Source: an uncultured Flavonifractor sp. (GTDB taxonomy: Bacteria; Bacillota; Clostridia; Oscillospirales; Oscillospiraceae). Taken from it: a stretch of DNA of 64,000 bases. The notes beneath the pieces were generated by a model that ran no database searches, was not told the origin of the DNA, and saw only the letters and a list, made by a program, of their open reading frames with translations. A program made the position numbers and the translations under genes. Within the stretch, counting starts at the first letter, position 1, and every line of letters begins with the position of its first letter. Below are positions 1 to 64,000 of this stretch, in pieces. Where the stretch lies: contig CALWXZ010000001.1 in assembly GCA_944385625.1 (NCBI GenBank), positions 28,130 to 92,129 of the forward strand, in the 5' to 3' direction.

Positions 1-1293
1 TTTCCGCATCATGTCCAGGTCCTCCTCATAGGAGAACCCCTCCTGGGTACCCTGCATCAAAAACTGCTGGATGCCGTCGATCTTGCTCAGGGCGTAGTCC
101 AATTTGGGGTTGGTCCCCGCCTTGTACGCACCAATGGACACCAGGTCCAGATTCTTCTCATAAATCCCCATCACGTCCCGAATACGGGCCGCCATTTTCC
201 GGTGCTCCGGGGAGACAATATCCGTCATCAGACGGGAGATACTGGCCCCCACGTCAATGGCGGGGAAATGGTTGCTGTTGGCCAGGCGCCGGGACAGAAC
301 GATGTGTCCGTCCAGAATGCCTCGAACCGTGTCGGCGATGGGCTCGTTGGTGTCGTCCCCCTCCACCAGCACGGTGTACACCCCGGTGATGGAGCCCTTC
401 TGGAAGTTTCCGCTGCGCTCCAGCAGCTTGGGAAGCTCGGCGTAGATGGAAGGGGTATAGCCCCGGGCCACCGGCGGCTCGCCCACCGCCAGGCCGATTT
501 CGCGCTGGGCCATGGCGAAACGGGTGAGGGAGTCCATCATCAGCAGCACATCGTACCCCTGATCCCGGAAGTATTCCGCCACGCCGGTGGCCACCGAGGG
601 ACAGCGCTTACGCAGCATGGCAGGCTGGTCTGATGTTGCTACAACCAGGACTGAACGGCTCATGCCCTCCGGTCCCAGGTCCTTCTCCATAAACTCCAGC
701 ACCTCACGGCCACGCTCGCCCACCAGGGCGATCACGTTGATATCCGCCTTGACGTGCTTGGCGATCATGCCCATCAGGGTACTTTTTCCTACGCCGGAGC
801 CGGCGAAGATGCCAATTCTCTGTCCCTTGCCCACGGTGAGCATACCGTCGATGGCTTTCACCCCGAACTCCAGCCGCTCCCGGATGGGGGGCCGGGCCAT
901 GGGGTTGATGTAGTTGGCGCCATCCACACAGAAGGGCGTGCCCCCGTGGAAGGGGCCCTTGCCGTCGATGGGCTGTCCCAGGGCGTTGATGACCCGCCCC
1001 TTGAGGAAGGGTCCCATGTTCAGGCTCAGCCGCCGGCCGGTGTTGCGCACAAAGTTGCCCGCCGAGATGCCGCTCATGTCCGAGTAGGGCATAAGCAGGA
1101 TGCGGTCGTTTTTAAAACCCACCACCTCGGCCATAACCTGGCCGCCCGACTCCCCGTTATAGATCCGGCAGATGTCGCCCACGGCGGCCCGGCCGCCGGA
1201 GGCCTCAATGGACATACCCACGATATTTTCAATTTTTCCCGTGTAGCTGACGGTTTCCGCCGTCTGCACACGCTGTATCAGCTCTTCAAACAA
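1..1293 (-). CDS. fliI: Flagellar export ATPase FliI (3' end runs off the window)
   Basis: Manual minus-strand translation from TTG at 1293: MFEELIQRVQTAETVSYTGKIENIVGMSIEASGG..., Walker A GQRIGIFAGSGVGKS; directly after fliH. Absent from the ORF track because it is truncated. Confidence 0.93.
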   Translation of the reverse strand, partial: MFEELIQRVQTAETVSYTGKIENIVGMSIEASGGRAAVGDICRIYNGESGGQVMAEVVGFKNDRILLMPYSDMSGISAGNFVRNTGRRLSLNMGPFLKGRVINALGQPIDGKGPFHGGTPFCVDGANYINPMARPPIRERLEFGVKAIDGMLTVGKGQRIGIFAGSGVGKSTLMGMIAKHVKADINVIALVGERGREVLEFMEKDLGPEGMSRSVLVVATSDQPAMLRKRCPSVATGVAEYFRDQGYDVLLMMDSLTRFAMAQREIGLAVGEPPVARGYTPSIYAELPKLLERSGNFQKGSITGVYTVLVEGDDTNEPIADTVRGILDGHIVLSRRLANSNHFPAIDVGASISRLMTDIVSPEHRKMAARIRDVMGIYEKNLDLVSIGAYKAGTNPKLDYALSKIDGIQQFLMQGTQEGFSYEEDLDMMRK

Positions 1294-1306
1294 AGCCTGT
1301 CTCCTC

Positions 1307-2116
1307 TTATCCGCCCCGCAGAATATCCTTCAGATTGTCCAGCTGGGTGGAGGCGCTGGCGTCGATGATCTCGTCTGGCATCTCAATGATGCAGGTGCCC
1401 GACTCGTCGTCGGCCATTGGGATGAGCTTGATGTTGTCGGACAAGCCGGCCAGGGAGGCGGTGAGCTCCGGGGCAATCTGGGCCAGCTCCCGGCTGTCGC
1501 AGCCCCCGATGTAGATGCGGACCCACTCCCGCCGCCGCAGCCGCTCAGTGGCCATCTGCACCATGCGTAAAATGACCTCCCGGCTGCTCTTCAGGCTGAT
1601 GTGAATCACCTTTTCCGCCACCGCGATACTCAGGTCGCACAGCTCGTCCCGGGTCTGAGTCAGAAGATCCTCCTTGGCCTGGGTGGCCTGATCCAAAAAG
1701 TGTTTTACCTCATCGGCCTGCTGCTGCCGCTGCTCCTCCAATTTTGCCTGGCTCTCTATCCGGGCCTTGGTCATACCGTCCGTATATCCCTGGCGGTAAC
1801 CCTCCTCCCGGGCCTCCTCCCGCAGGCGCTGGGCCTGCTCCTCGGCCTGCTGGCGATACTGCTCCAGCAGCAACTCACCCTCCCGTTTGGCCTGGGCCAT
1901 GATGGCATCCGCCTGGACCCGGGCATAGGAGAACATGGCCGCCGCTCCCTGTCCCGGGTCAGGTCCGGGCTGCTCCGTATCCTCCCGGACCGGCTCGGCC
2001 TCCTCCGGGGGTTCAGGCTCGGGAGGGGGCTCGGGCTCCACCACAATCTCGTCCACCTGGGGAAACTGAAACTTCTCCACCTGGGGCCGAAGAAAATGTT
2101 TAAAGATATTAGGCAA
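1307..2116 (-). CDS. fliH: Flagellar assembly protein FliH
   Basis: A-x3-G(x3G) repeats (AREEGYRQGYTDG), C-terminal GTCIIEMPDEIIDASASTQL; lies between fliG and fliI. Confidence 0.88.
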   Translation of the reverse strand: MPNIFKHFLRPQVEKFQFPQVDEIVVEPEPPPEPEPPEEAEPVREDTEQPGPDPGQGAAAMFSYARVQADAIMAQAKREGELLLEQYRQQAEEQAQRLREEAREEGYRQGYTDGMTKARIESQAKLEEQRQQQADEVKHFLDQATQAKEDLLTQTRDELCDLSIAVAEKVIHISLKSSREVILRMVQMATERLRRREWVRIYIGGCDSRELAQIAPELTASLAGLSDNIKLIPMADDESGTCIIEMPDEIIDASASTQLDNLKDILRGG

Positions 2117-3179
2117 TGATATCGTCCTTTCCTCCCTTGAGGATAATCAGCTCGTTCTTCTCCTCCAAATCGCGGATCACGCCCACAATGCGCTGCTGGG
2201 CGGCCTCCACGTCCCGGATCCGCACGTTGACCGTGACCTCCAGGTCGTCCCGGATGCTCTGGGCCATACGGGCGGAGACATTGGTGAAGATCTTGTTGGC
2301 CACCTCGCTGTTGGCGCCCTTGAGGGCCAGCACCAGATCCTTGGGATCGCAGTCCCGGATGAAGCGCTGCACGGAGCGGTCGTCCATGGTGACAATATCC
2401 TCGAAGACGAACATCCGCTTGCGGATCTCGTCGGCCAACTCGGAGTTGTGGGTGGACAGGCGGTCGAAGATGCTCTTCTCGCTGGCCCGGTCCAGATTGT
2501 TCATCACGTCGGCCACGAAGTCCACACCGCCCACCTTCACGTTGTTGGTGGTCATGATGTTGGAGAAGCGCTTCTCCATCTCCGCCTCAATGGCCTTCAC
2601 CGCTGTGGGAGAGGCGCTCTCCATGTTGGCGATGTTCTCCACCACCTTCACCTGGCGCTCCGGGTCCAGCTCGTCAATAACGGCCGCCGATTTTTCCGGG
2701 TCCACATAGGACAGCACCAGGGCGATGGTCTGGGGCCGCTCATGCTGCAGAGCGGCGTACAGGGATTTCTCGTCCGCCTTGTTCAGGAAGGAAAACTCCC
2801 GGTTCTTCAGGGACTTGGTCACCTTTTCCAGCAGCATACTTGCTGTCTGACTTCCAAAGGCCCGCTCCAGGACGGCCCGGGCATACTCCAGTCCGCCCTC
2901 GGTCACCGCCTTGTTGGTCATGCACATCTGGTAGTACTCGTTGAGCACGTCCTCGGTGGTGGCCGCGTCCACATAGCCCAGCTTGGCAACCTCCAGGGTG
3001 ATCTGTTCTACGTCCTCCGGGTCCATGTACTGGTAGAGCTGGGAGGCCTTCTCGGTTCCCAGGGAAATAATCACCGCCGCCGCCTTCTGTTGGCGGGTCA
3101 GTTCCTTTTTCGGCTGGGTTGATACCGGTTTTGCCGGGGCGGCTGTGCCCTGAGCCGGAGGCGCTGCTATTTCACTCAT
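2109..3179 (-). CDS. fliG: Flagellar motor switch protein FliG
   Basis: QKAAAVIISLG, EHPQ-like ERPQTIALVLSY, GGVDFVADVMN, MFVFEDI motifs; ATG at 3179 overlaps the fliF stop. Confidence 0.95.
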   Translation of the reverse strand: MSEIAAPPAQGTAAPAKPVSTQPKKELTRQQKAAAVIISLGTEKASQLYQYMDPEDVEQITLEVAKLGYVDAATTEDVLNEYYQMCMTNKAVTEGGLEYARAVLERAFGSQTASMLLEKVTKSLKNREFSFLNKADEKSLYAALQHERPQTIALVLSYVDPEKSAAVIDELDPERQVKVVENIANMESASPTAVKAIEAEMEKRFSNIMTTNNVKVGGVDFVADVMNNLDRASEKSIFDRLSTHNSELADEIRKRMFVFEDIVTMDDRSVQRFIRDCDPKDLVLALKGANSEVANKIFTNVSARMAQSIRDDLEVTVNVRIRDVEAAQQRIVGVIRDLEEKNELIILKGGKDDIIA

Positions 3180-4783
3180 TTTGTACCTTCCCCTTCCCGC
3201 AGCCAATTCTTCACCATCTGGGCCGCGATCTCAGGATTATCCTCGGCAAACTTCCGCACATCCTGCCGCAGCTCCATACTTTTCTCGGTCTGCAGCTCCA
3301 TAATATCGGGCTTTGCCTCGGGGGCGGCGGCCACCGCCTGCAGTGCGCCTGCGCCCTCAGCCATCGCCTCTTCTTCCGCCTTCTTGCGGCGCTTCTTGGC
3401 GCGGACGCGGAAGAGCAGCAGGATCACCAACAGCAACACCAGGAACAGTACGCCGCCGCCAATGGCCGCGTAGATGGCCCAGCCTGGCAGCTGCATCGTC
3501 GTGTCAGCGGGGGCCTCGCTCTCAGGCTGATAGAAGGGCGCCACCAGGATGGAGATCTTCTGCTGCTGATCCGCTTGGGAGATACCCGCGGCCCGGCCCA
3601 CATGGTCATAGAGATCGGCGGTGTTGGTGCTGCCCGCCGCGTTCTGGTTGATGGTCACCGAAACCATCACATCGCTGATGTACCCGGCCACGTGCTCCAC
3701 CTGCTGCTTCTGGGTGTCCACCAGGTGGTCCTCCTGACCGGAACTGGTGATGGCCTGCTCGTCGCCGTTGGGCTGCAGTTGGTTCTCAACATATGTATTC
3801 AGATCGGCGTTGGTGGTGGTACCCGCCGCGCCTCCGGTGGTCTGATTGTCCCCCCGGACGATCTCATTATCCCAGATCCGGGAGCCGATGATACCGTCGT
3901 CGTTGCCCTGGGCCCAGTCCTCCAGGCTATAGTCGGTGGAGTCGGTGGTGGTGCGGTCCACATCCACCACGGTGTTTACGCTGACCTGGACGTTGTCCTC
4001 CCCGAAGATGGGGGTCAGGGCCTGCATGACCCGGGTGCGGATGCTGTTGTTGCACTGCTCCTCCAGCTTCAGCTTCAGGGCGGAGGCATCCTGCAGGTCG
4101 GTAAAGTCATCCCCGGCGGAGTAGCTATTGCCGTAGGTGTCGCCGATCGTTACATTCTCCACGTTCAGCCCCGCCATACCGCTGCTGACCAGGTTGCGGA
4201 TGGCCTTCACCTGGCTGTCGGTGAGGGTCTTGCCGCTCTCCATGGTCACCGTCACCGAGGCGGTGGCGTCCACCTTGTTGCTGCTGTCCAGCACATAGGT
4301 GTGATCCTCGCCCGGTGTGAGAAGCACCGCCGCATCCTTGACCCCGTCAAAGTTCCGGATAACGGCCTGCATACGGTCCTGAAGCGCATAGAGAACCAAC
4401 TGGTTGCGCTCCGACTCGGTGGTCAGGCTGCCCACATGGTCAAAATAGGTGTCGTAACCATAACCGGAGGAGGGATACCCCGCCTGGAGCACCTGGGCCT
4501 TCAGCGCGGCCTCCTGGCTTTCGGGCACCAGAATGGTGTCGTCCTCTACTTTATATTGTGTAATTCCATTGTCAGACAGATAGGTCAAAATGGCGGACAT
4601 ATCCGTCTGGCTCAAGTCGGCAAACAGCGTAGCATAGGGCTGATTGCTCACCACGGCAAGCACGATGGCCAGCGCAACCACCACTGCCAGTATCCCAATC
4701 CCAAAAAGAATTTTCACCTTTCGGGAGATGGATGCCAACCGCTGCTTGGCCGCAGCGGCGATCTTCTTTACTTTCTCGCCCAT
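3176..4783 (-). CDS. fliF: Flagellar M-ring protein FliF
   Basis: N-terminal TM helix, YATLFADLS, ring domain, second TM helix, C-terminal NPEIAAQMVKNWL. Confidence 0.93.
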   Translation of the reverse strand: MGEKVKKIAAAAKQRLASISRKVKILFGIGILAVVVALAIVLAVVSNQPYATLFADLSQTDMSAILTYLSDNGITQYKVEDDTILVPESQEAALKAQVLQAGYPSSGYGYDTYFDHVGSLTTESERNQLVLYALQDRMQAVIRNFDGVKDAAVLLTPGEDHTYVLDSSNKVDATASVTVTMESGKTLTDSQVKAIRNLVSSGMAGLNVENVTIGDTYGNSYSAGDDFTDLQDASALKLKLEEQCNNSIRTRVMQALTPIFGEDNVQVSVNTVVDVDRTTTDSTDYSLEDWAQGNDDGIIGSRIWDNEIVRGDNQTTGGAAGTTTNADLNTYVENQLQPNGDEQAITSSGQEDHLVDTQKQQVEHVAGYISDVMVSVTINQNAAGSTNTADLYDHVGRAAGISQADQQQKISILVAPFYQPESEAPADTTMQLPGWAIYAAIGGGVLFLVLLLVILLLFRVRAKKRRKKAEEEAMAEGAGALQAVAAAPEAKPDIMELQTEKSMELRQDVRKFAEDNPEIAAQMVKNWLREGEGTK

Positions 4784-4817
4784 AGTAACTCCCTCGGATC
4801 AGGTATCTTTTCTTGCT

Positions 4818-5129
4818 TTACAGGCTGATCCGCATTAACTCGCTGTACGCATCCAAAGCCCGGTCACGCATCTGGACCAGCAGCTCGGTGGCCAGGGAGG
4901 CCTGAGTGGCCGCAATGGTAGCCTCGGCCGGGTTATCCAGCTGACCGGTGGCCAGGGCGTAGTAGGCCTGGTTCTTGGCCGCGTCGGTCTGCTTCACATT
5001 GTCGATCATCGACTGAAAAATCTGTGAAAACATCGAAGGCCCCGAATTACCTACGCCGACACTGGCCGCTGCGGAAGAGGCTGCGGCCGAAATCGACTGG
5101 ATCGGAGCGATCGTCTGAATATTCGCCAT
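4818..5129 (-). CDS. fliE: Hook-basal body protein FliE
   Basis: 103 aa, C-terminal VQMRDRALDAYSELMRISL. Confidence 0.92.
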   Translation of the reverse strand: MANIQTIAPIQSISAAASSAAASVGVGNSGPSMFSQIFQSMIDNVKQTDAAKNQAYYALATGQLDNPAEATIAATQASLATELLVQMRDRALDAYSELMRISL

Positions 5130-5191
5130 ATTTTGTTCTTCCTTTCCCTGTCTGCCCTGCCGGAAGCCGGGAGCAGCTTTCTTGCTTACAA

Positions 5192-5638
5192 TTACTTGCC
5201 GATCTCCAGTCCCTTGGCCGCCACCTGCTTGAGTACATTAAAGGCGGTAACATTGGCGGAATAGGCCTGGGAAGCGGCCATCGCATCGGCAATTTCTTTT
5301 ACCAGGTCCACATTGGGCATCTCCACATAGCCGTCGGCGTTGGCGTCGGGATTTGTGGGATCATAGACCAGCTTGAAGTCGGAGGGGTCCTCCGCAATTT
5401 CAGTCACCTGCACACCGCCCTGGGTGGCAACAGCCTCCCCCCGGGCCCGGGCCAGGGCCTGCTGGAACGGGGTCTGGCCGCCCTGGGACTCCAGTACCAC
5501 AAACTTCCGGCGGTAGGGACCCCCTGCCTCGGTACGGGTGGTGTTCTGATTGGTGATATTTTCAGAGATCACATCCAGGCGCAGCTGCTGGGCGGTCAGG
5601 CCGGAGCCCACCACGTTCATCGAACTCAAAAATGCCAT
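5192..5638 (-). CDS. flgC: Basal body rod protein FlgC
   Basis: RLDVISENITN, YDPTNPDANADGYVEMPNVD, AYSANV motifs. Confidence 0.95.
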   Translation of the reverse strand: MAFLSSMNVVGSGLTAQQLRLDVISENITNQNTTRTEAGGPYRRKFVVLESQGGQTPFQQALARARGEAVATQGGVQVTEIAEDPSDFKLVYDPTNPDANADGYVEMPNVDLVKEIADAMAASQAYSANVTAFNVLKQVAAKGLEIGK

Positions 5639-5651
5639 AACTTACGTCCCC

Positions 5652-6035
5652 TTATCCTTTGATCGCCGTACGCAACAAAGAGAAGTCACTGCTGATGGCA
5701 TCCATCACATACTGCATTTGGTAGCCGTTTCGTGCCAACTCCACCATCTGCTCGGTGATGTTCACGCCATTTCCATCCAACCGGGTGCTCTCTTCCGCCT
5801 CATGGGTCTGTACCGGCGTATTCTCTATGGCACTTCGGATCTCCTTTGTCGAACCGCCCTGCCCGGACGCCGACTGGATGGCTTGTCGCAATGACTCCTC
5901 AAAGGTAGCGTATTTGGTTTGATATCCCGGGGTCTCTGCATTGGAGATGTTATCTAAAATGCAGCTTTGTTTTGTCCATAAAAAGCCCATTGATCTTTGT
6001 AGCATCAATGCTGCGTTACTTGACAGAAAATCCAT
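5652..6035 (-). CDS. flgB: Basal body rod protein FlgB
   Basis: NISNAETPGY, RLDGNGVNITEQM motifs; first gene of the operon. Confidence 0.93.
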   Translation of the reverse strand: MDFLSSNAALMLQRSMGFLWTKQSCILDNISNAETPGYQTKYATFEESLRQAIQSASGQGGSTKEIRSAIENTPVQTHEAEESTRLDGNGVNITEQMVELARNGYQMQYVMDAISSDFSLLRTAIKG

Positions 6036-6165
6036 TTTTCTCAGCCTCCCTGTGTCAAGCCGCGAAAGTTTAAATTTCCTTAAATTCTACTTCAGCAAAG
6101 TCTTTCATACTATTTAGATTTTGTAAACTCTTTTTTAAAAACCTAACTTATTCTTAATTTTCTTC

Positions 6166-6194
6166 ATTGTAATACAGTCGTGTTATTTTTTCAA
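6166..6194 (-). promoter_or_regulatory. SigmaA-type promoter of the flgB operon
   Basis: Minus strand TTGAAA-N17-TACAAT about 130 nt upstream of flgB. Confidence 0.7.
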
Positions 6195-6590
6195 GTACGC
6201 AATTATCAATCGTTAAAAAAATATATTTTCCAAAAATTTTCGTGTTTTTCGTCATTTTATATGAATTTTAGCTTTATTTAAGTTTCCTATCTATTTCTGA
6301 TTTTCCTAACATTTACATGGAATTTATTTCTTTTTATGGTATGCCGTTTTTCCTGATTTCATGACGGCAAGCGGCACACCATATTTTTTCTATATCTTAG
6401 CAAATTTTTTATGCAAAATGTTTTAGTTCTATGTAAAAATTCTCAAATATTTGTGCATATATTTTCAGCTTCTATGCAATTATATTTTTATTTCCTTTTT
6501 TACCTATTTTTTCTATGGGAATTGTATTGGAGTTGCTTGCCGGATTGGGGCACTGGATTCCGTCTTTTCCACATGGACATGGAGGCCCGC

Positions 6591-6624
6591 AAAAAAATGG
6601 CCGGCAGTTCAAATCCGCCGGCCA
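6591..6624 (-). terminator. Intrinsic terminator after cheY
   Basis: GGCCGGC/GCCGGCC stem followed by T7 on the minus strand. Confidence 0.75.
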
Positions 6625-6678
6625 ACATCGATCTGAATTTTTCAGCCGGGCAGATTGTTTTTCGTCCCGGTTTCCTCG

Positions 6679-7062
6679 TTAAGCATTGGCGGAAGGAGCG
6701 TCCTCAAAGGCCTTCTCCACAGACGTAAGAATCTGGTCGCGATCAAAAGGCTTATATACAAATCCCTTGGCACCGATCTTGCTTGCCTCATTGATGGTGT
6801 CGTCGTAGGCCAGGGAAGAGACCATCAGCACCCTGGCGTTGGGATGGTCCTTTAGCAGCAGCCGGGCCGTGTCCAGCCCGTCCATCCCCGGCATCACAAT
6901 ATCCATCGTCACCAGATCGGGTTGGATCTGATCGTACTTTTTGATGGCCTCCTCCCCGCTTTGACAGCAGGAAACCACCTCATACTCTGTTCCGGCCAAG
7001 ATCTCCTGCAGCTGAAGCTGCGCAATTCTGGAGTCATCGACCACCATGATTTTCTTTGCCAT
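6679..7062 (-). CDS. cheY: Chemotaxis response regulator CheY
   Basis: Single REC domain KKIMVVDDS...VTMDIVMP...VYKPF; ATG at 7062 with RBS AAAGGAG. Confidence 0.85.
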   Translation of the reverse strand: MAKKIMVVDDSRIAQLQLQEILAGTEYEVVSCCQSGEEAIKKYDQIQPDLVTMDIVMPGMDGLDTARLLLKDHPNARVLMVSSLAYDDTINEASKIGAKGFVYKPFDRDQILTSVEKAFEDAPSANA

Positions 7063-7167
7063 ATTGTTCGCTCCTTTTCTAAACTTCCATTGTGAATCTT
7101 GTGCCGGGTCCCGCACAGTTGAATTGAGCCGCAGCGTGGCTCCAAAGGCCGGAATCATCTGAATTCT

Positions 7168-7656
7168 CTACGCGGGCTGGGACTGGTCGGGAATAAATGG
7201 TCCCATGCAGATCAGATGAACTCTTCCGTGGCTTCCGCTGTCATAGTTCAGCACACACTGACAGGGCACCTCCTCTTCCGGCAGGTAGCGACCCGTGCGA
7301 AAACTGGGGATCTGGAATCGGGATGTGACGCGGGCAATCTGAAACAACCCGGCCACCACTTGGCCGCAAATGATATTCAAATACTCTTTGGCCACGTCCT
7401 CCACATCCTGCAGTGTAACCTTGGGACTGTGCAAAATATTCTGCGCCAGCCGGGTCAGCAGGGCGGTGTCGGCATACAGGAGCAGGGCGGCGCGGTGATT
7501 GCCCTCCAACATGGTATGCACTGTACAGATATCATCGGAAAGCTCCACATTCTGCTCAACCAGCTGAATTCCCGCAAAGCGATTGGTGGTATCCTGGATT
7601 GAGTGATTCAGAACATCTTTCAGCTTCTGGTGAATAAACTCCTTCAAAGTATGCAC
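7168..7656 (-). CDS. cheX: CheX-family CheY-P phosphatase
   Basis: E-x2-N...P catalytic motif (EYLNIICG...FQIP); GTG start at 7656; next to cheY. Confidence 0.75.
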   Translation of the reverse strand: MHTLKEFIHQKLKDVLNHSIQDTTNRFAGIQLVEQNVELSDDICTVHTMLEGNHRAALLLYADTALLTRLAQNILHSPKVTLQDVEDVAKEYLNIICGQVVAGLFQIARVTSRFQIPSFRTGRYLPEEEVPCQCVLNYDSGSHGRVHLICMGPFIPDQSQPA

Positions 7657-7673
7657 CCTCCTCTCCTCCGATG

Positions 7674-9317
7674 CTACTGCCTTTCCAAAAAACCGTTGGC
7701 AAACCGGATCACGCAGCCCCGCTCCTCTTTCACCACCCGGTAGGATTTGTGGTCCATGGAGACTGTGGTGCCGGGGTATGCGGTATCGCAGCACAGCTGG
7801 CGCTGGTCGCAGGCAATGCAGGCCTCGGCCTGCTCCTCCAGTTCCTTATCGATCTTTTCCAGCTTCATCTTGGCCACACACTGTCTCAGACGAAGCTTGG
7901 ACTTTTTCTGTTCGCAGGCGTCCGATGTTCCCTGGCGCGCCAGCTGGCTCATCTCTTCTTCCATGCCCTGAATCTCCGCAAGGATCTGTGCCCGCTCCGC
8001 CCCCTCACAGGGCTTGCCCCCCAGTATAATCAGGGTGGTGCGCTCCGCCTTGGAGCCCACCGTGGCGGCAGACACCTCCCGGGCCGCCCGGATGGTTCCG
8101 CCGATGATGACGCCCCGGCCGGTGCGCACCCGCACGTCCCCGTTGCTGTACACCTCGCAATTGATGATACAGTCGGCCTGGACGCTCTCCTGGGCATACA
8201 CGCCGCAGTTCTCCAAATACTTTGCATAGATGCTCTTCTGCGCCCGCAGCACCGCCCGGCCCTGTCCCTGCACGCCGCTGGAGACGATGATGTTCTCCCC
8301 CGCCTCCACGGTACATACCTCCACCGCGCCGTCGATCTGCACATTACCGATGGCACAGATGGTTGCTCCGCTGCACAGGTCGCCGTGGATGTGGACGTCG
8401 CCCAAATACTTGATGCTTCGCTGGCAGGCGTCGCTGGTTTCATACAGATCCAGCACCGGCCGCACCTGAAAACTGCGGCCTGAGAAGCACAGATGGCCGT
8501 CCCGCTCCGCCACCAGACAGGTCCCGTCTTTCGACAGACAGGTATTGCGGCCCTGGGGCACCTCGGCCTGTCTGCCTTGGGATGCAGGAATCCTTTTTCC
8601 TGTCACCGTGCGGCCGGACACGCCCCCCGTGGGAGGGATGATCTCGCAGATGACGTCGCCCTTCCGGATATCCCGTACCAGGTTCAAAGTCTCATAGTTT
8701 GCTTGGTCCAGCTCATCCACCTGGACCGGCTCCTCCAGCACCCGGCGATAGCGGTCATAGATCTGGCCGTCCCGCCCCGGCGCCGGCGCCTTTCCGATGG
8801 CAATGGGAAACAGATAAAAATAGCGGTGGGCGCAGTCCGACATCCCGCAGATCAGATTCCAGTCAAGTCCATAGGTTACGCCCCGCTGAAGCAGCGCCTG
8901 ATGAATCTGGGAGGCGCTGAGTGTCTTCCCCGCTCCAATGGGGGGGAGCAGCACCAACCAGGCGATCATCTCATCACCGGAGAGAAAGACAACCGCCATC
9001 TCATTCTCCGAGGCATGGGCTAAAATCTGCTGGATGCGCACCCTGGCGATGTGGGTCAGCGTCGCCCGAATCCGTCCGCTCTCGCTGGCCACTCTTTCCG
9101 CCGGAACAGGCGGCCCATCCCGCCCCTCCGGCAGAAGGCTCAGCCGCAGGCTCTGTCCCAAAGCCTCCTGACCGGCCCAAAGTGTCCACAACTTACACAA
9201 ATCATGCTCTGGGGGAAATACAATCTCATACTCAGGCCCTTGAGATGCGATTTCCCCGGAATCCTGCACGAAGTTACCGGCAGAAGAATGAAGCTCCAGG
9301 TTATCCTTCCCCTTCAT
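7674..9317 (-). CDS. FapA/DUF342 family flagellar-associated protein
   Basis: GVTYGLD, IAIGKAPAPGRDG, GRTVTG, beta-helix GDVHIHGD/GNVQIDG repeats, GVIIGG, coiled-coil tail. Confidence 0.85.
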   Translation of the reverse strand: MKGKDNLELHSSAGNFVQDSGEIASQGPEYEIVFPPEHDLCKLWTLWAGQEALGQSLRLSLLPEGRDGPPVPAERVASESGRIRATLTHIARVRIQQILAHASENEMAVVFLSGDEMIAWLVLLPPIGAGKTLSASQIHQALLQRGVTYGLDWNLICGMSDCAHRYFYLFPIAIGKAPAPGRDGQIYDRYRRVLEEPVQVDELDQANYETLNLVRDIRKGDVICEIIPPTGGVSGRTVTGKRIPASQGRQAEVPQGRNTCLSKDGTCLVAERDGHLCFSGRSFQVRPVLDLYETSDACQRSIKYLGDVHIHGDLCSGATICAIGNVQIDGAVEVCTVEAGENIIVSSGVQGQGRAVLRAQKSIYAKYLENCGVYAQESVQADCIINCEVYSNGDVRVRTGRGVIIGGTIRAAREVSAATVGSKAERTTLIILGGKPCEGAERAQILAEIQGMEEEMSQLARQGTSDACEQKKSKLRLRQCVAKMKLEKIDKELEEQAEACIACDQRQLCCDTAYPGTTVSMDHKSYRVVKEERGCVIRFANGFLERQ

Positions 9318-9478
9318 CTGCCGCTCGCCTCCTTTTACTGCTGTAGTTACGAAACCCTCCTAAAATATCCTATCGCCAGCATGGACATCTGACTTTGGCG
9401 AAGCAGTCCATGCCGCATCTTACACTCAAATTGGCGTCATTGCCTGGTTTAGGCAATGCAGTTCTCCGTTTATTATTT

Positions 9479-9505
9479 ATATCGACCAATTTTAAGGGAA
9501 ATTAA
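9479..9505 (-). promoter_or_regulatory. Sigma28 (FliA/SigD) promoter of fapA-cheX-cheY
   Basis: TTAA-N15-GTCGATAT on the minus strand. Confidence 0.75.
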
Positions 9506-9587
9506 TATCCTTCTGTCCACAGGCAAAAATAAATTTCAAGGTCCGTCAAATCCGCTCCCTCCGCCCCGCCGTTTTCCTTCCACACAA

Positions 9588-9623
9588 AAAGAAACCGGAG
9601 CCTTGGTCTGCTCCGGTTTCTTT
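9588..9623. terminator. Bidirectional-type terminator after the SLH protein gene
   Basis: AAAGAAACCGGAGC/GCTCCGGTTTCTTT inverted repeat. Confidence 0.8.
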
Positions 9624-9634
9624 GCTGTCTGTTT

Positions 9635-12600
9635 TTACAGGGTTACAGATCGGGCCAAAAGCACCGCCGCTTCCGCCCGGGACATGGTCTGTCCGGGGCG
9701 CAGCTGATTCTGGCTGTTACCCAAAAGCAGGCCGTTTTTCACCAGCACGGACATGGGCCCTCTGGCGTAGGAGGACACGCTCTGCCAGTCGGAATAGCCG
9801 TACAGGGCGCTCTCCTGCTGAGCGCCGATGCTCCAGCCGGTGGCCACCATGGCACGATAGAGCATGGTGGCCGCAGCCTCCCTGGTGATGGCCTCGTCGG
9901 GGCGGAAGGTGCCGTCGGGACAGCCCGACACGATGCCCAGCGCATAGGCTTTACGAACTGCGCTTGCGTAGTAGGCGTCCGCCGGCACATCGGAGAAGCT
10001 CTTGTCCCCGGTGCCGGGGAACTCAAAGGCCCGATCCATCATCACCAGAAAGCTGCCCCGGGTGATGGACGCCTGGGGAGAGTAGATCCCGGCTTGGGTG
10101 CCGCTGACCACCCCGTTCTCATACAGAAAGTCCACCGCCGCCGTAGCCCAGCTGGCACTGCCCAGATCGGTGAAATGGCGGGACGTGGTGTTGGGGGTGA
10201 CCTGGATGTTTACGCTCCCCTGGTAGGTGGCGCCCTTGGAGTCGGTGGCCGTGTAGTTCAAAGAGACCGTCCCCTGGAACCCGACCAAGGGCACAAAGGA
10301 GATCTCCGACAGATTGGGCGTGGAGGAGGGGTAGTACACGGCCGTGGAGCGCACCTGGCTGTTGGTGGCGTGGATGCCATTGTAGCCGTAGTAGAGCCGC
10401 CCGCCATGCAGCTGGCCCACCCCGGTGAACTGCACAGATTTCAGGGTTCCCCCGCCCCGCTGATTGCAGGCGCTCACAAAGTCCGCCGCCCGGAAGGTCA
10501 CGGGATTGTAGGCGGTGGAGTAGGTGATGCTGCCCGCCTGTTTCTGGGCAACAGTAATGGTCACTGTGCCGGAGAACTGACGTCCCTCGGTGCTCCGGCC
10601 GGTAAAGTTCAGGGAGAAGGTACCGGCATAACTGCTGTTGGGCACAAAACTCACCCGATCCAGGTAGGGAGAGGAGGCGCTGTAATAATTCCGGGAGGCA
10701 CTCACCTTGCTGCTGTAGCTGCCGGATGAGGTGTAGCTGTAGTACAGGGTGCCCTGGGAGGCGGCGGGCAGCGTGAAACGCACATAGTCCAGGTCGTCTC
10801 CGGTGACCGTGCGGCAGTAGTCGTCAAAGTCGCCATCCTGGAAGGTGAGCACGCTGCCGCCTGCCACCTGATAGTTCAGAGGATTTTGGGTCGTACCCAC
10901 GTCGATCTCCACCACACCGCTGAATTTTTCCTTCTTGGTGTTCCAGGCGGTAAAGTCGATGGTTACCGTGCCGGTAAAGGAGTCGTCAGCCACAAAGGTA
11001 ATGTTATCCAGCCGGGGGGTGGAGGACCGGTAGTAGCTTCGGCTCTCGGACACCTTGCTGTCATAATTACCAGGTGAGGTGTACTTATAATACAAGGTGC
11101 CCCGAGAAGATGCCGGCAGGGTGAAGCGCACATAGCTCAGGTTGCTGCCGGTCAGGTCCTGGGACAGATTATTAAAGTCGTTGTCGTCGAGGGTGACCGT
11201 CCCTCCGCGGTAAGTGGAGTAGCGCACCGTGCCGCTGCCCTGGGAGGAGACGGAAATCCCCACCTGACCGGAAAAACGGTTCCCCTGGCTGTCCCAGCCG
11301 GTAAAGGGAATGGCCACCGTTCCGGCGTAGTCCTTGCTGGCCACGAAGGTGACGTTGTCCAAATAGAGAGAGGAGGAGCGGTAATAGTTCCGATCCTCGG
11401 TCACCAGGGATGCGTAATTCCCGTCGGAGGTGTAGTTATAGTACAGGGTGCCCTGGGAGGACGGGGGCAGCTCAAAACGCACCCGGTTCAGGCTATAACC
11501 GGTGAGGTCCCGGGACAGGCTGTTAAAATCGCTGTCGTCGAAGGTAACCCGGCCGCCCTGACTGATGGAGTAGGTGATATCACCGGAAGCCACAGCGGCC
11601 TTGACCTGGATGGACACCCGCCCCCGGAAGGAGGCGCCGTTGACGGCATACCCGGTGTAAGGGATGGTGACGGTGCCCGAGGTACCGGCCTTGGGGAGGA
11701 AGTACACATCCTCCAGATTGGGGCTGCCGCTATATTTGTACTTGGTGCTGACCGACACCGGGTTGCCGGGATAGCTGTCGGAGCGGTAGCCCTCATAGAG
11801 GGTACCCCGGCTCTCGTCAGGAAGTGTGAAGGTGACATAGCTCAGGTCTCCGCCGGTCTGCTGACGGCAGACCAGCGCAAAGTCGGAGGCCTCGAACTGC
11901 ACCACGTTGCCGTTGCCCGAGGTGTAGGTCACGTCGTCGGGCGCGTCCACGGTGACCTCGATGGTCCCCTGGAAGAAGTCGCCGTCCGAGGCGTAGCCGG
12001 TATAGTAGATGACAGCGGTGCCCTCAAAGTCGGACTTGGGGACAAAGGTGATGTTGTTCAGTCCCTCCTGTCCGTTCCCAGGGCTGACATAGTAATTTGC
12101 GCTGGAGGCCACCCCGTCGCCGGTGTTCCCCTCGGAGACGTAGTTATAGTAGAGGGTGCCCTGCTGGGTGGATACGGACAGGGCGCTGACGTAGCGCAGG
12201 GATTTTTCCAGTACATTGCTGCTCTGAGTCCGCAGTTCGGAGAGCAGGGAGGAAAAGGACAGCGGGTCGCCTGTGGTGGCTGAGGCGTGGATCACGTCGG
12301 CAGTGGCCTTTTCTACGGTGATTTTCACGGTATCTTTGTAATTTGAATATCCGTTAATACTGACCGTAATGGTCGCCGTGCCCACGCTCTTGGGATACAG
12401 GTAGCCCTGGTTGACGTCCACCACGTCTCTGTCGTCGCTGATCCAGGTGACCTCCTGCTTTTGCAGCGAGTCGCCGTAGATCGTATATGCCAAGGTGTCA
12501 TTTTTTCCCACCCGAAGGGTTCGTTCCTCATCGGCCAGGACGATGCCCTGGACCTGCACCAGGCACTCCGTCTGTAGTCCGTTGGCGGAGGCGAAGATGG

Positions 12601-13246
12601 TTGTCTCACCGGCAGACACGCCGGTGACCGTGGCGGTGGTGGAAGGATCATTGGCCTCCACGGTGGCCACGGCGGCATCCTTGGTGGCCCAGGTTACAGT
12701 TTGATCGGCCGTTTCCGGGGTGACCGTGGCGCTGAGCAGGTTTGTCTGCTTAGGGGGCAGCTCCACGGTCTGAGGCACAACCGTGATACCGGCCGCGTCG
12801 TTGGGCGAGACCGTTATATTACAGGTGTCCGTAGGCAGCGCCTTACCGTCCGCCAGCGTCACCGTCACGGTAATGCTTACCTCTTTGATGGTATCGTCCG
12901 TATCCGCTGTTTTGAGGGCCTCCACGGTAGCCGTCAGGCTGCCCTCTTGGGGGGAGACGCTGACCTCATCCGGGTCTGTGCTCTCCCAGGTTACGCGGGT
13001 CCCCTCCGGGATGTCACTGACCGTACTTCCATCCTGGGCCTTCAATGTGACGGTCAGCGTCCCTTTTTCTCCCTCCTTCAAGGCCATGGTATGCTGGTCC
13101 AGGGAGGCGCTGGCAAGGGTAACAGGGGTTTCCGCCGTGGTGCCGCCGCTGCCCTCGCCCTCGGCCGCAGCCGCGGGGACCATGGACATCAGCATTCCCA
13201 GCGCCAGCAGAAGGGCCGGCAGACGAGTTTTTACGCGCTTTTGCAT
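9635..13246 (-). CDS. Secreted S-layer homology protein with Ig-like (Big_2) domains, six ~117-aa repeats and C-terminal SLH domains
   Basis: Signal peptide; SLH motifs (FTDLGSASWA...ITRG, FSDVPADAYY...ITRE, MSRAEAA); repeats share GTLYY...L..(I/V).F....F.GT...Y/F. Confidence 0.85.
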   Translation of the reverse strand: MQKRVKTRLPALLLALGMLMSMVPAAAAEGEGSGGTTAETPVTLASASLDQHTMALKEGEKGTLTVTLKAQDGSTVSDIPEGTRVTWESTDPDEVSVSPQEGSLTATVEALKTADTDDTIKEVSITVTVTLADGKALPTDTCNITVSPNDAAGITVVPQTVELPPKQTNLLSATVTPETADQTVTWATKDAAVATVEANDPSTTATVTGVSAGETTIFASANGLQTECLVQVQGIVLADEERTLRVGKNDTLAYTIYGDSLQKQEVTWISDDRDVVDVNQGYLYPKSVGTATITVSINGYSNYKDTVKITVEKATADVIHASATTGDPLSFSSLLSELRTQSSNVLEKSLRYVSALSVSTQQGTLYYNYVSEGNTGDGVASSANYYVSPGNGQEGLNNITFVPKSDFEGTAVIYYTGYASDGDFFQGTIEVTVDAPDDVTYTSGNGNVVQFEASDFALVCRQQTGGDLSYVTFTLPDESRGTLYEGYRSDSYPGNPVSVSTKYKYSGSPNLEDVYFLPKAGTSGTVTIPYTGYAVNGASFRGRVSIQVKAAVASGDITYSISQGGRVTFDDSDFNSLSRDLTGYSLNRVRFELPPSSQGTLYYNYTSDGNYASLVTEDRNYYRSSSLYLDNVTFVASKDYAGTVAIPFTGWDSQGNRFSGQVGISVSSQGSGTVRYSTYRGGTVTLDDNDFNNLSQDLTGSNLSYVRFTLPASSRGTLYYKYTSPGNYDSKVSESRSYYRSSTPRLDNITFVADDSFTGTVTIDFTAWNTKKEKFSGVVEIDVGTTQNPLNYQVAGGSVLTFQDGDFDDYCRTVTGDDLDYVRFTLPAASQGTLYYSYTSSGSYSSKVSASRNYYSASSPYLDRVSFVPNSSYAGTFSLNFTGRSTEGRQFSGTVTITVAQKQAGSITYSTAYNPVTFRAADFVSACNQRGGGTLKSVQFTGVGQLHGGRLYYGYNGIHATNSQVRSTAVYYPSSTPNLSEISFVPLVGFQGTVSLNYTATDSKGATYQGSVNIQVTPNTTSRHFTDLGSASWATAAVDFLYENGVVSGTQAGIYSPQASITRGSFLVMMDRAFEFPGTGDKSFSDVPADAYYASAVRKAYALGIVSGCPDGTFRPDEAITREAAATMLYRAMVATGWSIGAQQESALYGYSDWQSVSSYARGPMSVLVKNGLLLGNSQNQLRPGQTMSRAEAAVLLARSVTL
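10185..12301 (-). repeat. Six tandem ~117-aa (about 350 bp) beta-sandwich repeats inside the SLH protein
   Basis: Manual alignment of the translated units; DNA is diverged. Confidence 0.8.
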
Positions 13247-13279
13247 CCAAATTCCTCCTTTGGATTGCTGTCAGTCAGA

Positions 13280-13306
13280 ACGGGCGGGCAGAATCTGCCC
13301 GCCCGT
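13280..13306. other. 12-bp GC-rich hairpin between the two SLH genes, without U-tract
   Basis: ACGGGCGGGCAG-AAT-CTGCCCGCCCGT. Confidence 0.6.
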
Positions 13307-13321
13307 CGTGCAACGGTTCTG

Positions 13322-16300
13322 TCAGTTGGGGCGATAATCACCGCTGATGACTTCAAACTCTGCCGTCTGGAAAAAGTCCGTTACGCCGCCTTTTCCAACC
13401 TTAAACTGGAGCGTAAAGGCCTGCTTTGTTCCGTTCATGGCGGCGTCGCTGAGCACGCCGATGTTTGACAGGGTGAAAGTCGCACCGTCTCCAATATCGG
13501 TAAATTCAATGGTAAAGGTACGGGTTGGGGACTGGAGCCGGTTGGAAACAGAGAATCCCGCAGGGGAGCCTGCCGCGGCAATCACAGAAATATAGCTATC
13601 CGTATTCCCACGCGGCACCTGATAGACTGGCCGCAGTGTATCCTGGTCACCATTGGTGCTGTTAGGCAGGTAGTCCATATAGTAGATGGGCTCGTTGAAT
13701 TGAAGGGTCAGCGTTCCGGAATACAGGTTTTCACTCGGCTTGGACGCCTTCAAATCCAGTGTTCTGCTGACATAGACCAAATAGGGCGGCTCACGGTCGG
13801 GAATGTGAACATTGTCCACAGCCTTGAAGGAATACGCGCTGCCCAGCGTATTCTGGGCCACCGCCAGGCAGTAGAAATAGGTGGCATTGTCCTCGCTCTG
13901 CATGGCGGAGGTAAAGTCTACCGACTTGGAGGCGTCCTTCACCGTCTCCAGCTTACCCGTTGCCACGGGGGTTCCTCCGCCCGTTTTCCGCCGCTGGATA
14001 ATCTCCTGTACCTCATCTTTGGCAGTCTGACTGGCATAATAGTCAAAATACGACTCTCCGGTGGCCGGGTCCCAAGTGGTAAGCATGGCATCCAGAATTG
14101 TCATCGGGTCCCCGTTGGCATCTTTGGGTCCGTTCTCCTGAAAGCTATCGTCCAGATAATTGCCCGTCAGGCCCTGTTTAAAGAGACTGGGCAGCTGGTT
14201 GGGGGCAAACAGCGCATAGTCCAGATCCGCATTCTCCGAGGTGGTGAAGGACACATCGGGATTGGGGGCTTCCAGCGTGATGTAGGGGATGTCCACCTCG
14301 GAGGTCTCAAACCGATAGGCGTACACATCTGAATAGGTTTGGTTGGAGTTGCCGCGGAGGACAAAATAGGCGATATAGTTCGTATTGGGTTCCAGATCCT
14401 CCACCATCTTCTCAATCTCGGAGGGGCCAAGGGTGGTGGAGCCGTACTTAATCCGAGGATTGGCGGCATAGGTGGTGCTGGCATTTACCACATCCAGTCT
14501 TGCTGGCGTGGAAATCTCCTGCTGATAGAGGAAGTTTGTCCCCTCATAATAGCCTTCCTGCGGCAGCTTATCATAGTCCTTCGAGACATCGGAGAAATTG
14601 CAGCTCTTGCCGCTTTCATCCTTGCCCGTTGTGGGGATGGTTCCCACGGGCGCCACCACATAGTAGAGGGTGCCGGGCCGGTCAAGCATGAGGTACATAT
14701 CCACCGCCGAGGACCCCGCTGCAAAGGTGGGATGGTTGCTGGCAAAAACAGGCGGCGTCTGGTCGCTGAACTGTTTGACCAGATTGAAGTCGTCCGGCTG
14801 GCCGATGTTGGTCAGGGCCGAGGGCACCATATCATTGTAGTTGGCCACCGTCAGGTTGTTGGCCAGGGTCTGAAGGCTGTTGGTATCGCCCGCCAGGATA
14901 TTGACGCCGATGTTGAGCCGCTGGCTCCAGGTATCCGGGTCCGTAAGGCTGCCAATCTGAGTAAAATGAATGGCGTACTCGTACTCGGCGTTCTCTTTCA
15001 GCGTATTGAGCTGGGCAAAATCCGGGGCATTGGAGGGGTCCAGGAAGTGCCGTGTGAGGCTGACGCCTACCCGGTTGCTGCCGTCGGGGACCGTAACCGT
15101 ATAGCTGCCCAGCAGCTTCCACTGGGCCTGGGCCCCTTTGCCGGTCTCCGTATTCCGGTAATAGAGCTCAAAGGCCGCGCTGGTGTCCGACCAGATCACC
15201 ATATCCCAGTTGATGCTGTCGGCGGTGTTCTCGGTAGTCATGGGGGTGAGCTTCCAGCTTACATCCACACGATTTTCCCTGTCATTCTTTTCGTCAATCT
15301 CTAAACTGGTGATATTGGGGTTACTCAGGTTCACAATGGAAAAAACCGTCTTAAAGGAGTCCAGGGTGGTCTTTCCCATGACGTTCTTTGTCTCAGAGGT
15401 GTCGGCGATGGTGTTGGGTTCAATCTCAAAGTAATACTCCACGCCGCTCTGCAGGTTAAGCGCGCTCACATCATCCGCGTCTTTGGTGGGGAAGGTGACG
15501 ACCGTCTTGCCGTCCTCCAGGGTGATCTCGGCGTAGCGGTAATCAATGACCCACTCGTCCCGGGTCTTGTCCGTACTGCTTATGGCCTCCGGTACCACCT
15601 CAGGCCGGCCGTTTCCGGTATTGGCATAGAGCTTGATACTGTTGCGCAGGAAGTTGGCCATGGTCTCCCGGGCCGCCCCGTCATTGCCGCCCGACTGGAC
15701 GACATTCTGATACAGCTGCACCAGGCTGGTATTGGTATCCACCGTCTGCACCGCCTCGCTGAACACCAGACGGATATCCGTGTTGGGGTAAGGCGTAGTC
15801 GTGTCGGTGCCGTTGTACTTGGTAAACTCCTGCTTCACGGCAGGTGCATTGGGGTCCAGGGTATGAATGGTGGTCTTGCCCACGACGGCGGAGTAGTTGC
15901 CCGCCTTGTCCTGCGCGATGTAGTAGAGGTCGTAGGCCTTTTCCGCAGTAAGGCCGCTGACGGTAAAGCTGACGTCCCTCCCTTCGGTCATGCTGACCTT
16001 GCCGCTTTTCAGGGCGTTCATGCCGGCCGACACCTGCAGCTTGGCGGTGTCGCTGCTCAGATCCACCGCGCCGCTCTGGCCCGCCAGAGGCTTGGGGTAC
16101 TCCTCGCCCTGGGCCACCACCACCCAGTACAGGGTGCCGGCCTCGTTCAGGTTGGCATACAGGCCCACCGAGGTCTTGTCCACCTTGTTGACGGTAGGCT
16201 GGGTATTGAACACCGGAGGTGTGCCGTCCACGGTGGTGAAGTTCAGCTTCTTCACCGCCGAGCTCTGGCCGTTGTCCGCGTCGGTGAGCCACAGATACAG

Positions 16301-18238
16301 ATCATAGCTCTCCAGCTCGTCCAGAGGCACGTTGTTTACGTCAAAGCTGTACGCGGTATTCTTGCGCACATCCATGCTGCCAAAGCCCAGGTTGCCGCTT
16401 ATCGCGTTGGCCTTGAAGTCGTTGGCGGTGGGGGCGCTGGCGCCCTTGGGCAGCACCGCCCAGTACAGGCGGCAGCTCTTGGTGGCCATGGTGGTCACCT
16501 GGGCGGAGTTTCTGGTGATCTTGGACAGATAGGGATACCCGGAGGCAAAGTTCGGCTTGGTGTTGTCCGGGGTGGTGAAGGAGATGACCTTCAGGGGACT
16601 GCGCTCCCCCCGGGCGTCAACAAAGACGGCGGAGAGATAGTAAGAGCCGCCGGAGGTCAGGCCGCTGATTTTGGACGAGCTCTCCTTGCCCGCTCCGGTG
16701 AGAGAGACGGTGCCCCTCTTGACCACCTTGGGGCTGTAAGCCGAGGGGTTCATCAGCTCGTCCGCCGTCACCGACCCGTCGGCCACCGCGGTCAGGACCC
16801 AGTGTACGGTGCCCTTCTTGTTGGCGCTGAACACCGCCGTGCCGCTGGTGGGCGCCAGATCCTTCATCTGGGGATAGCCGGCATACAGGCGGGGGTCCGC
16901 AGAGGACTCCGCCGCCGCCGCGCTGTCCATCAGCTCGCCGTTGATGTTGGCGGTGTTGCCCGGTCGAATGACAATCTGATCGGGGAGCATGGTCACGGTG
17001 CTGCCGTCGGAGTTGACGGTGAGCTTGCCAATGTCGCCCCCGCCGGTCACATCCACTCCGGTGTCCAGATTCACATTGTCCACCCGGCTGCCCGCGGCGA
17101 TATTCAGGGTGGAATCCTCGGCGTTTTCATCCACCGTGATGGCGCTGGCCTGGCCGCTGGCCAGAGACACCGAGGTGTTAGGCGCCTTATTGATAACCTC
17201 CTTCACATTGCCCGCCAGGGTGAGGGCCTGATCCTCCTCCCCGTCCATGGTGATGTTGGCAATGCCGCAGCCGTCCACGGTGTTGTCCGCCAGATAGGCG
17301 CTGGTGCGGATGTAGGCCTGGTCGATCTCGCCGTCGCCCTCCACCTTCAGGGACAGCAGGTGGTTGTCCAGATTGTCCACCAGCAGCTCGGGCGCGGTGA
17401 CGTTGCGCAGGATGATGCTGTCCTCGCCGCCCTCACTGGTGCCGCCGCCGCTCACCACGATCTGGCCCAGCACGGTCACGTTCTCCAGGGTCACATGGCC
17501 CAGATCCACGCCTTCGGTGATGTACAGGTCGCCGCCGATAACGGTGTCGCGCAGGGTGGTTCCAGACTGGTTAATGGTCACGTTGCCCCACACGCTGCCC
17601 AGGGTGTAGTCCCCCGCCTTCATGAGCGGGGTGCCCAGAGCATTGACCAGAATGATGGCTGCCTGGCCCCGTGTCAGGTTGTCCTTGGGACCGAAACGGC
17701 CGTCAGGATAGCCGGCGATCAGCCCCTGTTGGGCGGCAGAGGCGATATAGCCCCGGCTCCAGTTGGCCATGCTGCGGTTGTCGGTGAACGTAGTGTCCTC
17801 GCCCACCTGAGGCTGGATCATCAAGATCCGGGCCAGGATCAGCACCGCCTGCTCCCGGGTGATGTTGCTGTTGGGGGAGAAGGTGGTGGCGGAGGTGCCG
17901 ACAATATAGCCTGTGTTGTAGGCAATGCCCACATCCTCGGCATACCAGGCGTTTTCCGGCACATCCCGGAAGGGTGTGGGACCCGTCTTGTCATAACCAA
18001 AAGCCCGGTTGACCATGGTGGCAAACTCCGCCCGGGTAATATAGTTGTTTTCATTCAGGTTGCCTGCCAGGTCCCCCCGCATGACGCCCCATTCCACGAC
18101 CTTATCCAAGTAGGGCTGCATATAGGAGGCGGCACTGGCCGCCGTACTCATCGCCAAAGACAGGATCACGACCAGCAGCCAGACATACGTCCGGCCCGCC
18201 AGCCGCTTCATCCGTTTCATCCACCCTGTCATGCACAT
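13322..18238 (-). CDS. Large S-layer homology protein: N-terminal 3xSLH, beta-rich region, about four Fn3-like repeats
   Basis: Signal peptide; ITRAEFATMV, FRDVPENAWY, ITREQA, LTRGQA SLH motifs; repeated P.F...P...GTLYWV...Y.LY....D units; exact start (18238/18232/18220) uncertain. Confidence 0.85.
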   Translation of the reverse strand: MCMTGWMKRMKRLAGRTYVWLLVVILSLAMSTAASAASYMQPYLDKVVEWGVMRGDLAGNLNENNYITRAEFATMVNRAFGYDKTGPTPFRDVPENAWYAEDVGIAYNTGYIVGTSATTFSPNSNITREQAVLILARILMIQPQVGEDTTFTDNRSMANWSRGYIASAAQQGLIAGYPDGRFGPKDNLTRGQAAIILVNALGTPLMKAGDYTLGSVWGNVTINQSGTTLRDTVIGGDLYITEGVDLGHVTLENVTVLGQIVVSGGGTSEGGEDSIILRNVTAPELLVDNLDNHLLSLKVEGDGEIDQAYIRTSAYLADNTVDGCGIANITMDGEEDQALTLAGNVKEVINKAPNTSVSLASGQASAITVDENAEDSTLNIAAGSRVDNVNLDTGVDVTGGGDIGKLTVNSDGSTVTMLPDQIVIRPGNTANINGELMDSAAAAESSADPRLYAGYPQMKDLAPTSGTAVFSANKKGTVHWVLTAVADGSVTADELMNPSAYSPKVVKRGTVSLTGAGKESSSKISGLTSGGSYYLSAVFVDARGERSPLKVISFTTPDNTKPNFASGYPYLSKITRNSAQVTTMATKSCRLYWAVLPKGASAPTANDFKANAISGNLGFGSMDVRKNTAYSFDVNNVPLDELESYDLYLWLTDADNGQSSAVKKLNFTTVDGTPPVFNTQPTVNKVDKTSVGLYANLNEAGTLYWVVVAQGEEYPKPLAGQSGAVDLSSDTAKLQVSAGMNALKSGKVSMTEGRDVSFTVSGLTAEKAYDLYYIAQDKAGNYSAVVGKTTIHTLDPNAPAVKQEFTKYNGTDTTTPYPNTDIRLVFSEAVQTVDTNTSLVQLYQNVVQSGGNDGAARETMANFLRNSIKLYANTGNGRPEVVPEAISSTDKTRDEWVIDYRYAEITLEDGKTVVTFPTKDADDVSALNLQSGVEYYFEIEPNTIADTSETKNVMGKTTLDSFKTVFSIVNLSNPNITSLEIDEKNDRENRVDVSWKLTPMTTENTADSINWDMVIWSDTSAAFELYYRNTETGKGAQAQWKLLGSYTVTVPDGSNRVGVSLTRHFLDPSNAPDFAQLNTLKENAEYEYAIHFTQIGSLTDPDTWSQRLNIGVNILAGDTNSLQTLANNLTVANYNDMVPSALTNIGQPDDFNLVKQFSDQTPPVFASNHPTFAAGSSAVDMYLMLDRPGTLYYVVAPVGTIPTTGKDESGKSCNFSDVSKDYDKLPQEGYYEGTNFLYQQEISTPARLDVVNASTTYAANPRIKYGSTTLGPSEIEKMVEDLEPNTNYIAYFVLRGNSNQTYSDVYAYRFETSEVDIPYITLEAPNPDVSFTTSENADLDYALFAPNQLPSLFKQGLTGNYLDDSFQENGPKDANGDPMTILDAMLTTWDPATGESYFDYYASQTAKDEVQEIIQRRKTGGGTPVATGKLETVKDASKSVDFTSAMQSEDNATYFYCLAVAQNTLGSAYSFKAVDNVHIPDREPPYLVYVSRTLDLKASKPSENLYSGTLTLQFNEPIYYMDYLPNSTNGDQDTLRPVYQVPRGNTDSYISVIAAAGSPAGFSVSNRLQSPTRTFTIEFTDIGDGATFTLSNIGVLSDAAMNGTKQAFTLQFKVGKGGVTDFFQTAEFEVISGDYRPN

Positions 18239-18271
18239 TTCGTCCTTTCAAACCAAATTTTATGCCCGAAA

Positions 18272-18853
18272 TCAGGCTTGATTTCCTTTTATCTGTAGGC
18301 TGAACACCGCCTCGCGGACCATGCTCTCCGCCTCCCGCAGCAGGGAGGAGAACCGGCCTGCGTACAGGTAGTCCTCACCCGGCTGGGAGTAGCAGCGCAG
18401 GATCTCCATATCCAGCAGCAGCGGCTGGGACGTGACGGGGATCACCACCTGCACCGCCTCCCCAATCTCCAGGGGCCGGGGGCAGTAGAAGGCCAGGCCG
18501 CCGCAGCTCAGGTCCTTGCTGACGATAGGCACCCGCCCCTTCCAGCTTCCCGACCGGGGGTAGATATAACTGACAAAACGCACCGGAATCCGCAGGTTTT
18601 TCCGCAGGGACTGCTCCAGCCGGCGCAGAGGCTCCAGCACGATGACGTTGCCGTCCCGCTGGATGATCCGCGCCTCCAGGGCGGGCACCGCGTCGGAATC
18701 ACCCACCAGGCGGAGATTGGTGTGCTTGGCCACCTCCTCCAGATCCCCGTCGTCAATGGTCATCCGCCACTTGGCCCCTTTGGGGTCGTAATCCGAAACG
18801 CCGTGGGCCACGGCGTTTCCCCGGCTGTCCAGGATCAAATACTTGTGGGCCAT
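18272..18853 (-). CDS. PilZ-domain c-di-GMP receptor (YcgR-like architecture)
   Basis: RKNLR (RxxxR) and DLSCGG (DxSxxG) motifs; ATG at 18853 with RBS GGAGG. Confidence 0.85.
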   Translation of the reverse strand: MAHKYLILDSRGNAVAHGVSDYDPKGAKWRMTIDDGDLEEVAKHTNLRLVGDSDAVPALEARIIQRDGNVIVLEPLRRLEQSLRKNLRIPVRFVSYIYPRSGSWKGRVPIVSKDLSCGGLAFYCPRPLEIGEAVQVVIPVTSQPLLLDMEILRCYSQPGEDYLYAGRFSSLLREAESMVREAVFSLQIKGNQA

Positions 18854-18872
18854 ACGCTCTCCTCCCTCTGGA

Positions 18873-19187
18873 TTATGGCTCCGGCTTTTTCTCCGGGGTA
18901 TTCCGGTTCCGGCGGAACTTCTCCGGATCTTTGGGATCAAAATTCAAAAAGTAGAGGTAAATATCCACCACCGCGTGGTACAGCTCCTCCGGGATCTCCC
19001 GGCCCAGCTCCATCTGGGTGAGCACGGTGGCCAGGGAGGAGTCCTCGTAGACCGGCACCCCGCTGTCCTCGGCCACCTCCACGATCTTCTCGGCCAGATG
19101 GCCCATACCGGAGGCCACGATGATGGGGGCTCCGTCCTCCGGGCGGTACCGCAGGGCTGCCGCCTGCTGGGTTTCAGACTTTGACAT
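18873..19187 (-). CDS. EscU/YscU/FlhB C-terminal-like small protein (YlqH-like)
   Basis: AAALRY...APIIVASGMGHLAEKIVEVA...GREIPEELYHAV. Confidence 0.88.
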   Translation of the reverse strand: MSKSETQQAAALRYRPEDGAPIIVASGMGHLAEKIVEVAEDSGVPVYEDSSLATVLTQMELGREIPEELYHAVVDIYLYFLNFDPKDPEKFRRNRNTPEKKPEP

Positions 19188-20610
19188 TGACGCCCCGCTT
19201 CCCTTCAAACAAATTTGGGAACACCTGGGTCAGAGCCAGAGATTTCTCCAGCTTGGACACCTGGATGTTCTTGCCCTCCAGCTGATGCCGCTCCAAAATG
19301 GTCCCCATGTCCCGGGCGATGGAGGCGCCGTTCACCGATACCGCGTCCGGCCCGTAGATGTGCAGCTCCACCTTGTCCTGGCGGGCCGCCAGGGTGATCT
19401 CCAGAAAACCCAGGGACTCCAGGTCCAGCTTGAACAAAAACTGCACCTTGTCTCCCGTAGGGTTCTCCTTGCTGGGCTCTTCCTCCGCGTCCGGGTCCAC
19501 CCACAGCTCGGAGTACATCATCTTGCCGTTGCACTCCACAGGGAGCATCATGTGATTGAGGGGCATATATACGCTCTCATGCACCAGCAGGGAGCGCACG
19601 ATCTCTGCAAACGCCTCCTTGGCGTCGCTGCCGTAGGCCCCCTTCAGGGCCTGACTTGCGGCGTGGGCCAGGCCGTTGGCAAAGGAACTGTCCGAGGCCC
19701 GGGTAAACTGGTTGTCCTGGAGCAGCTTTAAGATGGCGCTGTCGTCCAGCTTATTGAGGCCGGCCAGCATCTCACTGTACCCCTGCATCTGGCGAAACGA
19801 CATGAGCAGCTGCTCCTGGGACCCGTTTTCATACCGGGCGGTATTCAGCACCAGCAGATTGAGCAGCGCCCGCAGGGGACCCAGGTCGTGGGCCCGCTCC
19901 ACATACCGGCCCAGGTAGGGAATAATCTCCTGCTGGAGCAGGGTCAGGTTCTCCGCCCGGCTCCCCGCCGCCAAACCGTTCTCCAGCCGGGCAGTCAGCT
20001 GCTCCAACTGGCCCCGCCAGCTCTGCGGCAGGTAGTCAGGCATCTGCTTGAGCAGGCTGAGCATATTCTTTCCAATATGGCCTGTGGCTGAAAAGTCGCT
20101 GTACCGCCGGGCAAACTCCAGAATGGCCTGCTTGGCCTGGTCGCTGCTCAGCTGCCCGTAGGCCTGACGCAGCAGGGAGAACAGAGCGCCCGAAAACCGG
20201 TTGCCCCCCTGGACCTGCTCCATAAACATCCGCTGAAAGCCCTGCTCGTCCAGCTGCAGCATCTTCAGCAGCTGGGACATCTCCTTGGCCACCCCGGCCT
20301 GTAGACCCGGCGTAACGATCATCCCCCGCATGAGCAGGATGGTCTTGGCCATAGCCTGGGTCAGCTCAGGGGTCTGGCGCAGCTGCTCCAGGAAGGTCTG
20401 CAAATTGGAGTCGTAGCGCAAAACATCCGATTGCAGGGTATTGTTGGCCCCCTGCTGATCGGTACGTCCGTCCGCCCGGCCCACCCGGGTGGGGTCAACC
20501 ACATTCTGGACCTGAGCCTCGCCGGCCCGGGAGGGGGTCAGGGGTGAGCGGTTATTGTTGACGCTGTCATAGCCGGGAACGCGATTGGCCGCGCCCAAAA
20601 GATCTGCCAT
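19174..20610 (-). CDS. FliK-like (YlqG-like) protein
   Basis: C-terminal FKLDLESLGFLEITL...VELHI and terminal GVNVKV; overlaps the FlhB-like gene, the usual pairing. Confidence 0.6.
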   Translation of the reverse strand: MADLLGAANRVPGYDSVNNNRSPLTPSRAGEAQVQNVVDPTRVGRADGRTDQQGANNTLQSDVLRYDSNLQTFLEQLRQTPELTQAMAKTILLMRGMIVTPGLQAGVAKEMSQLLKMLQLDEQGFQRMFMEQVQGGNRFSGALFSLLRQAYGQLSSDQAKQAILEFARRYSDFSATGHIGKNMLSLLKQMPDYLPQSWRGQLEQLTARLENGLAAGSRAENLTLLQQEIIPYLGRYVERAHDLGPLRALLNLLVLNTARYENGSQEQLLMSFRQMQGYSEMLAGLNKLDDSAILKLLQDNQFTRASDSSFANGLAHAASQALKGAYGSDAKEAFAEIVRSLLVHESVYMPLNHMMLPVECNGKMMYSELWVDPDAEEEPSKENPTGDKVQFLFKLDLESLGFLEITLAARQDKVELHIYGPDAVSVNGASIARDMGTILERHQLEGKNIQVSKLEKSLALTQVFPNLFEGKRGVNVKV

Positions 20611-20688
20611 AGTATGCTCCACCTCTTACTTGCTGAGCGAAGGGACCCGGTCAAAAGCCTGCGTCCCCGGATAATTTCAGAATAGCTC

Positions 20689-20716
20689 TTAATTTTCAGG
20701 GTATTTCAGTCGATAA
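20689..20716 (+). promoter_or_regulatory. Sigma28 promoter of cheAWRB
   Basis: TTAA-N16-GTCGATAA. Confidence 0.75.
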
Positions 20717-20757
20717 ACAGATATGAAGTTCAACGCCAAGGAAGGAGCGTGCCACTT

Positions 20758-22872
20758 ATGAGCGCCGGCAGCGATAGTATCCTAGATGCCTTTTTATACG
20801 AGACCAATACCCTGCTTGAACAGCTGGACAGCATCGTCCTGGCTGCGGAACAGCAGGACAGTTTTTCCGAGGACGACATCAACACCATCTTCCGCATCAT
20901 GCACACGATCAAGGGCTCCTCGGCCATGATGGAGTACAACTCACTGATGACCATTGCCCATCGGGCGGAGGATCTGTTTGCCATTATCCGGGATAAAACC
21001 ATGGACGTGGTCCCCGAGGAACTGCGGCCCGAGCTGTTTGATCTTCTGTTTCAGACCATCGACTTTTTCCGTCAGGAGCTGGAGCACATTGAAAATGAGC
21101 AGCCCCTTACTGAAGATATCGACACTCTGCTGCAAAAAGTTAATAGATTGATCGACCAAATTCATTCCGGCGGTCAGGCCCAGCCGGCCCCCGCTCAGGG
21201 CGGCGCCGCTTCCGCTCCGGCGGCTCAGGCCTCCTCCACCACCGCCACACGGGATGGATTTCCTTATGTGCTCCAGGTCTTTTTCGACGAGGGCTGCGGC
21301 ATGGAGAACCTCCGGGCCTATATGCTTGTCTCCTCGGTGAAGGATCTGTGCGCCGAAAGCGACTTCACCTATGAGCCCCAGGGCGTGGACTCCGACCCCG
21401 CCACCGCCGACCAGATTGTGGAGTCCGGCTTCCTGCTCTTCTTCCGCAACCAGGCCGACCGGGACGCCGCCATCCACGCCGTCACCGCCTCGGGCTCGGT
21501 GCGTTCCTATCAGGCCATCGATCAGCCCGCCCCGGAGCCCCGGCCGGCCCCCGAACCCGCCCCCGCTCCGGCGGCCAAGCAGGCCGCGCCCGCCGCTCCG
21601 GCCCCGGCGCCTGAGAGCGCGCCCGCCAAGGCTCCCGCCCAGAACGCCCCCGACAAAAAGCCCGCTCCCCAGAAGGCCGAGGCGACCCACCACCACAAGG
21701 AGAGCCTTATCAGCGTCAACCTGGACAAGCTGGACCACCTGGCGGCGGTGGTGGGCGAGATTGTCATCACCGAGTCCATGGTCACCGCCTCCCCCGAGCT
21801 CAAGGGCCTCAAGCTGGACGCCTTCACCAAGTCCGCCCGGCAGCTGCGCAAGCTCACCGACGAGCTGCAGGACGTCTCCATGTCTCTGCGCATGGTCCCC
21901 GTCTCCGGCACCTTCCAGAAGATGAACCGGATCGTCCGGGATATGTGCAAAAAGCTGGGCAAGCAGGCCCGCCTGGTTCTGGAGGGGGAGGACACCGAGG
22001 TGGACAAAACCATCGTGGACAGCATCGGCGACCCCATTATGCACATCGTGCGCAACTCCATGGACCACGGCATTGAGGAGACCGCCCAGCAGCGCATCGA
22101 CGCGGGCAAGGACCCGGTGGGCGAGATCGTCCTCTCCGCCCGGCACACCGGCAGCGAGGTTATTATTGAGATCAAGGATGACGGCCAGGGCGTCAACTAC
22201 GACGCGGTGCTCAACAAGGCCATCCGCAACGGCCTGGCCCAGCCCGACGTGGAATATTCCCACAAGGATATCCTCAACTTCCTCATGGCCCCCGGTTTCT
22301 CCACCAACACCGAGGTCACGGAGTACTCCGGCCGCGGCGTGGGCATGGATGTGGTGAAGAAGAACGTGGAGGAGGTGGGCGGTACCGTCATCATCACCAG
22401 CGAGCCGGGCCAGGGCATGACCACCACCCTGAAGATCCCCCTGACCATGGCCATTATGGACGGCATGGAGGTGTCGGTGGGCGGGTCTATCTTTACGATC
22501 CCCATCCACAATATCCGCCAGTCCTTTAAGATCTCCGACAGCGATCTGGTCCGGGACGCCGCAGGGGGCGAGATGTTCAAGTGCATGGGCAGTTTCTACC
22601 CCGTGATCCGGATGAAGGACCTCTACCAGATGGATTCAGGCGTCACCCGCATCGAGGACGGTATCCTCATCTGGGTGGATGCGGGAGAGCACTCCTACTG
22701 CCTGTTTGTCGATGAACTGCTGGGCGAGCAGCAGGTGGTGGTAAAGCCGCTGCCCTCTTACCTCAATCGCTTTAACATCAAGGCCAGCGGCATCTCAGGC
22801 TGCACCATTCTTGGCGATGGCAACATCAGCATCATTCTGGACGTATCCAATCTGTGTACCTACGCCCAGTAA
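20758..22872 (+). CDS. cheA: Chemotaxis histidine kinase CheA
   Basis: Hpt FRIMHTIKGSS, P2, HIVRNSMDHGIE, DDGQG, GFST, SGRGVGMDVV, CheW-like P5. Confidence 0.97.
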   Translation: MSAGSDSILDAFLYETNTLLEQLDSIVLAAEQQDSFSEDDINTIFRIMHTIKGSSAMMEYNSLMTIAHRAEDLFAIIRDKTMDVVPEELRPELFDLLFQTIDFFRQELEHIENEQPLTEDIDTLLQKVNRLIDQIHSGGQAQPAPAQGGAASAPAAQASSTTATRDGFPYVLQVFFDEGCGMENLRAYMLVSSVKDLCAESDFTYEPQGVDSDPATADQIVESGFLLFFRNQADRDAAIHAVTASGSVRSYQAIDQPAPEPRPAPEPAPAPAAKQAAPAAPAPAPESAPAKAPAQNAPDKKPAPQKAEATHHHKESLISVNLDKLDHLAAVVGEIVITESMVTASPELKGLKLDAFTKSARQLRKLTDELQDVSMSLRMVPVSGTFQKMNRIVRDMCKKLGKQARLVLEGEDTEVDKTIVDSIGDPIMHIVRNSMDHGIEETAQQRIDAGKDPVGEIVLSARHTGSEVIIEIKDDGQGVNYDAVLNKAIRNGLAQPDVEYSHKDILNFLMAPGFSTNTEVTEYSGRGVGMDVVKKNVEEVGGTVIITSEPGQGMTTTLKIPLTMAIMDGMEVSVGGSIFTIPIHNIRQSFKISDSDLVRDAAGGEMFKCMGSFYPVIRMKDLYQMDSGVTRIEDGILIWVDAGEHSYCLFVDELLGEQQVVVKPLPSYLNRFNIKASGISGCTILGDGNISIILDVSNLCTYAQ

Positions 22873-22887
22873 AGGAGAGAAGAGAAG

Positions 22888-23364
22888 ATGAATCAAGCGG
22901 AAGTTTTGCTCCCCACCGACCAGCCCGATCTGGCGGATGACGGCGCGGTCACGGTTCAGACGGAAAAGTACCTGTTGTTTTTATCCGATGAACTGCTCTT
23001 CGGAGTGCCGGCGGAATCGGTGGCCGAGATCATCACCGGCCACGCCATCACCAAGCTGCCCCTGGTCCCCGGCTATATCCGGGGGATCATCAACCTGCGG
23101 GGCCAGATCATCCCCATTGTGGATATTCGCCGCCTGCTCAACCATGGGGACTGTCAGAGCGACTGCATGATGATCCTGCGCTCCGACGACACCCAGGTGG
23201 GCATTCTGGTGGATCAGGTGCAGAAAATGGTGGACATCGACGTATCCACCCTGTTGCCCATCCCACCCCAGAGCTCCAACGACCTGGTGTGTGGTATGTG
23301 CTCTCTGGAGGACGGCCAGACCATGCTGGCTTTTGACTGCGCCCGCCTGATGGATCACTCCTGA
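22888..23364 (+). CDS. cheW: CheW coupling protein
   Basis: ITKLPLVPGYIRGIINLRGQIIPIVD. Confidence 0.95.
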   Translation: MNQAEVLLPTDQPDLADDGAVTVQTEKYLLFLSDELLFGVPAESVAEIITGHAITKLPLVPGYIRGIINLRGQIIPIVDIRRLLNHGDCQSDCMMILRSDDTQVGILVDQVQKMVDIDVSTLLPIPPQSSNDLVCGMCSLEDGQTMLAFDCARLMDHS

Positions 23365-23379
23365 TAGAGGTAGGCGCCC

Positions 23380-24225
23380 ATGGATATGATGTTTTATGAT
23401 CTGGCCATCTCGGATGCGGATTTTCAGCAGCTGGTCCAGTTCATTCATAAAAATTACGGCATCGACCTGAGCAAAAAACGCCAGCTCATCACCAGCCGCC
23501 TGTCCCATTCCCTTAAAGCCAAGGGGTATAAGGATTTTAAATCCTTTCTGGATCATCTCTTTACCAGTAAGGACCCCGAGGATCTGGAACTGGTTCTCAA
23601 TAAACTGACCACCAACTATACCTATTTTCTGCGGGAAAAGGACCACTTTACGTTTTTTCAAAATACCATCCTGCCCGAACTGGAGAAGCGCCACAGCCGG
23701 GACAAGGTCCTGTCCATCTGGAGCGCGGGCTGCTCCAGCGGAGAGGAGCCCTACACCCTGTCCATCTACCTCAAGGAATATTTCGGCGCCCAGGCCAACC
23801 AATGGGACACTCGGATTTTGGCCACGGACATCTCTCAGCAGGCCATGGCCAAGGCCAAGGCCGGGATCTATCAGCCCCCGGCGGATATGCCCAATGAGTG
23901 GCTGCGGCGCTATTTTGTGCCCGACAAAACCAATCCGGGAGAGTACTCCGTTGCCCCGGTAATACGGAACAACGTGATCTTCCGCCCCTTTAACCTTATG
24001 AACCCCATTCAGTTCCGGCTGAAATTCGATGTGATTTTCTGCCGCAACGTGATGATATATTTCGATCAGAACACGCGGGATGCGTTGGTACGACGCTTTT
24101 ATGGCGCGATGAATCCCAATGCCTATCTGTTCATCAGCCACTCGGAATCTCTGGGGCAGACCCCTCTGTTTCACATGGTGGCCCCCGCCGTTTACCGCAA
24201 GAACAGTGCCCCGTCCCGCTCGTAG
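23380..24225 (+). CDS. cheR: Chemotaxis methyltransferase CheR
   Basis: TTNYTYFLRE, WSAGCSSGEEPY, ATDIS, FCRNVMIYF. Confidence 0.96.
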   Translation: MDMMFYDLAISDADFQQLVQFIHKNYGIDLSKKRQLITSRLSHSLKAKGYKDFKSFLDHLFTSKDPEDLELVLNKLTTNYTYFLREKDHFTFFQNTILPELEKRHSRDKVLSIWSAGCSSGEEPYTLSIYLKEYFGAQANQWDTRILATDISQQAMAKAKAGIYQPPADMPNEWLRRYFVPDKTNPGEYSVAPVIRNNVIFRPFNLMNPIQFRLKFDVIFCRNVMIYFDQNTRDALVRRFYGAMNPNAYLFISHSESLGQTPLFHMVAPAVYRKNSAPSRS

Positions 24226-24245
24226 GAAGGAGCAAACAAATTTCA

Positions 24246-25306
24246 TGATACCCTCTCAGCATAGGATCCGGGTGCTGGTTGTGGATGATTCCGCGGTAGC
24301 CCGGGCTTTTCTTATCAAAGGTCTGTCCGTGTTTCCCAATATTGAGGTGGTGGGCTACGCTATCAACGCTCTGGACGCCCAGGCCAAGATCACCCGGCTC
24401 AAACCGGAGGTAATGACCCTGGACGTGGAGATGCCGGGCACCAACGGCATCGACTTTCTCAAGCAGCTGCTACCGGAGCATCCTCTGCCGGTCATCCTGG
24501 TTTCCAGCCTGAATCTGCGGGTTTTTGACGCGCTGGCCGCAGGAGCGGTGGATTTTGTCCGCAAACCGGACGGGGTGGAGAGCCGGGAGTCTTTTATCCG
24601 TGCGCTGTCCCAGAAGATCGTGGTGGCCTCCCGGGCCAGGGTGTCACCCTGCCGCCATGCCGCCGCCAAGCAGGCGGCGCCGGTTGCCCCCGCCGCCGCG
24701 CTGGGTCGGGGCAGCGGACTTGTGGACCTGGACCACACCATCATCGGCCTGGGGGCCTCCACCGGCGGTACCGAGGCCACCCTGGAGGTGCTCAAGCGCC
24801 TGCCCGCCGACATTCCCGGTATGGTCATCGTGCAGCATATGCCCAAAGGCTTTACCGCCATGTATGCCCAGCGGCTCAACAAGCTGTGCGCCATGGAGGT
24901 GCGGGAGGCCAAAAACGGGGACGAGATCCACCGGGGTCTGGCCCTCATCGCTCCCGCCGATCTCCAGGCCCGGGTGGTGCGCATGGGCAGCCGCTATACC
25001 CTGGCCTGTCAGCCGGGGGACAAGGTCAGCGGCCATCGCCCCTCGGTGGATGCCCTGTTTACCTCCATGGCCGCCCAGATCAAGTGCCATATGGTTGGCA
25101 TCATCATGACCGGCATGGGCCGGGACGGCGCCAGCGGCCTGCTGGAAATGCGCAAGGCCGGAGCTTACACCATTGGCCAGGATAAAAACTCGTCCGTGGT
25201 CTACGGGATGCCCGGCGTGGCCCAGGACATCGGGGCCGTGATGATCCAGGCCTCCTGCGAGAACATCGCCGCCGTGCTGATGCAGCACTTGAAAACTGGA
25301 AAATAA
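24246..25306 (+). CDS. cheB: Chemotaxis methylesterase CheB
   Basis: REC domain (VVDDS, DVEMP) plus GASTGG, VQHMP, HRPSVD, GMGRDG; ATG at 24246. Confidence 0.96.
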
Positions 25307-25310
25307 GACG

Positions 25311-25342
25311 ATCCCCCCGCTTCCGGTCGGAAGCGGGGGGAT
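25311..25342. terminator. Terminator between convergent cheB and the glycosyltransferase gene
   Basis: 14-bp stem ATCCCCCCGCTTCC/GGAAGCGGGGGGAT. Confidence 0.75.
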
Positions 25343-25345
25343 TTG

Positions 25346-27469
25346 TTATTCCAGCAGATGAGCCACTTTTTGATAGGCTTCACTCTGCTTCAGGGCGGCT
25401 ACCGCCGGGTCATCCGGAGCATATTGGTCCAAAATGGCCCGCACCTTGGCTGCCAGCTCCCGCAACTGGGGATCAACGGGACGGGCGGGGGGATTTTTTT
25501 GGAGGAACTCCACCATTTTCTTCATAGCCGGGGCCGCTTTCAGCGCCTTGCGCAGCGCCCGCACCCAGCCCAACTCGTCACCATTCTCCCAAGCGCTCCT
25601 CCCCTTCAGCAGCAGCAGGGCAAACTGGTGCATACCAGGCAGAGCATTCCAGTCCTCCTCACTTTCCAAGAGGGCAGAGTTGTAATAGTTGGGCATATAG
25701 TCCGCCGCCAAGCTGAGGAACAGCGCGCACAGCCGCCGGGCACGCTGGTCATCCTTCCAATCCTCCGCCCGCAGGGCCGCCATGGTCAGCTCAAACTGGA
25801 ACTGGAACCGGGACATGGAAGCGGTAAAGTCGCAGCAGCCCATCCAGTCCAGCAGGGTGTCAATGAACTCCGGTTTCTTGGCGTCCACCAGACCAGCCGC
25901 AGTATCCCGGTTGTCCTGGGCGCTGCGCCGGAAGAAGGAGTCGGGCAGGGGAAGCCCCAGCTCCACGGCGTGCTGGATGGCAAGGAGGGGCACCTGCGTC
26001 CAGTCCTTGATCCGCTCCAATAGGACCCGGCCCTCCTCTGCATCGGCGTCCATAAGCCGGGCGGCCCAGCCCAGCTCACAGGGGACCTCCCGGAAGAGAC
26101 GCCAGCGGCCCTCCAGCCATCTCCGCTCTTCATCCTCATCCTCTGGCTTTTCCCGGAATCGGTCGTTCAGCATCAGCAGCCAGTTGTTCCTCTTCTCCCG
26201 GCGGCGCTTTTCCGCCTTGTCGTCCTCTTCTTCCTCCGACAGAGTAAGAATAGGAGGCAGCACCTGCCCCATACGCTCTTGGGCCTGGGGATTGTCCCGC
26301 AGGCAGTCCATAGCCTGGAAGTAGGAGTACGAAGCCGCCAGCTCCAGTTTTGCAGCATCCAGAGGCAGAAGCATCTCCAGTGCCTCGTCCTCCCTGCCTT
26401 GCCGTGCCAAGCACTCAGCCTTGACGCACAGCATCCGCTGCCGGTCCTCTTCCGCCAGGAAGTGGAGACCAGAAGCCCTGCTCTCCCGCAGCATGGCAAT
26501 CCGCTGCCTGCTCCAGGTCTCCTGACCCTTGAAGTAGCGCTCCGCCCAGGACAGGGCAGTGTCATACTCCTGTTTCTTCTGGAAGTACAGTGCGGCGCTA
26601 AAGGTCACATCCACCTGGAAAAAAATGCTCCGGACCATGTGCTCCTCTCCCCAGGCCAGCCAGGTTCTGGCCTGGGGCAGGTCACCCAGCAGAGCCTTTT
26701 GCAAAGCGGCCCGGTATAGGGGCTGACCGTAATGAGACATGGCCAGCTCTGGCTGGGCCATAAAACCGTCCATAGCCCGCTGGAGGTAGCTCATGTGCTC
26801 CTGGGGAAATGCACCTGAGGACTCCACACACTGGTTGAGCCGCCGCAGGTCTCCGGGGTTCTTCTCCAACTCCGCCCGGAGGAGCTTCATATTCCGTTCT
26901 GCCTTCTTTTTGGACTGCTCCGGCGTTTGGAATGCATAGCCGTCGTGGTCGAAGATGGTCTTGCCCAAGATTTTTGTGTCCGCATCAGCGGGCAGCACCC
27001 AGCTCTCATGGATACTGCCCTGATAGCGCAGGCCGCTGTCCATACGCAGCATACGGGGGGCAGGAAAATCCATGTAGCGCCCATCCATTTCCCGGGTGGT
27101 GTAACTTCGCTGGATGACAAAGGCCAGCAGCAGGTTCTTGGGGTGCTTGGCCCACAGGAACTCCCGCAGCTCCCGCAGGTTGGGCACCAGGTACTCGTCG
27201 GCGTCCACCGTCAGGTACCACTTGCCGGAGCACCGGTCCATCACCGCGTTGCGGGCCTCGGAAAAGTCTCCTGTCCACGGAAAGTCAAAGAGAATATCCG
27301 CATACCGCTCCGCCACCTCCCGGGTACCGTCGGTGGAGCCGGTGTCTGCGATGACCAGCTCACAGGGCACCGCCTCCCGCAGAGGCTGAAGGGCCTGAAG
27401 GCATTTTTCAATGCAGCGAATCTCGTCTTTTACAATCATGCCAATGGAAAGAAGCGGTTTTTCCATGAT
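25346..27469 (-). CDS. GT2 glycosyltransferase with TPR-like helical extension, probable flagellin glycosyltransferase
   Basis: LSIGMIVKDE, ADTGSTDGT, DFSEARN, VDADE (DxD), IHE, HDGY; directly downstream of flagellin; start at MEKPLL is approximate. Confidence 0.8.
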   Translation of the reverse strand: MMEKPLLSIGMIVKDEIRCIEKCLQALQPLREAVPCELVIADTGSTDGTREVAERYADILFDFPWTGDFSEARNAVMDRCSGKWYLTVDADEYLVPNLRELREFLWAKHPKNLLLAFVIQRSYTTREMDGRYMDFPAPRMLRMDSGLRYQGSIHESWVLPADADTKILGKTIFDHDGYAFQTPEQSKKKAERNMKLLRAELEKNPGDLRRLNQCVESSGAFPQEHMSYLQRAMDGFMAQPELAMSHYGQPLYRAALQKALLGDLPQARTWLAWGEEHMVRSIFFQVDVTFSAALYFQKKQEYDTALSWAERYFKGQETWSRQRIAMLRESRASGLHFLAEEDRQRMLCVKAECLARQGREDEALEMLLPLDAAKLELAASYSYFQAMDCLRDNPQAQERMGQVLPPILTLSEEEEDDKAEKRRREKRNNWLLMLNDRFREKPEDEDEERRWLEGRWRLFREVPCELGWAARLMDADAEEGRVLLERIKDWTQVPLLAIQHAVELGLPLPDSFFRRSAQDNRDTAAGLVDAKKPEFIDTLLDWMGCCDFTASMSRFQFQFELTMAALRAEDWKDDQRARRLCALFLSLAADYMPNYYNSALLESEEDWNALPGMHQFALLLLKGRSAWENGDELGWVRALRKALKAAPAMKKMVEFLQKNPPARPVDPQLRELAAKVRAILDQYAPDDPAVAALKQSEAYQKVAHLLE

Positions 27470-27568
27470 AAAACACACCTTTTGTTTAATTTGGACAACT
27501 GACATATATCCCGGTCCCTCCCGGAGGCGGGGCTGGGATATACAGCGGCTGTCGCGCTTGCCGCCTTA

Positions 27569-27600
27569 AAAAATGAGGCCGGTTCCGAAGAACCGGCCCC
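27569..27600 (-). terminator. Flagellin terminator
   Basis: GGCCGGTTC-TTCG-GAACCGGCC followed by a T tract on the minus strand. Confidence 0.85.
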
Positions 27601-27690
27601 TCGGCGTTACGCGCTGGAACTCCGCCGGATGTGATCATCCGGCAAAGCACCGTGATTCAGGCAGCCCGTGCCGTCAAGCAGCGGTTCCGA

Positions 27691-28806
27691 TTACTGGAGC
27701 AGCTGCAGCACACCCTGGGGCACCTGATTGGCCTGGGCCAGCATGGCCTGGGCGGACTGCACCAGGATGTTGTTCTTGGTGTAGGCCATCATCTCGTCGG
27801 CCACATCGGTGTCGCGGATGGTGGACTCGGCGTCCTGGATGTTCTCCTGCATCACGGACAGGTTGTTGATGGTGTGGTCCAGACGGTTCTGGGTGGCGCC
27901 CAGAGTACCACGGACGGAGGACACATCATTGATGGCCTTCTTGATGGTATTGACAGCATCCTGAGCGCTCTTCTGGTCGCTGATATTGATGCCAGTCAGG
28001 CCCAGCTTGTCAGCGTGCATATCCTTGATGTTGACATCAAGCTGATTGTACTTGTCGCTGGTGTCGCCAATCTGCAGGGTCAGATCGGAGCCCTTCTTGG
28101 TAGCGCTCTGCAGTGTATTGGTATTTGTAAAGGTAGCAGTGTAACCAGCATCGCTGAGAGCAGCCTGCAGGTCAGAGAAGTTGCTGAAGGTGCCGTCGTC
28201 AGTAACATTGGCGCCCGAGGACACATATGTGTAAGTCTTGCCGCCGATGGTCAGGCTATCACCAGTCGCATAAGTAGCGCTCAGATTGAAGCTACCATCG
28301 GAGGCGGCGACAAGGTCACTGCCGCCCAGCTTGCCGCTGATCTCCTTGGCCAGGTTGACCTTGACGGCGGTGTTGGTGCTGTCCATGGAGCCGTCCAGCA
28401 GGTTGATGCCGTTGAAGTTGGAGGAGTCGGCGATACGGTCGATTTCCTTCGTCAGCTCATCGAACTCCTTCTGCAGGTTGGCGCGGTCGGTCTGGTCGTC
28501 GTAGGTGCCGTTGGCGGACTGGTCGGCCAGCTCCACCATACGGTTGAGCATATCGTGGACCTCGGTCAGGGCGCCCTCAGCGGTCTGCACCAGAGAGATG
28601 CCGTCCTTGGCGTTCTTCTGAGCCACGTCCAGGCCGGTGATCTGGGCGCGCATCTTCTCGGAAATGGCCAGGCCGGCGGCGTCGTCGCCGGCGCGGTTGA
28701 TCTTATAGCCGGAAGACAGCTTCTCCAGGTTCTTGCTCAGAGCGCTGGTGTTGGTGGAGTAGTTGCGGTAGGCGTTCATCGCCATAATGTTGTGCTGAAT
28801 ACGCAT
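27691..28806 (-). CDS. fliC: Flagellin (371 aa)
   Basis: MRIQHN...LSSGYKINRAGDDAAGLAISEKMR; C-terminal LGATQNRL...IRDTDVA...QANQVPQGVLQLLQ; ATG at 28806 with RBS AAGGAGG. Confidence 0.98.
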   Translation of the reverse strand: MRIQHNIMAMNAYRNYSTNTSALSKNLEKLSSGYKINRAGDDAAGLAISEKMRAQITGLDVAQKNAKDGISLVQTAEGALTEVHDMLNRMVELADQSANGTYDDQTDRANLQKEFDELTKEIDRIADSSNFNGINLLDGSMDSTNTAVKVNLAKEISGKLGGSDLVAASDGSFNLSATYATGDSLTIGGKTYTYVSSGANVTDDGTFSNFSDLQAALSDAGYTATFTNTNTLQSATKKGSDLTLQIGDTSDKYNQLDVNIKDMHADKLGLTGINISDQKSAQDAVNTIKKAINDVSSVRGTLGATQNRLDHTINNLSVMQENIQDAESTIRDTDVADEMMAYTKNNILVQSAQAMLAQANQVPQGVLQLLQ

Positions 28807-28834
28807 GGAAAATTCCTCCTTGAAAAATTGGGTG

Positions 28835-28854
28835 GGGCAAGTTCCTTCTTGCCC
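28835..28854 (-). promoter_or_regulatory. Candidate CsrA-binding hairpin in the flagellin leader
   Basis: GGGCAAG-AAGGAA-CUUGCCC places GGA in a hexaloop about 20 nt upstream of the SD. Confidence 0.65.
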
Positions 28855-28948
28855 GCGCTGTGTGTCCCTTCGCACCCGCAGGCCTTTACGGGGCGTCAAA
28901 ACACTGGGTAAGGGAGCGGGGCCGCGGCCCCAAATCCCTTCACTGGTG

Positions 28949-28975
28949 TTTTCGGCCACTTTTCCGGAAAGTTAA
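28949..28975 (-). promoter_or_regulatory. Sigma28 promoter of flagellin
   Basis: TTAA-N15-GCCGAAAA. Confidence 0.75.
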
Positions 28976-29003
28976 GCCCCCCTCCAAATTTTTTCAAAAA
29001 AAT

Positions 29004-29036
29004 TTCCCCCGCCCGCCAAAACGGCGGGTGGGGGAA
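29004..29036 (-). terminator. Terminator of the parA-comFB operon
   Basis: TTCCCCCACCCGCC/GGCGGGCGGGGGAA stem then ATTTTTTT on the minus strand. Confidence 0.75.
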
Positions 29037-29041
29037 GGGGT

Positions 29042-30022
29042 CTATTGGGATACGGTGTGCCGGGGGGACTCCATCACCGCCTTGCAGGCCTGGATGACCT
29101 GGGCGATGACCTGAGACTCAAACTTGGCCCGGTACAGACTGAGCATGGGGGTGGCGGCCATCTCGGCCAGCACCACATACTTGGGGGGCAGCTTGGTGAG
29201 CGCCAGGGCCCGGGCGTCGGCCAGACACCGGGGGCAGCTGCACAGCCCGAACATTTTGACATACCGCTCCAGCCGCTCGTCCACCAAAATCTCCATCACA
29301 TTCATGCACACGGAGCCGTCCGGCAGGCGGGTCTGTCGGGGGGCGAAGGGCACCTCCGGCTCCGGCTTGGATTCTGGCTCCGGTTCCGGCTCGGGTTCGG
29401 GCTCCAGTTCTGGTTCCGGTTCCGGCTCGGGTTCGGGCTCCGCCTTGGGGGCCGCCATGCTCCGCAGCAGCTGCTCGATCTCCTCCTGGCTCATCTTCCC
29501 GCCTCCGGAGGCCGGGGCAGGCTCCGATTCCGGTTTGGGGTCCGGTTCAGGCTCCGGCTGGGGTTCCGCCTTCTCCTGCTCCTCCGAAAAAGGGTCCAGG
29601 ATGACCTCCGGCTGGGGCTCCGGCTCCGGGTCCGGCTGAGGCTGGGCCAGCTCCTCCTCCAGCGCCTGGGACAGGGCGTCCCGAATGGTCTCGGACAGGG
29701 CCTCATTGTTGGTGCGGGCCACCTGGAGAATGGGGGCGGCCAGCCGCTCCCCCTCCCGCCGGGCGGGCGGCGGCGCAATGACGGTCTCCTCCGCTTCCGG
29801 CTCCGCCTGGGCGGCTTTTTTCCGGGTGCGCCGCTTTTTCGGTTGGGCCCCCTCCTGGCTTTGGGCCTGCTCAGCCGGGGCAGGCTCCCCGGCCTGCACG
29901 TTCTCCGGCTCCGGCGTCTCCAGCTCCGCGGTGGGGGCGGGCGTCTCCGGCTGGCCGCCCCCGGAGAGCAGGCTGAGCACATGGTCCGTTTTACTGGTGC
30001 GGCTGTTTTTTCTGGATGCCAT
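29042..30022 (-). CDS. Protein with basic N-terminal peptide, Pro/Glu-rich linker and C-terminal ComFB-family domain
   Basis: NVMEILV...[24 protein letters not shown]...VMESPRH matches the ComFB pattern; ATG overlaps the parA stop (TGATG). Confidence 0.8.
29340..29650 (-). repeat. Low-complexity (Pro-Glu)n coding repeats
   Basis: Translated [26 protein letters not shown] and similar runs. Confidence 0.8.
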
Positions 30023-30813
30023 CAGGCCCCTCCCCCTCTCTCAGCCCGTGGGAAACGGGAACCGGCCACCTGGTCGCACAGCTGCTCAAAGTCCCGGGCG
30101 GGCTTGGAGGCGGGGGCGTAGTCCACCACGCTCAGGCCGTGGGCCGGCGCCTCCGCCACCGAAACGCTGCCCCGGATCTTGGCCTCGAACACCACCGTGT
30201 CCAGCTGTTGGGCGATCTGGGAGGCCAGCTCCAGCACCTCCCGGTTCAGGTTGAAGCGGCCGTTATAGCGGTTGAGCAGGATGCCCAGCACCTGCAGGCG
30301 GGAGTTGTAGTACTCCCGCACGCTCTGGATGGTCTCCTTGATCTGGGAGACCCCCAGAAGGCTAAGTACCTCGGGCGCCATGGGGATGATGAGCTTGTCC
30401 ACCGCCACATAGGCGTTGACGGTAAGCAGGTTCAGGGCAGGGGGCGTATCCACAATGATAAAGTCGTAGTTCTCCTCCACCTTGGACAGGGCGGTTTTCA
30501 GCATAAACTCCCGGCCGGGACGGTTGAACTCCAGTTCCGCCCCCGCCAGCAGAATGTTGGCGGGCAGCAGGTCGCAGGTCTCGGTATGGGAAATGGCGGC
30601 CTGCGGCTCCAGCTCTCCCCGGAACACGTCGTAGATGGTGGCGCAGCGCTCAATGTCCAGCCCCAGGCTGAACCCCAGACTGCCCTGGGGGTCCAGATCC
30701 ACTCCCAGCACCCGGGCTCCCCGGTTGTGCAGGCTGGCCAAGAGGGCCGCCGACGTGGTGGTTTTGCCCACGCCGCCCTTCTGATTGGTGACGGCGATCA
30801 TAAACGCGGACAT
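30022..30813 (-). CDS. Orphan ParA/Soj-family ATPase
   Basis: Deviant Walker [32 protein letters not shown]; ATG at 30813 with RBS GGAGG; no parB adjacent. Confidence 0.92.
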
Positions 30814-30895
30814 AAAGGTCCTCCATTTCTGTCCGTCCAGCCCGGTCCTCCACATATTTTCATAAAAAGAATCAGAAAAATTGGGAGGCAAACAC

Positions 30896-30922
30896 TTAAT
30901 CTTTTGCCGCGGCGGACGATAT
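30896..30922 (+). promoter_or_regulatory. Sigma28 promoter of fliD-fliS
   Basis: TTAA-N15-GACGATAT. Confidence 0.7.
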
Positions 30923-30958
30923 ATATTGATGAGAGAATATGCAGATACGTTCCAGGTC

Positions 30959-30987
30959 ATTGTACTCAAAAGATTTTTTCTTGTCAA
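30959..30987 (-). promoter_or_regulatory. SigmaA promoter of parA-comFB
   Basis: TTGACA-N17-TACAAT on the minus strand. Confidence 0.8.
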
Positions 30988-31064
30988 CATGGGGTCCCTG
31001 GAGCACAGAATCAACGTACTTTCCTTCTCTCGCGTTCAACTCTGATAGAAAGGGAGTGTGAATT

Positions 31065-33695
31065 ATGGCATCCATCAGCAGTCTGTCCAGTTCCAGTTCC
31101 TCATCCAGCGTCTACGGAAACCGCACCTATAACATCGTATCCGGTCTGGCCAGCGGTATGGACACCGAAGAGATGATCTCCGGCCTGGTGCAGAGCTATC
31201 AGCAGAAGATCCAATCCCTTCAGAATAAAAACACCAAGCTTCAATGGCAGCAGGAAGCCTTCCAAGGCATCTCCGACAAATTGGTGGAGTTTGACCGGAA
31301 TTACTCCTCCTATGTCTATTCCGATACCAACCTGGCCAGTTCCAGCTTCTTCAATAACGCGGTGAAAACCACCACCAACGGCACCTACGCTAACCTGGTC
31401 ACCGCCTCGGGCAAAACCAGCAGCACGGTGGTGGTGAACGCGGTGCGCCAGTTGGCCACCGCCGCCCGGTACAGCGTCTCCGCCGACGATCTTAACGGCA
31501 ACGTATCCACCGTGAATGGGCAAACAACCATTACCGGCGGCGCTTTGAAGGTCAACAGCGATGACACTGTGACCGTGAGCAATCTGGCCGGTTCCATGAC
31601 CTTCTCCTACGGCGGCAAGACGGTCTCCATCGATCTGGGCCAGCGGGAGCTTTTTACCGACGAAAACGGCACGTTCAGCGCCGATGCTCTTCAAAAAGCC
31701 ATTACGGAAAAGCTCAGCGAGCAGCAGATTTCCACCAGCGGCGGCTCCGGCACTGCTGACCAGTACATCGGCGTGAGCGTCAAGGACGATGGCAATGGCA
31801 ATCTCTCCATCTCTGTCTCCGACAAGAAGAACGCGGGCAACACAGTGAGCATCAGCGGCGCCACCGGCGACCTGGGCAAGCTGGTTGGCGATCTGGGCGA
31901 TGGAAAAAGCGAAGTTTCCCTGGGTGCTTCCAAGGATCTGACCAGCAATATCTCTCTGGGCGACTTTGTCTCCGGTCAGACGCTTACCGTCACCATGGAC
32001 GGCAAGAGCAAGACCATCAGCCTGGACAAGTTCAAGGACATCTCCAAGGTATCCGATTTTGAGGCCACCCTCAATGAGGAGCTGAAGAATGCCTTTGGCA
32101 CTGTGACCGGCACCAGCACCCAGAAGGTCACCGCCACTTTCGGCAAAAACGGTATTTCCTTTGTTATGGATCCGTCCGTAGAAAATTCCACCTTCTCGGT
32201 AACCGCCTCTACCTCCGATATAGGGGATGTGCTGGGTATCGGCTCCGGCTTGACCAATTACCTGGACACCAACAAAACACTGGGAGAACTGAATCTGGGT
32301 ACTGGCTTTAGCTGGGACAACGGCGCCATTGTAATGGGCAGCGGTGATAAGGCCATCGAGCAGAAAAACGACGCTGGGGAAGTCATCGGCTATGTGGATG
32401 CCGACGGCAACTCTGTCAATGCAAACAACGAACGCCTTGGCAAGGACGGCCAGGTCCTGCGCAGCTACGACCTGATTATCAATGATGTGAAGATCGGCTC
32501 CTACACCCGGGACACCGAGATGAACACCATCATCAACGCCATCAACACCAACACCGAGGCCGGCGTAAACGTCAGCTACTCCAAGACCTCCGGTCAGTTT
32601 GTCTTTACCGCCAAGGATACCGGCTCGGCCGGCCGGGTGGAGATCAAAACCGGCGGCCTGGGGGCTGTTCTCTTCGGCGCCACCGTGCAGGAGGCAGAAG
32701 ATCCCTCCAACACAAAGCCTGCCACCACCACCAAGAGCGGCTCTTACGAGGCTGGTACAGACGCACTCCTCAACGTCACCATCAACGGCCAGAACATGGA
32801 GTTGGTACGCTCCTCCAACACGGTAGACCTGGACGGTATGTCCGTCACCGTCAGCGGCACCTTTAATGAGAAGGCCACCCTGAGTCAGGACGGAAAGACT
32901 ATGGTGAACAAGGAACAGGGGGCCGATGGCACGGAGAAAGAAGTTGCGGTTGACGCTGTTTCCTTCACCAGCAAGACCGACGCGGATACCATTGTGGACG
33001 CGGTGAAGAAGATGGTGGACGACTTCAACGCGCTTATCAAAGAGGTCAAGAGCGCTTATTCCGATATGCCGCTGGAGAAGAGCGACGGCTCCCGGTATGA
33101 GCCTCTCTCCGACGAGGACATGGAGGATATGAGCGAGTCGGCCATTGAAAACTATGAGGAGAAGGCCAAGACCGGCATTCTCTTCATGGACAGCGACCTG
33201 TCCTCTCTGTATAACGACCTGCGCAGCGCCATCTCCGTCAGCGGATCGGACGGCGCTACTCTGCGTTCGATCGGTATCAGCACCTCCTACTCCGACGGCC
33301 TGACCACCCTCACCTTTGATGAGAAAGCCTTCCGGGAGGCCCTGGAAAGCGACCCGGACAAGGTGCAGGAGGCCTTCACCAAGTCCAAGGAGAACGGCGC
33401 CGCCACCGACGGCCTGATGGCCACCCTCAAGTCCATCACCGACCGCTACGCCTCCACCACCGGCGATACCAAGGGTATTCTCATCGAGAAGGCGGGCTCC
33501 AAATACTCCCCCACCGCCGCGCTGGATAACACCATCCTCAACCAGATGAACGATGTGGAGGAGGAGATCTCCAAGTGGCAGGACAAGATGTCCGATCAGG
33601 TGGACTACTACACCAACAAATTCACTCAGCTGGAAATGCTGATTAACCAGATGAACTCCCAGAGTTCGGCGCTGTCCGGCCTTCTGGGCGGCTAA
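31065..33695 (+). CDS. fliD: Flagellar cap protein FliD (876 aa)
   Basis: N-terminal SGLASGMDT...LQWQQEA, SSNTVDLDGMS, FVDDFN-like MVDDFNALI, C-terminal YYTNKFTQLEMLINQMNSQ. Confidence 0.93.
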   Translation: MASISSLSSSSSSSSVYGNRTYNIVSGLASGMDTEEMISGLVQSYQQKIQSLQNKNTKLQWQQEAFQGISDKLVEFDRNYSSYVYSDTNLASSSFFNNAVKTTTNGTYANLVTASGKTSSTVVVNAVRQLATAARYSVSADDLNGNVSTVNGQTTITGGALKVNSDDTVTVSNLAGSMTFSYGGKTVSIDLGQRELFTDENGTFSADALQKAITEKLSEQQISTSGGSGTADQYIGVSVKDDGNGNLSISVSDKKNAGNTVSISGATGDLGKLVGDLGDGKSEVSLGASKDLTSNISLGDFVSGQTLTVTMDGKSKTISLDKFKDISKVSDFEATLNEELKNAFGTVTGTSTQKVTATFGKNGISFVMDPSVENSTFSVTASTSDIGDVLGIGSGLTNYLDTNKTLGELNLGTGFSWDNGAIVMGSGDKAIEQKNDAGEVIGYVDADGNSVNANNERLGKDGQVLRSYDLIINDVKIGSYTRDTEMNTIINAINTNTEAGVNVSYSKTSGQFVFTAKDTGSAGRVEIKTGGLGAVLFGATVQEAEDPSNTKPATTTKSGSYEAGTDALLNVTINGQNMELVRSSNTVDLDGMSVTVSGTFNEKATLSQDGKTMVNKEQGADGTEKEVAVDAVSFTSKTDADTIVDAVKKMVDDFNALIKEVKSAYSDMPLEKSDGSRYEPLSDEDMEDMSESAIENYEEKAKTGILFMDSDLSSLYNDLRSAISVSGSDGATLRSIGISTSYSDGLTTLTFDEKAFREALESDPDKVQEAFTKSKENGAATDGLMATLKSITDRYASTTGDTKGILIEKAGSKYSPTAALDNTILNQMNDVEEEISKWQDKMSDQVDYYTNKFTQLEMLINQMNSQSSALSGLLGG

Positions 33696-34099
33696 TGACT
33701 GGAACGGAAAGGAACGCGCCTTTTATGGATATGCGAGGTTACCAGCACTATCGGGAGGACTCCATCAATACCATGACCCCCGGCGAGCTGCTGCTGCTGG
33801 TCTACGACGAGCTGGTCAAGCGGCTGACCCAGGCGGAGCTGGCACTGGAAAAAGAGGACTACCCCGCCTTTGAGTCGGCGGTAGACCACGCCGTCAAGAT
33901 CGTCCACTACCTGGACGACACGCTGGACCGCCAGTACGAGATCGGCCAGCAGCTCGCCCGCCTGTATGAGTACTTCTGCTACGAGCTCAGCCGGGTAAAG
34001 AGCGGTCGAAACAGGACCGAACTGGAGCGGGTCAAGCGCATGGCCAGTGAGCTGCGGGAGAGCTTTCGCACCGCGGACAAAAACACCGCCACCCGATAG
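33695..34099 (+). CDS. fliS: Flagellin chaperone FliS
   Basis: YREDSINTMTPGELLLLVYD, LARLYEY; true start may be a downstream ATG. Confidence 0.92.
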   Translation: MTGTERNAPFMDMRGYQHYREDSINTMTPGELLLLVYDELVKRLTQAELALEKEDYPAFESAVDHAVKIVHYLDDTLDRQYEIGQQLARLYEYFCYELSRVKSGRNRTELERVKRMASELRESFRTADKNTATR

Positions 34100-34108
34100 G
34101 AGCCGGCT

Positions 34109-34519
34109 ATGTTAAGCGATCAGGACTTTACCTGCGCCATTGCGATTCAGCGCAAGATGTACACATCCCTCAATGAGGTGGCTGATCTGACGGACGAGCT
34201 GTCTCAGGCTGTGAGCCGGCAAGATCAGGTCTCGGTACGGATGTTTCTCTCCATGCGTCAGGAGGAAATTCAACGTCTTACCAGCTACCAGGCCATGCTG
34301 CACCGGCAGTGCAGACAGCTTCTTCCAGAGGACGCCAGGCTGCTTACCCAGCTCAACTCCGGCCGCTTTCAGGGAACCGCTCCCTCCCCCAGCGCCCAGG
34401 CTCTGCTCCAGCAGGCCCAGCGCAACCGCTCCCTGCTGGAGCGCGTGCGCCGGGCGGATGAGGCCGTCAGCAGCCGCCTTGGCGGTCCAAACTCCTTTTA
34501 CAACAAGAAGAGGAAATAG
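34109..34519 (+). CDS. Helical FliT/FlgN-like chaperone (putative)
   Basis: Small all-helical protein in the fliD-fliS-fliT position; no diagnostic motif. Confidence 0.45.
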   Translation: MLSDQDFTCAIAIQRKMYTSLNEVADLTDELSQAVSRQDQVSVRMFLSMRQEEIQRLTSYQAMLHRQCRQLLPEDARLLTQLNSGRFQGTAPSPSAQALLQQAQRNRSLLERVRRADEAVSSRLGGPNSFYNKKRK

Positions 34520-34527
34520 CGCGCCCG

Positions 34528-34565
34528 AAAAAAGCCCCCTGCCGACCTGATGATCGGCAGGGGGC
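34528..34565. terminator. Terminator between the fliD operon and the C39 peptidase gene
   Basis: 12-bp stem GCCCCCTGCCGA/TCGGCAGGGGGC with A6 (U6 on the minus strand). Confidence 0.75.
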
Positions 34566-34575
34566 ACTCCCCGTT

Positions 34576-35469
34576 TCATCCTCCGCCCAGGGCGGTAAAG
34601 CACCAAAGAGGCGCGCCGTCCGTACGGCTGGCGGACAGTTCATCCAAAATGAGCTGCGGGTCCCAGAGCGCCAGGCTGCGCGCCCGGCTGTTGGAGTCGG
34701 CCACCAGCACTTGTCCGGTGAGGGTGGCGCCCCGGAGCACGATAAAATGCCCGCCGGTGGTAAAGTGTCCCGGCCCCATCAGGGCCACCATCAGCTGGCC
34801 CGAGGCCAGGCGCTGACACAGCTCTCCTTCGGAGATTTCCCCGCAGGACTGGGCGGTCAGGCCGAAGTAGCGGGCCATCCCCTCCACCAGAGACAGGTAG
34901 GAGCCGCTGCCGGCGGCACAGTACCCCTGTTGGGCGGCAAGCCGGGCCATTTCGGCCGGGTCCACCACCTGGCCGCTCAGGGTGGAGACCACCATGGACA
35001 TGGCGGTGGGGCCGCAGCCAAAACCCTTGATGAGATCGGACCCGAAGGCCGCGCTGGCCCAGGGCTCCTCGCTCTGGTTAAAGTAGACCAGCTCCACCAC
35101 CCCCCCGGTGAGTACCTCCTGCCCCTGGCGGGAGGCAAACTGAGTGATCTCCGGGTCCTGGATCAGGGACTCCGGGTCTTGCTCCGGCTCCTGGATCTCC
35201 TGGCTGACAGGGGGGGCGTCTCCCTGTTGCTGTTGGTCCTGCTGGTAGGCCGCTACGGCGCCTTGCAGCTTTTGAAGCAGCGCCTGCCCCTGCCCCCACA
35301 CTCCGTGGGCCATCTGGACCACCGGCTGGGTAATGCGCTGGAACAGGGCGGGCTCCATGACCCGGCACACCGCCAGCTCCACGCCCGCCACACACACCAG
35401 GGCCAGCAGGATGATCCCCAGGACGCGCGCATATTTCTTTGGCTTTTTTCCCCCACTCAATCTTCTCAT
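34576..35469 (-). CDS. Membrane-anchored C39-like cysteine peptidase
   Basis: N-terminal TM helix; GCGPTAMSMV (Cys), GGHFIVL (His), ADSNS (Asp). Confidence 0.8.
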   Translation of the reverse strand: MRRLSGGKKPKKYARVLGIILLALVCVAGVELAVCRVMEPALFQRITQPVVQMAHGVWGQGQALLQKLQGAVAAYQQDQQQQGDAPPVSQEIQEPEQDPESLIQDPEITQFASRQGQEVLTGGVVELVYFNQSEEPWASAAFGSDLIKGFGCGPTAMSMVVSTLSGQVVDPAEMARLAAQQGYCAAGSGSYLSLVEGMARYFGLTAQSCGEISEGELCQRLASGQLMVALMGPGHFTTGGHFIVLRGATLTGQVLVADSNSRARSLALWDPQLILDELSASRTDGAPLWCFTALGGG

Positions 35470-35514
35470 GCCACCTTTTGTGTTGTGAATCTGATTATAG
35501 CAAATTTTTTTATG

Positions 35515-35526
35515 CTTGTATACAAG
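35515..35526. promoter_or_regulatory. Perfect palindrome CTTGTATACAAG, possible repressor operator
   Basis: 12-bp palindrome between divergent genes, overlapping the ftsE-like RBS and the -35 region of the C39 gene promoter (TG-C-TATAAT at 35494-35502, minus strand). Confidence 0.45.
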
Positions 35527-35539
35527 GAGCAATCGACCT

Positions 35540-36250
35540 ATGGCACAGATTTGTTTGGAAGGAGCCGGTAAGGACTACACCCAGGCCGCCGAGCAGACGC
35601 TGGTACACGCGATCCGCTCCGTGGACCTGACCATTGAGCGGGGTGAATTTGTCTTTATCACCGGCAGCAGCGGTGCGGGAAAAAGCACCTTGCTGCAGCT
35701 CATCACCTATGAGACCCGGCCCACCCGGGGCGCGGTCTATCTGGACGGCGTGGATGTCAACCGCCTGTCTCAGCGTCAGCGCCAGCACCATCGCCTGCGC
35801 TTTGGATATGTCCCCCAGCTTCCCTCTTTGATTCGGAAACGGACCATTCAGGAGAATCTGACCACGGTGGCCCTTCTGGGCCGCGGCCGGGTCCATATGG
35901 CCCCCGAAAAACGGGTGCAGAAGGCGCTGAATATGGTGGGAATGGGCGACGCCGCCAACTGCTATCCCGTGGAGCTGTCCATGGGACAGTGCCGCCGGGT
36001 GGAGCTGGCCCGGGCCATCATCAATAACCCGGACATTCTGGTTCTGGATGAGCTCACCGCCAACCTGGACGAGGACACCGCCTGGGATATGTTCCTGTTT
36101 TTGTCGGAACTGAATCACCATGGGGTCACCGTCATCATGGCTACCCACGCGAAGAAATTTGTCAACCTCATGCGCCGCCGGGTTATCACTCTGGTGGACG
36201 GAGCCATTTTTGGCGACGTCCAGAAGGGCCGCTACGGCGATGTGATGTAA
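35540..36250 (+). CDS. FtsE-like ABC ATPase without a permease partner
   Basis: GEFVFITGSSGAGKST, signature LSMGQ, LVLDELTANLD, MATH, MRRRVITL, and a GRY-like tail typical of clostridial FtsE. Confidence 0.8.
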   Translation: MAQICLEGAGKDYTQAAEQTLVHAIRSVDLTIERGEFVFITGSSGAGKSTLLQLITYETRPTRGAVYLDGVDVNRLSQRQRQHHRLRFGYVPQLPSLIRKRTIQENLTTVALLGRGRVHMAPEKRVQKALNMVGMGDAANCYPVELSMGQCRRVELARAIINNPDILVLDELTANLDEDTAWDMFLFLSELNHHGVTVIMATHAKKFVNLMRRRVITLVDGAIFGDVQKGRYGDVM

Positions 36251-36337
36251 CCCTTTGATTGGGAAATTCCGGCTTACTTTTTTGAGTAAACCGCATCTAT
36301 ATATATTTCTGCGATTCTTTTTTCAGGAGGACGTCAT

Positions 36338-38095
36338 ATGAAAAACAAAAAAGTTGGAGTAAAAATCCTATTTTCTTTTGTCATCACACTGCTGCTGGCT
36401 CTGGCGATGATGTGTGTGGCCATCTGGAGCATCTTCAGCATCCGCAGTCAGTATACCCATGTTCTCTCCACCCAGATCGCCATCGCCGATGCGGTCCAGA
36501 ACAGCGAAAAAGAGATGAACTCGGTAGCCCGTCAGCTCCGTGACATGGCCATGTTTGGGTTTGACGAATCCACGGAAAGCGAGATCAAAAACTCCCTGTC
36601 TGTGATCGAAGAATCCCTGAACACGCTTCAGACCCTTCAAACCGGCGACACCAGCCTTTCTGATGATTATATCCAGAAAATCCAGGATTGGCAGTCCTCC
36701 TTTTCTGCCATGGATTCCGCTCTGAGGGCCGGCAACACCGCCCAGGTCCAGCAGCTGATTAAAACCGAGTGTACCCCCAAGCTCACCGCGGCCGTTCAGT
36801 CCGGCGACGCGCTGTCTGATGCGGTGACCGCCGACGGCACCAACGCCGTCAATCAGGTGGTAGCCAACAGCACCCGTCAGGTAATCATCCTGGTGGTGCT
36901 TATCCTCATCACCGCCGCTTTGGGCATCGCGCTCAACCTGTATTCCATCCGCTCCATTGTCACCCCTCTGCGCAAGGCGGAGGAGTCCGTGGTGGCTTTC
37001 AGCCAGGGCAATCTGTCCTACAACCTGGACTACGAGGCCAACGACGAGATCGGCGGCATCTGCAACGCCGTGCGCACCTCCCAGCAGGTGCTGCACAATG
37101 CCATTGAGGACATCGTTTCCGTGACCAAGAGTCTGGCCGACGGCGACCTGTCCTGCACCGTCACTCAGGAGTACCCCGGCGAACTGGCCCCCATCAAGGA
37201 AAATATTGAGTACCTGCTGGAGCAGCTTAACGACACCATGAGCAGCATCCTCCAGGCGGCCGACCAGGTGGCCGCCGGCGCCGACCAGGTCTCCACCGGT
37301 TCCCAGGCTCTGGCTCAGGGCTCCACCGAGCAGGCCAGCGCCGTGGAGGAGTTGTCCGCCACCATCAACGACCTGGAGCACTCCGCCCAGGAGAACCGCA
37401 AGACCGCCCAGACCGCCAAGGAGAAGGCCGACCAGGCCGCCGACCAGGTGCGGGTGAGCAACGAGCGTATGCAGGAGATGCGCAAGGCCATGAGCGATAT
37501 CCTGGCCGGGCAGAAGGATATCGGCAAGATCATCGAGACCATTGAAAACATCGCCTTCCAGACCAATATTCTGGCCCTGAACGCCGCCGTGGAGGCCGCC
37601 CGGGCGGGCAGCGCCGGCAAGGGCTTTGCCGTGGTGGCCGACGAGGTGCGCAACCTGGCCTCCAAGTCCGACCACGCCGCCAAGCAGACCAAGAAGCTTA
37701 TAGAGTCCTCTCTGGCCGCGGTTGAGCACGGCGACGCGCTGGTCGAGGACGTGGACACAGATATGCAGAAGACCGTGGAGTGCGCCGGCGCCGCCATCGA
37801 GTATATGGATAAGCTGGCCGAAAACACCATCACCGAGGCCGAGGCCATTGAGCAGCTGACCACCGGCGTGGATCAGATCTCCAGCGTGGTGCAGACCAAC
37901 TCCGCCACCAGCGAGGAGTCCGCCGCCGCCAGCGAGGAGCTGTCCTCTCAGGCTGTCATGATGAAGCAGATGGTCGAGCGGTTCCATCTGAAAGGGGGTT
38001 CCGGCTTCTCCTACGAGCCCAACCACACCGATTACTCCGCTTCCGCCTCTGCCGTGAGCGCTTCGGCGGATGAAAACCGCTTCAGCAAGTATTAA
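36338..38095 (+). CDS. Methyl-accepting chemotaxis protein (4HB-type sensor, HAMP), C-terminal pentapeptide RFSKY
   Basis: Two TM helices, [33 protein letters not shown]. Confidence 0.95.
37553..37693 (+). repeat. 141-bp direct repeat, copy 1 (MCP signalling tip)
   Basis: 5 mismatches versus 42510-42650 by manual alignment. Confidence 0.85.
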
Positions 38096-38140
38096 TTCCG
38101 GGCCCAGCGCCCGGCTTTCAGGAAAGGAGTTGGCTGTCTG

Positions 38141-40051
38141 ATGTCGGATACCACGCGGCCCCCGGCAGTACAAAGCCAGGACCTGATCTATGCACTGGAC
38201 ATTGGAACCCGGAGCGTCATCGGGCTGCTGGCCAAAACGGTGGAGGACAAGGTTCAGGTTCTGGCCATGGAAAAGCTGCTCCATACCCACCGGGCGATGA
38301 TGGACGGGCAGATTGAGGACATCGCCCAGGTGGCCGCCGCGGTACGCACCGTCACCGACCGCCTGGAACAGGACGCCGGCTGCAAGCTGGAACGGGCCTG
38401 TGTCGCCGCCGCCGGGCGGGCTCTGCGCACGGAGCAGGGCCACGCCCTGCGGGAGCTGTCCGCCCCCGAACCGGTGACCGAGGCCCTGATCGCCCAGCTG
38501 GAGGCCGCCGCGGTGGCCGAGGCCGAACAGGCCATCCGGGGGGAGGAGGCCGACACCGGCCAGCAGCAGCTGCTGGTGGGCTATACCGCCATCCAGTACT
38601 CCCTGGACGGCTATCCCCTGGCCACCCTTTTGGGCCACACCGGCCGTCGGCTGGAGGCCCAGGTTGTGGCCACCTTCCTGCCCAGCGGCGTGGTGGACAG
38701 CCTGTACGCGGTGATGCGCCGGGCAGGTTTGGAGGTGGCCAGTCTCACCCTGGAGCCCATCGCCGCCCTGAACGCCGCCATTCCCGCCGACCTGCGCCTC
38801 TTAAACCTGTGTCTGGTGGACATTGGGGCCGGCACATCGGACATCGCCGTGTGCCGGGAGGGCACTGTGGTGGGCTACACCATGGCCACGGTGGCCGGCG
38901 ACGAGATCACCGAGGCTCTGATGAAGGAATACCTGGTGGACTACGCCACCGCAGAGCGCATGAAGTTCCAGCTGGGCCAATCGGACACCCTGGCCTTCAC
39001 CGACATTCTGGGCCAGGAGCAGACCTGCACCTGCCAGCAGGCGCAAACTGCGCTGGAGCCCGCCGCCCAGCTGCTGGCCAAGGAGATCGCCCAGCGGGTG
39101 GTCAACCTGAACGGCGCCGCTCCCTCCGCCCTGTTTCTGGCCGGCGGCGGCAGCAAGCTGGCCGGCCTGCGGGAAAAGGTAGCCGACGCCCTCGGCATGG
39201 ACCCCAAGCGGGTATCGGTGGCGGGCGGCCACTTCAAGGCCTCCGCCTTTTCCGACGTTCTCTCCCTGGAGGACCCGGAGTACACCACCCCCCTGGGCAT
39301 CGCCATCTCGGCGGGCCTGGGACTCATTAACGACAGCTGCCAGGTCACTCTCAACGGCGCCCGGGCCAAGCTCTTCCGCAGCGGGGACCTGTCCGCCATG
39401 GATCTGCTGATGATGAACGGGTACACCTACTTTGACCTGCTGGGCAAAACAGGAAAACCCCTGATCCTTCAGGTGGACGGGCGGAGAACCATCTACCACG
39501 GCCAGCCCGCCCAGCCCGCCCAGCTGCGCATCAACGGCCAGGAGGCCCAGCCCTCCGCCCTGATTCACGCCGGCGACGTGGTGGACTTTGTCCCAGCTCA
39601 GGCGGGGGCAGACTGCCGTCTTACCGCCGCCCAGCTGGCCAAGCGCCTGGGCGCATCCGCCATTCTGATGAACGGCGTCCGCCCCGACCCGGACCAGGAG
39701 GTACCCTCCGGCGCCTTTGTGGTGGTGGCCCAGGGGTCCGACCTCCCCGCCGCCCCGACGCCAGCCGCACCGATTCCGGCGGCCCCGGTGGCCCCGGCTT
39801 CTCCGGTCCAACCCCAGCGGGCCGCCGCCACGTCCGTCTTTCTCAATGGTCAGCCCATCGCCCTGCCCGCCAAGGCGGACGGTTCCCCCTACTATGTGAT
39901 GGATCTGCTGGAGCGCACCGGGATCGATTTTCAGCATCTCCAGCGACCGGTGGTCCTGCGCCTTAACGGCGCCGAGTGCCTGTTCCAGCAGGCGCTCCAG
40001 GCGGGAGATCAGGTGAGCATCGGCTATGAGGACGAGGTGAACAATCCGTGA
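38141..40051 (+). CDS. FtsA-like actin-fold ATPase with C-terminal beta-grasp (ThiS/ubiquitin-like) repeats
   Basis: ALDIGTRSV, LTLEPIAAL, VDIGAGTSD, LAGGGSKL; C-terminal repeats V.LNG...L...LL...G...L.ING...L.AGD.V. Confidence 0.8.
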   Translation: MSDTTRPPAVQSQDLIYALDIGTRSVIGLLAKTVEDKVQVLAMEKLLHTHRAMMDGQIEDIAQVAAAVRTVTDRLEQDAGCKLERACVAAAGRALRTEQGHALRELSAPEPVTEALIAQLEAAAVAEAEQAIRGEEADTGQQQLLVGYTAIQYSLDGYPLATLLGHTGRRLEAQVVATFLPSGVVDSLYAVMRRAGLEVASLTLEPIAALNAAIPADLRLLNLCLVDIGAGTSDIAVCREGTVVGYTMATVAGDEITEALMKEYLVDYATAERMKFQLGQSDTLAFTDILGQEQTCTCQQAQTALEPAAQLLAKEIAQRVVNLNGAAPSALFLAGGGSKLAGLREKVADALGMDPKRVSVAGGHFKASAFSDVLSLEDPEYTTPLGIAISAGLGLINDSCQVTLNGARAKLFRSGDLSAMDLLMMNGYTYFDLLGKTGKPLILQVDGRRTIYHGQPAQPAQLRINGQEAQPSALIHAGDVVDFVPAQAGADCRLTAAQLAKRLGASAILMNGVRPDPDQEVPSGAFVVVAQGSDLPAAPTPAAPIPAAPVAPASPVQPQRAAATSVFLNGQPIALPAKADGSPYYVMDLLERTGIDFQHLQRPVVLRLNGAECLFQQALQAGDQVSIGYEDEVNNP

Positions 40052-40758
40052 AGCAACAGATTAAGGCCGCGGCGCTCCTTGTGGCGGTGCTGCTGCTTAC
40101 TTCCTGCGGCGGCTCCAAGGAGCCTCCCCAGGCGTATACCCTGGGGGAGGACAGCCTCCCCTCCCTTACCGCGCTGGTCACTCTGGAGAACGTGCAGTTT
40201 GAAGAGACCACCGGTGAGGACGACGCGGTCACCTATGTCTATTCCGGCCTCTCCAGCGGCGGCGAGACCGCTCAGGCGTATGCCAACGCTCTGGAGTCGG
40301 ATTACGAGTGTACCATCGCCACCGACTCCGAGACCAGCGGCGCGCCTGATTTTGCAGCCTCCTCCGGCCAGGCCCTGGCCGCTCAGCCGCTGGAGGACAG
40401 CGACCAGCTGTTTTTGCTGACCATCCAGTGGGAGGATACCTCCTGCTCCGTCACCCCCTCCCTGGCTGATGCGGACGCCATGCCCCAGCAGGAGGACCAG
40501 TCCGTTACCCTGGATCAGGCTGTAGGTGTGTTGGAAAATATGTCCCCCTCGGCGCTGGGCCTGCCTGGAAGCTCCATGGACGAGTACCTGGTGTACCCCC
40601 AGGAGGGCACTGTCTTTTTGGACGACCAGCCCTGCCTGCTGCTGAACGTCTACTCCGCCTCCACGCACCAGTTTCAAAACAGCTACCTGCTCACCGTTCC
40701 CGCGCTGGAAGTGTATAAGCTGGACCGTGTAACGGGAGAGGCCGCCCCTTTAGCGTGA
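40048..40758 (+). CDS. Lipoprotein of unknown function
   Basis: Signal peptide with lipobox LTSC; GTG overlaps the stop of the FtsA-like gene. Confidence 0.75.
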
Positions 40759-40848
40759 GGCGGACAGGCGTTGATTTCCCACGCAGTTCTTTTCCCGCGT
40801 TTCAATTTTTAGACCTATCCCGTCCGGTTTCCTCTTCGCGACAGGAAC

Positions 40849-40889
40849 AAGCGGCTGCAGCCATTCATTTTGCAGCCGCTTTCTTTTTT
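40849..40889 (+). terminator. Terminator after the lipoprotein gene
   Basis: AAGCGGCTGCA/TGCAGCCGCTT stem followed by a T tract. Confidence 0.7.
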
Positions 40890-40901
40890 CACATTTCCCC
40901 T

Positions 40902-40929
40902 TTAACTTTTCGACATTTATTGTCGATAA
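40902..40929 (+). promoter_or_regulatory. Sigma28 promoter of the second MCP
   Basis: TTAA-N16-GTCGATAA. Confidence 0.72.
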
Positions 40930-40985
40930 GCATTATGAGCTCTACTATAACTTTCCACAGGCAATGGGGGAGGAGATCTGTCATC

Positions 40986-42980
40986 ATGAAAAGCATTCGT
41001 CAAAAGCTTCTGATCTGCTTTTTGGCCCTAGCCGGCATTGCCGCGCTGGTGTGCGGCGGAGTGGGAATCTTCGCCAGCTACTCCAGCAGCCAAAGCATTC
41101 TGAAGCAAACTATGGCCGCTGCCGCCGATGAAACGGCCCAGCGTGTCACCTACCAGCTGCGCTCCTATGAGAACGCCGTTGAAGCCCTGGGCATGGTTCC
41201 CAACCTCAGCGATCCCACGGTTTCTGTGGCGGACAAGCAGTCCCTTCTGAATTCCTGGGTGTCCCACTACGGCATGGCCCGGGGCAATGTGCTGTCCACC
41301 AACGGCGTGAGCCTGTTTGACGGCAACAACTACTCCGACCGGGAGTACTTCCAGGAAGCCATCCAGGGCAACACCTGGATCTCCACGCCTACAATCAGCA
41401 AGATCACCGGGGAGCTGTCCATCATGGTGGCCGCTCCGCTGTGGCAGAACGGCATTCAGGGCAGCCAGATCGTGGGCGTGGTCTACTTCGTCCCCGAGGA
41501 GACCTTCCTCAACGACATCATGTCCGCCATTAAGGTCAGCGAAAACGGCGGCGCGTATATGCTGGACAAGGACGGCAACACCATCGCCGACACCACCATG
41601 GACACCATTTGCAACCAGAACATCGAGCAGGAGGCCCAGAGCGATTCCAGCCTGGAGGCCCTGGCTTCCATGCACACCCAGATGCGTCAGGGTGAGAGCG
41701 GTTTTGGCTCCTACCGCTCCGGCGGCGTGTCCAAGTATCTGGCCTACGCCCCCGTCTCCGGCACCGACGGCTGGAGCCTGGGCGTTACCGCTCCTGTCTC
41801 CGACTTTATGGGCAGCACCTACCGCAATATTATGATTATCGCGGTGCTGGTGATTGTGGTGGTGGTCCTGGCCGTGCTGATCTCCATCCGGATCGCCAAC
41901 GGCCTGGGCAAGCCCATCCGGGAGTGTGCCCACCGTCTGCAGCTGCTGCAGGAGGGCGACCTCACCTCTCCCGTGCCGGAGTTCAACCGCAAGGATGAGA
42001 TTGGCCTGCTCACCGACGCCACCAACCAAATCGTCCACGTCCTCCAGGGCATCATCGAGGACATCGGCTATCTGCTGGGAGAGATCGCCCGGGGCAACCT
42101 GAATGTCCGCTCCAAAAACCACGCGCTCTATGTAGGCGACATGAGCGCGGTGCTCACTACCCTCCAGGAGTTGGAGCAGGAGCTGAGCGACACCATGTCC
42201 CAGATCAATTCCGCCGCCGAGCAAGTCTCCACCGGCGCAGAGCAGGTCTCTTCCGGCGCCCAGGCTCTGGCTCAGGGCGCCACCGAGCAGGCCAGCTCCG
42301 TCCAGGAACTGTCCGCCACCATCAATGACATCAACACGACCGCCAGCGACAACACCAAGGCGGCCAAGCAGGCTCAGGAGAAAGCCAACCAGGCGGGGAC
42401 CCAGGTGGCGGCCTGCAACGACAAGATGGGCGAACTGAAGCAGGCCATGTCCGACATCTTCCAGGGCCACCAGGAGATCAGCCAGATCATTGCGGCCATC
42501 GAGAATATTGCCTTCCAGACCAATATTCTGGCCCTGAATGCCGCCGTGGAGGCCGCCCGGGCCGGCAGCGCCGGCAAGGGCTTTGCCGTGGTGGCCGACG
42601 AAGTGCGCAGCCTGGCCTCCAAGTCCGACCAGGCCGCCAAGCAGACCAAGGAAATGATCGAGCACTCCATGAATAACGTGGAGCGGGGCAACAGCCTCAC
42701 CGACGAGGTGAGCCAGGCTCTGGATGAAACCGTCTCCTTCACCCAGGAGGCTGTGTCCCTCATGAACCAGGTGGCCGAGAATATCGTTACCGAGACCGAC
42801 TCCATCCACCAGGTCTCCGAGGGTACCGACCAGATCTCCAGCGTGGTGCAGACCAACTCCGCCACGGCCGAGGAATCCGCCGCCGCCAGCGAGGAGCTGT
42901 CCGGCCAGTCCCAGCTGCTCAAGGAGCTGGTGGCCCGGTTCACCCTGCGCACCGACGACGCCGGCGCCTCTCTGGGCTAA
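40986..42980 (+). CDS. Methyl-accepting chemotaxis protein with dCache-type sensor
   Basis: [34 protein letters not shown] and MCP signalling motifs; ATG at 40986. Confidence 0.95.
42510..42650 (+). repeat. 141-bp direct repeat, copy 2 (MCP signalling tip)
   Basis: See copy 1 at 37553-37693. Confidence 0.85.
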
Positions 42981-42984
42981 GGTT

Positions 42985-43035
42985 TAAAAAAGCAGCGGCA
43001 GAAACCACCGTCGTGTGGCTTCTGCCGCTGTTTTT
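42985..43035. terminator. Bidirectional terminator between MCP2 and hemerythrin
   Basis: A6-CAGCGGCAGAA...TTCTGCCGCTG-T5. Confidence 0.8.
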
Positions 43036-43042
43036 ATGGTCT

Positions 43043-43450
43043 TTATTTACCACCCTGTTCCTTGATGTAGCGGGCCAGGCGCTTGTCCTCGGTGCGGATG
43101 TGGGAGACCAGCACCCCGATCACCTGGTTGAGATCGCCCAGCGCCTTGATGCTGGGGCCGTCAATTAACAGCCGCTGGGACTTGTCCGCCAGCTGGCGGC
43201 GGTAGCCGTCATGGAAGGTCTTGTGGGCCTGATAACCGGGGTATTTGTTCTTCACCTGCAGGTTCTCCTCGTCCCCGAAGTGCTTGACCACATAGTCGCT
43301 TAAAAACTTCACCGTCTTCTGAATCTGATCCCGCCCCTTGCCCTGGGAGCAGGCGTCCATCAGATCGTTGACCGCGGCAAACAGCTGGCGGTGCTCCGAG
43401 TCGATCAGGGCATTTCCGGTCACAAGATCCGCTGTTACTTCATAGCGCAT
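43043..43450 (-). CDS. Single-domain bacterial hemerythrin
   Basis: IDSEHRQL, HFGDEE, HKTFH, HIRTED supply the H/H/E/H/H/H/D di-iron ligands. Confidence 0.92.
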   Translation of the reverse strand: MRYEVTADLVTGNALIDSEHRQLFAAVNDLMDACSQGKGRDQIQKTVKFLSDYVVKHFGDEENLQVKNKYPGYQAHKTFHDGYRRQLADKSQRLLIDGPSIKALGDLNQVIGVLVSHIRTEDKRLARYIKEQGGK

Positions 43451-43533
43451 GGGATAACGCTCCTTTCTTTTCTGCGAAGAACTGCTGTCCTTCGTTTGGT
43501 TTCTAATCCGGAGAAATTTTCTCTCCTTTCTTT

Positions 43534-43560
43534 ATATCGTCCAAACTGGAAAAAACATAA
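43534..43560 (-). promoter_or_regulatory. Sigma28 promoter of hemerythrin
   Basis: TTAT-N15-GACGATAT on the minus strand. Confidence 0.65.
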
Positions 43561-43611
43561 GGAAGTATAAAATTTCTTTATGGTGTTTCCCTGGATTTTT
43601 CCACCCGGCCC

Positions 43612-43638
43612 TTATTTTTCGGCCATATGGGCCGATAT
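43612..43638 (+). promoter_or_regulatory. Sigma28 promoter of flgM-flgN-flgK-flgL
   Basis: TTAT-N15-GCCGATAT. Confidence 0.75.
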
Positions 43639-43713
43639 ATAAAGTGAAAGACATTTTCGCGCCGGGCCCTCGCGGCTGAACTTTGCAAAGGAACGTGAGA
43701 AGGAGGACTTCAT

Positions 43714-44016
43714 ATGCTACGGATCTATCCCGGCGGGAGCAGCCCCGTCAGCGGCGCTTCCCTTCACAACCGAAAATCCGACCTCTCCACCCCTGTTTCC
43801 GCAGAGCAGCGGTACGATCAGATCCAGTTCTCTTCTCACCTGGATGAGACCGCACGGCGCGTGAAGGAGACCGTGGGACGGCTATCCCAGGAGATCCGCA
43901 CCCAGGTGACCACCAAGGATGTGGAGCGGCTGCGCCAGCAGGTGGTCAGCGGGGAGTACCAGCCCTCCCCCCGGGAGATCGCCGCCCGGATGCTGCTGCT
44001 GAGGGAGGACGATTGA
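43714..44016 (+). CDS. flgM: Anti-sigma28 factor FlgM
   Basis: C-terminal VERLRQQVVSGEYQPSPREIAARML; position ahead of flgN. Confidence 0.8.
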   Translation: MLRIYPGGSSPVSGASLHNRKSDLSTPVSAEQRYDQIQFSSHLDETARRVKETVGRLSQEIRTQVTTKDVERLRQQVVSGEYQPSPREIAARMLLLREDD

Positions 44017-44019
44017 TTC

Positions 44020-44457
44020 ATGGATATGCAGGCGTACTTTTCCTTCCTGTCGCAGCTGCGTCAGGCTCTGGATTCCCTGACCGCTCTGGAGCAGGAGAAG
44101 CTCCAGGCCGTCCAGGCAGGCAACCTGGAGGCTCTGGATGCGTGCATGAAGCGGGAGCAGGTGGCCACCCTGGACCTGCGGGGCCGGGAACAAAAGCGCG
44201 TCCAATTGCTCAGACAGTTGGGCCTGGAGCAGGTCTCCCTGCGGGATCTGCCCAGTCACTGTTCCCCCCAGGACCGGGGGCAGGCGGCACAGCTGAGTGA
44301 GCAGGTCCTGCGCAGCTACCAGGTGCTTGCCAGCGCCCAGCAGGCGGCCCGCACCCTGATGGAGTCCAATCTGCGCCACATCCAGCAGGAATTGGACCGG
44401 CGGCAGGCCCAGGAGGCCCCCGCCCCCAAGAAATCGCAGACCGACTTCCGAGTTTGA
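44020..44457 (+). CDS. flgN: Chaperone FlgN
   Basis: Helical, EQEKLQAV...LEQKR-like pattern, between flgM and flgK. Confidence 0.78.
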   Translation: MDMQAYFSFLSQLRQALDSLTALEQEKLQAVQAGNLEALDACMKREQVATLDLRGREQKRVQLLRQLGLEQVSLRDLPSHCSPQDRGQAAQLSEQVLRSYQVLASAQQAARTLMESNLRHIQQELDRRQAQEAPAPKKSQTDFRV

Positions 44458-44470
44458 GAGGAGCACAGCA

Positions 44471-46078
44471 ATGGGTACTTTTGGTTCGTTTACGACCGTC
44501 CGTCTGGGCATCTATTCCGCCCAGAAGGGACTGGATGTGACCGGCAATAATATTACGAATATCAACACCGAGGGCTACACCCGCCAACGGCTCAATCAGG
44601 TCAGCCTGATTCCCTCAGCCGTTGACCGCTATTCCTCCAGCTACAACGCCCGCATCGGTCAGGGCTCCGTGGTGGCCGGGATCACCCAGCTGCGGGACCC
44701 CGGGCTGGATATCCTGTACCGGCGGTCCAACGCCGACGTGGGCTCCGCCAACGCCAAGCTGGACGGTCTCAACTCCCTGGCCGACATTCTGGACGAGGTG
44801 GGCAAGGGGGACCTGGAGCAGGATGACGGCGTCATCCTCAGCCAGCTCAATGATATGCGGGACCTCATCAGCCAGGCCATTGCCAGCGGCGGCTCCAGCA
44901 CCTACAACGACCTGATCCGTTCCTCCGCCGACGCTCTGGTCACCCACTTCAACTCCTACGCCAACAAGCTTACCCAGCTGCATGGCACCTATGAGACCAA
45001 GCTGGACCAGCAGGTCACCGAGGTCAACGATATCCTCACCCAGATCCGGGATCTGAACCTGTCCATCCGGGACGCCGACCTGCGTGGGGACCCCGGTCTG
45101 GAGCTGCGGGACCAGCGCAATCTGCTGCTGGATAATCTCAGCGAATATATGGACATCGACGTGACCTACTCCATGGAGGACGTGGGGGCCAACACCCAGG
45201 TGGAGAAGCTCACCGTCACCCTGGCCAACAGCACCGGCCAGACGGGCAATATGCTGGTGGATGGTCTGTATGCCACCCAGCTGAGTTCCGGCACCGAGGC
45301 GGACGGATATGCTGTCACGCTGTCAGCCCTAAAGAACGACAAGGGTGAACTTCATCCCGACACCGGTAACAAAGATGTGCAGTTAGCGGAGGGCGATCTG
45401 TACGGCTCCATCCAGTCCATCCGGGATATTCTCACCGGCGAGGGGGAATTTGCCTCTCAAGATGATATCAATCATGACAAGGACGCCTCCACCACCCGGG
45501 GCATCCCCTACTATCAAAAGGCCCTGGATTCCCTGGCCCATGAGTTTGCCGCAAAGATGAATGAACTCAACAACACCGGCCTGACGGGGGGCGGCAACCT
45601 GTTCAGCATGGGCAGCGATACCAATGACGCCAGTAACATTACCGCCAGCAACATTTCTGTGTCCATGGATTGGGCCAACCAGAAGGTTACCGTTCAGACC
45701 ACCGCCGAAATCAACGCCCCCAGCGGCGATACCTCCCGCCTGGCGGAGTTTCTTGCCCTCTTTGACAGCGAGATCAGCTTTGATCCCACGAATGTGCAGG
45801 GTGACGCCGCCGGCGACCCCTTCAACGGCACCTTTGAGGATATGCTGCTGAAGATCCAGTCCACCCTGGGCGAGGACCAGATGAGCACCGACTCCATCCT
45901 GAACAACTATACCGTAACGCTGGGCGATTTGTACGTGGACCGGCAGGGCGTCACCGGCGTGGACCTGAACGACGAGGCCGCCAACCTGATGACCTATCAG
46001 AAGGCCTATACCGCCGCCTGCCGGCTGATGACCACGCTGAACGAGGCGCTGGACTCTCTGATTAACGGGACCCTCTAA
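44471..46078 (+). CDS. flgK: Hook-associated protein FlgK
   Basis: GNNITNINTEGYTRQR, LRDQRNLLLD, GVDLNDEAANLMTYQKAY. Confidence 0.95.
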   Translation: MGTFGSFTTVRLGIYSAQKGLDVTGNNITNINTEGYTRQRLNQVSLIPSAVDRYSSSYNARIGQGSVVAGITQLRDPGLDILYRRSNADVGSANAKLDGLNSLADILDEVGKGDLEQDDGVILSQLNDMRDLISQAIASGGSSTYNDLIRSSADALVTHFNSYANKLTQLHGTYETKLDQQVTEVNDILTQIRDLNLSIRDADLRGDPGLELRDQRNLLLDNLSEYMDIDVTYSMEDVGANTQVEKLTVTLANSTGQTGNMLVDGLYATQLSSGTEADGYAVTLSALKNDKGELHPDTGNKDVQLAEGDLYGSIQSIRDILTGEGEFASQDDINHDKDASTTRGIPYYQKALDSLAHEFAAKMNELNNTGLTGGGNLFSMGSDTNDASNITASNISVSMDWANQKVTVQTTAEINAPSGDTSRLAEFLALFDSEISFDPTNVQGDAAGDPFNGTFEDMLLKIQSTLGEDQMSTDSILNNYTVTLGDLYVDRQGVTGVDLNDEAANLMTYQKAYTAACRLMTTLNEALDSLINGTL

Positions 46079-46109
46079 TTTGGCGCTTTGATTTCGAGGT
46101 GAATGAACG

Positions 46110-47252
46110 ATGATGCGCATAACCACCAATTCTACCCTTTATACCTATCAGAAAAATCTGCTGAAAAATTCCAATCAGCTCTACTCCGCCATGAACTCCC
46201 TGACCACTGGACGGAATTTTGACAGCTATTCCGCCGATCCCGCCGCCGCCACCCGGGCTTTTCAGATTCACAGCTCCCTGAATGCCACCAACGCCCAGGT
46301 ATCCAACAACAAGACGGTGTACAACAAGTTCTCCTCCGCCTGGGACATGGCCGACGACATGATAAATAACCTGACCCACGACCTGGGCGAAACGCCTCTG
46401 CTCAGCGGTTTGAACCAGCCCAGCTGGAGCACCCTGAATACCCAGGGGGACGTGATTCTCTCCGGCGCCGAGGCCATGGTGCAGAGCCTGAACGCCAAAT
46501 ACGACGGCAACTACGTCTTCAATGGCGCGGACACCAAAAATCCGCCCTTCGCCATTGAAACTGAAGGGGATAACTATTACCTCACCTACCGCAACGTGCG
46601 GGTGGATGATGATCCCGATTCTGAGTATTATGCACAGGAATACAAGGATATAAACGGCAACAGGCTGTATGATAAGAACGGAAATGCGCTCACCAACAAA
46701 GAGGCGCTAGACCTGTTTTCCAGTGGCCCCGAGCACCAGTATGTGGATATCGGCATCGGCTTCAAGGTGGATAATACCGGCGACGTGGTAGACTCCACCG
46801 CCTTTGACGCCGCCATCTCCGGCCTGGACTTTATTGGCGGCAGCGGACTGGACGCGGACGGCGACCCCAAAAACATCGTCTCCATTATGCTCCGGGCCGC
46901 CGAGGTGTTCAAGGGCTACGACCAGGCCAGCGCGGCCAACGGGGAAGGCGGAAGCTGGGGCGCCGCCGGCAACTACGAGGACGCCAAGCGTCTGGTAGAG
47001 AAATTCACCTCCGCGCAGGAGAATTTGAGCAACCAGCACATCCAGCTGGAAACCAAGGCCAAATACCTGCAGACCAACCAGACCCAGTTGGAGAGCACCT
47101 TCTATTCTCTGAATACCGAGCTCAACAGCATCGAGAAGATTGACGATGTGGAGGCCATTCTGGCCCTGGTCTCCGCGCAGACCAGCTACAACGCCGCCAT
47201 CCAGGTCGGCGCCAATATTGTACCGCAATCTCTGATGGACTACCTCAACTAA
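46110..47252 (+). CDS. flgL: Hook-associated protein FlgL
   Basis: MRITTN, TGRNF...DPAAA, YVFNG, C-terminal YNAAIQVGANIVPQSLMDYL. Confidence 0.9.
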   Translation: MMRITTNSTLYTYQKNLLKNSNQLYSAMNSLTTGRNFDSYSADPAAATRAFQIHSSLNATNAQVSNNKTVYNKFSSAWDMADDMINNLTHDLGETPLLSGLNQPSWSTLNTQGDVILSGAEAMVQSLNAKYDGNYVFNGADTKNPPFAIETEGDNYYLTYRNVRVDDDPDSEYYAQEYKDINGNRLYDKNGNALTNKEALDLFSSGPEHQYVDIGIGFKVDNTGDVVDSTAFDAAISGLDFIGGSGLDADGDPKNIVSIMLRAAEVFKGYDQASAANGEGGSWGAAGNYEDAKRLVEKFTSAQENLSNQHIQLETKAKYLQTNQTQLESTFYSLNTELNSIEKIDDVEAILALVSAQTSYNAAIQVGANIVPQSLMDYLN

Positions 47253-47304
47253 GGTTCTCCGTCCTGAAGTCCGCGCCCCGCGCGAGGAAGGAGTATTCAG
47301 CGTC

Positions 47305-47910
47305 ATGTATCCTCTGATTGAGATCAAAACGGTTCCTATTGAGATCCAGATGAAGGTGACCCGGGCCCGTCTGGAGTATGCCAGAGGCACCGCTCAGGTA
47401 GAAATCTCCCGGGATAAGGGCGGGCTGAATATCCGCAGCCAACCCATCAAGGTGAACCTGGACACCTTCGAGGCCCGCAACTCCGTCTCCCCCACTACCG
47501 CCACCGTGATCCAGCAGCAGGCGCAGGCCGGGGTGGAGGGGGCTTATCAGGCCACCGGCGTGCTGGCCCGGGCTGGGCGGATGATGATGGAGGCCAAGAT
47601 CAATCAGGATGTGATTCCCCAACTGGCCAAGCAGAAAACCCTCGGCCAGCCCGCCAACCTGAACATCAACTTTCTGCCCTCCACCGGCCCTGACATCAGC
47701 TGGGACGGGGGCGAAATCAGCATCCAGTATCAGATGGATAAGCTCAATTTTGACTGGCGCATGGAGCAGATGAGCTTCACCTTTGTCCCCGGCGACATCG
47801 AATTCACCATGACCCAGCGCCCCGACGTCATCATCAAGTATGTGGGCGGGCCTCTGTATGTGCCCCCCTCTTCCGACCCGGATTATGAGCCGGTGGATGT
47901 CAACGTCTAA
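47305..47910 (+). CDS. DUF6470/YviE-like protein
   Basis: Sequence style and conserved flgL-yviE-fliW-csrA order. Confidence 0.65.
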   Translation: MYPLIEIKTVPIEIQMKVTRARLEYARGTAQVEISRDKGGLNIRSQPIKVNLDTFEARNSVSPTTATVIQQQAQAGVEGAYQATGVLARAGRMMMEAKINQDVIPQLAKQKTLGQPANLNINFLPSTGPDISWDGGEISIQYQMDKLNFDWRMEQMSFTFVPGDIEFTMTQRPDVIIKYVGGPLYVPPSSDPDYEPVDVNV

Positions 47911-47927
47911 CCAGAGGAGGAACTGCC

Positions 47928-48374
47928 TTGCAGCTGGATACAAAATATTTTGGGCACATCACTTACGCCCCGGAGGACGTGCTGGACTTTCCCAACGGCC
48001 TGTTTGGCTTTGAGACAGAGAAGCGCTTTTTGCTGCTCCCCTTCTCCGGCAGCCAGGGGAATATGCTGTGTCTGCAGAGCGTGGCCGCCCCTTCCCCCGC
48101 TTTTATCCTGATGAATCCCTTCTCCCTGAAGCCGGACTACGCCCCCCAGCTCTCCGCCGAGGAGCTCAGGCTGATGGGGGTGTCCCACAGCCGTGAGCTG
48201 TGCTATTATGTCATGTGCGTGGCTCGGGAGCCGGTGGGGGAGAGCACCGTCAACCTGCGCTGTCCGGTGGTGGTCAACCCCGACCGGCATCGTGCCTGCC
48301 AGGTCATCCTGGATACCAAGGACTACCATATGCGCCACCGTCTGGACGAGTTTTCCAACAAGGGGGTGGGCTAA
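47928..48374 (+). CDS. fliW: Flagellar assembly factor FliW
   Basis: TKYFG, FPNGLFGFE, LQS, NPF, TVNLRCPVVVN, QVIL. Confidence 0.93.
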   Translation: MQLDTKYFGHITYAPEDVLDFPNGLFGFETEKRFLLLPFSGSQGNMLCLQSVAAPSPAFILMNPFSLKPDYAPQLSAEELRLMGVSHSRELCYYVMCVAREPVGESTVNLRCPVVVNPDRHRACQVILDTKDYHMRHRLDEFSNKGVG

Positions 48375-48656
48375 GTGCTGGTTCTCAGCCGTAAGGTGGG
48401 GGAATCCCTAATCATCGGGGACCACATCAGCATTACCATCCTCTCTATCGAAGCGGGCGGACAGGTCAATATCGGCATTTCCGCCCCGAAAGAGGTGCTG
48501 GTGCTGCGCAGCGAATTGCAGAAGGCCGTCACGGTCAACCAGGACGCCGCCGATACCGCCTCCTCCCTTCTGGTGGCCGAGCTGGAGTCCGCCCTGTCTG
48601 AATGCGGGCCGGCCCAGCCCGCACCTCCCGCCAAACCTCAGACGCCGGAGCCCTGA
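48375..48656 (+). CDS. csrA: Translational regulator CsrA
   Basis: MLVLSRKVGESLIIGD...IGISAPKEVLVLRSEL. Confidence 0.95.
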   Translation: MLVLSRKVGESLIIGDHISITILSIEAGGQVNIGISAPKEVLVLRSELQKAVTVNQDAADTASSLLVAELESALSECGPAQPAPPAKPQTPEP

Positions 48657-48743
48657 CCGGGCTGCGGCGCCGGCTTTTGTTTCCCCCTTTTATTTTTCCG
48701 GGCCGAGGCGCCATACCGCCTCTTCATCCAAAGGAGGACGCCC

Positions 48744-49826
48744 ATGATTCGTGATACATTACTGGTAATCGACGACTCCCCCCTGGACCTGGCCATCCTG
48801 CGGGAGATCTTCCGCTCCCTGTTTCAGGTAAAGTGCTTTGAGGAGTCCCGCCCCGCCCTGTCCTACATCCACCGCAACCCGGAGCGCATCTGTGCCGTGC
48901 TGCTGGACCTGTGTCTGGGCAAGCGGGGAGCCGGCTTCACCGTCCTTCAGCAGCTCCAGGCCGCGGAAAAGACCTGGGACGTCCCCGTGATCCTCATCAC
49001 ATCCGACGCCCAGGAAGAGCAGGTCCTGAAGGCGGTGCGCACCGGGGCGGCCGATTTTATCGTCAAGCCGGTGGACCCCGTCACCGTCCAGGAGCGGGTA
49101 TGCAGCGCGGTGTACGCCGCCTGGCCCGCCGGCTCCACCATTCTGGACTGTCCCCTCACCCAACCGGACAATGCCCCCCAGGCCCCTCAGGATGACCACT
49201 CCTTCCTGCTGGCTGACCACTGGGACCGCCTGCTGGAGCTTTTCCTCCAGGCCCGCCCCCACTTCTCCCTGGCCAAGTACCACGCCCTGGGACAGATCAC
49301 CGCCGCTCTGGCCAGCGGTTACCGCAAAAATAACCCCAACTGCCCTCTGACCCAGGAGGACGTGCAGTTGATCGGCCGGGCCGCCGTCTATTGCGACGTG
49401 GGCCTGCTGGGCATACCGGACACGGTGATAGAGCAGGGCCCAGACCAGGGCGGCACGGGCCAGCAGCTCTATCTGCGCCACACCGAGCTGGGTCACGCCC
49501 TGTTTACCACCGGTCCCTCCAGCAGCCATCCTCTGTCCCGCTACGCCGCCGAGATCGCCTACTGGCACCACAAAAACTTTGACGGCACCGGCTACCCCAC
49601 GGAACAGACCCCCAATCCCCTCCCGCTCAGCGCCCAGCTGACCCGCACCGCCATCCGCTGCATGGGCTATATGAACTACTTCTTGGGCTATCCCGACCGG
49701 ATAGACCGTCTGCTCCGCTCCCTGTCCTCCGACGTGGGCCGCTTTATCTCCCCGGATATGTATCAGGCCGCCCAAGCCGCCCGGGACAGTCTGTCCGACT
49801 GCCTCTCCTCCACCTGGCTGGAGTAA
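48744..49826 (+). CDS. Response regulator with degenerate HD-GYP-like domain
   Basis: REC (IDDS, LLDL, KP); YCDVG replaces LHDIGK, HHKNFDGTGYP retained. Confidence 0.75.
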   Translation: MIRDTLLVIDDSPLDLAILREIFRSLFQVKCFEESRPALSYIHRNPERICAVLLDLCLGKRGAGFTVLQQLQAAEKTWDVPVILITSDAQEEQVLKAVRTGAADFIVKPVDPVTVQERVCSAVYAAWPAGSTILDCPLTQPDNAPQAPQDDHSFLLADHWDRLLELFLQARPHFSLAKYHALGQITAALASGYRKNNPNCPLTQEDVQLIGRAAVYCDVGLLGIPDTVIEQGPDQGGTGQQLYLRHTELGHALFTTGPSSSHPLSRYAAEIAYWHHKNFDGTGYPTEQTPNPLPLSAQLTRTAIRCMGYMNYFLGYPDRIDRLLRSLSSDVGRFISPDMYQAAQAARDSLSDCLSSTWLE

Positions 49827-49867
49827 TTTCCCCTTCAAAATTGGGCCTGCAAGCGAAACAATACGAC

Positions 49868-49919
49868 AAAATGCACCTCACTGGTTTGCCTTTGCCAATA
49901 CCAGTGAGGTGCATTTTTT
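49868..49919. terminator. Bidirectional terminator
   Basis: 18-bp stem AAAATGCACCTCACTGGT/ACCAGTGAGGTGCATTTT. Confidence 0.85.
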
Positions 49920-49928
49920 GTCGGATTC

Positions 49929-50579
49929 TTATTCCCGGGCCGCGTGAAGATGGGCCGCCTGAAGGGCAAAAATATCGCAGCACAGCTTATCCTGTGTCTC
50001 GGTAGATAAATTCTCAAATTTACAGCCGTAGAAGTGGCGGTAGGGGCCGGTATCCAGGTCGTGCTGCCGCACCACAAGAAACTCCAGATTGTGGGCGGCC
50101 CCGCCTTCGCGAATCCTCTGGTTGTTGATCCAAAGACAGTCGCCGATCTGATAGCTCTCGTTGCTTTGAAAGGAAATGCCCGTGGCGCTGATATCCACAA
50201 TGACGCACGGCGCGTTGGACGCCTTGCCGTTAACCAGGGCAATCTCTGATTTTTTCAGCACCGATTGCCGAAAGTACTCCCGCTCCTCACTCTTTTCCAC
50301 AATAAGCCGGGGCTTTAGAACAAAATAGTTGTTTATGACTTGCTCAACCGCCCCCTCCACCAATATGAAGTGGGGCGCCCCCCTCCCCTGCTTGATATTC
50401 AGTTTGACCCAATCGTCAGGCTCCAAGAATTGCCGGGCGGCGGGTCTTTCTCCATCGACCCGAATGGTTTGATTCACCACGTCGCAATAGGCTATCTCGC
50501 CGAAAAAAAGAAGCTGGTTGTTCTTGGATAGAACCATGCAGCGGGTCCCCACGCTGTCCTTCACCAAATCAATTTGCAT
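49929..50579 (-). CDS. PilZ-domain c-di-GMP receptor (YcgR/MotI-like)
   Basis: REYFR and DISATG motifs. Confidence 0.85.
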   Translation of the reverse strand: MQIDLVKDSVGTRCMVLSKNNQLLFFGEIAYCDVVNQTIRVDGERPAARQFLEPDDWVKLNIKQGRGAPHFILVEGAVEQVINNYFVLKPRLIVEKSEEREYFRQSVLKKSEIALVNGKASNAPCVIVDISATGISFQSNESYQIGDCLWINNQRIREGGAAHNLEFLVVRQHDLDTGPYRHFYGCKFENLSTETQDKLCCDIFALQAAHLHAARE

Positions 50580-50945
50580 AAATCCCTTGTCCTCCCTATT
50601 GCTGGCGCGGTTCCTTCCTCAGATCACTCCAGGATGATCTCTCCGGGACTGTCAGTAAATATGCTTTAACGTATATCATAGCATTTTGATGGCGGGTTAA
50701 GCAAGAGATAATTTATGCTCTGGGAAATTTTTTGCCAAACCCGCCGGAAATGCCTGGCCTGTTCCTCTCTCCAAGTCCGCATCCTTCCGCACGTTGCTCC
50801 AGGCAGGGCCCCCGTATATCATTCAGCGCCCCACGCCGTCTGACAATCGGGGGCCTTTCGCGTTGTCCCGCACAGGGTTATGCCGCTCTCTCATTTCCAT
50901 ATCATCCAATTATTATTGGTTTCATGCCTCACGCCCCGCCTATCG

Positions 50946-50996
50946 ATAAAGCTTATCTATAGATGGACGCGCAGATGGGCGGTTACTTCCAATTGG
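50946..50996 (+). promoter_or_regulatory. LysR-type box plus CCAATTGG element upstream of acyl-CoA dehydrogenase 1
   Basis: ATAA-N7-CTAT, then 28 nt, then CCAATTGGA. Confidence 0.55.
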
Positions 50997-51101
50997 AGGT
51001 TTTGGCGGAAATCCGGTATCATTTATACCAGAGAACCCCCAATACAAAGGCACAAAACAATACAAAACGGGATGCCGTCCCGAAAAGAAAGGATGTTTGT
51101 T

Positions 51102-52226
51102 ATGGCGCTCATGTATACCGAGGAACAAAAGGAATTGCTGGCAATGGTCCGTCAGATGGCAGAGCGGGAAATCAAGCCTCATGTGGCCGAGTGCGACAGA
51201 ACCGGGGAGTGCCCCATGGAGCTGTTCAAGCCCGCCATTGACATGGGACTGCATATGCTGGAGATCCCCGAGGAGTACGGCGGCAGCGGCATGGATTTTG
51301 AGACCACCGCTATGGTTTTTGAAGAGCTGGCCAAAGTGGACGCCGGTTATGCAGACACCCTGGTGACCACCTTTGTGGCCCTGCGCAATGTGATTCTGGC
51401 CGGCACCAAGGAGCAGGCCCAGTACTTTGCCGACGTGGTGGCCGAGGGCAAGTTCGCCTGTTTTGCCATCACCGAGTCCAACGCCGGTTCCGACGCCGGC
51501 GCCCTGCGGGCCACCGCCGTGCGGGACGGGGATGACTTCATCCTCAACGGCACCAAGGTCTTTGCCACCAATGGCTCCTGCGCCTCCCTCTATGTCTCCT
51601 TCTTCCGCACCGAAAAGGGCATCACCGCCTTCCTCATCGACAGAGACACCCCGGGCTTCTCCGTTGGGGCTCACGAGGACAAGATGGGCTTCCGGCTGTC
51701 CAACACCACCGAGCTGGTCTTTGAGGACGTGCGGGTTCCCGCCTCCCGGGTCATCGGCGAGGAGGGCAAGGGCCTGAAGATCGCCATGAGCGGTCTGAAT
51801 ATCTCCCGGGCCTTTGTGGCCACCATGGCCGTGGGTATCATGCAGCGGGCTCTGGACGAGGCCCTGGCCTATGCCAAGCAGCGCACCCAGTTCGGCAAGC
51901 CCATCATCAAGTTCCAGATGGTCCAGGGTATGCTGGCCGATATGGCCATCAAGATCGAGGCCGCCCGGTGCCTGGTGAACAACACCATGAAGATGATTGA
52001 CGCCGGCATGGACGTGCGCAAGGAGGGCTCCATCACCAAGACCTTCGTGACCGACGTGGCTCAGGAGGTCACCTCCAACGCCGTGCAGATTCTGGGCGGC
52101 TACGGCTACAGCAGAGAGTACCCTGTGGAGAAACTCATGCGGGACGTCAAGATCTTCCAGATTTTCGAGGGCACCAACCAGATCCAGCGCCTCACCATCG
52201 CCAAGTGCCTGGAAGCGGAAAACTGA
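51102..52226 (+). CDS. Acyl-CoA dehydrogenase (Bcd/CarC-like)
   Basis: FAITESNAGSD, LNGTKVF, KMGFR, LGGYGY, IFEGTNQIQ; ATG at 51102. Confidence 0.92.
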   Translation: MALMYTEEQKELLAMVRQMAEREIKPHVAECDRTGECPMELFKPAIDMGLHMLEIPEEYGGSGMDFETTAMVFEELAKVDAGYADTLVTTFVALRNVILAGTKEQAQYFADVVAEGKFACFAITESNAGSDAGALRATAVRDGDDFILNGTKVFATNGSCASLYVSFFRTEKGITAFLIDRDTPGFSVGAHEDKMGFRLSNTTELVFEDVRVPASRVIGEEGKGLKIAMSGLNISRAFVATMAVGIMQRALDEALAYAKQRTQFGKPIIKFQMVQGMLADMAIKIEAARCLVNNTMKMIDAGMDVRKEGSITKTFVTDVAQEVTSNAVQILGGYGYSREYPVEKLMRDVKIFQIFEGTNQIQRLTIAKCLEAEN

Positions 52227-52255
52227 TTCTTACTTAACACGGCCGTTGCGGGGAG

Positions 52256-53920
52256 GTGGGCACATTGCCGGAGATGAAGATGGACGGAGCGCGCAGGGAC
52301 CGGTACCACCGTCTGGGCCAGTGGACGGACGACACGCTGCTGGACCGCTGGGACAGGAGCGTTGCGGCCTATGGGGACCGGGAATTTATCTCGGACGACC
52401 AGGGCGGGCGCTATACCTACCGGGAGATGGACCAGCTGGCCGGCCGGACCGCCGCAGTGCTGCGCCGCTATTCCATTGGCGCGGGAGACGTGGTTACCTT
52501 TCAGATCACGCCCCGGTGCGCCTTTGCGGCGGTCACGCTGGCCTGCTTCAAGCTGGGCGCGGTGGCCGTTCCCCTGGGTATGTGCTTTGAGCAAAAGGAA
52601 CTGAACGCGCTGCTGGCCTTTCTGGACAGCCGGCTCCACCTGAGCATGGCGTATTACCGGGACAAAGAGCGGGTCTCCATGCTGAAAGGCGCCACCGCCG
52701 GCCTGCCGCTGCTGAACGGGACCATCCTTGTGGGAGGGAGCTGCCCTGGGGAGGACAGCTCCTTCCCTCTCCTGGAGTCTCTCTGGCAGGAGGCCCTCTC
52801 GCCTCCCCCCTGCCACCGGGGCCACGGGGATGACCTGGCGGTCATCCTGTGTACCTCCGGCACATCCGGCGCCACCCGGGGCAGCAAGGCGGTGATGTTC
52901 ACCCACAACAACATTATCTTCAGCGAGGACGGCTTCAACCGGGAGCTGGGCCTCACCGAAGAGGACGCCATCTTTATGCCCGCCCCCCTCAACCACGCCA
53001 CCGGATTCCACCACGGCCTGATCTCCCCCATGCTCCGGGGGGGCCGGGTGGTACTGCAGGAGCGCTTCCACTGCGCCCAGGCTGTCCGGCAGATGAACGA
53101 CGAGCGCTGCACCTACTCCATGGGGGCCACCCCCTTCATCTACGACCTGGTGGCCCGGCTGGACGAGTCGGGCGAGGAGCTGCCCTGGCTGCGCTTTTAT
53201 GTCAGCGGCGGCGCTCCCCTGCCGGAGGAGCTGGTCAAGCGGGCCTACCAGAACCACAATATTCTGGTGTGCGAATGTTACGGCTCCACCGAAAGCGTCC
53301 CCCATGTGTTCGTCCGGCCCAAGGACGCCCTGCAAGTTATGGGCCGCTGGGCGGGCCAGACCATGGACGGGGTGGAGGTGCGCATTGTGGACAAGGATCA
53401 CAACCCCGTCCCCCCCAACGTCATCGGAGAGGAGGCCTCCCGGGGTCCCAACGTCTTTGTGGGATACTGGAAGCGGCCGGACCTTACCCGGCAGGCGCTG
53501 GATGACCAGGGCTGGTATTACAGCGGAGATCTGTGCATCATGGACGAGGCCGGCAACATCAAGGTGGTGGGCCGGAAAAAGGACATCATCATCCGGGGCG
53601 GAGAGAACCTGAACACCAACGAAATTAACGACGAGCTGGAGGGCTGCCCCGGCGTGACCGATCACGCGGTGATCGGTATGCCGGACTCCCGGCTGGGGGA
53701 GCGGATCTGCGCCTTTGTGGTGTGCCGCCCCCAGGCCCCCGCCCCAACCAAGGACAGTGTGATCGCCTATCTGAAGGCAAAGCACGTCCCCAAGCGCCAC
53801 TGGCCGGAGCGTCTGGAGCGCATCGACGCCATTCCCCGCACGGACAGCGGCAAGGTAAAGAAACACCTGCTGGCCCAGGAGCTGGAGCGCCGGATGGCCG
53901 CAGGAGAGGAGGGGGTGTGA
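52256..53920 (+). CDS. FadK/cyclohexanecarboxylate-CoA-ligase-like AMP-binding enzyme
   Basis: MPAPLNHATGF, GATPFIYDL, YGSTESVPH, GEEASRGPNVFVGY, SGDLC, GRKKDIIIRGGEN, PRTDSGKV, closely matching remembered E. coli FadK motifs. Confidence 0.88.
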   Translation: MGTLPEMKMDGARRDRYHRLGQWTDDTLLDRWDRSVAAYGDREFISDDQGGRYTYREMDQLAGRTAAVLRRYSIGAGDVVTFQITPRCAFAAVTLACFKLGAVAVPLGMCFEQKELNALLAFLDSRLHLSMAYYRDKERVSMLKGATAGLPLLNGTILVGGSCPGEDSSFPLLESLWQEALSPPPCHRGHGDDLAVILCTSGTSGATRGSKAVMFTHNNIIFSEDGFNRELGLTEEDAIFMPAPLNHATGFHHGLISPMLRGGRVVLQERFHCAQAVRQMNDERCTYSMGATPFIYDLVARLDESGEELPWLRFYVSGGAPLPEELVKRAYQNHNILVCECYGSTESVPHVFVRPKDALQVMGRWAGQTMDGVEVRIVDKDHNPVPPNVIGEEASRGPNVFVGYWKRPDLTRQALDDQGWYYSGDLCIMDEAGNIKVVGRKKDIIIRGGENLNTNEINDELEGCPGVTDHAVIGMPDSRLGERICAFVVCRPQAPAPTKDSVIAYLKAKHVPKRHWPERLERIDAIPRTDSGKVKKHLLAQELERRMAAGEEGV

Positions 53921-53922
53921 AC

Positions 53923-54453
53923 ATGAATACCCATGTGGGACCCTGTCGGTTTCTGGCCACCTCCAAGCCGCGGAAAACCAGGCCTGACGCCTGCTTTTAC
54001 CGCTGTTCCAGGTGCGGCAGGCTGCTGATCGGCCTGCCGGCGGAGGGTATTTCCCCGCCTGTATGCTGCGGCGTGGAGATGGAACAGCTCCGCCCCCTCT
54101 GCCTGGACGGCGTGGAAGGAGCGGAGCTGGACTATGAGATCCTGGGCGGACCCAATGAAAACGCGGTCCGGGTGAGCTGGCAGGGGGCCGCCCCAGCCTG
54201 GCTGTGGCTGGACACCTTCCGGGGCGGGCAGTATGTGGAGCCCGGACAGCGGGACCGCCGGGCGGTGTTCGCTCTGGCGGGGGAGGACGCCTATGCCTAC
54301 TGCGACAAAGACCCCTGCGAGGAGTGCAGCTTCCGTTGCAAAAACGGCTTTGTCCTCTATGCCTGGCTGCCGGAAAAGGGGCTGGTGAGCCTGTCTCTCA
54401 ATCGTATTGCCGCCACGTCAGCGACTGGGGTGAATAGGACCAGAATGCCGTGA
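53923..54453 (+). CDS. Desulfoferrodoxin-N-like protein with an atypical Cys-rich C-terminal domain
   Basis: YRCSRCG...VCCGVEM desulforedoxin motif; C-terminal CDKDPCEECSFRC. Confidence 0.65.
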   Translation: MNTHVGPCRFLATSKPRKTRPDACFYRCSRCGRLLIGLPAEGISPPVCCGVEMEQLRPLCLDGVEGAELDYEILGGPNENAVRVSWQGAAPAWLWLDTFRGGQYVEPGQRDRRAVFALAGEDAYAYCDKDPCEECSFRCKNGFVLYAWLPEKGLVSLSLNRIAATSATGVNRTRMP

Positions 54454-55315
54454 CAAAGTCGATAAAGCTCTCCACCGCCCGCTCCTTATACATTTTGCGG
54501 TTGAACACCATATGTACAATCCGGAAATCGGCCGGCACTTCGGGCAGCTCGATAAAGGAGATGTTGGAAAATACGCTGGCCCCCTGGGTCTTCAGCAGGA
54601 TGGCCACGGCGGAGTTGTCCACCAGCAGCTGCCCACACATGGCCTCCTCGCTGCTGTACAGGCACTCGGCGGTAAGGGCATGGTCGGAGAGCAGCTTCTG
54701 AACGCTGGCGCCGATGGGCTGTTCGCTGTGGTAGGAGATCAGGTGCTGGTCCTTCAGCTGGCTGAAGAGAAGGGATTTTTCGCCGGCCAGGGGGTGGTTC
54801 CGGGAGACGGCGGCCACCAGCTGCTGCTGGAGAATGGGCACAAAAAAGAGCTCGGGAATCCCCTCCACCAGGGAACAGAAGCCCACGTCCCACTGTTCCT
54901 TCTGAATGGCGGAGACGATGGTATTGGTCTGGGCCTGATGGACATGGAAGGTGACGTTGGAGCCCTTCGTGGCCAGAAAAGCCCGGGTGACCTGGGGCAG
55001 ATAGTCCCCCTGGATGGTGTGGATGCAGCCGATATCCACGGTGCCTCCCATGATCCCCACGTGCTCCCGGGCAGATTGAATGCCCTTCTCCAGGGTTTGC
55101 AGGGAGGCGGCCACATACTCATAAAACTCCTTTCCATACTTGGTCAGGTAGACGTTGCGGCCCTGTTTCTGGAACAGTTCAATGCCCAGTTCGGACTCAA
55201 GGGTGTTGATTGCACCGCTGAGCGTAGGCTGGGTGATATAGAGCTCCTGGGCGGCCTTTGTGTAGTGCTGAAGCTCCGCCAGCTTACAGAAATAATGAAG
55301 CTGAGACAAATTCAT
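54398..55315 (-). CDS. LysR-family transcriptional regulator
   Basis: MNLSQLHYF...HYTKAAQELYITQPTLSGAINTLESELG...GRNVYLT. Confidence 0.95.
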   Translation of the reverse strand: MNLSQLHYFCKLAELQHYTKAAQELYITQPTLSGAINTLESELGIELFQKQGRNVYLTKYGKEFYEYVAASLQTLEKGIQSAREHVGIMGGTVDIGCIHTIQGDYLPQVTRAFLATKGSNVTFHVHQAQTNTIVSAIQKEQWDVGFCSLVEGIPELFFVPILQQQLVAAVSRNHPLAGEKSLLFSQLKDQHLISYHSEQPIGASVQKLLSDHALTAECLYSSEEAMCGQLLVDNSAVAILLKTQGASVFSNISFIELPEVPADFRIVHMVFNRKMYKERAVESFIDFVTAFWSYSPQSLTWRQYD

Positions 55316-55357
55316 ACCTGTTCCCTCCCTGTATCTTAAAACGCGCTTACGATTATA

Positions 55358-55385
55358 ATTTTATAATTTTCACAATTATTGTCAA
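55358..55385 (-). promoter_or_regulatory. SigmaA promoter of the LysR gene
   Basis: TTGACA-N16-TAAAAT. Confidence 0.7.
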
Positions 55386-55406
55386 CCATTTTGCTCCAAA
55401 TAACAG

Positions 55407-55456
55407 ATAGGAAGAATCTATTGATCCGACGGTTTTCCCGGATGAGAGCCAATTGG
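55407..55456 (+). promoter_or_regulatory. LysR box plus CCAATTGG element upstream of acyl-CoA dehydrogenase 2
   Basis: ATAG-N7-CTAT, then 27 nt, then CCAATTGGA. Confidence 0.6.
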
Positions 55457-55550
55457 ACTTAACGTCCATTTGCAGGTAAGATGAATGCAGAAAGCACGGG
55501 CTGCTTCCGGTTTCCGGATACAAATTCCGTGACATTAAAACGAAAGGGAA

Positions 55551-56735
55551 GTGCATGAAATGAAAATGACCGACGAACAATTCAAGGCGTATCTGCTTCA
55601 GATCCGCGCGCTGGCCGAGGGCCCCTTCGACGAGATGCAGAAGGAGATCGAGGTCACCAACACCTTCCCCAAGGAATTCTATGAGCTGTCCATTAAGAAC
55701 GATCTGTATCGTTTCGCGCTGCCTGAGAAGTACGGCGGATTTGGCCTGAGCGAGAAGCAGATCCTCATGGTCCAGGAGGAGTTCTCCCGCGGCCCCGGCG
55801 GTATGCGTATGCACCTGCATCACGCCGCCGATCTGGACTGGCGTATTCTGGACGACTTCGGCAGCGAGGAGCTGAAGGCTCAGTACATGGACAAGTTCCA
55901 GGACAAGAGCATCTACGCCAACTTCGCTCTGACCGAGGCCACCGGCGGCACCGGCGCCGACATCCACACCACCGCCATCAAGGACGGCGACTACTACGTC
56001 ATCAACGGTGAGAAGACCCTTATCTCCCACACCGACTGCTCCGACTTCACCTACCTGATCGTGAAGACCGATCCCAGCTCCGACAAGGACAGCAGCCTGT
56101 CCGCCTTCTTTGTGGACGTACATACCCCCGGCTATGAGATCGTTCCCATGCCCCACATGATGGGCTGCCGGGGCGCCGGCCACGCCGGCCTGCGCTTCAC
56201 CAATATGCGGGTCCACAAGAAGTTCCTCCTGGGCAAGGAGGGCATGGGCCTGGAGATCGCCATGCACTCTCTGGCCGTTTCCCGCGCCCACATCGCCGTA
56301 TCCAACCTGGGTATGGCCCAGCGTATGCTGGAGCTGACCATCAAGCGGGCCAAGGACCGCGTCACCTTCGGCAAGCCCCTCATCAAGCGCCAGGCCATCC
56401 AGCAGACCATCGCCGACATGGGCACCGAGATCAACGCCCTGCGCCTGATGATCTGGGACTTTGCCAAGGACTATGACGCCGGCAAGAACATCGACATGAA
56501 GGCGGCCATGTGCAAGCTCCACTCCATCAACACCGTCCGCACCGTGTCCGACTCCATGCTGGAGATCTTCGGCGGCATCGGCTACTTTGAGGACTGCGAG
56601 TACGGCCCCGTGGAGCGGCTTTACCGTGACTGCCGCGCCATGTGGCTGGAGGAAGGCCCCCGTACCGTGCAGCGCCTGACCGCGTTCCGCGGCCTGGAGA
56701 AGAACGGCGGCCGGATCGAGTACCTGGACGACTGA
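55551..56735 (+). CDS. Acyl-CoA dehydrogenase, divergent subfamily
   Basis: FALTEATGGTGAD, INGEKTLIS, FGKPLIKRQAIQ, IFGGIGY, LEEGPRTVQ. Confidence 0.9.
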   Translation: MHEMKMTDEQFKAYLLQIRALAEGPFDEMQKEIEVTNTFPKEFYELSIKNDLYRFALPEKYGGFGLSEKQILMVQEEFSRGPGGMRMHLHHAADLDWRILDDFGSEELKAQYMDKFQDKSIYANFALTEATGGTGADIHTTAIKDGDYYVINGEKTLISHTDCSDFTYLIVKTDPSSDKDSSLSAFFVDVHTPGYEIVPMPHMMGCRGAGHAGLRFTNMRVHKKFLLGKEGMGLEIAMHSLAVSRAHIAVSNLGMAQRMLELTIKRAKDRVTFGKPLIKRQAIQQTIADMGTEINALRLMIWDFAKDYDAGKNIDMKAAMCKLHSINTVRTVSDSMLEIFGGIGYFEDCEYGPVERLYRDCRAMWLEEGPRTVQRLTAFRGLEKNGGRIEYLDD

Positions 56736-56787
56736 TCCCGCACCGGCAACTGAATCGGAAACAGGGCAAGCAGCCTTGCGTAGCCAG

Positions 56788-56832
56788 GGGGCCGTCGGGT
56801 GGGCAAACGCCCGACGGCCCCTTCATTTTTTA
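56788..56832 (+). terminator. Terminator-like hairpin inside the operon
   Basis: GGGGCCGTCGGG/CCCGACGGCCCC followed by TTCATTTTTT. Confidence 0.6.
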
Positions 56833-56849
56833 CGGGAAAGGAGATTGCT

Positions 56850-58070
56850 ATGAGACCGTTATCAGGGGTAAAGGTGGTGGATCTGACCACCTTTCTGGCA
56901 GCTCCCACCACTTGCCGGGTATTGGGCGAGTGGGGAGCCGACGTAATCAAGGTGGAGTCCCCCTCCGGAGATCCCGGCCGCACCCAGGGTGCCGTGTTCG
57001 GAATGCCCTACGAGGACGAGGAAAATCTGGGCTTTGATATGTCCAACATGAACAAGCGGTTTGTCACCATCAACCTGAAAAATGAGAAGGGTATGGAGGT
57101 GTTTCACCGTCTGCTGGCCGAGGCCGACGTATTCGTCACCAACATCCGCACCAAGTCCCTGGTGAAGATGGGCCTGGACTATGACAGTCTGAAGGAGAAA
57201 TATCCCCGGCTCATCTTTGCCCAGTGCCTGGGCTACGGCGAGAAGGGGCCGGAAAAGGATACCGCCGGCTTCGACGTGACCTGTTATATGGCCCGGGGCG
57301 GCGTATTCGGCACCACCGTCAACAAGGGGGACGCTCCCATGATCCCCACCAACGGCTTCGGTGATTTTCAGGTGTCCATGTGCCTGGCCTCCGGCATCTG
57401 CGCCGCCCTCTTCAACCGCCAGCGCACCGGGGCCGGAGACAAGGTCACCGTCAGCCTCCACCACGCCGCCATCTTTATGCTCAGTACCGCCGTGGTCTCC
57501 GCTCAGTACGGCAACCAGTATCCCAAGAGCCGCCGGGAGGTCATCTGTCCCACCAACAACGTGTTCCGTACCAAGGACCAGAAGTGGGTGGCCCTGTGCG
57601 CCCCCCAGTACGACCGGGACTACAACAAGGTCATGACCCTCATCGGCCGGCCCGATCTGGTGGACCACCCCGACTACTCCAACTGTGACCACATGAACGA
57701 ACTGGGCAAAAATTCCGAGGTGGTGGACATTATGGACGAGGCCATCTCCAAGTTCACCCGGGCGGAACTGCTCAAGCTCTTCAAGGAAAACGACCTGCCC
57801 TGCGAGGCCTGCTATGAGCCGGTGGATATGTACACCGACGAGCAGGTGTGGGCCAACGAGATCATGACCAAGCTGGACTGTCCCTCCGGCCAGCGCAACA
57901 TCGCCACCGCGCCGGTCAAATTCGCCACCAACACGCAGCCCTCCTACAAAGTCACCGCCGCCCAGGGTACGGACACCGCCTCGGTCATGGCGGAGCTGGG
58001 ATACGGCGAGGACGCCATCCGCCAGTATATGGATGAGGGCGCGGTGCGGGGAAAGACCGCGCTGAAGTAA
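56850..58070 (+). CDS. Family III (CaiB/BaiF) CoA transferase, FldA/HadA-like
   Basis: LSGVKVVDL, GADVIKVE, ADVFVTN, GYGEKGP, GFGD (catalytic Asp), VSLHHAAI, QYGN. Confidence 0.9.
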   Translation: MRPLSGVKVVDLTTFLAAPTTCRVLGEWGADVIKVESPSGDPGRTQGAVFGMPYEDEENLGFDMSNMNKRFVTINLKNEKGMEVFHRLLAEADVFVTNIRTKSLVKMGLDYDSLKEKYPRLIFAQCLGYGEKGPEKDTAGFDVTCYMARGGVFGTTVNKGDAPMIPTNGFGDFQVSMCLASGICAALFNRQRTGAGDKVTVSLHHAAIFMLSTAVVSAQYGNQYPKSRREVICPTNNVFRTKDQKWVALCAPQYDRDYNKVMTLIGRPDLVDHPDYSNCDHMNELGKNSEVVDIMDEAISKFTRAELLKLFKENDLPCEACYEPVDMYTDEQVWANEIMTKLDCPSGQRNIATAPVKFATNTQPSYKVTAAQGTDTASVMAELGYGEDAIRQYMDEGAVRGKTALK

Positions 58071-58101
58071 GCGTTCTTATTGTGCAGGACCATGTAAAGG
58101 A

Positions 58102-59391
58102 GTGTATACGTTGAAAAGCAAAAAGTATATTCTCTCTCTGCTGAGCGTCTACCTTGTCTACATGACCCATGGCATTCAGGCCATCGTTCTCTCCCAGAAC
58201 CTGGACCAGTTTGCCGCCCAGTGGGGCACCGATGAGGCCGGGGTATACGCCGTGATCGGCTATACCGGACTGGCCAAATTCATCAGCGTGTGGATCTGCG
58301 GCGAACTCTCTGACAAGATCGGACGTAAAATCATGATTGTTCTGGGCGCCGTCATGTATGTGGGCTTCTTCGGCCTGCTGCTGGGCACTTCCAATCTGGT
58401 GGTTGCCGGCGTGGCGGCCTTCCTGGCCGGCCTGGCCACCTCCTTCTTCGACGGCGCCTGCTATCCTGTGGCACAGGAAACCTGGGTCTCCTCCCCCGGC
58501 ACCGCCGTGATTCTCATCAAAGGTGTAATCTCCGTCAGCGGCCTGATCTACCCCATGCTGGTGGTGGGTCTGCGCAGCTCCGGCAACTGGAAGGCGGGCG
58601 TACTGCTGCCTCTGGTGATGTCGGTCATCGTGCTGGTGGTCTCCCTCATCTCCTCCTACTGCTATGACGACGAGCGCAAGCGCAAAAAGCGGGAGGGCTC
58701 CGCCGCCGAGAGCGGGCAGCAGGGCAAGCTGGACGACGACGCCCAGCGCGGTCTGGCCCGCTTTGTCAGAAAGCCCCCCGCCTTCGTCACCGTGGGCTGC
58801 GCCATCTACGGCTTTATCGCCATGGCGGCCATGTACTCCGGCCAGCAGCTGCTCACCCGCTTCGGCCTGACCATTGTGGGCATGGATGATATCGGCGCCG
58901 CCTCCCTCACCAGCCTGTACACCGGCGGCTCCCTGGCCGCCGTGATTATCTGGGGCGTGTTTATGGCCAAGTTCCGCTGGCGCAACCTGAAGGTTGTCCT
59001 GGTGGATCTGATCGGCGCCGTCGTCTCTTACGCCCTGGTGTGCCTCATCCATGTTGGCATCGTGGTGCAGATTGCAGCCCTGGGCATCGGCTTCTTCGCC
59101 GCCGGCGGCGCGTTGCAGTGCGGCGTCACCCTGATGCAGGAGTTCCACCCCGGCAACAAGGGCCGGAACCTGGGCATCTACTACACCTTCATGGGGGCGG
59201 CCTCCTATGCGCTGCCCGTCATCCAGTCCACCCTCACCGCCAATTCCAACGAGGGTGACGCCATTCTCCAGAGCCTGCTGCTGAACCTGGGCCTCACCGC
59301 GGTGGGCGCAGTGTTCATGCTCTACCTGGCCTTCAACTACAAGAAGTGGTTCGGCGTCAGCGTCATGTCCCCCAGAGGGCCCAACGAGTAA
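58102..59391 (+). CDS. MFS transporter, YdiM/YdiN-like
   Basis: About 12 TM helices, GELSDKIGRK motif A, Y..HG and QF...W.T.EAGV N-terminus like YdiM; likely TTG start at 58111. Confidence 0.85.
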   Translation: MYTLKSKKYILSLLSVYLVYMTHGIQAIVLSQNLDQFAAQWGTDEAGVYAVIGYTGLAKFISVWICGELSDKIGRKIMIVLGAVMYVGFFGLLLGTSNLVVAGVAAFLAGLATSFFDGACYPVAQETWVSSPGTAVILIKGVISVSGLIYPMLVVGLRSSGNWKAGVLLPLVMSVIVLVVSLISSYCYDDERKRKKREGSAAESGQQGKLDDDAQRGLARFVRKPPAFVTVGCAIYGFIAMAAMYSGQQLLTRFGLTIVGMDDIGAASLTSLYTGGSLAAVIIWGVFMAKFRWRNLKVVLVDLIGAVVSYALVCLIHVGIVVQIAALGIGFFAAGGALQCGVTLMQEFHPGNKGRNLGIYYTFMGAASYALPVIQSTLTANSNEGDAILQSLLLNLGLTAVGAVFMLYLAFNYKKWFGVSVMSPRGPNE

Positions 59392-59461
59392 ACCCATAAT
59401 CCGCGGGCAGGGCCTGCGGATCTCCTCACAACCATCGACACAAAGGAGGCACGGTTCATCC

Positions 59462-60514
59462 ATGAAATGGAGAAACAAGATACTGGCCGGCTTCCTGGTG
59501 GCGGTCAGCGTACTGGTGGCCGGTAGGGAGCTGTGGAATACGGTGACCGGCTTGACCGCAGATTATCCGGAAAACGATATCAACGGCTACATTGCCTGGG
59601 CTGCCGGCGGCGCCACCGACACCATCTCCCGCGTAATCGCCATCTGCGCCCAGGACGAGTTGGGCGCCAACATCATCCTCCAGAATAAAACCGGGGCTTC
59701 CGGAGGCATCGCCACGGAATTTGTCTATCAGCAGCCGGCCGACGGCTACTCCCTGCTGTTTAACGCCGAAAATCCGCCCCTGTACGAGGTGATGGACATC
59801 TCCTCCATCACCTACGACCAGTTCTATCCCGTGCTGCTCTTCGGGGCGCAGACCCCGGTGATTATCGTGGCCGCCGACTCCCCCTACCAGTCCATCACCG
59901 AGCTTCTGGACGACGCGGCCCGGCGGCCCGGTGAGATCAGCATCGGCATCACCGGAGCCGGCGGCCTGCCCTTCAACGTGGCCGCCATGCTCCAGGCCAC
60001 CAGCGGAGTGGAGTTCAATCAGATTCCTTTCGACGGCGATTCCGCCGTCGTATCCGCCCTGATGGGCGGCCATGTGGATATCTCGGTGGTCAACTACTCC
60101 GCGGCGGCGGAGCTGGCCCAGGGCGGGCGGCTGCGGATTCTCACCGTCATGGACAACCAGCGCCTGGAGAGCGAGCCCGACATCGAGGCCATCGGCGAGG
60201 TGCTGCCGGAGTATCAGCACTACTTCCCCTGGGGCGCCTTCTTCGGGGTCTTCGTGGACGACCGGTGCAGCGATACCGTGAAGCAGATCCTGACGGACGC
60301 CTTCCGGAGAGCCTACGAGAGCGACACCTTCCAGGCCTATCTTGCGGAGAACTACATCCAGCCGCTGGGCCTGAGCGGGGATGAGGCGAGAAGCTACATC
60401 CAGCGCTGGCAGTCCATCTCCGCGTGGCTGCTGGAGGACGCGGGCGCGGCCGCAGTCTCTCCCGCCGAGGTGGGGATTCCCCGTTTGGAGGAGCTGGAAG
60501 GAGGGAGCTCATGA
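59462..60514 (+). CDS. tctC: Tripartite tricarboxylate transporter substrate-binding protein
   Basis: YP...I...AAGGATD, NKTGASGGIA, PADGYSL, GDSAVVSALMGGHVD. Confidence 0.9.
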   Translation: MKWRNKILAGFLVAVSVLVAGRELWNTVTGLTADYPENDINGYIAWAAGGATDTISRVIAICAQDELGANIILQNKTGASGGIATEFVYQQPADGYSLLFNAENPPLYEVMDISSITYDQFYPVLLFGAQTPVIIVAADSPYQSITELLDDAARRPGEISIGITGAGGLPFNVAAMLQATSGVEFNQIPFDGDSAVVSALMGGHVDISVVNYSAAAELAQGGRLRILTVMDNQRLESEPDIEAIGEVLPEYQHYFPWGAFFGVFVDDRCSDTVKQILTDAFRRAYESDTFQAYLAENYIQPLGLSGDEARSYIQRWQSISAWLLEDAGAAAVSPAEVGIPRLEELEGGSS

Positions 60515-60960
60515 AACAGGGTGAACGTGTGTTCAATTGGATTCTGCTGGCCTTGTCCATTGTCTTTTGCCTGCTCTCCCTGAGCATCACGCCGGTCACG
60601 GAGCTTACGCTGACGTCCGACGGGGCCTACCCTCTTTTCATTTCCTGTCTCAGCCTGCTTTTTGCCCTGTGCATCCTGCTGGACTCCCGAAAGCGCCGCC
60701 GGGCCGGGGCTTCCCAGTCCGACGGCCCAGAGGAGCAGCCGGTGTTCTGCCGGGACGTGGTGGTGATGATCCTGTTTGTGATCATCTATGCCGCCGCCAT
60801 CCTGGTGGTCCACTACATCCTGGCCACCCTTCTGTTTACCATTCTGTCCATCTCCTACCTGGAACAATGGAAGTGGCGCAGGGGGCTGCTGATCGGCTTT
60901 ACATCCACATTTTGGATTGTACTGATCTTCAAGTATTTCTTCAGCGTCATTTTGCCGTAG
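60511..60960 (+). CDS. tctB: TctB small membrane subunit
   Basis: 4 TM helices, YP after TM1, F...F.VILP end; ATG at 60511. Confidence 0.85.
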   Translation: MKQGERVFNWILLALSIVFCLLSLSITPVTELTLTSDGAYPLFISCLSLLFALCILLDSRKRRRAGASQSDGPEEQPVFCRDVVVMILFVIIYAAAILVVHYILATLLFTILSISYLEQWKWRRGLLIGFTSTFWIVLIFKYFFSVILP

Positions 60961-60974
60961 GGGGGTGAGAGTCC

Positions 60975-62441
60975 ATGCTGATACAAATCTGTTTTGTGGC
61001 GCTGGGCGTATTTGCCGGCATCTATGTGGGGGCCATCCCCGGCCTGAGCGTGACTATGGCCACCTCTCTGCTCATCGCCATGACCTATTCCTGGAGTACC
61101 GACACCGCCCTGGCCGTGATGATCGGCGTGTATGTGGGCGGGGTGTACGGCGGCTCCCGCGCCGCCGTGCTGCTCAACATCCCGGGCGCCCCGTCGGCGG
61201 TGGCCACCACCTTTGACGGCTACCCTCTGGCAAAAAAGGGCCTGGCGGGTCAGGCCATCGCCGTCAGCACCCTTACGTCGGTGGTGGGCGGTCTGGTGGG
61301 CACACTGTTTCTCTGCTTTGCCTCCCCCCTGGTCTCCTCCGTGGCCCTGTCCTTCAGCCCCAGGGACTACTTCCTGCTCACCCTGATGGGGCTGATGCTG
61401 GTGGGCAGTCTGGGGGGCAAGTCCATCTGGAAGGGCCTGTTCTCCGCCGCCGCCGGCCTCATGCTGGGGATCGTGGGCATGGACCCCATCAGCGGCCTGG
61501 GCCGGCTGACCTTCGGCAATGTAAATCTGCGGGGCGGGATCAGCTACATCGCTGTCATGATCGGGCTGTTCGGCGTGGGAGAGGCCCTCTTCCAGCTGTT
61601 GCACCGCAACCAGCCCATCGTCCGTCAGAAGGTGGACTCCATCCGTCCACCCAAGAACAAGCTGCTGAAGCTCTTCCCCCTGTCCCTGGGCAGCGGCGTA
61701 ATCGGCACCCTGGTGGGCGCCCTGCCCGGCGCCGGCGGTGAGATCGCGGCCCTGCTGGCCTACGACACCGCCAAGCGGGTGGTCCGCCATCCCGAGGTCC
61801 CCTTCGGAGAAGGGGCCTACGAAGGCGTGGTCGCCCCGGAGTCGGCCAACAACGCGGCGGTGGGCGGAGCCCTCATTCCCATGCTGACCCTGGGGATTCC
61901 CGGGGATTCCGTGACCGCCATCCTCATCGGCGCGCTGGCCATCCACGGCATTCGGGCGGGCCCCATGCTCATGACCGAATCCCCGGACCTGTTTAACAAC
62001 CTTGTGTTCCTGCTGCTGCTGGCCAACATCTTTTTGCTGGTACTGGGCATGATGGGCATCAAGCTCTTTGCCAAAATGGCGGAGATCCCCCGGAATATCC
62101 TGCTGCCCATGATAATCGTTGTCTCGGTAATCGGCAGCTATTCCATCAACAACCTGACCATCGACATTGTCTGGACCCTGGTATTCGGCGTTGTGGGCTA
62201 TTTCATGAAGTATTACGACGTGCCGGTGGGCCCCATGGTATTGGGGCTGATTCTGGGGCCCACCATCGAGGTCAATTTCCGTCGGGCGATTCTGAGCTCC
62301 GGCGGGCTGTTCTCCATGCTGGGGGAAGTGGTCACCAACCCCCTCTCCCTGGTGCTCCTGGTAATTATGGTGCTGATGATCGTCAGCCAGGTCCTGAGCA
62401 GCCGGTCCAAAAACAAGGAGCCAGTCTCCCCCGGGCAGTAA
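60975..62441 (+). CDS. tctA: TctA large membrane subunit
   Basis: GAIPGLS, GGVYGGS...NIPG..S..TTFDGYP, APESANNA, LTLGIPG. Confidence 0.93.
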   Translation: MLIQICFVALGVFAGIYVGAIPGLSVTMATSLLIAMTYSWSTDTALAVMIGVYVGGVYGGSRAAVLLNIPGAPSAVATTFDGYPLAKKGLAGQAIAVSTLTSVVGGLVGTLFLCFASPLVSSVALSFSPRDYFLLTLMGLMLVGSLGGKSIWKGLFSAAAGLMLGIVGMDPISGLGRLTFGNVNLRGGISYIAVMIGLFGVGEALFQLLHRNQPIVRQKVDSIRPPKNKLLKLFPLSLGSGVIGTLVGALPGAGGEIAALLAYDTAKRVVRHPEVPFGEGAYEGVVAPESANNAAVGGALIPMLTLGIPGDSVTAILIGALAIHGIRAGPMLMTESPDLFNNLVFLLLLANIFLLVLGMMGIKLFAKMAEIPRNILLPMIIVVSVIGSYSINNLTIDIVWTLVFGVVGYFMKYYDVPVGPMVLGLILGPTIEVNFRRAILSSGGLFSMLGEVVTNPLSLVLLVIMVLMIVSQVLSSRSKNKEPVSPGQ

Positions 62442-62479
62442 GTCTATCAGGCAATCAGTTGCGGAAAGGACTTGACATT

Positions 62480-63460
62480 ATGAAATATATGCGTATCAAA
62501 GGTCTGGAAAAACCCATCTCCAAGATCATCATGGGCAGCGCCTGGATGACGCTGGAGGATGAAAAGCGGGGCCACGCCATCTTTGACGCCTATTTTGAGG
62601 CCGGCGGCAACGTGCTGGACACCGGCCGGTTCTACGGCCGGGGCTCGGGCATCGCCAAAAGCGAAAACATTGTGGGCAACTGGCTCAAAAGCGCCGGCAT
62701 CCCCAGAGAGGATGTACATATCATCGACAAGGCCGGCCATCCCTTCATCACCCGGGACGGCGTCACCCACTGGGAGCGCAGCCGGATCTGGCCGGAGACC
62801 ATCACCGACGATCTGATGTACAGCCTGGACAACGTGGGGGTGGACTATTTCGACATCTACGAGCTCCACAGAGACAATCCCAAGGTTCCCGTTTCCGACT
62901 TGATGGACCGGCTGGAGTATCACTGCCTGATGGGCCAGATCAAGGCCTACGGCGTGAGTAACTGGCGGCTGGACCGGCTGCAGGAGGCCATTGATTACTG
63001 CAACCACATGGGGTATCAGGGTCTGTCCTGCAATAACCCCTCCTACTCCCTGGCTACCGTCAAGGTGCCCCGCTTCCCCGGCGGGGTATATGCCGACGAT
63101 GCCTATGCCCGCAAGCACAAGGAGTGGGAGCTGCCCATTATCTCCTGGGGCGCCCAGGGGGCCGGCTTCTTCGCCGGCATCTATGATCCCTCCGGCGCCG
63201 GCGTGAACGGCGGCATCATCCAGGCCTATTTCTCGGAGGAGAATTTCAGGAAGCTGGACCGCTGCCGGGAGTTGGGAGCCAAAAAGGGTGTGGACTCCAT
63301 CAATCTGGCGCTGGCCTATATTCTCAACCAGGATTTTGACGTGGCCGCCGTCATCGGGCCCCAGAGCGTGGAGGAACTGCGCTCCTCGCTGGTGGGCGGG
63401 GATCTGGAGCTCACCCCGGCGGAGGTGGCCTACCTGGGTCTGTACAGCGACGTCTGCTGA
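62480..63460 (+). CDS. Aldo/keto reductase
   Basis: GGNVLDTGRFYG (Asp/Tyr), DYFDIYELHRD, GVSNW; ATG at 62480. Confidence 0.88.
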   Translation: MKYMRIKGLEKPISKIIMGSAWMTLEDEKRGHAIFDAYFEAGGNVLDTGRFYGRGSGIAKSENIVGNWLKSAGIPREDVHIIDKAGHPFITRDGVTHWERSRIWPETITDDLMYSLDNVGVDYFDIYELHRDNPKVPVSDLMDRLEYHCLMGQIKAYGVSNWRLDRLQEAIDYCNHMGYQGLSCNNPSYSLATVKVPRFPGGVYADDAYARKHKEWELPIISWGAQGAGFFAGIYDPSGAGVNGGIIQAYFSEENFRKLDRCRELGAKKGVDSINLALAYILNQDFDVAAVIGPQSVEELRSSLVGGDLELTPAEVAYLGLYSDVC

Positions 63461-63475
63461 AAGGAGTGTTCCGGT

Positions 63476-64000
63476 ATGATCTCTGTCAATACAAAGCTGG
63501 TCTGTCTGCTCGGCACACCTCTGGGCCAGAGCCTCTCCCCCAAGATGCACAACGGGGTCTATGAGACGCTGGGCCTGGACTACTACTACTTCCCTGTGGA
63601 GGTGGCCCACAAGGAGGACCTGCCCGTCCTGCTGGTCGCCATCCGCAAGATGAATTTCGCGGGCTTTGCCATCACCAAGCCCTACAAAATCGACATTCTG
63701 GACTACGTGGATCACATCGACCCCCTGGCCCAAAAGATCGGCTCCAGCAACACGGTGGTCCGTGGAGCGGACGGCAGCCTGACCGCCTATAACACCGACG
63801 GCGTGGGCTTTGCCGAGTCTCTGATGGCGGCGGTGGGCCGGGACCTGAGCGCCCACACCCTTTTTGCGCTGGGGGCGGGAGGTGCCTCCCGAGCGGGCAC
63901 CTTTACCGTGGTCCATGAGGGCCTGAAAAAGCTGTATATTACTGATGTGTACCCCCAGGCCGCCCAGTCCCTGGTGCGGGACCTGAAGGAGCGGACCGAC
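63476..64000 (+). CDS. Shikimate/quinate dehydrogenase family protein (truncated by the window end)
   Basis: Manual translation: LLGTPLGQSLSPKMHN, ITKPYK, GSSNTV, YNTDGVG, LGAGGAS. Confidence 0.9.
   Translation, partial: MISVNTKLVCLLGTPLGQSLSPKMHNGVYETLGLDYYYFPVEVAHKEDLPVLLVAIRKMNFAGFAITKPYKIDILDYVDHIDPLAQKIGSSNTVVRGADGSLTAYNTDGVGFAESLMAAVGRDLSAHTLFALGAGGASRAGTFTVVHEGLKKLYITDVYPQAAQSLVRDLKERTD

Follow-up and report, generated by a model that had tools for sequence, protein, structure and literature searches.

A ParA-type ATPase and a ComFB-domain partner form a conserved gene pair in the flagellar clusters of Oscillospirales

In the window (the whole stretch of 64,000 nucleotides analysed here, from a gut bacterium of the Oscillospiraceae), a gene for a ParA/Soj-type ATPase (P0001) is followed directly by a gene for a partner protein (P0002) that carries a ComFB domain at its C-terminus. 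It is a solid result that in Oscillospirales this pair belongs as a constant element to flagellar or chemotaxis clusters and is strictly co-inherited. With a slight leaning we take the pair to be a dedicated ParA/MinD-type ATPase/partner module, a lineage-specific flagellar or chemotaxis component of those Oscillospirales that lack FlhF and FlhG, whose output and mechanism we infer. A second messenger is probably linked to flagellar control by this module in bacteria without FlhF/FlhG. The two-gene unit is apparently undescribed, since no paper on a ParA-ComFB module was found in the literature. To our knowledge, how flagellar number and place are decided in peritrichous or FlhF/FlhG-less Firmicutes is poorly understood.

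Results

Organization of the locus

Both genes lie on the minus strand of the window, parA first and the partner gene second (Table 1), and they are flanked by flagellin (27691-28809, minus strand) and fliD (31065-33695, plus strand), with fliS, cheA, cheR and cheB close by. The parA stop codon TGA (30024-30022) overlaps the ATG of the partner (30022-30020) in the sequence TGATG. An earlier note on this DNA had placed the pair between flagellin and fliD and had proposed its coupling through TGATG, and both statements are borne out by the coordinates. Because of this overlap, together with a promoter-like site and a terminator of their own, the two genes are, as read from the letters, a bicistronic and translationally coupled unit. 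A sigma-28-type pattern (TAAA-N13-16-GCCGATA) had no match anywhere in the window.

Table 1. Features of the parA-comFB locus, in coordinates of the window
Feature	Position	Strand	Remarks
Promoter-like site, sigmaA type (TTGACA-17-TACAAT, 11/12)	30959..30987	-	Upstream of parA, faces the fliD side; consensus match only
parA (P0001), ParA/Soj-type deviant Walker A ATPase, 263 aa	30022..30813	-	Pfam; without ParB
Partner gene (P0002), 326 aa: N-peptide, disordered acidic tether with two helices, C-terminal ComFB	29042..30022	-	
N-terminal basic/amphipathic peptide, residues 1-21, putative ParA-docking/activating motif	29960..30022	-	Invariant in 25 orthologues
Second conserved helix of the tether, residues 92-126	29645..29749	-	Invariant residues; pLDDT ~90
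EIDAL-type peptide, residues 173-189	29456..29506	-	Type as in the FliM N-terminus and FliY linker of this genome
ComFB domain, residues 233-322	29057..29326	-	PF10719, 4WAI sequence match, Foldseek
Intrinsic terminator-like hairpin and U-run, directly 3' of the partner stop codon	28994..29036	-	13-bp G+C-rich stem, then AAAUUUUUUU; z = -2.5

The ATPase

Pfam profiles match P0001 clearly (AAA_31, E 8e-50; CbiA, E 3e-26), and the motifs that define the ParA/MinD family are present: the deviant Walker A xKGGxGK[ST] with its signature lysine (residues 10-19), motif 2 with its DxD (VDLDPQG, 38-44) and Walker B (FIIVDTPP, 118-125). The motif-2 Asn, N64 in M. xanthus, is Ser45 in P0001. The earlier description of an orphan ParA without parB holds, as no ParB adjoins the pair and the only ParB_N genes of the genome are found on another contig (C47) with the canonical Soj. 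Since a normal noc-soj-spo0J locus is thus present elsewhere in the genome, P0001 is a ParB-less paralogue of Soj-type ParA; it shares 37% identity with the canonical Soj, and its clade is separate from chromosomal Soj in the tree.

From an alignment with M. xanthus ParA (8RAY), we have read the pocket for the ParB peptide, which in that protein is situated at the dimer interface and consists of Y81, E82, D110, V116, E117, L150, L152, L155, L187 and L192 (PMC12462528). In P0001, eight of these ten positions carry the same residue or a conservative substitute (Y61, D62, L93, E94, L127, L129, V132 and Y169), the changes being D110 to L87 and L187 to S164. P0001 has Ser218 in place of the canonical Arg for non-specific DNA binding (R238 of M. 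xanthus, the second Arg in PRNVR). In 22 of 22 aligned clade members this residue is S, A, L, V or I and never Arg, so that a simple nucleoid-riding model is disfavoured; in M. xanthus ParA, the R238E change abolishes non-specific DNA binding. No MinD-type C-terminal amphipathic or membrane-targeting helix is evident in P0001, and basic tails resembling AT-hooks are confined to the ParAs of the f9 clade.

The partner protein

The earlier note had divided the partner into a short basic N-terminal peptide, an acidic, Pro/Glu-rich disordered tether of ~200 aa and a ComFB domain with a CxCxxC site. This division is recovered here, save for two predicted helices in the tether. The N-peptide is the most conserved part of a protein that otherwise evolves fast: 25 orthologues all share R8, S10, K11, T12, D13, H14, V15, L16, L18, L19 and G21, and from family to family the peptide follows the consensus [SN]-K-T-x-x-V-[LM]-x-L-[LIV], with a predicted helix at residues 11-19. 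Two types of N-peptide can be distinguished, and these follow the ParA subclades, so that peptide and ATPase co-vary. As in the ParB motif, hydrophobic residues are combined with a basic residue upstream; V15/L16-L18-L19 fit a true ParB motif, but K11 stands two positions earlier than R13 of ParB, and we therefore call the peptide ParB-like. The use of a charged N-terminus is a general principle among ParA/MinD partners (PMC10241942).

The tether (residues 22-232) is rich in Pro and Glu and is mostly predicted to be disordered (pLDDT <50). Its second conserved helix, with P97, I98, L99, V101, A108, L109, I113, R114, A116, L117 and L121 invariant in the 25 orthologues, is recognisable in other families as well.

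On the predicted structure, the C-terminus of the partner is a genuine ComFB fold. PF10719 matches residues 241-320 with an E value of 1.5e-16 and a score of 60.7 bits, the cut-off being 25, and it is the one Pfam domain of the partner, in which no CheW-like, ParB, RHH or HTH domain was found. The structure 4WAI was matched by sequence (E 1.6e-5) and by Foldseek (TM 0.72, rmsd 2.4 A), which also retrieved 8HJA (CdgR with c-di-GMP), and the domain is predicted with pLDDT >90. It contains the cysteines C261-x-C263-x-x-C266 (the CxCxxC site) and C313, as well as an invariant P320-R-H322. ComFB of B. subtilis is dimeric and zinc-bound. Of its residues in contact with c-di-GMP, D33, A36, L37, K41 and V47 are kept as D269, A272, L273, K277 and V283, and the equivalent of Y46 is also conserved; N40 is replaced by T276, and Y55 has no aligned aromatic counterpart, with the invariant Y297 nearby. 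Partners of the f9 clade have lost D33, A36 and L37; they are not called ComFB by Pfam and are tied to P0002 by phmmer (E ~4e-7), by position and by CxCxxC...P-x-H.

The genome has about nine GGDEF matches and one DAC match, and in another genome (G210) a PilZ gene and a dCache-HAMP-PAS-GGDEF gene precede the pair in the same orientation. The B. subtilis ComFB with c-di-GMP inhibits flagellar function through a target that is unknown, and comFB genes are found close to flagellar genes in several bacteria (PMC12448109; 10.1101/2025.07.11.664319).

An EIDAL-type peptide in the tether

The core of this peptide, at residues 177-186, fits LSQxEIDxLL, and a helix is predicted at 179-189. When the whole genome was searched in six frames with a permissive regular expression, only three matches were obtained, in the partner, FliY and FliM, against ~0.013 expected from composition. 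In this genome the corresponding sequences are LSQSQIDALL in FliM and MSQEEIERLL in FliY, the latter with GGG before it, which the partner shows too. In FliM/FliY, the EIDAL peptide is the binding motif for CheY~P and FlhG; its occurrence in the tether of a ParA partner is a new observation. The partner differs from FliM/FliY in that the peptide lies in the middle of a tether, in a protein that does not belong to the switch, and in that its copy number varies from 0 to 6: there are 0-4 copies in relatives, six in the distant family member L037 and five degenerate ones in L032. The peptide cannot belong to the core mechanism, since most partners are without it (47 of 52 at the species level and, among close homologues, 81 of 115). 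We also weighed whether its coding stretch had recently been copied from that of FliY, and rejected this; the 28 of 30 nucleotides shared are weak evidence, given the strong codon bias at ~60% G+C. This peptide, the second conserved tether helix and the absence of FlhF/FlhG had all been missed by the earlier note.

Distribution and synteny

Seven of 23 congeners have the same pair in the same order, and in 7/7 of these a ParA that is 75-90% identical lies immediately upstream of the partner. FliD was found in six of the seven (the remaining genome is 75% complete) and in none of the 16 pair-less congeners. In an order-level sample of 251 genomes, 17 of the 19 other genomes with a strong ParA match have a P0002-like or N-peptide-bearing gene immediately downstream, and FliM is present in 16 of 17 pair-bearing genomes versus 51 of 250 overall. 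We have also gathered species loci with a genus-level partner alignment, cross-family alignments having no sufficiently conserved stretch. ParA is immediately upstream in 55 of the 59 named species loci, the other four being cut by contig ends, and fliD is divergent to the pair in 51 of the 59. The same order thus recurs in congeners, order sample and species loci, and the pairing is not due to chance.

The commonest block is C39-orf136-fliS-fliD<>parA-comFB, with no Pfam family found for orf136. Outside Oscillospirales, the pair lies by fliD in L072 and is enclosed by cheC-cheD and cheW in L073, and in the L063 locus cheA comes after the pair. The tie to flagella that the earlier note had supposed, run as a test against non-flagellated relatives, came out in its favour: the pair occurs almost only in flagellated genomes, beside fliD.

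Relation to FlhF and FlhG

The genome itself encodes no more than two SRP54-type GTPases, and no FlhF above cut-off was found in it; the gene next after flhA is that of a fliA-like sigma factor, with no FlhG between them. In the order sample, FlhF is above cut-off in 17 flagellated genomes, none of which (0/17) has the pair, and the pair and FlhF states alternate within families f7 and f18. Some families are flagellated yet lack both FlhF and the pair, so that the module is no universal FlhF/FlhG substitute; in one of them (f10), 2/2 genomes checked are without any ComFB.

Discussion

The reading of the earlier note, an ATPase/adaptor system that positions flagella or arrays under second-messenger control, is borne out in part, namely in its flagellar link and its partner architecture, with positioning and nucleotide gating as putative elements. 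Should the pair act as a module, the N-peptide would dock on ParA and activate it, the ComFB domain would be the cargo or sensor end, binding c-di-GMP or c-di-AMP and/or a motility target, and the ATP cycle of ParA would govern where, or whether, the partner is available. Because the tether displays an EIDAL-type peptide in this lineage, it is plausible that the partner could compete with the C-ring for CheY~P or for an ATPase of the ParA/FlhG type, which might be its own ParA. The most likely output would be flagellar number, placement, assembly or motor behaviour set by a cyclic dinucleotide, which would make the module a functional analogue of FlhG/FleN. Such a module gives a ComFB protein a concrete and conserved candidate partner, the ParA ATPase, and the partner supplies two further short motifs, one of them of the CheY~P/FlhG-binding peptide type. 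The phylogenetic pattern is clean (almost only flagellated genomes, and never with FlhF). If true, this would add a new cargo/adaptor class to the ParA/MinD family and would connect c-di-GMP directly with the flagellar apparatus in Oscillospiraceae that are abundant in the gut.

Other readings have to be weighed against this module. One that we consider possible, if on the unlikely side, does without any surface gradient: a soluble complex of ATPase and c-di-GMP-receptor-type protein, comparable to FleN(FlhG)-FleQ of Pseudomonas, would serve as a regulatory switch that tunes flagellar gene expression or assembly, one way being to hold a transcription factor or a component of the C-ring or of export. 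The missing DNA-binding Arg and the lack of an evident membrane-targeting helix in P0001 agree with such a switch, as do the absence of FlhF, the sigmaA-like promoter facing the fliD region and the reported mode of action of cyanobacterial ComFB/CdgR proteins, the binding of transcription factors. However, DNA-binding and activator domains are lacking from the partner, the conserved block comes without a co-inherited candidate transcription factor, and a long flexible tether with an N-terminal 'luggage-tag' peptide is the hallmark of a cargo adaptor (PMC10241942). For the EIDAL-bearing lineages, it may also be asked whether the partner is a chemotaxis modulator, that is, a CheY~P-binding decoy or scaffold whose 1-6 tethered docking peptides are made available by ParA and ComFB and thereby set the switching frequency. 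The restriction of the peptide to partner, FliM and FliY in this genome, its identity as the CheY~P site of FliM, its independent multiplication in distant lineages (L037 and L032, with 1-4 copies in close relatives), and the che genes adjoining the pair in several lineages all point in this direction, and such a role would have a parallel in the influence that B. subtilis ComFB is reported to have on the behaviour of the motor. Nevertheless, we hold it to be quite unlikely: most family members lack the peptide, so that this would be an added function at best, and FlhG-type ATPases bind the same motif, so that CheY~P is not the sole candidate ligand.

It is very improbable that the pair represents a system for DNA partition (of plasmid type Ib, or a second chromosomal one), still active or vestigial, that lies by chance in a flagellar region, with the ComFB gene as an unrelated neighbour. 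The distribution has already contradicted this, as the fliD-fliS synteny is rigid across dozens of genera on chromosomal contigs, the pair is almost confined to flagellated genomes and the partner gene is always a ComFB gene; moreover, the locus has no ParB, RHH or HTH partner, and the DNA-binding Arg is lost. What speaks for such a system is that the closest ParAs in the tree without a ComFB partner (L046 and L048) precede small proteins of plasmid-partner size, one with a type II-like N-peptide, and that ParA_partition is the best partial NCBIfam match of P0001, far under its cut-off. Neither RHH nor ParG nor any other Pfam domain was recognised in the small proteins that accompany these sister ParAs, so that the idea of a plasmid origin draws only on the tree and on the likeness of the N-peptide. 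A bolder version of the dedicated module, which we regard as unlikely, would make the pair the functional replacement of FlhF/FlhG in many gut Clostridia: a c-di-GMP-gated ParA machine for flagellar number or placement or for C-ring assembly, with a plasmid-type, ParB-like adaptor whose DNA-binding domain has been swapped for ComFB, and which in some lineages mimics the EIDAL peptide of FliM/FliY and competes for CheY~P or the ATPase.

Comparison with known systems

The dedicated ATPase/partner module that we favour resembles ParA-ParB, MinD-MinE, McdA-McdB, ParC-ParP and PpfA-TlpT in that the gene of a deviant Walker A ATPase adjoins that of its partner, and the partner shares with those of ParA/MinD positioning systems a short, charged and conserved N-peptide, disorder and a cargo-side domain (PMC10241942). 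The ParB-peptide pocket, largely kept in P0001 by alignment, may be a further likeness to ParA-ParB (PMC12462528). In contrast to ParABS, the pair has neither ParB nor parS, and in contrast to ParC/ParP, Pfam found no CheW-like array-integration domain in its partner. P0001 also departs from ParA/MinD systems in lacking the canonical DNA-binding Arg, with no membrane helix seen, and a ComFB domain on the cargo side is not known from any described ParA/MinD system.

Among flagellar systems, FlhF/FlhG (FleN) likewise has a ParA/MinD-type ATPase gene within the flagellar cluster, and FlhG acts via the EIDAL peptide of FliM/FliY, a type of peptide that this partner bears itself. P0001, however, is Soj-like and not MinD-like, without the C-terminal membrane-targeting helix of FlhG; there is no FlhF, and the pair adjoins fliD instead of following flhA. 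The logic of an ATPase combined with a c-di-GMP-receptor-type protein is that of FleN-FleQ, where FleQ is the c-di-GMP receptor, but the receptor-type protein is here a ComFB protein and not an AAA+ enhancer-binding protein.

With the ComFB/CdgR proteins (B. subtilis ComFB, 4WAI; Synechocystis CdgR/Slr1970, 8HJA), the partner has in common PF10719, the fold, the CxCxxC zinc site and, by alignment, most dimer and ligand residues, the differences from the B. subtilis protein being the Thr in place of N40 and the lack of an aligned counterpart of Y55. Described members are mostly stand-alone domains, whereas here the domain is joined to a putative N-terminal docking peptide and an acidic tether and has a ParA neighbour, none of which is mentioned in the ComFB papers (PMC12448109; 10.1101/2025.07.11.664319).

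Organization of the parA-comFB pair

P0001, a ParA/Soj-type ATPase, and P0002, its ComFB-domain partner, are encoded by overlapping genes, the parA stop codon TGA running into the start ATG of the partner gene (TGATG), in the order cheA, cheR, cheB, GT2 protein, flagellin, pair, fliD, fliS, 136-aa ORF and C39-like peptidase (see table). The Pfam ComFB match of P0002 (1.5e-16) scores 60.7 bits against a cut-off of 25, and no NCBIfam model was at or above its cut-off for either protein. Since a near-consensus sigmaA-type site (TTGACA-17-TACAAT, by sequence match) is found 5′ of parA, and a strong terminator-like hairpin with a U-run 3′ of the partner stop codon, the two genes appear to make up a self-contained bicistronic operon.

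The 136-aa ORF, which has no family in Pfam and may encode a FliT/FlgN-like chaperone, occupies the same position after fliS in 44 of 59 related loci, and the membrane-anchored C39-like protein lies beside fliS/orf136 in 40 of the 59. The GT2 protein, a candidate flagellin glycosyltransferase whose long C-terminal part is helical, is encoded between cheB and flagellin, and its gene recurs adjoining flagellin in several related loci.

Coordinates of features in the window, elsewhere in the source genome (G000) and in related loci
Feature	Location	Strand	Remarks
P0001, ParA/Soj-type ATPase, 263 aa	window 30813-30022	-	AAA_31 8e-50, CbiA 3e-26
P0002, ComFB partner, 326 aa	window 30022-29042	-	PF10719 at residues 241-320
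136-aa ORF	window 34109-34519	+	after fliS
Peptidase_C39_2-like protein	window 34576-35532	-	membrane-anchored
GT2 glycosyltransferase, 719 aa	window 25346-27505	-	
flhA, then directly fliA-like sigma factor gene, two rod genes, cheC, cheD, cheV, EAL-like/HDOD-like protein	G000:C1:8428-16232		upstream of window
EIDAL-type peptide of FliY	G000:C1:20399-20467 (L050/L051)		upstream of window
ParA-like gene	G000:C94:580-1323		short contig
ParA-like gene	G000:C128:4871-5614		short contig
Small protein 3′ of non-ComFB ParA	L048:2264-2614		
Small protein 3′ of non-ComFB ParA	L046:2259-2603		
PilZ, GGDEF and pair genes of G210	L062:7386-11751		complete genome

Distribution and flagellar link

The flagellar association suggested by the earlier note was borne out by phylogenetic profiling. 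The partner was found in 7 of 23 congeners, each time with ParA (75-90% identical) directly upstream; FliD lay within ~3 kb of the pair in six of these seven, the seventh genome being 75% complete, versus 0/16 pair-less congeners with FliD. Among the 251 genomes of the order sample, ParA matches at E<=1e-55 occurred in 19 other genomes, with a P0002-like or N-peptide-bearing gene directly 3′ in 17. Of the other two, L047 holds a chromosomal Soj with ParB, and L046 a ParA whose small partner is unrelated. FliM was present in 16/17 pair-bearing genomes versus 51/250 overall. The class sample (399 genomes) added only two pair genomes outside the order, one with the pair at fliD and the other between cheC-cheD and cheW.

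A species-level genome collection gave 59 named loci, all with Oscillospirales-type names (Flavonifractor, Lawsonibacter, Intestinimonas, Oscillibacter, Dysosmobacter, Neglectibacter, Evtepia, Acutalibacter and others). ParA is upstream of the partner in 55, the remaining four being interrupted by contig ends, and most share the block C39 / orf136 / fliS / fliD <> parA / comFB. Further flagellated genomes (loci L044, L045, L073, L136 and L137) carry divergent pairs, with ParA 36-47% identical and an N-peptide of the form L-x-K-[ED]-L-M-[FY]-K-K-I-[LM]-P; the search thresholds therefore miss part of the family, and the counts are underestimates.

No flhF or flhG follows flhA in the source genome, which has only two SRP54-type GTPases, presumably Ffh and FtsY. 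Across the order sample, FlhF exceeded the NCBIfam cut-off in 17 flagellated genomes, and the pair occurred in none of them; we attach no P-value to this exclusion because related genomes are not independent. Families f7 and f18 contain both states in different genera. The exclusion is not a full complement: family f10 is flagellated, yet both genomes checked lack FlhF as well as ComFB.

The ParA protein

Another contig of the same genome has a standard noc-soj-spo0J cluster, with a Soj that shares 37% identity with P0001. The gene downstream of P0001 encodes ComFB; P0001 is therefore an extra, ParB-less ParA, in agreement with the orphan status first assigned to it. In a maximum-likelihood tree the ComFB-linked ParAs form one clade far from chromosomal Soj, with three subclades that match the partner type: the main type I, the type I of family f9 with short partners, and type II, to which two ParAs with small, non-ComFB partner proteins are sister. 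The sequences hint that the module may have derived from a plasmid-type ParA and small-adaptor pair. Downstream of the closest non-ComFB ParAs lie genes for proteins of 114-116 aa with no domain in Pfam, one of which begins ..LDTDSMFKSLIS.., resembling the type II N-peptide. Two nearly identical ParA-like genes with RKGGVGKT (C94 and C128) share 31% identity with the flagellar ParA, to which they are unrelated, and probably sit on repeated mobile elements.

The closest solved structures to P0001 are T. thermophilus Soj, M. xanthus ParA (8RAY) and mycobacterial orphan ParA-like proteins (4PFS/5IHP, 2.5e-47). When the residues of the ParB-peptide pocket, as determined experimentally in M. xanthus ParA (PMC12462528), were transferred via the 8RAY alignment, Y81, E82, V116, E117, L150, L152, L155 and L192 were retained or conservatively replaced in P0001, and D110 and L187 were not. 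The R238E change in M. xanthus ParA abolishes non-specific DNA binding; in P0001 the equivalent residue is Ser218, and no ParA of the ComFB-linked clade has Arg there. P0001 shows no MinD-like amphipathic helix at its C-terminus. The f9 ParAs carry basic, AT-hook-like C-terminal tails (for example, KKRGRGRPRK), those at L038 and L040 (genomes G109 and G147) reading ..KKRGRGRPRKHP.. and ..KKLGRGRPRKNP.., and the ParAs of G210 and G163 end in Lys/Arg-rich tails. Such tails may offset the loss of the canonical DNA-binding arginine.

The ComFB-domain partner

The layout first read from P0002, namely a short basic N-terminal peptide, a Pro/Glu disordered tether and a ComFB domain with CxCxxC, was confirmed by alignment, AlphaFold2 and Foldseek. 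In an alignment of 25 orthologues out of 409 matches (named Flavonifractor, Pseudoflavonifractor and similar), the partner is a mosaic of strongly conserved and highly variable parts. The conserved ones are the N-peptide (M-A-G-[RK]-K-x-x-R-[ST]-S-K-T-D-H-V-L-x-L-L-x-G-G, with R8, S10, K11, T12, D13, H14, V15, L16, L18, L19 and G21 invariant), a helix at residues 92-126 and the ComFB domain at 233-322 (C261-x-C263-x-x-C266, C313 and P320-R-H322); the stretches between are Pro/Glu-rich, length-variable and unalignable, and an EIDAL-type motif is optional. The AlphaFold2 model built on this alignment predicts helices at 11-19 (pLDDT ~70), 97-126 (~90) and 179-189 (~79) and a confident ComFB domain (>90), the remainder being disordered. 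The Foldseek matches were limited to ComFB of B. subtilis (4WAI, target TM 0.72) and the c-di-GMP-bound CdgR of Synechocystis (8HJA).

ComFB proteins are established c-di-GMP/c-di-AMP receptors (PMC12448109), and BsComFB, together with c-di-GMP, inhibits the function of flagella, its target being unknown (PMC12448109; 10.1101/2025.07.11.664319). Of the BsComFB residues, D33, A36, L37, Y46 and V47 are retained in the main clade, where Thr or Ser replaces N40, position 41 is mostly K or N, and Y55 is unaligned; all of D33, A36 and L37 are lost in the f9 clade. GGDEF matches in the source genome number about nine, several of them on the flagellar-gene contig, and there is one DAC match. The pair of G210 sits immediately 3′ of, and in the same orientation as, genes for PilZ and a dCache-HAMP-PAS-GGDEF diguanylate cyclase; its partner protein is short (182 aa) and so divergent that the Pfam model of ComFB does not recognise it. 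In view of the receptor function of the family and, as contextual support, the GGDEF/DAC genes and the G210 neighbourhood, putative cyclic-dinucleotide binding by the partner is plausible.

Residues 173-189 of P0002 match the LSQxEIDxLL peptide through which FliM binds CheY~P (PMC6946799); this EIDAL motif is also ‘necessary and sufficient’ for the binding of FlhG by FliM/FliY (10.1101/2022.04.21.489128; also PMC12826062). FliM of the source genome begins MAEVLSQSQIDALL, and its FliY (431 aa, CheC-like plus SpoA) carries GGGAVMSQEEIERLL in a Pro/Gln-rich inter-domain linker, whereas the peptide of B. subtilis FliY is N-terminal. Over the 30 nt encoding MSQEEIE-x-LL, the FliY and partner genes are identical at 28. 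A deliberately loose regex matched exactly three proteins, P0002, FliM and FliY, in the genome-wide six-frame translation (5.07 million residues), where composition predicts 0.013 matches. The motif occurs in 34/115 close homologues (1-3 copies) and in only 5/52 species-level partners (1-4 copies), and reappears in distant lineages (six copies at L037, five degenerate ones at L032), so it is accessory to the family. That a peptide of switch proteins was gained and multiplied repeatedly on the tether points to a partner working in the vicinity of the C-ring, CheY~P or an FlhG-like ATPase, which could be the co-encoded ParA itself.

Discussion

The ParA-ComFB pairing is a genuine, conserved feature. 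No description of it came up in full-text searches that combined ComFB, ParA and flagella, and the neighbourhoods and architectures of the ComFB family paper do not include ParA (PMC12448109); as far as could be searched, the module is undescribed. It is best read as a dedicated ParA/partner unit of the flagellar/chemotaxis apparatus in FlhF-less Oscillospirales, with ComFB as sensor or cargo domain and, as an extra element in the source lineage, the EIDAL-type peptide. We consider a functional tie to motility highly probable. The mechanism, in which the partner peptide would stimulate the ParA ATPase cycle, a cyclic dinucleotide would gate the module, and the module would control the number or placement of flagella or the behaviour of the motor, is a tentative proposal with at best an even chance.

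The best in-silico support for direct contact between the two proteins is the co-variation of N-peptide type with ParA subclade. The N-peptide of P0002 is short, basic and predicted to be helical, and disorder follows it, which is the pattern typical of ParA/MinD partners in general (PMC10241942). The genome's own Spo0J starts MALERGLGRGLGALLGD. The counterparts in P0002 to the M. xanthus ParB motif (L11, R13, L15, L18, I19; PMC12462528) are K11, V15/L16, L18 and L19; the hydrophobic register is kept, but the basic residue comes two positions earlier. The peptide is thus ParB-like without being identical to that of ParB, as expected if cross-talk with Soj-Spo0J has to be avoided.

Follow-up and report, generated by a model that had tools for sequence, protein, structure and literature searches.

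Two described systems are close to the locus analysed here. In Escherichia coli, the ABC transporter-type complex FtsEX works via FtsA and controls cell wall hydrolases (PMC7343993), while in Helicobacter pylori a homologue of PilM is encoded together with the PilN/PilO cage of the flagellar motor (PMC10823254). The plus-strand operon at 35540-40758 in the flagellar locus of a gut Clostridia genome (uncultured Flavonifractor sp.) shares elements with both: it encodes an orphan ABC ATPase, a chemoreceptor (MCP), an FtsA-like ATPase and a lipoprotein. Its core protein belongs to a large, uncharacterised Clostridia-wide family in which the membrane helix is replaced by three beta-grasp domains, and full-text searches found no literature on this long FtsA-like family. 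We propose, at a probability of roughly 55%, that the operon encodes an accessory module, specific to this lineage, of the machinery for chemotaxis and motility in which the FtsA-like protein would act, by analogy with its relatives, as a chemosensory or motility scaffold.

A preliminary description of this DNA gave positions for all four genes that were borne out, and its observation holds overall (Table 1; positions refer to the window, the whole stretch of 64,000 nucleotides analysed). The ATPase gene starts with an ATG behind an AAGGAG ribosome-binding site, at the same residue as its orthologues, and the GTG start of the lipoprotein gene overlaps the TGA stop of the FtsA-like gene by four nucleotides (GTGA). 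No terminator had been seen between 35540 and 40849, and indeed the two internal gaps are without a significant hairpin (z = 0.49 and -0.47). The MCP gene at about 40986-42980, downstream of the closing terminator, does not belong to the operon and has a sigma-28-like promoter of its own. Such a sigma-28 motif is also present at fliD, flgM and a hemerythrin gene; searched for upstream of the ATPase gene, it was not found. Conserved motifs at 35494-35522 (TGcTATAAT and TTGTAT), which include the palindrome CTTGTATACAAG pointed out earlier, read as the promoter of the minus-strand C39 peptidase gene; loci without a C39 gene do not have them. An Rfam scan of the whole window returned no RNA family and no c-di-GMP riboswitch. 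A 386-aa open reading frame at 30016-31176 is regarded as spurious because it has no Pfam match and overlaps the ParA-like gene.

Table 1. Features of the operon and its surroundings.
Feature	Position	Strand	Remarks
ParA-like gene	30022-31014	-	Name from the preliminary description and from conserved order beside the ComFB gene
Orphan ABC ATPase, FtsE/LolD/MacB type, 236 aa	35540-36250	+	Nucleotide-binding domain only; no permease gene adjoining
MCP within the operon, 585 aa, two transmembrane segments	36338-38095	+	4HB, HAMP and MCPsignal domains
FtsA-like gene, 636 aa	38141-40051	+	
FtsA/PilM-type actin-fold ATPase core, residues 1-394	38141-39322	+	1C-like subdomain; phosphate-1, phosphate-2 and adenosine motifs intact
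Beta-grasp unit 1, residues 402-484	39344-39592	+	Best conserved part of the tail, LNG...LLMMNGY...NG...GD
Beta-grasp unit 2, short, residues 487-530	39599-39730	+	AlphaFold2 model, Foldseek
Pro/Ala-rich linker, residues 531-562	39731-39826	+	Low model confidence; length varies among homologues
Beta-grasp unit 3, ThiS-like, residues 563-629	39827-40027	+	No C-terminal GG
Lipoprotein, membrane-anchored, extracytoplasmic, 236 aa	40048-40758	+	Lipobox LTSC; two conserved domains of no known family
Intrinsic terminator closing the operon	40849-40889	+	12-bp stem, then UUUCUUUUUU; dG -21.6 kcal/mol, z = -5.8

The FtsA-like core was predicted in the preliminary description to have an actin fold with the FtsA nucleotide motifs and a 1C-like insert, and each of these elements is supported. 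The FtsA model TIGR01174 aligns with residues 16-387 over nearly its full length (positions 2-368 of 371), the three motifs read DIGTRS, DIGAGTSD and LAGGGSKL, and a Foldseek search of the core against the PDB places FtsA structures on top (1.5e-20), followed by PilM (2.9e-14). The score against TIGR01174 is 110.8 bits at a cut-off of 175.85, and the orthologues in four other genomes (G087, G102, G008 and G094) likewise stay under the cut-off with 80-115 bits. The PilM model TIGR01175 matches only residues 170-389, with 68.9 bits (cut-off 133 bits). The protein lacks the C-terminal amphipathic membrane-targeting helix; three beta-grasp units and a linker occupy residues 395-636. For this tail, AlphaFold2 gave a model with a pLDDT of 88.9, whose Foldseek matches comprise a multi-ubiquitin protein, linear polyubiquitin, ISG15, ThiS, MoaD-like and TGS domains, SUMO, Urm1 and SAMP1, with a target-normalised TM-score of 0.61 against ThiS (3cwi). 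Structure prediction thus bears out a tail of three beta-grasp units without a terminal GG, as had been suggested. Units 1 and 3 are recognisably similar in sequence (BLASTP E = 5e-4). No unit ends in GG, all are internal to one polypeptide, and the protein terminates in ...YEDEVNNP. Pfam models support the assignment across the family: among 21 members, ThiS matches 14, TGS 14 and Ub-Mut7C 11, with a best ThiS E-value of 8.4e-14.

Members of the long FtsA-like family consist of a core of about 390-430 residues and at least two beta-grasp units, 600-1050 aa in total, a description that the 636-aa protein fits. The tail matches about 500 clusters at 50% identity and starts at residue 385-435 in nearly all full-length matches; relatives from other families of the class share 31-44% identity over the matched length. 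Databases label these proteins 'cell division FtsA domain-containing protein' or 'PilM'. Their distribution points elsewhere. Within Oscillospiraceae, where flagella are patchy, 17 of 151 genomes carry the protein, and FliD is found in 15 of these 17 carriers as against 17 of the 134 non-carriers. All 80 carriers among 399 genomes of the class have flagellar genes (FliD in 76, FlhA and CheA in the other four), compared with FliD in 56 of 319 non-carriers. Across the phylum the protein is present in 206 of 401 genomes; in a subset of 80, CheA accompanies it in 41 of 42 carriers (24 of 38 non-carriers) and FlhA in 39 of the 42, and none of the 12 genomes lacking both FlhA and CheA carries it, although the sampled genomes are related rather than independent and joint loss in reduced genomes could mimic a functional link. 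With very few exceptions the family is passed on together with chemosensory genes of CheA type and an organelle for motility, which is the flagellum or, in a small number of lineages, the type IV pilus. Broad occurrence in non-motile taxa, which would have spoken against the tie to motility first suggested, was looked for: among the sampled genomes, carriers are almost never without chemotaxis and motility genes, though in most lineages other than Oscillospiraceae the gene lies outside motility loci. The tie holds both in this distribution and in the gene order of Oscillospiraceae.

A first alternative makes the protein an accessory in the structure of the flagellar motor, as a component of a ring or cage in the cytoplasm on the C-ring, the stators or the export gate comparable to the PilMNO cage of Campylobacterota. 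The presence of flagellar genes in every class-sample carrier, the position inside the late flagellar locus of Oscillospiraceae, the FliF and FlhB-like genes that adjoin it elsewhere and the H. pylori precedent (PMC10823254) would all fit. Yet six carriers from three families (f90, f108 and f143) have CheA and PilT, and FlhA was not found in the three of them that were tested, which rules out a strictly flagellar protein. In addition, the operon encodes no PilN- or PilO-like partner, and many flagellated genomes do without the protein (56 in the class sample, 17 of 32 in the family sample). We thus consider a motor accessory unlikely.

Gene order provides a second line of evidence. In dozens of Oscillospiraceae species the same block recurs: a ParA gene on the minus strand, then FliD, FliS and orf136, in some loci a C39 gene on the minus strand, the ATPase, usually a dedicated MCP, the FtsA-like protein and the lipoprotein. 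This conserved block, with the module placed directly after fliD-fliS, is found in 14 of 18 family-sample loci and in 36 of the best 80 named loci, and the FtsA-like proteins from block loci group in a single clade (support 99/96). In loci without an intervening C39 gene, the ATPase gene lies on the same strand as orf136, about 80-250 nt downstream. The embedded MCP is an unambiguous chemoreceptor (MCPsignal PF00015, 127.7 bits at a cut-off of 34.6; HAMP, 47.5 bits; a weak match to 4HB_MCP_1); its orthologue sits between the ATPase and FtsA-like genes in 28 of the 36 named loci having the ATPase and in 7 of 14 module loci of the family sample. Elsewhere the FtsA-like gene occurs alone, and unbiased clustering of the neighbours of 59 such loci revealed a GGDEF-GAF protein directly downstream in eight, PilZ directly upstream in seven, CheA in seven, an FlhB C-terminal-like protein in seven, an MCP in six and FliF in four.

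In most lineages, however, the gene is surrounded by housekeeping genes, for example nth, glgA, the atp operon or an H+-pyrophosphatase gene. Together with the presence in 206 phylum-sample genomes and the many traits that related genomes have in common, this could be explained by a general housekeeping role, for example as a chaperone or adaptor of Hsp70/ASKHA type, with a distribution that simply tracks large, free-living, motile genomes. That genes for motility, chemotaxis and c-di-GMP signalling repeatedly adjoin it on the same strand in several families, that the gene has a fixed place in the fliD-fliS block across Oscillospiraceae, and that within this family FliD is far commoner in carriers than in non-carriers make such a role quite improbable in our view.

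A further reading starts from the partners encoded in the operon. The ATPase is a clear ABC_tran protein (PF00005, E = 1.3e-34) with Walker A (GSSGAGKST), Q-loop, a variant signature (LSMGQ), Walker B with the catalytic glutamate (LVLDE) and H-loop (ATH); among its orthologues the signature is LS[MILQTA]G[QE] instead of LSGGQ, and the catalytic motifs are intact in 11 of 12, the one from L048 being degenerate. In the genomes searched, only a module-bearing one yielded an orthologue (59% identity, 256 bits), whereas the best matches elsewhere reach at most 158 bits. The four genes stand as first described, except that the label "FtsE-like" does not specifically suit the ATPase: its best NCBIfam model is FtsE (TIGR02673, 187.2 bits, under the cut-off of 264.85), but seven other ABC ATPases of the genome fit this model better, with 192-212 bits, and none reaches the cut-off. 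No match to the extracellular domain of FtsX (FtsX_ECD) was found in the genome, and the gene next to the ATPase is the MCP gene. The lipoprotein, with a lipobox in 12 of 15 orthologues, is predicted to be lipidated; the orthologues at L047, L048 and L054 have a Lys-rich stretch and then a transmembrane helix in place of the lipobox. Searches against Pfam and PDB sequences returned no match and no hydrolase or activator family.

These proteins could form an envelope-remodelling unit similar to FtsEX and FtsA, with the lipoprotein and the neighbouring membrane-anchored C39-type peptidase under the control of the ATPase and the FtsA-like protein, so that the thick wall would be opened for flagellar assembly. 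The control of wall hydrolases by FtsEX-FtsA in E. coli (PMC7343993) is a model for this, the ATPase, FtsA-like and extracytoplasmic proteins are co-inherited, and about half of the loci have a divergent C39-like peptidase gene upstream. But the same gene is missing from many loci, the lipoprotein resembles no hydrolase or activator, and the wider FtsA-like family is devoid of the ATPase, lipoprotein and C39 partners altogether. Since neither an FtsX-type permease in the operon nor an FtsX extracellular domain in the genome was found, nothing is encoded to carry a signal across the membrane, and we regard this function as very unlikely.

The FtsA-like protein is not the division FtsA. Canonical FtsA is absent from complete Oscillospiraceae genomes and from a same-genus genome without flagella, irrespective of the presence of the long protein; four of five other Clostridia genomes tested encode a 411-431-aa FtsA over the model cut-off alongside it; and the long family branches far away from both FtsA and MreB in a tree. 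The preliminary description had likewise placed this paralogue outside FtsA's division job, a view that its coexistence with FtsA elsewhere and its absence from most Oscillospiraceae support. It had noted that no ftsZ or pil genes are nearby, and none are present among the annotated open reading frames of the window between 30000 and 46000; pil genes are also missing from the recurrent neighbour clusters. The sole ftsZ match of the genome is on another contig, which starts only about 320 nt upstream of it, so that the preceding gene is not visible. That the operon is the organism's real, divergent division pair of FtsA and FtsE, in the flagellar region by chance, is close to refuted: no FtsA, FtsE or FtsX exceeds the model cut-offs in this genome and the gene before ftsZ is hidden, yet the protein's rarity in the family sample, the general lack of canonical FtsA in these relatives, the co-occurrence of both proteins in other Clostridia, the missing membrane-targeting helix and ftsZ linkage, and the better fit of seven other ATPases to the FtsE model all contradict it.

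We return to the scaffold reading. By analogy with FtsA and PilM, the FtsA-like protein would bind ATP and, in dimeric or short polymeric form, sit beneath the membrane. Its beta-grasp domains may be docking modules that replace the lipid anchor, and the docked chemosensory or c-di-GMP signalling proteins would be kept at the motility machinery; the ABC ATPase of this lineage could be a regulatory partner and the lipoprotein a partner outside the membrane. Several observations count against this reading, namely the missing sigma-28 motif before the ATPase gene, the housekeeping neighbours in most lineages, an ATPase without a membrane partner in the operon and a lipoprotein without a cytoplasmic part for the FtsA-like protein to hold. 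Moreover, chemotaxis, flagella and the FtsA-like gene could vanish together without a functional link, and the protein is missing from 37% of CheA-positive genomes and hence dispensable for chemotaxis.

A bolder and rather doubtful extension is that the family stands beside FtsA and PilM as a third functional class of bacterial actins of this type, devoted to chemotaxis and motility, whose ATP-dependent filaments or rings would use ubiquitin-like domains to place or organise receptor arrays, flagella or pili. In the sampled Oscillospiraceae, together with the orphan ABC ATPase and the ParA-ComFB pair, it might constitute an alternative system for flagellar placement and number. FlhF was not found in carriers among these genomes, and the two proteins never occur together there; 11 flagellated Oscillospiraceae have neither. 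As a general rule, replacement of FlhF by the FtsA-like protein is rejected, as Ruminiclostridium and another family have both.

To our knowledge, little is understood about the placement, counting and regulation of flagella and chemoreceptor arrays in Gram-positive anaerobes. Many members of this group are abundant gut bacteria, and in the gut host immunity is shaped by flagellin. A family labelled FtsA or PilM, present in about half of the sampled phylum genomes, travels with chemotaxis and motility genes; at a minimum, its division-protein annotation needs correction. Should the family prove to organise motility as a cytoskeletal element, this would be a new job for the bacterial actin family, and a single-gene knockout in a tractable motile Clostridium would offer an easy genetic handle.

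In comparison with known systems, each tail unit shares the fold of the ThiS, MoaD and ubiquitin beta-grasp domains, including tandem ubiquitin-domain proteins (PDB 3cwi, 1ryj, 9cd2). Unlike these modifiers, however, the units have no Gly-Gly end and no E1-like or sulfur-transfer genes nearby, and they are fused to an ATPase, which makes binding modules more likely than modifiers or sulfur carriers. As in FtsEX-FtsA, an ATPase of FtsE/LolD/MacB type is encoded beside, and co-inherited with, an FtsA-type and an extracytoplasmic protein, yet an FtsX permease is missing, the ATPase is no orthologue of FtsE and the context is motility rather than the septum. With FtsA (TIGR01174, PF14450; PDB 7q6i, 4a2b, 1e4f, 3wqu), which is the best sequence model and the best structure match for the core, the protein has in common the actin/ASKHA fold, a 1C-type subdomain and all nucleotide motifs; it differs in its sub-cut-off score, in having three beta-grasp domains for the amphipathic helix, in being unlinked to ftsZ and the dcw cluster, and in a distribution that tracks chemotaxis and motility, not division. 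PilM of the type IV pilus alignment complex has the same core fold but no beta-grasp tail, and the FtsA-like protein scores below the PilM cut-off and has no adjoining pilN or pilO, hence no PilN N-terminal peptide as a partner. Nevertheless, PilM serves a motility machine as its cytoplasmic adaptor, and the H. pylori homologue tied to the flagellar motor provides a precedent for the FtsA-like protein.

The FtsA-like protein encoded by the third gene of the operon is a paralogue of FtsA, in which an FtsA/PilM-type core is followed by a tail of three beta-grasp units (residues 395–636). The NCBIfam FtsA model aligned to residues 16–387 over almost the full model length (110.8 bits, under the cut-off of 175.85), and the PilM model scored 68.9 bits, in the second half only. 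The AlphaFold2 model of the protein (mean pLDDT 76.7) found its best PDB matches in FtsA structures (1.5e-20), then PilM (2.9e-14), EutJ, MreB and DnaK, and all three nucleotide motifs are intact. Modeled separately, the tail reached a pLDDT of 88.9 and consists of the three units and a Pro/Ala-rich linker. Foldseek matched the whole tail to the tandem-ubiquitin protein 9cd2 (1.1e-4), linear polyubiquitin and ISG15, and single units to ThiS (3cwi, target-normalised TM-score 0.61), MoaD-like proteins, TGS, SUMO, Urm1 and SAMP1, which identifies the fold as beta-grasp. Furthermore, among 21 diverse family members, Pfam assigned ThiS and TGS domains in 14 each and Ub-Mut7C in 11 (best E-value 8.4e-14). 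None of the tail units of the protein has a Gly-Gly end, so that the preliminary description of the core, the nucleotide motifs and three beta-grasp units without terminal Gly-Gly was correct in each respect.

With such a core, the protein could be the division FtsA itself. The source genome has no FtsA above the model cut-off, yet since ftsZ is found on a different contig, which starts just upstream of this gene, the question could not be decided from that genome alone. Including the source genome, six genomes of Oscillospiraceae (G000, G094, G008, G087, G102 and G104) were found to have no canonical FtsA, among them two complete genomes and one from the genus of the source genome that is 99% complete and has neither flagellar genes nor the FtsA-like protein. 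The long protein occurs in only 17 of 151 sampled Oscillospiraceae genomes, while in other families of the class four of five genomes have, in addition to it, an FtsA of 411–431 residues above the cut-off. Maximum-likelihood phylogeny placed the long proteins far from both FtsA and MreB. Altogether, the few carriers, the coexistence with true FtsA and the distance in the tree reject an identity with the division protein.

The family is instead co-inherited with chemotaxis and motility genes. With the tail as query, ~500 clusters were recovered from 1.8 billion representative proteins, and in nearly all full-length matches the tail begins at residue 385–435 of a protein of 600–1050 residues. 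In the class-level sample, where the family is present in 80 of 399 genomes, FliD was detected in 76 of the 80 carriers, the remaining four having FlhA and CheA, and in only 56 of 319 non-carriers. Among Oscillospiraceae, in which flagella are patchy, the figures are 15/17 and 17/134, and the two FliD-negative carriers are incomplete genomes. At the phylum level, a profile of tail unit 1 was positive in 206 of 401 genomes, of which a subset of 80 (42 carriers and 38 non-carriers) was fully cross-tabulated. Here, 39 carriers have FlhA and 41 have CheA, compared with 24 non-carriers for either gene; the sole CheA-negative carrier is a 350-contig assembly, and none of the 12 genomes without both genes carries the family. 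The preliminary description had proposed a link to motility, and co-occurrence with flagellar and chemotaxis genes bears it out, although related genomes in these counts are not independent. CheA is nearly universal in the carriers of this subset, and the three that are FlhA-negative possess, besides CheA, the pilus retraction ATPase PilT. Three relatives belonging to two of these three carriers' families were screened for CheA and PilT and have both. The distribution of the family is therefore tied to chemosensory and motility genes at large rather than to the flagellar structure. The family gene is missing from 37% of CheA-positive genomes.

FlhF was not found at the model cut-off in three module-bearing genomes (G000, G094 and G087; one complete), and the seven genomes of the Oscillospiraceae sample that have FlhF all lack the FtsA-like gene. 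A general mutual exclusion is rejected because two other families have both proteins.

Where the FtsA-like gene stands without the ATPase and lipoprotein partners, every ORF up to 5 kb away from 59 such copies was clustered, which revealed signaling and flagellar neighbors. A GGDEF-GAF cyclase lies directly downstream in eight loci (median gap 25 nt), and a PilZ protein gene was found in seven loci, in six of them directly upstream (median gap 16 nt). Upstream, CheA on the opposite strand and a FlhB C-terminal-like protein on the same strand were each seen in seven loci; downstream, an MCP in six and FliF, at ~3.7 kb, in four. Housekeeping genes recur as well, namely nth (11 loci, directly upstream in 10) and glgA (seven loci, upstream), and carriers without flagella have housekeeping neighbors only.

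In Oscillospiraceae, the gene has become part of a conserved block. By tblastn of the window proteins against 18 family loci, the order ParA-ComFB (minus strand), FliD-FliS-orf136-[C39 peptidase, minus strand]-ATPase-[MCP]-FtsA-like-lipoprotein was recovered in 14, and the FtsA-like gene alone in three; the divergent ParA-ComFB pair precedes fliD in almost all module loci. When each species was represented by one genome, a scan gave at least 596 relatives; among those listed, Lawsonibacter sp. LCP25S3_E2 is the nearest (90% identity, same gene order). In the best 80 of these at least 596 loci, an ATPase orthologue lies directly upstream in 36, with the MCP in between in 28 and the lipoprotein gene in 33 of them. 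Nearly all 36 are labeled as Oscillospiraceae-type genera (Lawsonibacter, Pseudoflavonifractor, Allofournierella, Intestinimonas, Flavonifractor, Oscillibacter) and two records bear a 'Bacteroides' title, while Lachnospiraceae and other taxa among the best 80 have the FtsA-like gene alone. The FtsA-like proteins encoded in the block group together in a single clade (support 99/96), with lone Oscillospiraceae copies as its sister group. In loci without the intervening C39 gene, orf136 and the codirectional ATPase gene downstream of it are ~80–250 nt apart, and hence, judged from this arrangement, the block may once have belonged to the fliD operon.

Several loci deviate in detail. Two MAGs labeled 'uncultured Bacteroides sp.' (L074, L079) have a typical Oscillospiraceae flagellar block and are probably mislabeled or contaminated bins. 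In a Lawsonibacter sp. MAG (L091), a hemerythrin gene occupies the usual MCP slot between the ATPase and FtsA-like genes. Intestinimonas timonensis (L005, LR130817.1) retains the FliS, orf136, C39, ATPase, FtsA-like and lipoprotein genes, with a transposase just upstream of fliS at the expected place of fliD; in this species the flagellar locus may be in decay, with the module retained. The lipobox is present in 12 of 15 orthologues of the gene 4 protein; in the other three, its place is taken by a Lys-rich stretch that precedes a transmembrane helix. This stretch is at the N-terminus of the L047 and L054 proteins and lies internally in that of L048. The cytoplasmic tail of FtsN binds FtsA, and the basic segment of these three orthologues recalls that tail.

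The ATPase had been described as FtsE-like, a label that does not hold: seven other ABC ATPases of the source genome outscore it with the FtsE model, none attains the cut-off, and neither an FtsE above cut-off nor an FtsX extracellular domain was found in that genome. By its sequence, the enzyme is of the FtsE/LolD/MacB type, yet not FtsE. Walker A, Q-loop, Walker B with its Glu and H-loop are kept in 11 of 12 orthologues, the other being degenerate, and the first Gly of the signature LS[MILQTA]G[QE] is replaced by another residue. A protein that qualifies as a true orthologue (59% identity, 256 bits) turned up solely in a genome that shares the gene block; hits in other genomes scored 158 bits or less.

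The four closely packed genes lie between fliD-fliS and flgM-flgN-flgK, and the start codon of gene 4 is embedded in the stop codon of gene 3 (overlap GTGA). For the two gaps inside the operon, predicted folding is no stronger than that of shuffled sequence (z = 0.49 and -0.47), whereas 90 bases past gene 4 a 12-bp hairpin is followed by UUUCUUUUUU (dG -21.6 kcal/mol, z = -5.8); the operon limits proposed earlier are thus right. The downstream MCP is a separate unit, preceded by a sigma-28-like motif, TTAA-N16-GTCGATAA, that resembles those of fliD, flgM and the hemerythrin gene (pattern TTAA/TTAT, 16–17 nt spacer, [G][ACT]CGATA[TA]). No sigma-28 motif was found upstream of the ATPase operon.

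Features of the operon and its surroundings (window positions)
Feature	Position	Strand	Remarks
Sigma-28-like promoter	~30896-30925		upstream of fliD
fliD-fliS	31065-34099
fliD	31065-33695		876 aa, unusually long
orf136	34109-34519		136 aa
Palindrome and extended -10 pattern	35494-35522	-	upstream of C39-like peptidase gene
Gene 1, ABC ATPase	35540-36250	+	236 aa; ATG after AAGGAG ribosome-binding site; same start residue in orthologues
Gene 2, chemoreceptor (MCP)	36338-38095	+	585 aa; 4HB, HAMP, MCPsignal domains
Gene 3, FtsA-like protein	38141-40051	+	636 aa; FtsA model alignment
Gene 4, lipoprotein	40048-40758	+	236 aa; GTG start; typical lipoprotein signal peptide (…LLLTSC-GG)
Sigma-28-like motif	40902-40929		upstream of second MCP
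Second MCP	from near 40986		real start
Sigma-28-like promoter	~43530-43560	-	upstream of hemerythrin gene
Sigma-28-like promoter	~43620-43650	+	upstream of flgM
flgM-flgN-flgK	from ~43700

Upstream of gene 1, the palindrome CTTGTATACAAG together with TGCTATAAT matches an extended -10 sigma-70 promoter pattern. The palindrome had been taken for an operator; the motif instead reads as a strong promoter of the divergent C39-like peptidase gene, being kept in relatives with that gene and missing from those without it. The FliD open frame spans ~770–1165 residues in module genomes, as opposed to ~510–660 in most other flagellated Oscillospiraceae. The orf136 protein, encoded after fliS in every module locus (29–80% identity), has no Pfam match and could be an unrecognised flagellar chaperone, e.g. 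a FliT analogue.

A literature search found no publication on the long FtsA-like family. By analogy with FtsA and PilM, we propose that the protein may act as an ATP-binding adaptor beneath the membrane, docked by its beta-grasp domains instead of by a lipid anchor, and that it would join chemosensory or c-di-GMP signaling proteins with the motility machinery. The Oscillospiraceae form has gained the ABC ATPase, a dedicated MCP and a putative partner outside the membrane. Its combination of ABC ATPase and FtsA-type protein resembles FtsEX, which acts on FtsA (PMC7343993), although the operon described here has no permease. Furthermore, in H. pylori a homologue of PilM is linked with the flagellar motor (PMC10823254), which provides a precedent for an FtsA/PilM-type protein linked to a motility machine.

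Follow-up and report, generated by a model that had tools for sequence, protein, structure and literature searches.

Gene content of the locus

The end of the analysed window (the whole stretch of 64,000 nt) and the adjoining part of its contig carry two operons, with a divergently oriented regulator gene between them. The genes of the first operon, all on the plus strand, are: (i) ACAD-1 (51102–52226; 374 aa), a butyryl-CoA-dehydrogenase-like dehydrogenase/reductase with all three Pfam ACAD domains, (ii) a FadK-like acyl-CoA ligase (52256–53920; 554 aa; PF00501 and PF13193) and (iii) an 8-Cys protein with a desulfoferrodoxin-like fold (53923–54453; 176 aa). The LysR-family regulator (54398–55315, minus strand; PF00126 and PF03466) is divergent from the second, plus-strand operon, which consists of: (iv) ACAD-2 (55551–56735; 394 aa), a divergent ACAD-family enzyme with Pfam ACAD domains, (v) a family III (CaiB/BaiF) CoA-transferase (56850–58070; 406 aa; PF02515, 310 bits), (vi) a YdiM/YdiN-related MFS transporter (58102–59391; PF07690), (vii) the tripartite carboxylate transporter TctC (59462–60514), TctB (60537–60968) and TctA (60975–62441) (PF03401 and PF01970), (viii) an aldo-keto reductase (AKR; 62459–63460; PF00248) and (ix) a YdiB-like gene of the shikimate/quinate dehydrogenase family (SDH; from 63476; PF08501 and PF18317). 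The SDH gene crosses the window end at 64000 and is completed on the contig at window-equivalent position 64327 (283 aa). The contig extends 2.4 kb past the window, and the SDH gene is followed there by an MBL-fold hydrolase (64360–65349, window-equivalent), a putative thioesterase, then by EtfB (65396–66220, window-equivalent) and, at the contig end, the first ~43 codons of EtfA. From the CoA-transferase gene through etfB all genes lie on one strand with intergenic gaps of 6–70 nt, and the SDH gene is separated from its neighbours by 15–46 nt.

All gene types named in the first-pass annotation were found on the plus strand in profile searches (the SDH gene once completed on the contig); its list lacked the divergent LysR regulator and the small 8-Cys protein. 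If its "CoA transferase" and "family III transferase" were meant as two genes, there is a single one, of family III. It had also proposed that aroD, ETF and dehydratase genes be sought downstream: the ETF genes are present (EtfB and the start of EtfA), and neither aroD nor a dehydratase gene occurs in the 2.4 kb of contig beyond the window.

Several gene starts deserve comment. The ACAD-1 start at 51102 is supported, because its orthologues are 380 aa long, and the CoA-transferase ATG at 56850 is preceded by a GGAG ribosome-binding site read from the sequence, its orthologues having 405–408 aa. The true start of ACAD-2 may be the ATG at 55560, and that of the AKR is probably 62480, giving 326 aa.

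Regulatory sequences

Promoter/operator regions of common architecture were read in the sequence upstream of both ACAD genes, on the plus strand. Before ACAD-1 (50941–51024), a ATCTATAGAT box (50955) is followed by 24 nt, CCAATTGGA (50989; with a -35-like TTGGAG inside), 18 nt and a -10-like TATCAT. Before ACAD-2 (55416–55485), the corresponding elements are a ATCTATTGAT box (55416), 23 nt, CCAATTGGA (55449; -35-like TTGGAC), 18 nt and a -10-like TAAGAT. The pattern ATCTAT[AT]GAT-N20-28-CCAATTGGA has exactly two occurrences in the 2.53-Mb genome, and these are the ones upstream of ACAD-1 and ACAD-2. The composite boxes are a putative LysR site, and their presence before both operons and nowhere else in the genome speaks in favour of co-regulation. 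A strong terminator-like hairpin (56786–56833, plus strand; 16-bp stem with 12 G-C pairs, then a T-run) lies between ACAD-2 and the CoA-transferase gene. In most related loci the equivalent place is likewise occupied by a stable hairpin, a T-run frequently accompanying it, and its sequence varies by lineage; it may act as a partial terminator or an RNA stabiliser.

Distribution of the conserved core

The core was defined as ACAD-2, the CoA-transferase, ACAD-1, EtfBA, the FadK-like ligase, the Cys protein, MFS and LysR. About 80 core loci, representing 31 CoA-transferase lineages and many genera, were fetched for comparison, and the core is kept in them at 63–85% identity, including cultured Hungatella, Lacrimispora and Enterocloster. 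Such recurrence in many genera means that the gene clustering is not due to chance. ACAD-2 was found in 70 of the 80 loci, the LysR regulator in 69, an MFS transporter (of either of two families) in 64, TctC in 12 and TctA in 11. The core was not found in 23 congeners or in 398 sampled Clostridia. Orthologues of the CoA-transferase are 63–85% identical across Oscillospiraceae, Eubacterium, Hungatella, Lacrimispora and Enterocloster, and its best match inside the genus is a 30% paralogue. The operon pair appears to be horizontally mobile and under LysR control; the cluster itself is real, with genes suited to organic-acid uptake, CoA attachment and flavoprotein reduction.

Enzymes of the CoA module

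The best PDB matches of ACAD-1 are of the Bcd type (5lnx, 318 bits; Clostridioides difficile Bcd 5ol2_C, 302 bits), with 270 bits to CarC (6fah_C), and the (Y/F)EG motif retains its catalytic Glu. The best match of ACAD-2 reaches merely 198 bits (5ol2_C); Glu is retained at the catalytic-base position, within an unusual WLEEGP motif, and its substrate-side loop reads MMGCRGAGH, as against KMGFRLSNT in ACAD-1. Both ACADs fall far under every NCBIfam equivalog cut-off, cyclohexanecarboxyl-CoA dehydrogenases included. EtfB scores 217–231 bits against bifurcating Etfs (231 to 4kpu and 230 to CarD) and 103 bits against human ETF, which places this Etf, by sequence comparison, in the electron-bifurcating class.

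The ligase scores 661 bits against NCBIfam PRK06087 (cut-off 736) and is 40% identical to E. coli FadK, an enzyme that acts on short- and medium-chain acids in vitro; the solved structures nearest to it are aryl-acid ligases, e.g. salicylate-AMP ligase (194 bits). As regards a ring-acid substrate, the next-best ligase families, being ring-acid ligases, were counted in favour, and the fact that a dehydratase for ring hydroxyl removal was not found at the locus was counted against. The first-pass label "FldA/HadA-type" was not supported for the CoA-transferase: a dehydratase was not found nearby, and the named NCBIfam families that it matches best, those of formyl-CoA, succinate-glutarate and CaiB transferases, score far under their cut-offs.

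The gene of the 8-Cys protein starts 2 nt past the ligase gene, and in the 64 of 80 core loci that possess it, it follows the ligase every time. Pfam and NCBIfam searches gave no match. Eight Cys residues are conserved (C28, C31, C48 and C49, and C127, C132, C135 and C139), with no conserved His in the alignment. The AF2 model (mean pLDDT 78.6) has desulfoferrodoxin 1dfx as its top Foldseek match (E 8e-5; target-normalised TM 0.69), and the protein is probably a metal or redox partner coupled to the ligase.

Comparison with known pathways

The first-pass annotation had likened the cluster to the E. coli ydi locus. The likeness holds for the ligase, the MFS transporter (30% identical to YdiM, E 3e-50, and to YdiN, E 2e-47), SDH (37% to YdiB), the ACADs (28–31% to YdiO) and EtfB (27% to YdiQ). 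It fails for the CoA-transferase, which is of family III, whereas YdiF is of family I (BLAST with YdiF gave no match), and for aroD, as a type I dehydroquinase was not found in the 92%-complete genome.

The classical ydi/fadK reading, anaerobic fatty-acid beta-oxidation or its reversal, has the FadK-like ligase and the YdiO-like ACADs on its side. However, enoyl-CoA hydratase, 3-hydroxyacyl-CoA dehydrogenase and thiolase are not among the annotated families recurring beside the core (in at least 3 loci), the transporters (YdiM/N-type MFS and TctCBA) are of polar-carboxylate types, and the core is linked to SDH, AKR and dehydroquinase, so that we regard this reading as highly improbable. Because those three beta-oxidation enzymes do not recur, the cluster looks instead like a CoA loop in the style of caffeate respiration with an Etf of bifurcating type; CarC and CarD of that pathway are resembled by ACAD-1 and EtfB.

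In the pathway of Geobacter and Syntrophus, a CoA-transferase and two ACADs turn cyclohexanecarboxylate into a dienoyl-CoA. The same trio is present here, and anaerobic degradation of cyclohexanecarboxylate or another alicyclic acid by an oxidative module was considered: in NCBIfam, both ACADs have cyclohexane-1-carbonyl-CoA dehydrogenase (NF043006) as their second-best match, and the ligase has cyclohexanecarboxylate-CoA ligase (TIGR03208). These scores, however, are at most about half of the cut-offs (338 and 190 vs 650; 366 vs 792), and the solved cyclohexanecarboxyl-CoA dehydrogenase 7xp7 ranks under generic Bcd (197 vs 318 bits). Dienoyl-CoA hydratase, 3-hydroxyacyl-CoA dehydrogenase and ring hydrolase are not among the annotated recurring neighbours, and an Etf of the bifurcating class is typical for reductive use in fermenters. 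Such a degradative role is very unlikely.

The dehydrogenase module and its possible substrate

The AKR, SDH and MBL-fold hydrolase genes form a module between the transporter genes and etfBA in the same operon. Among PDB structures, SDH matches Listeria 3tnl (179 bits) and E. coli YdiB 1npd (169 bits) best, its catalytic Lys and Asp being aligned. This YdiB-likeness is non-discriminating, since the sole SDHs of Lachnospiraceae are likewise YdiB-like. A second SDH-family gene (488-aa open frame) lies on another contig, with a type II dehydroquinase gene 0.7 kb away; it is taken as the housekeeping copy and the operon SDH as an extra paralogue. Homologues of SDH (66%) and of the MBL-fold hydrolase (60%) are paired elsewhere. 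A LysR-TctCBA-SDH-DHQase I operon of Oscillibacter valericigenes carries a homologue of the operon SDH, its TctA and TctC being matched at 55% and 39% identity. The family to which the AKR belongs is small, with 116 proteins at E≤1e-40. The best solved relatives of the AKR (about 80 bits) are AKRs including DepB, which reduces the ring ketone 3-keto-deoxynivalenol, and on a Syntrophomonadaceae contig the gene of a 58% homologue immediately precedes an SDH gene, the two being flanked by TRAP and Tct transporters.

Of the 80 fetched loci, 18 have an SDH or type I dehydroquinase gene next to the core; their arrangements are of at least five kinds, and the SDH-linked loci fall in 8 of the 31 CoA-transferase lineages. 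In one lineage (L025 and L041) an SDH-DHQase I-SDH arrangement lies within the cluster and the same contig carries a separate third SDH and, 9 kb from it, the gene for chorismate synthase. These associations, the extra paralogue and the SDH and AKR relatives beside Tct/TRAP transporters and dehydroquinase support the quinate/shikimate link suggested by the first-pass annotation, while the 62 loci with neither SDH nor dehydroquinase tell against it. So do three genomes (G042, G043 and G044) that possess chorismate synthase and in which the cluster-linked SDH is the sole good one and may be just the housekeeping aroE. Taken together, comparative support for the link is moderate.

The same counts bear on a less probable reading, still to be reckoned with, in which the CoA loop, with enoyl-CoA reduction through Etf, is kept but serves a substrate unrelated to quinate or shikimate: a hydroxycinnamate, an aryl-acrylate, a dienoic or dicarboxylic acid (sorbate, muconate) or an unsaturated short- or medium-chain acid. 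On this view the SDH genes beside the core would be there incidentally, as housekeeping aroE or as modules acquired separately. The resemblance to CarC and CarD fits this, as does FadK as the nearest relative of the ligase. Five checked genomes in which the core has no linked SDH also agree with it: one SDH was found in each of Hungatella, Ventrimonas and the two Lacrimispora, and two were found in Enterocloster alcoholdehydrogenati. Against it stand the placement of an extra paralogue between core genes of one operon, the L025/L041 arrangement, and E. coli, where ydiB-aroD was independently joined to CoA-transferase, ACAD, Etf, FadK and MFS genes, the transferase being non-homologous. Moreover, neither phenolic-acid decarboxylase nor esterase is among the annotated recurring neighbours.

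The explanation that we favour, giving it an even chance of being correct, is that the LysR-controlled operon pair encodes a CoA loop in which ACAD/Etf would reduce a hydroaromatic acid of the quinate/shikimate type. MFS and TctCBA would take up the acid, and SDH and AKR may interconvert quinate, dehydroquinate, dehydroshikimate, shikimate or epimers ahead of CoA activation. The ligase would form the first acyl-CoA at the expense of ATP; the two ACADs with Etf, using NADH (and probably ferredoxin), would take the ring enoyl-CoA, by reduction and perhaps also by reductive dehydroxylation, towards a hydroxylated or plain cyclohexanecarboxylate. The transferase would move CoA from the reduced product onto the next incoming acid, the product leaving the cell and the acid thus serving as an electron sink. 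Cyclohexanecarboxylate as the end product, put forward in the first-pass annotation, was not supported by any comparison made.

No literature was found that assigns a substrate to this operon family, or genes to the gut conversion of quinate/shikimate-type plant acids. With a quinate/shikimate-type dehydrogenase embedded in its operon, the cluster is a testable candidate for this conversion. Shikimate occurs in faeces, and other gut bacteria use it as an electron acceptor (preprint 10.1101/2022.12.26.521950).

Gene organization of the cluster

The gene map, drawn from the ORF listing and from Pfam and NCBIfam scans of the window, comprises on the plus strand genes for an acyl-CoA dehydrogenase family protein (ACAD-1; 51102-52226), a FadK-like ligase (52256-53920), a 176-aa cysteine-rich protein (53923-54453), a second acyl-CoA dehydrogenase family protein (ACAD-2; 55551-56735), a family III CoA-transferase (56850-58070), an MFS transporter (58102-59391), TctC (59462-60514), TctB (60537-60968), TctA (60975-62441), an aldo-keto reductase (AKR; 62459-63460) and a member of the shikimate/quinate dehydrogenase family (SDH), whose gene starts at 63476, is truncated at the window end and is complete on the contig (283 aa). 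The minus strand carries a LysR regulator gene (54398-55315). Past the window, the contig holds the remainder of the SDH gene, genes for an MBL-fold hydrolase (MBL; 329 aa) and EtfB (274 aa), and it breaks off ~43 codons into etfA. All genes from that of the CoA-transferase to etfB lie on a single strand, with intergenic gaps of 6-70 nt, and the region 5' of position 50880 encodes motility and signalling proteins unrelated to the cluster (FlgK, FlgL, DUF6470, REC-HD and PilZ proteins).

The first-pass annotation had named its gene types correctly, but it counted two CoA-transferases where there is one and left out the LysR regulator and the cysteine-rich protein. It also advised that downstream DNA be inspected for aroD, ETF and dehydratase genes; the ETF genes were found there, but neither aroD nor a dehydratase gene is present in the 2.4 kb concerned. 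The host genome has a size of 2.53 Mb (190 contigs, 62% GC, 92% complete). Its base composition gave no signal of a recent island (53-67% GC per kb in the cluster versus 62% in the genome), the best matches of the cluster genes are in Oscillospiraceae MAGs, and an Rfam scan of the 18.5-kb locus revealed no riboswitch or other RNA family.

Distribution of the conserved core

Relatives of the CoA-transferase at 63-85% identity number in the hundreds. Eighty related loci from named genomes were fetched, their ORFs called and the proteins clustered for synteny analysis. Counts across these loci are approximate, because ORFs were called by a simple longest-ORF rule, under which longer ORFs on the reverse strand hid some genes; the set also includes close kin, which are not independent of one another. 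The conserved core consists of the CoA-transferase (78/80 loci), ligase (72), ACAD-2 (70), LysR regulator (69), ACAD-1 (68), cysteine-rich protein (64), an MFS transporter of either of two families (64), and EtfB and EtfA (51 and 52, respectively). A second membrane protein without a Pfam match is encoded in 37 of the 80 loci and a divergently transcribed 4HBT thioesterase in 33. Among the ~195 genomes that carry it are those of Hungatella hathewayi DSM 13479, Lacrimispora defluvii, L. amygdalina, Enterocloster bolteae, E. clostridioformis and Ventrimonas faecis, together with Eubacterium MAGs and many Oscillospiraceae MAGs. The gene order is ACAD2-CoAT-ACAD1-EtfBA-LIG-Cys-(membrane protein)-MFS-LysR in Lachnospiraceae and ACAD1-LIG-Cys-LysR(reverse)-ACAD2-CoAT-MFS-(TctCBA) in Oscillospiraceae, including the window. 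Neither 23 congeneric genomes (best match 30% identity) nor an even sample of 398 Clostridia genomes yielded an orthologue of the cluster. By these comparisons the cluster is accessory and patchily distributed, and therefore no argument from vertical inheritance can be made.

The neighbour survey covered protein families recurring in at least three loci, part of which were annotated. Among these annotated families there was no enoyl-CoA hydratase, 3-hydroxyacyl-CoA dehydrogenase or thiolase, which points to a scheme of activation, a flavin-dependent step or two, and then release, and not to beta-oxidation. Fatty-acid beta-oxidation, a reading that a FadK-like ligase and two acyl-CoA dehydrogenase family proteins might call to mind, was rejected on account of these missing enzymes and of sub-threshold profile scores, and we consider it highly improbable.

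Several additional genes were observed beside the core. In seven loci, mostly of Oscillospiraceae (L016, L017, L020, L025, L030, L038 and L041), it is accompanied by a gene for a 668-aa OYE plus FAD/NAD(P) reductase of the 2,4-dienoyl-CoA reductase/enoate reductase/BaiCD type, which, judging by its family, may be an extra reductase of ring C=C bonds. A gene pair of the HGD-D family (2-hydroxyacyl-CoA dehydratase/benzoyl-CoA reductase) was found next to a related cluster in only one Oscillospiraceae species (loci L014, L015 and L022), where it lies on the opposite strand and converges on the cluster tctA (~15980-18409 in L014). Since quinate is a 2-hydroxy acid, it is conceivable that this pair encodes a quinoyl-CoA dehydratase yielding a shikimoyl-CoA-like enoyl-CoA.

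Enzymes of the cluster and the predicted CoA loop

ACAD-1 resembles Bcd and CarC (318-270 bits to 5lnx, 5ol2_C and 6fah_C) and retains the catalytic glutamate. ACAD-2 is far more divergent (best match 198 bits); it has a glutamate at the base position, inside WLEEGP, and a different substrate-side loop. EtfB scores 231 bits to 4kpu, 230 to CarD and 217 to 5ol2, as against 103 to human ETF, and by similarity the Etf belongs to the electron-bifurcating class. The best NCBIfam match of the ligase is PRK06087 (661 bits, under the 736-bit cut-off), and the protein is 40% identical to FadK over 541 aa. Its second tier of matches includes the cyclohexanecarboxylate-CoA ligase TIGR03208 (366 bits, cut-off 792), and salicylate- and dihydroxybenzoate-AMP ligases are among its relatives of solved structure, so that by profile and structure matches its next-best relatives are ring-acid ligases.

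The CoA-transferase is an ordinary family III member (PF02515) with no equivalog-level match. It had been described as 'FldA/HadA-type', a label not borne out by its surroundings, as there are no HGD-D partner genes in the cluster or in the 2.4 kb downstream. Two adjacent family III paralogues, 25-27% identical to the cluster enzyme, are encoded elsewhere in the same genome (contig C2, 37227-39146), and the same contig carries a gene for a FadH/OYE-like reductase (46927-48819). The MBL shows similarity to glyoxalase II and to the PqsE acyl-CoA thioesterase; this similarity is weak (30-47 bits), and a thioesterase role is for that reason only a guess.

Very probably these parts work together as a CoA loop of the kind known from crotonobetaine reduction and caffeate respiration. 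As judged from family membership, the ligase would prime the loop, the transferase would recycle CoA from product to substrate, the ACAD/Etf pair would act as the reductase, and the transporters, a putative thioesterase and a dedicated regulator would complete the system.

The first-pass annotation had put forward a cyclohexanecarboxylate pathway, and the ligase match to TIGR03208 recalls one. Neither the ACADs nor the ligase, however, has an equivalog-level match in the cyclohexanecarboxyl-CoA module of Geobacter, Syntrophus and Rhodopseudomonas: the ACADs score 338 and 190 bits against the cyclohexanecarboxyl-CoA dehydrogenase NF043006 (cut-off 650) and 207 and 128 bits against TIGR03207 (cut-off 575). 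With scores at about half of the cut-offs or lower, and with no downstream ring-cleavage enzyme among the annotated neighbour families, oxidative degradation of cyclohexanecarboxylate was rejected as a reading and appears quite improbable.

Comparison with known systems

A CoA-loop reductive electron sink is an already known kind of system. One close parallel is the carABCDE operon with which Acetobacterium woodii respires caffeate (PDB 6fah), a CoA loop with an electron-bifurcating caffeyl-CoA reductase-Etf complex. In both systems a single operon, free of beta-oxidation genes, encodes EtfBA together with a ligase, a CoA-transferase and an enoyl-CoA reductase of the ACAD type, and ACAD-1 and EtfB match CarC (270 bits) and CarD (230 bits), respectively. 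In contrast to carABCDE, the window cluster has two ACADs, the second of them very divergent, and an 8-Cys protein with a desulfoferrodoxin fold, and transporters of its own, a LysR regulator and linked genes for SDH, AKR and MBL are further additions.

In the E. coli cai system, a CaiB-type family III transferase, a ligase, an ACAD-type reductase and Etf form a CoA loop that serves as an electron sink for a polar acid. The same four components link caiTABCDE plus fixABCX with the window cluster, but the scores fall well below the CaiB (124 bits, cut-off 413) and CaiA (199 bits, cut-off 540) equivalogs, and the cluster has no CaiD hydratase and no BCCT antiporter.

The E. coli K-12 ydi locus (ydiM, ydiN-ydiB-aroD-ydiF-ydiO, ydiP and ydiQRST-fadK), which the cluster had been said to mirror, is an independent association of ydiB-aroD with FadK, an ACAD, Etf, two MFS genes and a CoA-transferase that is not homologous. 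In the window, one neighbourhood likewise encodes a ligase 40% identical to FadK, an SDH 37% identical to YdiB, an MFS transporter 30% identical to each of the two ydi MFS proteins, an ACAD and an Etf beta subunit, but the ligase and the SDH score under the cut-offs of PRK06087 and PRK12749. The resemblance does not extend to a YdiF-type transferase or to a YdiO/YdiQRST set. The ACADs are 28-31% identical to YdiO and EtfB 27% to YdiQ, and the ACADs score 248 and 175 bits (cut-off 537) against NF008997 (PRK12341), a family annotated just as 'acyl-CoA dehydrogenase', which we take to be the YdiO equivalog. The window transferase belongs to family III, unlike the family I YdiF, to which it has no BLAST match; the regulator is of the LysR type, and YdiP has no BLAST match to any cluster protein. 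No aroD, YdiS or YdiT was seen at the cluster, where the contig stops within etfA, and by similarity the Etf groups with the bifurcating ones of clostridia. A second ACAD, the cysteine-rich protein, TctCBA, AKR and MBL are extras of the window cluster.

The ansJKLM-chcA pathway of Streptomyces and Alicyclobacillus, which leads from shikimate to cyclohexanecarboxyl-CoA, employs a CoA ligase, ACAD-family enzymes and enoyl-CoA reductases on shikimate-derived ring thioesters, and is biosynthetic, operates in aerobes and lacks Etf. Compared by description only, it shares with the cluster a ligase and ACAD-family enzymes, and the seven related loci mentioned also have a FadH/OYE-type reductase. Two ACADs, the cysteine-rich protein with its predicted desulfoferrodoxin fold, a LysR regulon and a linkage to hydroaromatic metabolism set the operon family apart from known CoA loops.

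Linkage to shikimate/quinate dehydrogenase genes

Coffee, fruit and forage are rich in quinate and shikimate, and it has long been reported that gut microbes turn them into cyclohexanecarboxylate, which leads to hippurate in the host. The window SDH matches PF08501 (76 bits) and PF18317 (38 bits), and its catalytic P-x-K lysine and NTDG aspartate align with those of 3tnl and YdiB; these signatures place it in the shikimate/quinate dehydrogenase superfamily. Against the YdiB equivalog PRK12749 it scores 173 bits (cut-off 349). The genome has two SDH-family genes, the cluster copy between the transporter genes and etfBA and another on contig C90, a 488-aa open frame located 0.7 kb from a type II dehydroquinase gene, which by its position was taken as the housekeeping copy. 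No type I dehydroquinase was found in this 92%-complete genome, and the housekeeping type II enzyme could stand in for it.

Across the core loci, SDH is encoded in 17 of 80 and type I dehydroquinase in three, which gives 18 loci with either enzyme and 62 with neither. The 17 SDH-linked loci represent 8 of the 31 CoA-transferase lineages (90% clusters) and at least five arrangements. A shikimate kinase and type II dehydroquinase pair near the core in L012 was excluded from this count, as it resembles the housekeeping aro operon of contig C90. The fullest arrangement, MFS-SDH-DHQase I-SDH, lies within the clusters of L025 and L041; by gene content it is the set required for conversion of quinate to dehydroquinate, dehydroshikimate and shikimate. 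A third SDH gene is present on the same contig, 9 kb from the chorismate synthase gene, and L030 likewise has an additional housekeeping SDH, adjoining chorismate synthase.

Homologues of the window SDH also occupy catabolic-looking contexts. An SDH/MBL pair homologous to that of the window (66% and 60% identity, respectively) occurs elsewhere, and Oscillibacter valericigenes Sjm18-20 (L118; AP012044.1, 1-11666) carries a LysR-TctCBA-SDH-DHQase I operon whose SDH, TctA and TctC are 46%, 55% and 39% identical to those of the window; by its gene content this operon looks like a distinct, CoA-independent and Tct-fed quinate/shikimate route. In a Syntrophomonadaceae MAG contig (L119, 1-15834), two TRAP systems, a zinc ADH, an AKR 58% identical to that of the window, SDH, TctCBA and a second TctC are encoded in one block. 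AKR-SDH(-MBL) thus recurs as a module associated with the uptake of carboxylates. SDH and AKR might together epimerise a ring hydroxyl, if the analogy with DepB-type AKRs holds.

Two minor observations concern these neighbourhoods. The Oscillibacter operon adjoins genes for a TPP enzyme, an aldehyde dehydrogenase and an AP_endonuc_2 (xylose-isomerase-like) protein. A contig with a 'lin0876'-type AKR, 41% identical to that of the window, groups genes for a zinc ADH, an OYE/FadH-like 651-aa reductase, an SDR, an MFS transporter, a GntP permease and the AKR (L121, 1412-8981), and this group may serve to reduce a polar ring acid by yet another route.

The SDH links may also be incidental and the substrate a different unsaturated acid, which is a real possibility, though well short of an even chance. 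The 62 loci with neither enzyme would be in keeping with it. The extra SDH copy embedded in the window operon and the recurrence of SDH in eight lineages and at least five arrangements favour a quinate/shikimate link. In L026, L062 and L079 the linked SDH is the sole good SDH of the genome, though chorismate synthase is present, and may be a chance-adjacent aroE; in L019, L023 and L026 it is followed by ddl and murF. Five core genomes without a linked SDH were checked: Hungatella, two Lacrimispora and Ventrimonas have one SDH each, and Enterocloster alcoholdehydrogenati has two. YdiB class was tried as a marker of catabolic SDHs and rejected, since cluster-linked and sole Lachnospiraceae SDHs share a single YdiB-like clade in the SDH tree, the sole SDHs of Lacrimispora and Ventrimonas being 45-46% identical to YdiB; membership of this class is non-discriminating.

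Taking these observations together with the independent ydiB-aroD association in E. coli and the use of faecal shikimate as an electron acceptor by other gut bacteria, we give a hydroaromatic acid of the quinate/shikimate type roughly even odds of being the substrate. Plain cyclohexanecarboxylate is an unlikely end product; with the possible exception of ACAD-2, no enzyme for ring-hydroxyl removal is evident.

An 8-Cys protein with a predicted desulfoferrodoxin fold

The gene for the cysteine-rich protein lies directly 3' of the FadK-like ligase gene in each of the 64 loci that have it. Its product has eight conserved cysteines, arranged as CxxC...CC and C-x4-C-x2-C-x3-C. The first four (C28, C31, C48 and C49) correspond to the desulforedoxin-type N-terminal Cys4 site, and the others are C127, C132, C135 and C139. 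Foldseek searches with the AF2 model (pLDDT 78.6) returned 1dfx as the best match (E 8e-5, target-normalised TM 0.69) and further SORs at ranks 2-7. Among 38 family members there is no invariant or near-invariant histidine, the 4 His + 1 Cys iron site is absent, and no Pfam SOR match was obtained. According to the model, the protein has a desulfoferrodoxin fold with an SOR-fold C-terminal domain, without the SOR iron site.

Possible function of the operon family

A joint reading of these features can be proposed, speculative as a whole and rather unlikely to hold in full, in which the operon family would enable gut Clostridia to convert quinate and shikimate from the diet, as CoA thioesters, to cyclohexene- or cyclohexane-carboxylate, the microbial precursor of urinary hippurate, through reduction and dehydroxylation. 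The divergent ACAD-2 would then be a flavin-dependent enzyme of a new type, a reductive dehydroxylase or eliminase with ring thioesters as substrates, and the 8-Cys protein a new dedicated electron or metal partner. Our literature search found no paper assigning genes to a CoA-dependent conversion of quinate or shikimate to cyclohexanecarboxylate, and none assigning a substrate to the operon family. The sole relevant work describes CoA-independent shikimate reduction: shikimate is present in faeces and is used as an electron acceptor by Eggerthella lenta and Sutterella wadsworthensis, in which a single shikimate-induced respiratory-type flavin reductase acts on the free acid (preprint 10.1101/2022.12.26.521950). 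The role proposed here is the same, shikimate serving as a gut electron acceptor through reduction of its enoate group, whereas the chemistry would differ in its use of CoA thioesters and ACAD/Etf.

If true, this joint reading would provide a function for a conserved orphan operon, a physiological meaning for the E. coli ydi and fadK genes and possibly both a new ACAD-type chemistry and an unfamiliar role for a protein resembling desulfoferrodoxin. Should the substrate turn out to be another compound, the operon would still represent an electron-sink pathway of gut anaerobes that awaits characterisation. The operon family is carried by human-gut strains in culture (Hungatella hathewayi DSM 13479, Enterocloster and Lacrimispora), and the substrate hypothesis is therefore directly testable.

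Putative regulatory elements

A composite, putative promoter/operator element, consisting of ATCTAT(A/T)GAT, 23-24 nt, CCAATTGGA, which includes a -35-like TTGGAG/TTGGAC, 18 nt and TATCAT/TAAGAT, occurs in only two copies genome-wide, 5' of ACAD-1 (50955-51024) and 5' of ACAD-2 (55416-55485). The presence of the same element before these two genes and nowhere else supports a single regulon, and the divergently encoded LysR protein presumably controls both sites.

Between the ACAD-2 and CoA-transferase genes, a strong hairpin with a 16-bp stem (12 G-C pairs) is followed by a T-run (56786-56833). Most of ~70 related loci (L013-L095) have a stable hairpin at the equivalent position, often with a T-run, and its sequence varies among lineages. 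Such a conserved placement suggests that it is likely a partial terminator or stabiliser, decoupling ACAD-2 expression from that of the genes 3' of it. In Lachnospiraceae, the hairpins contain a recurring palindrome of the type GGTCATCAGG...CCTGATGACC.
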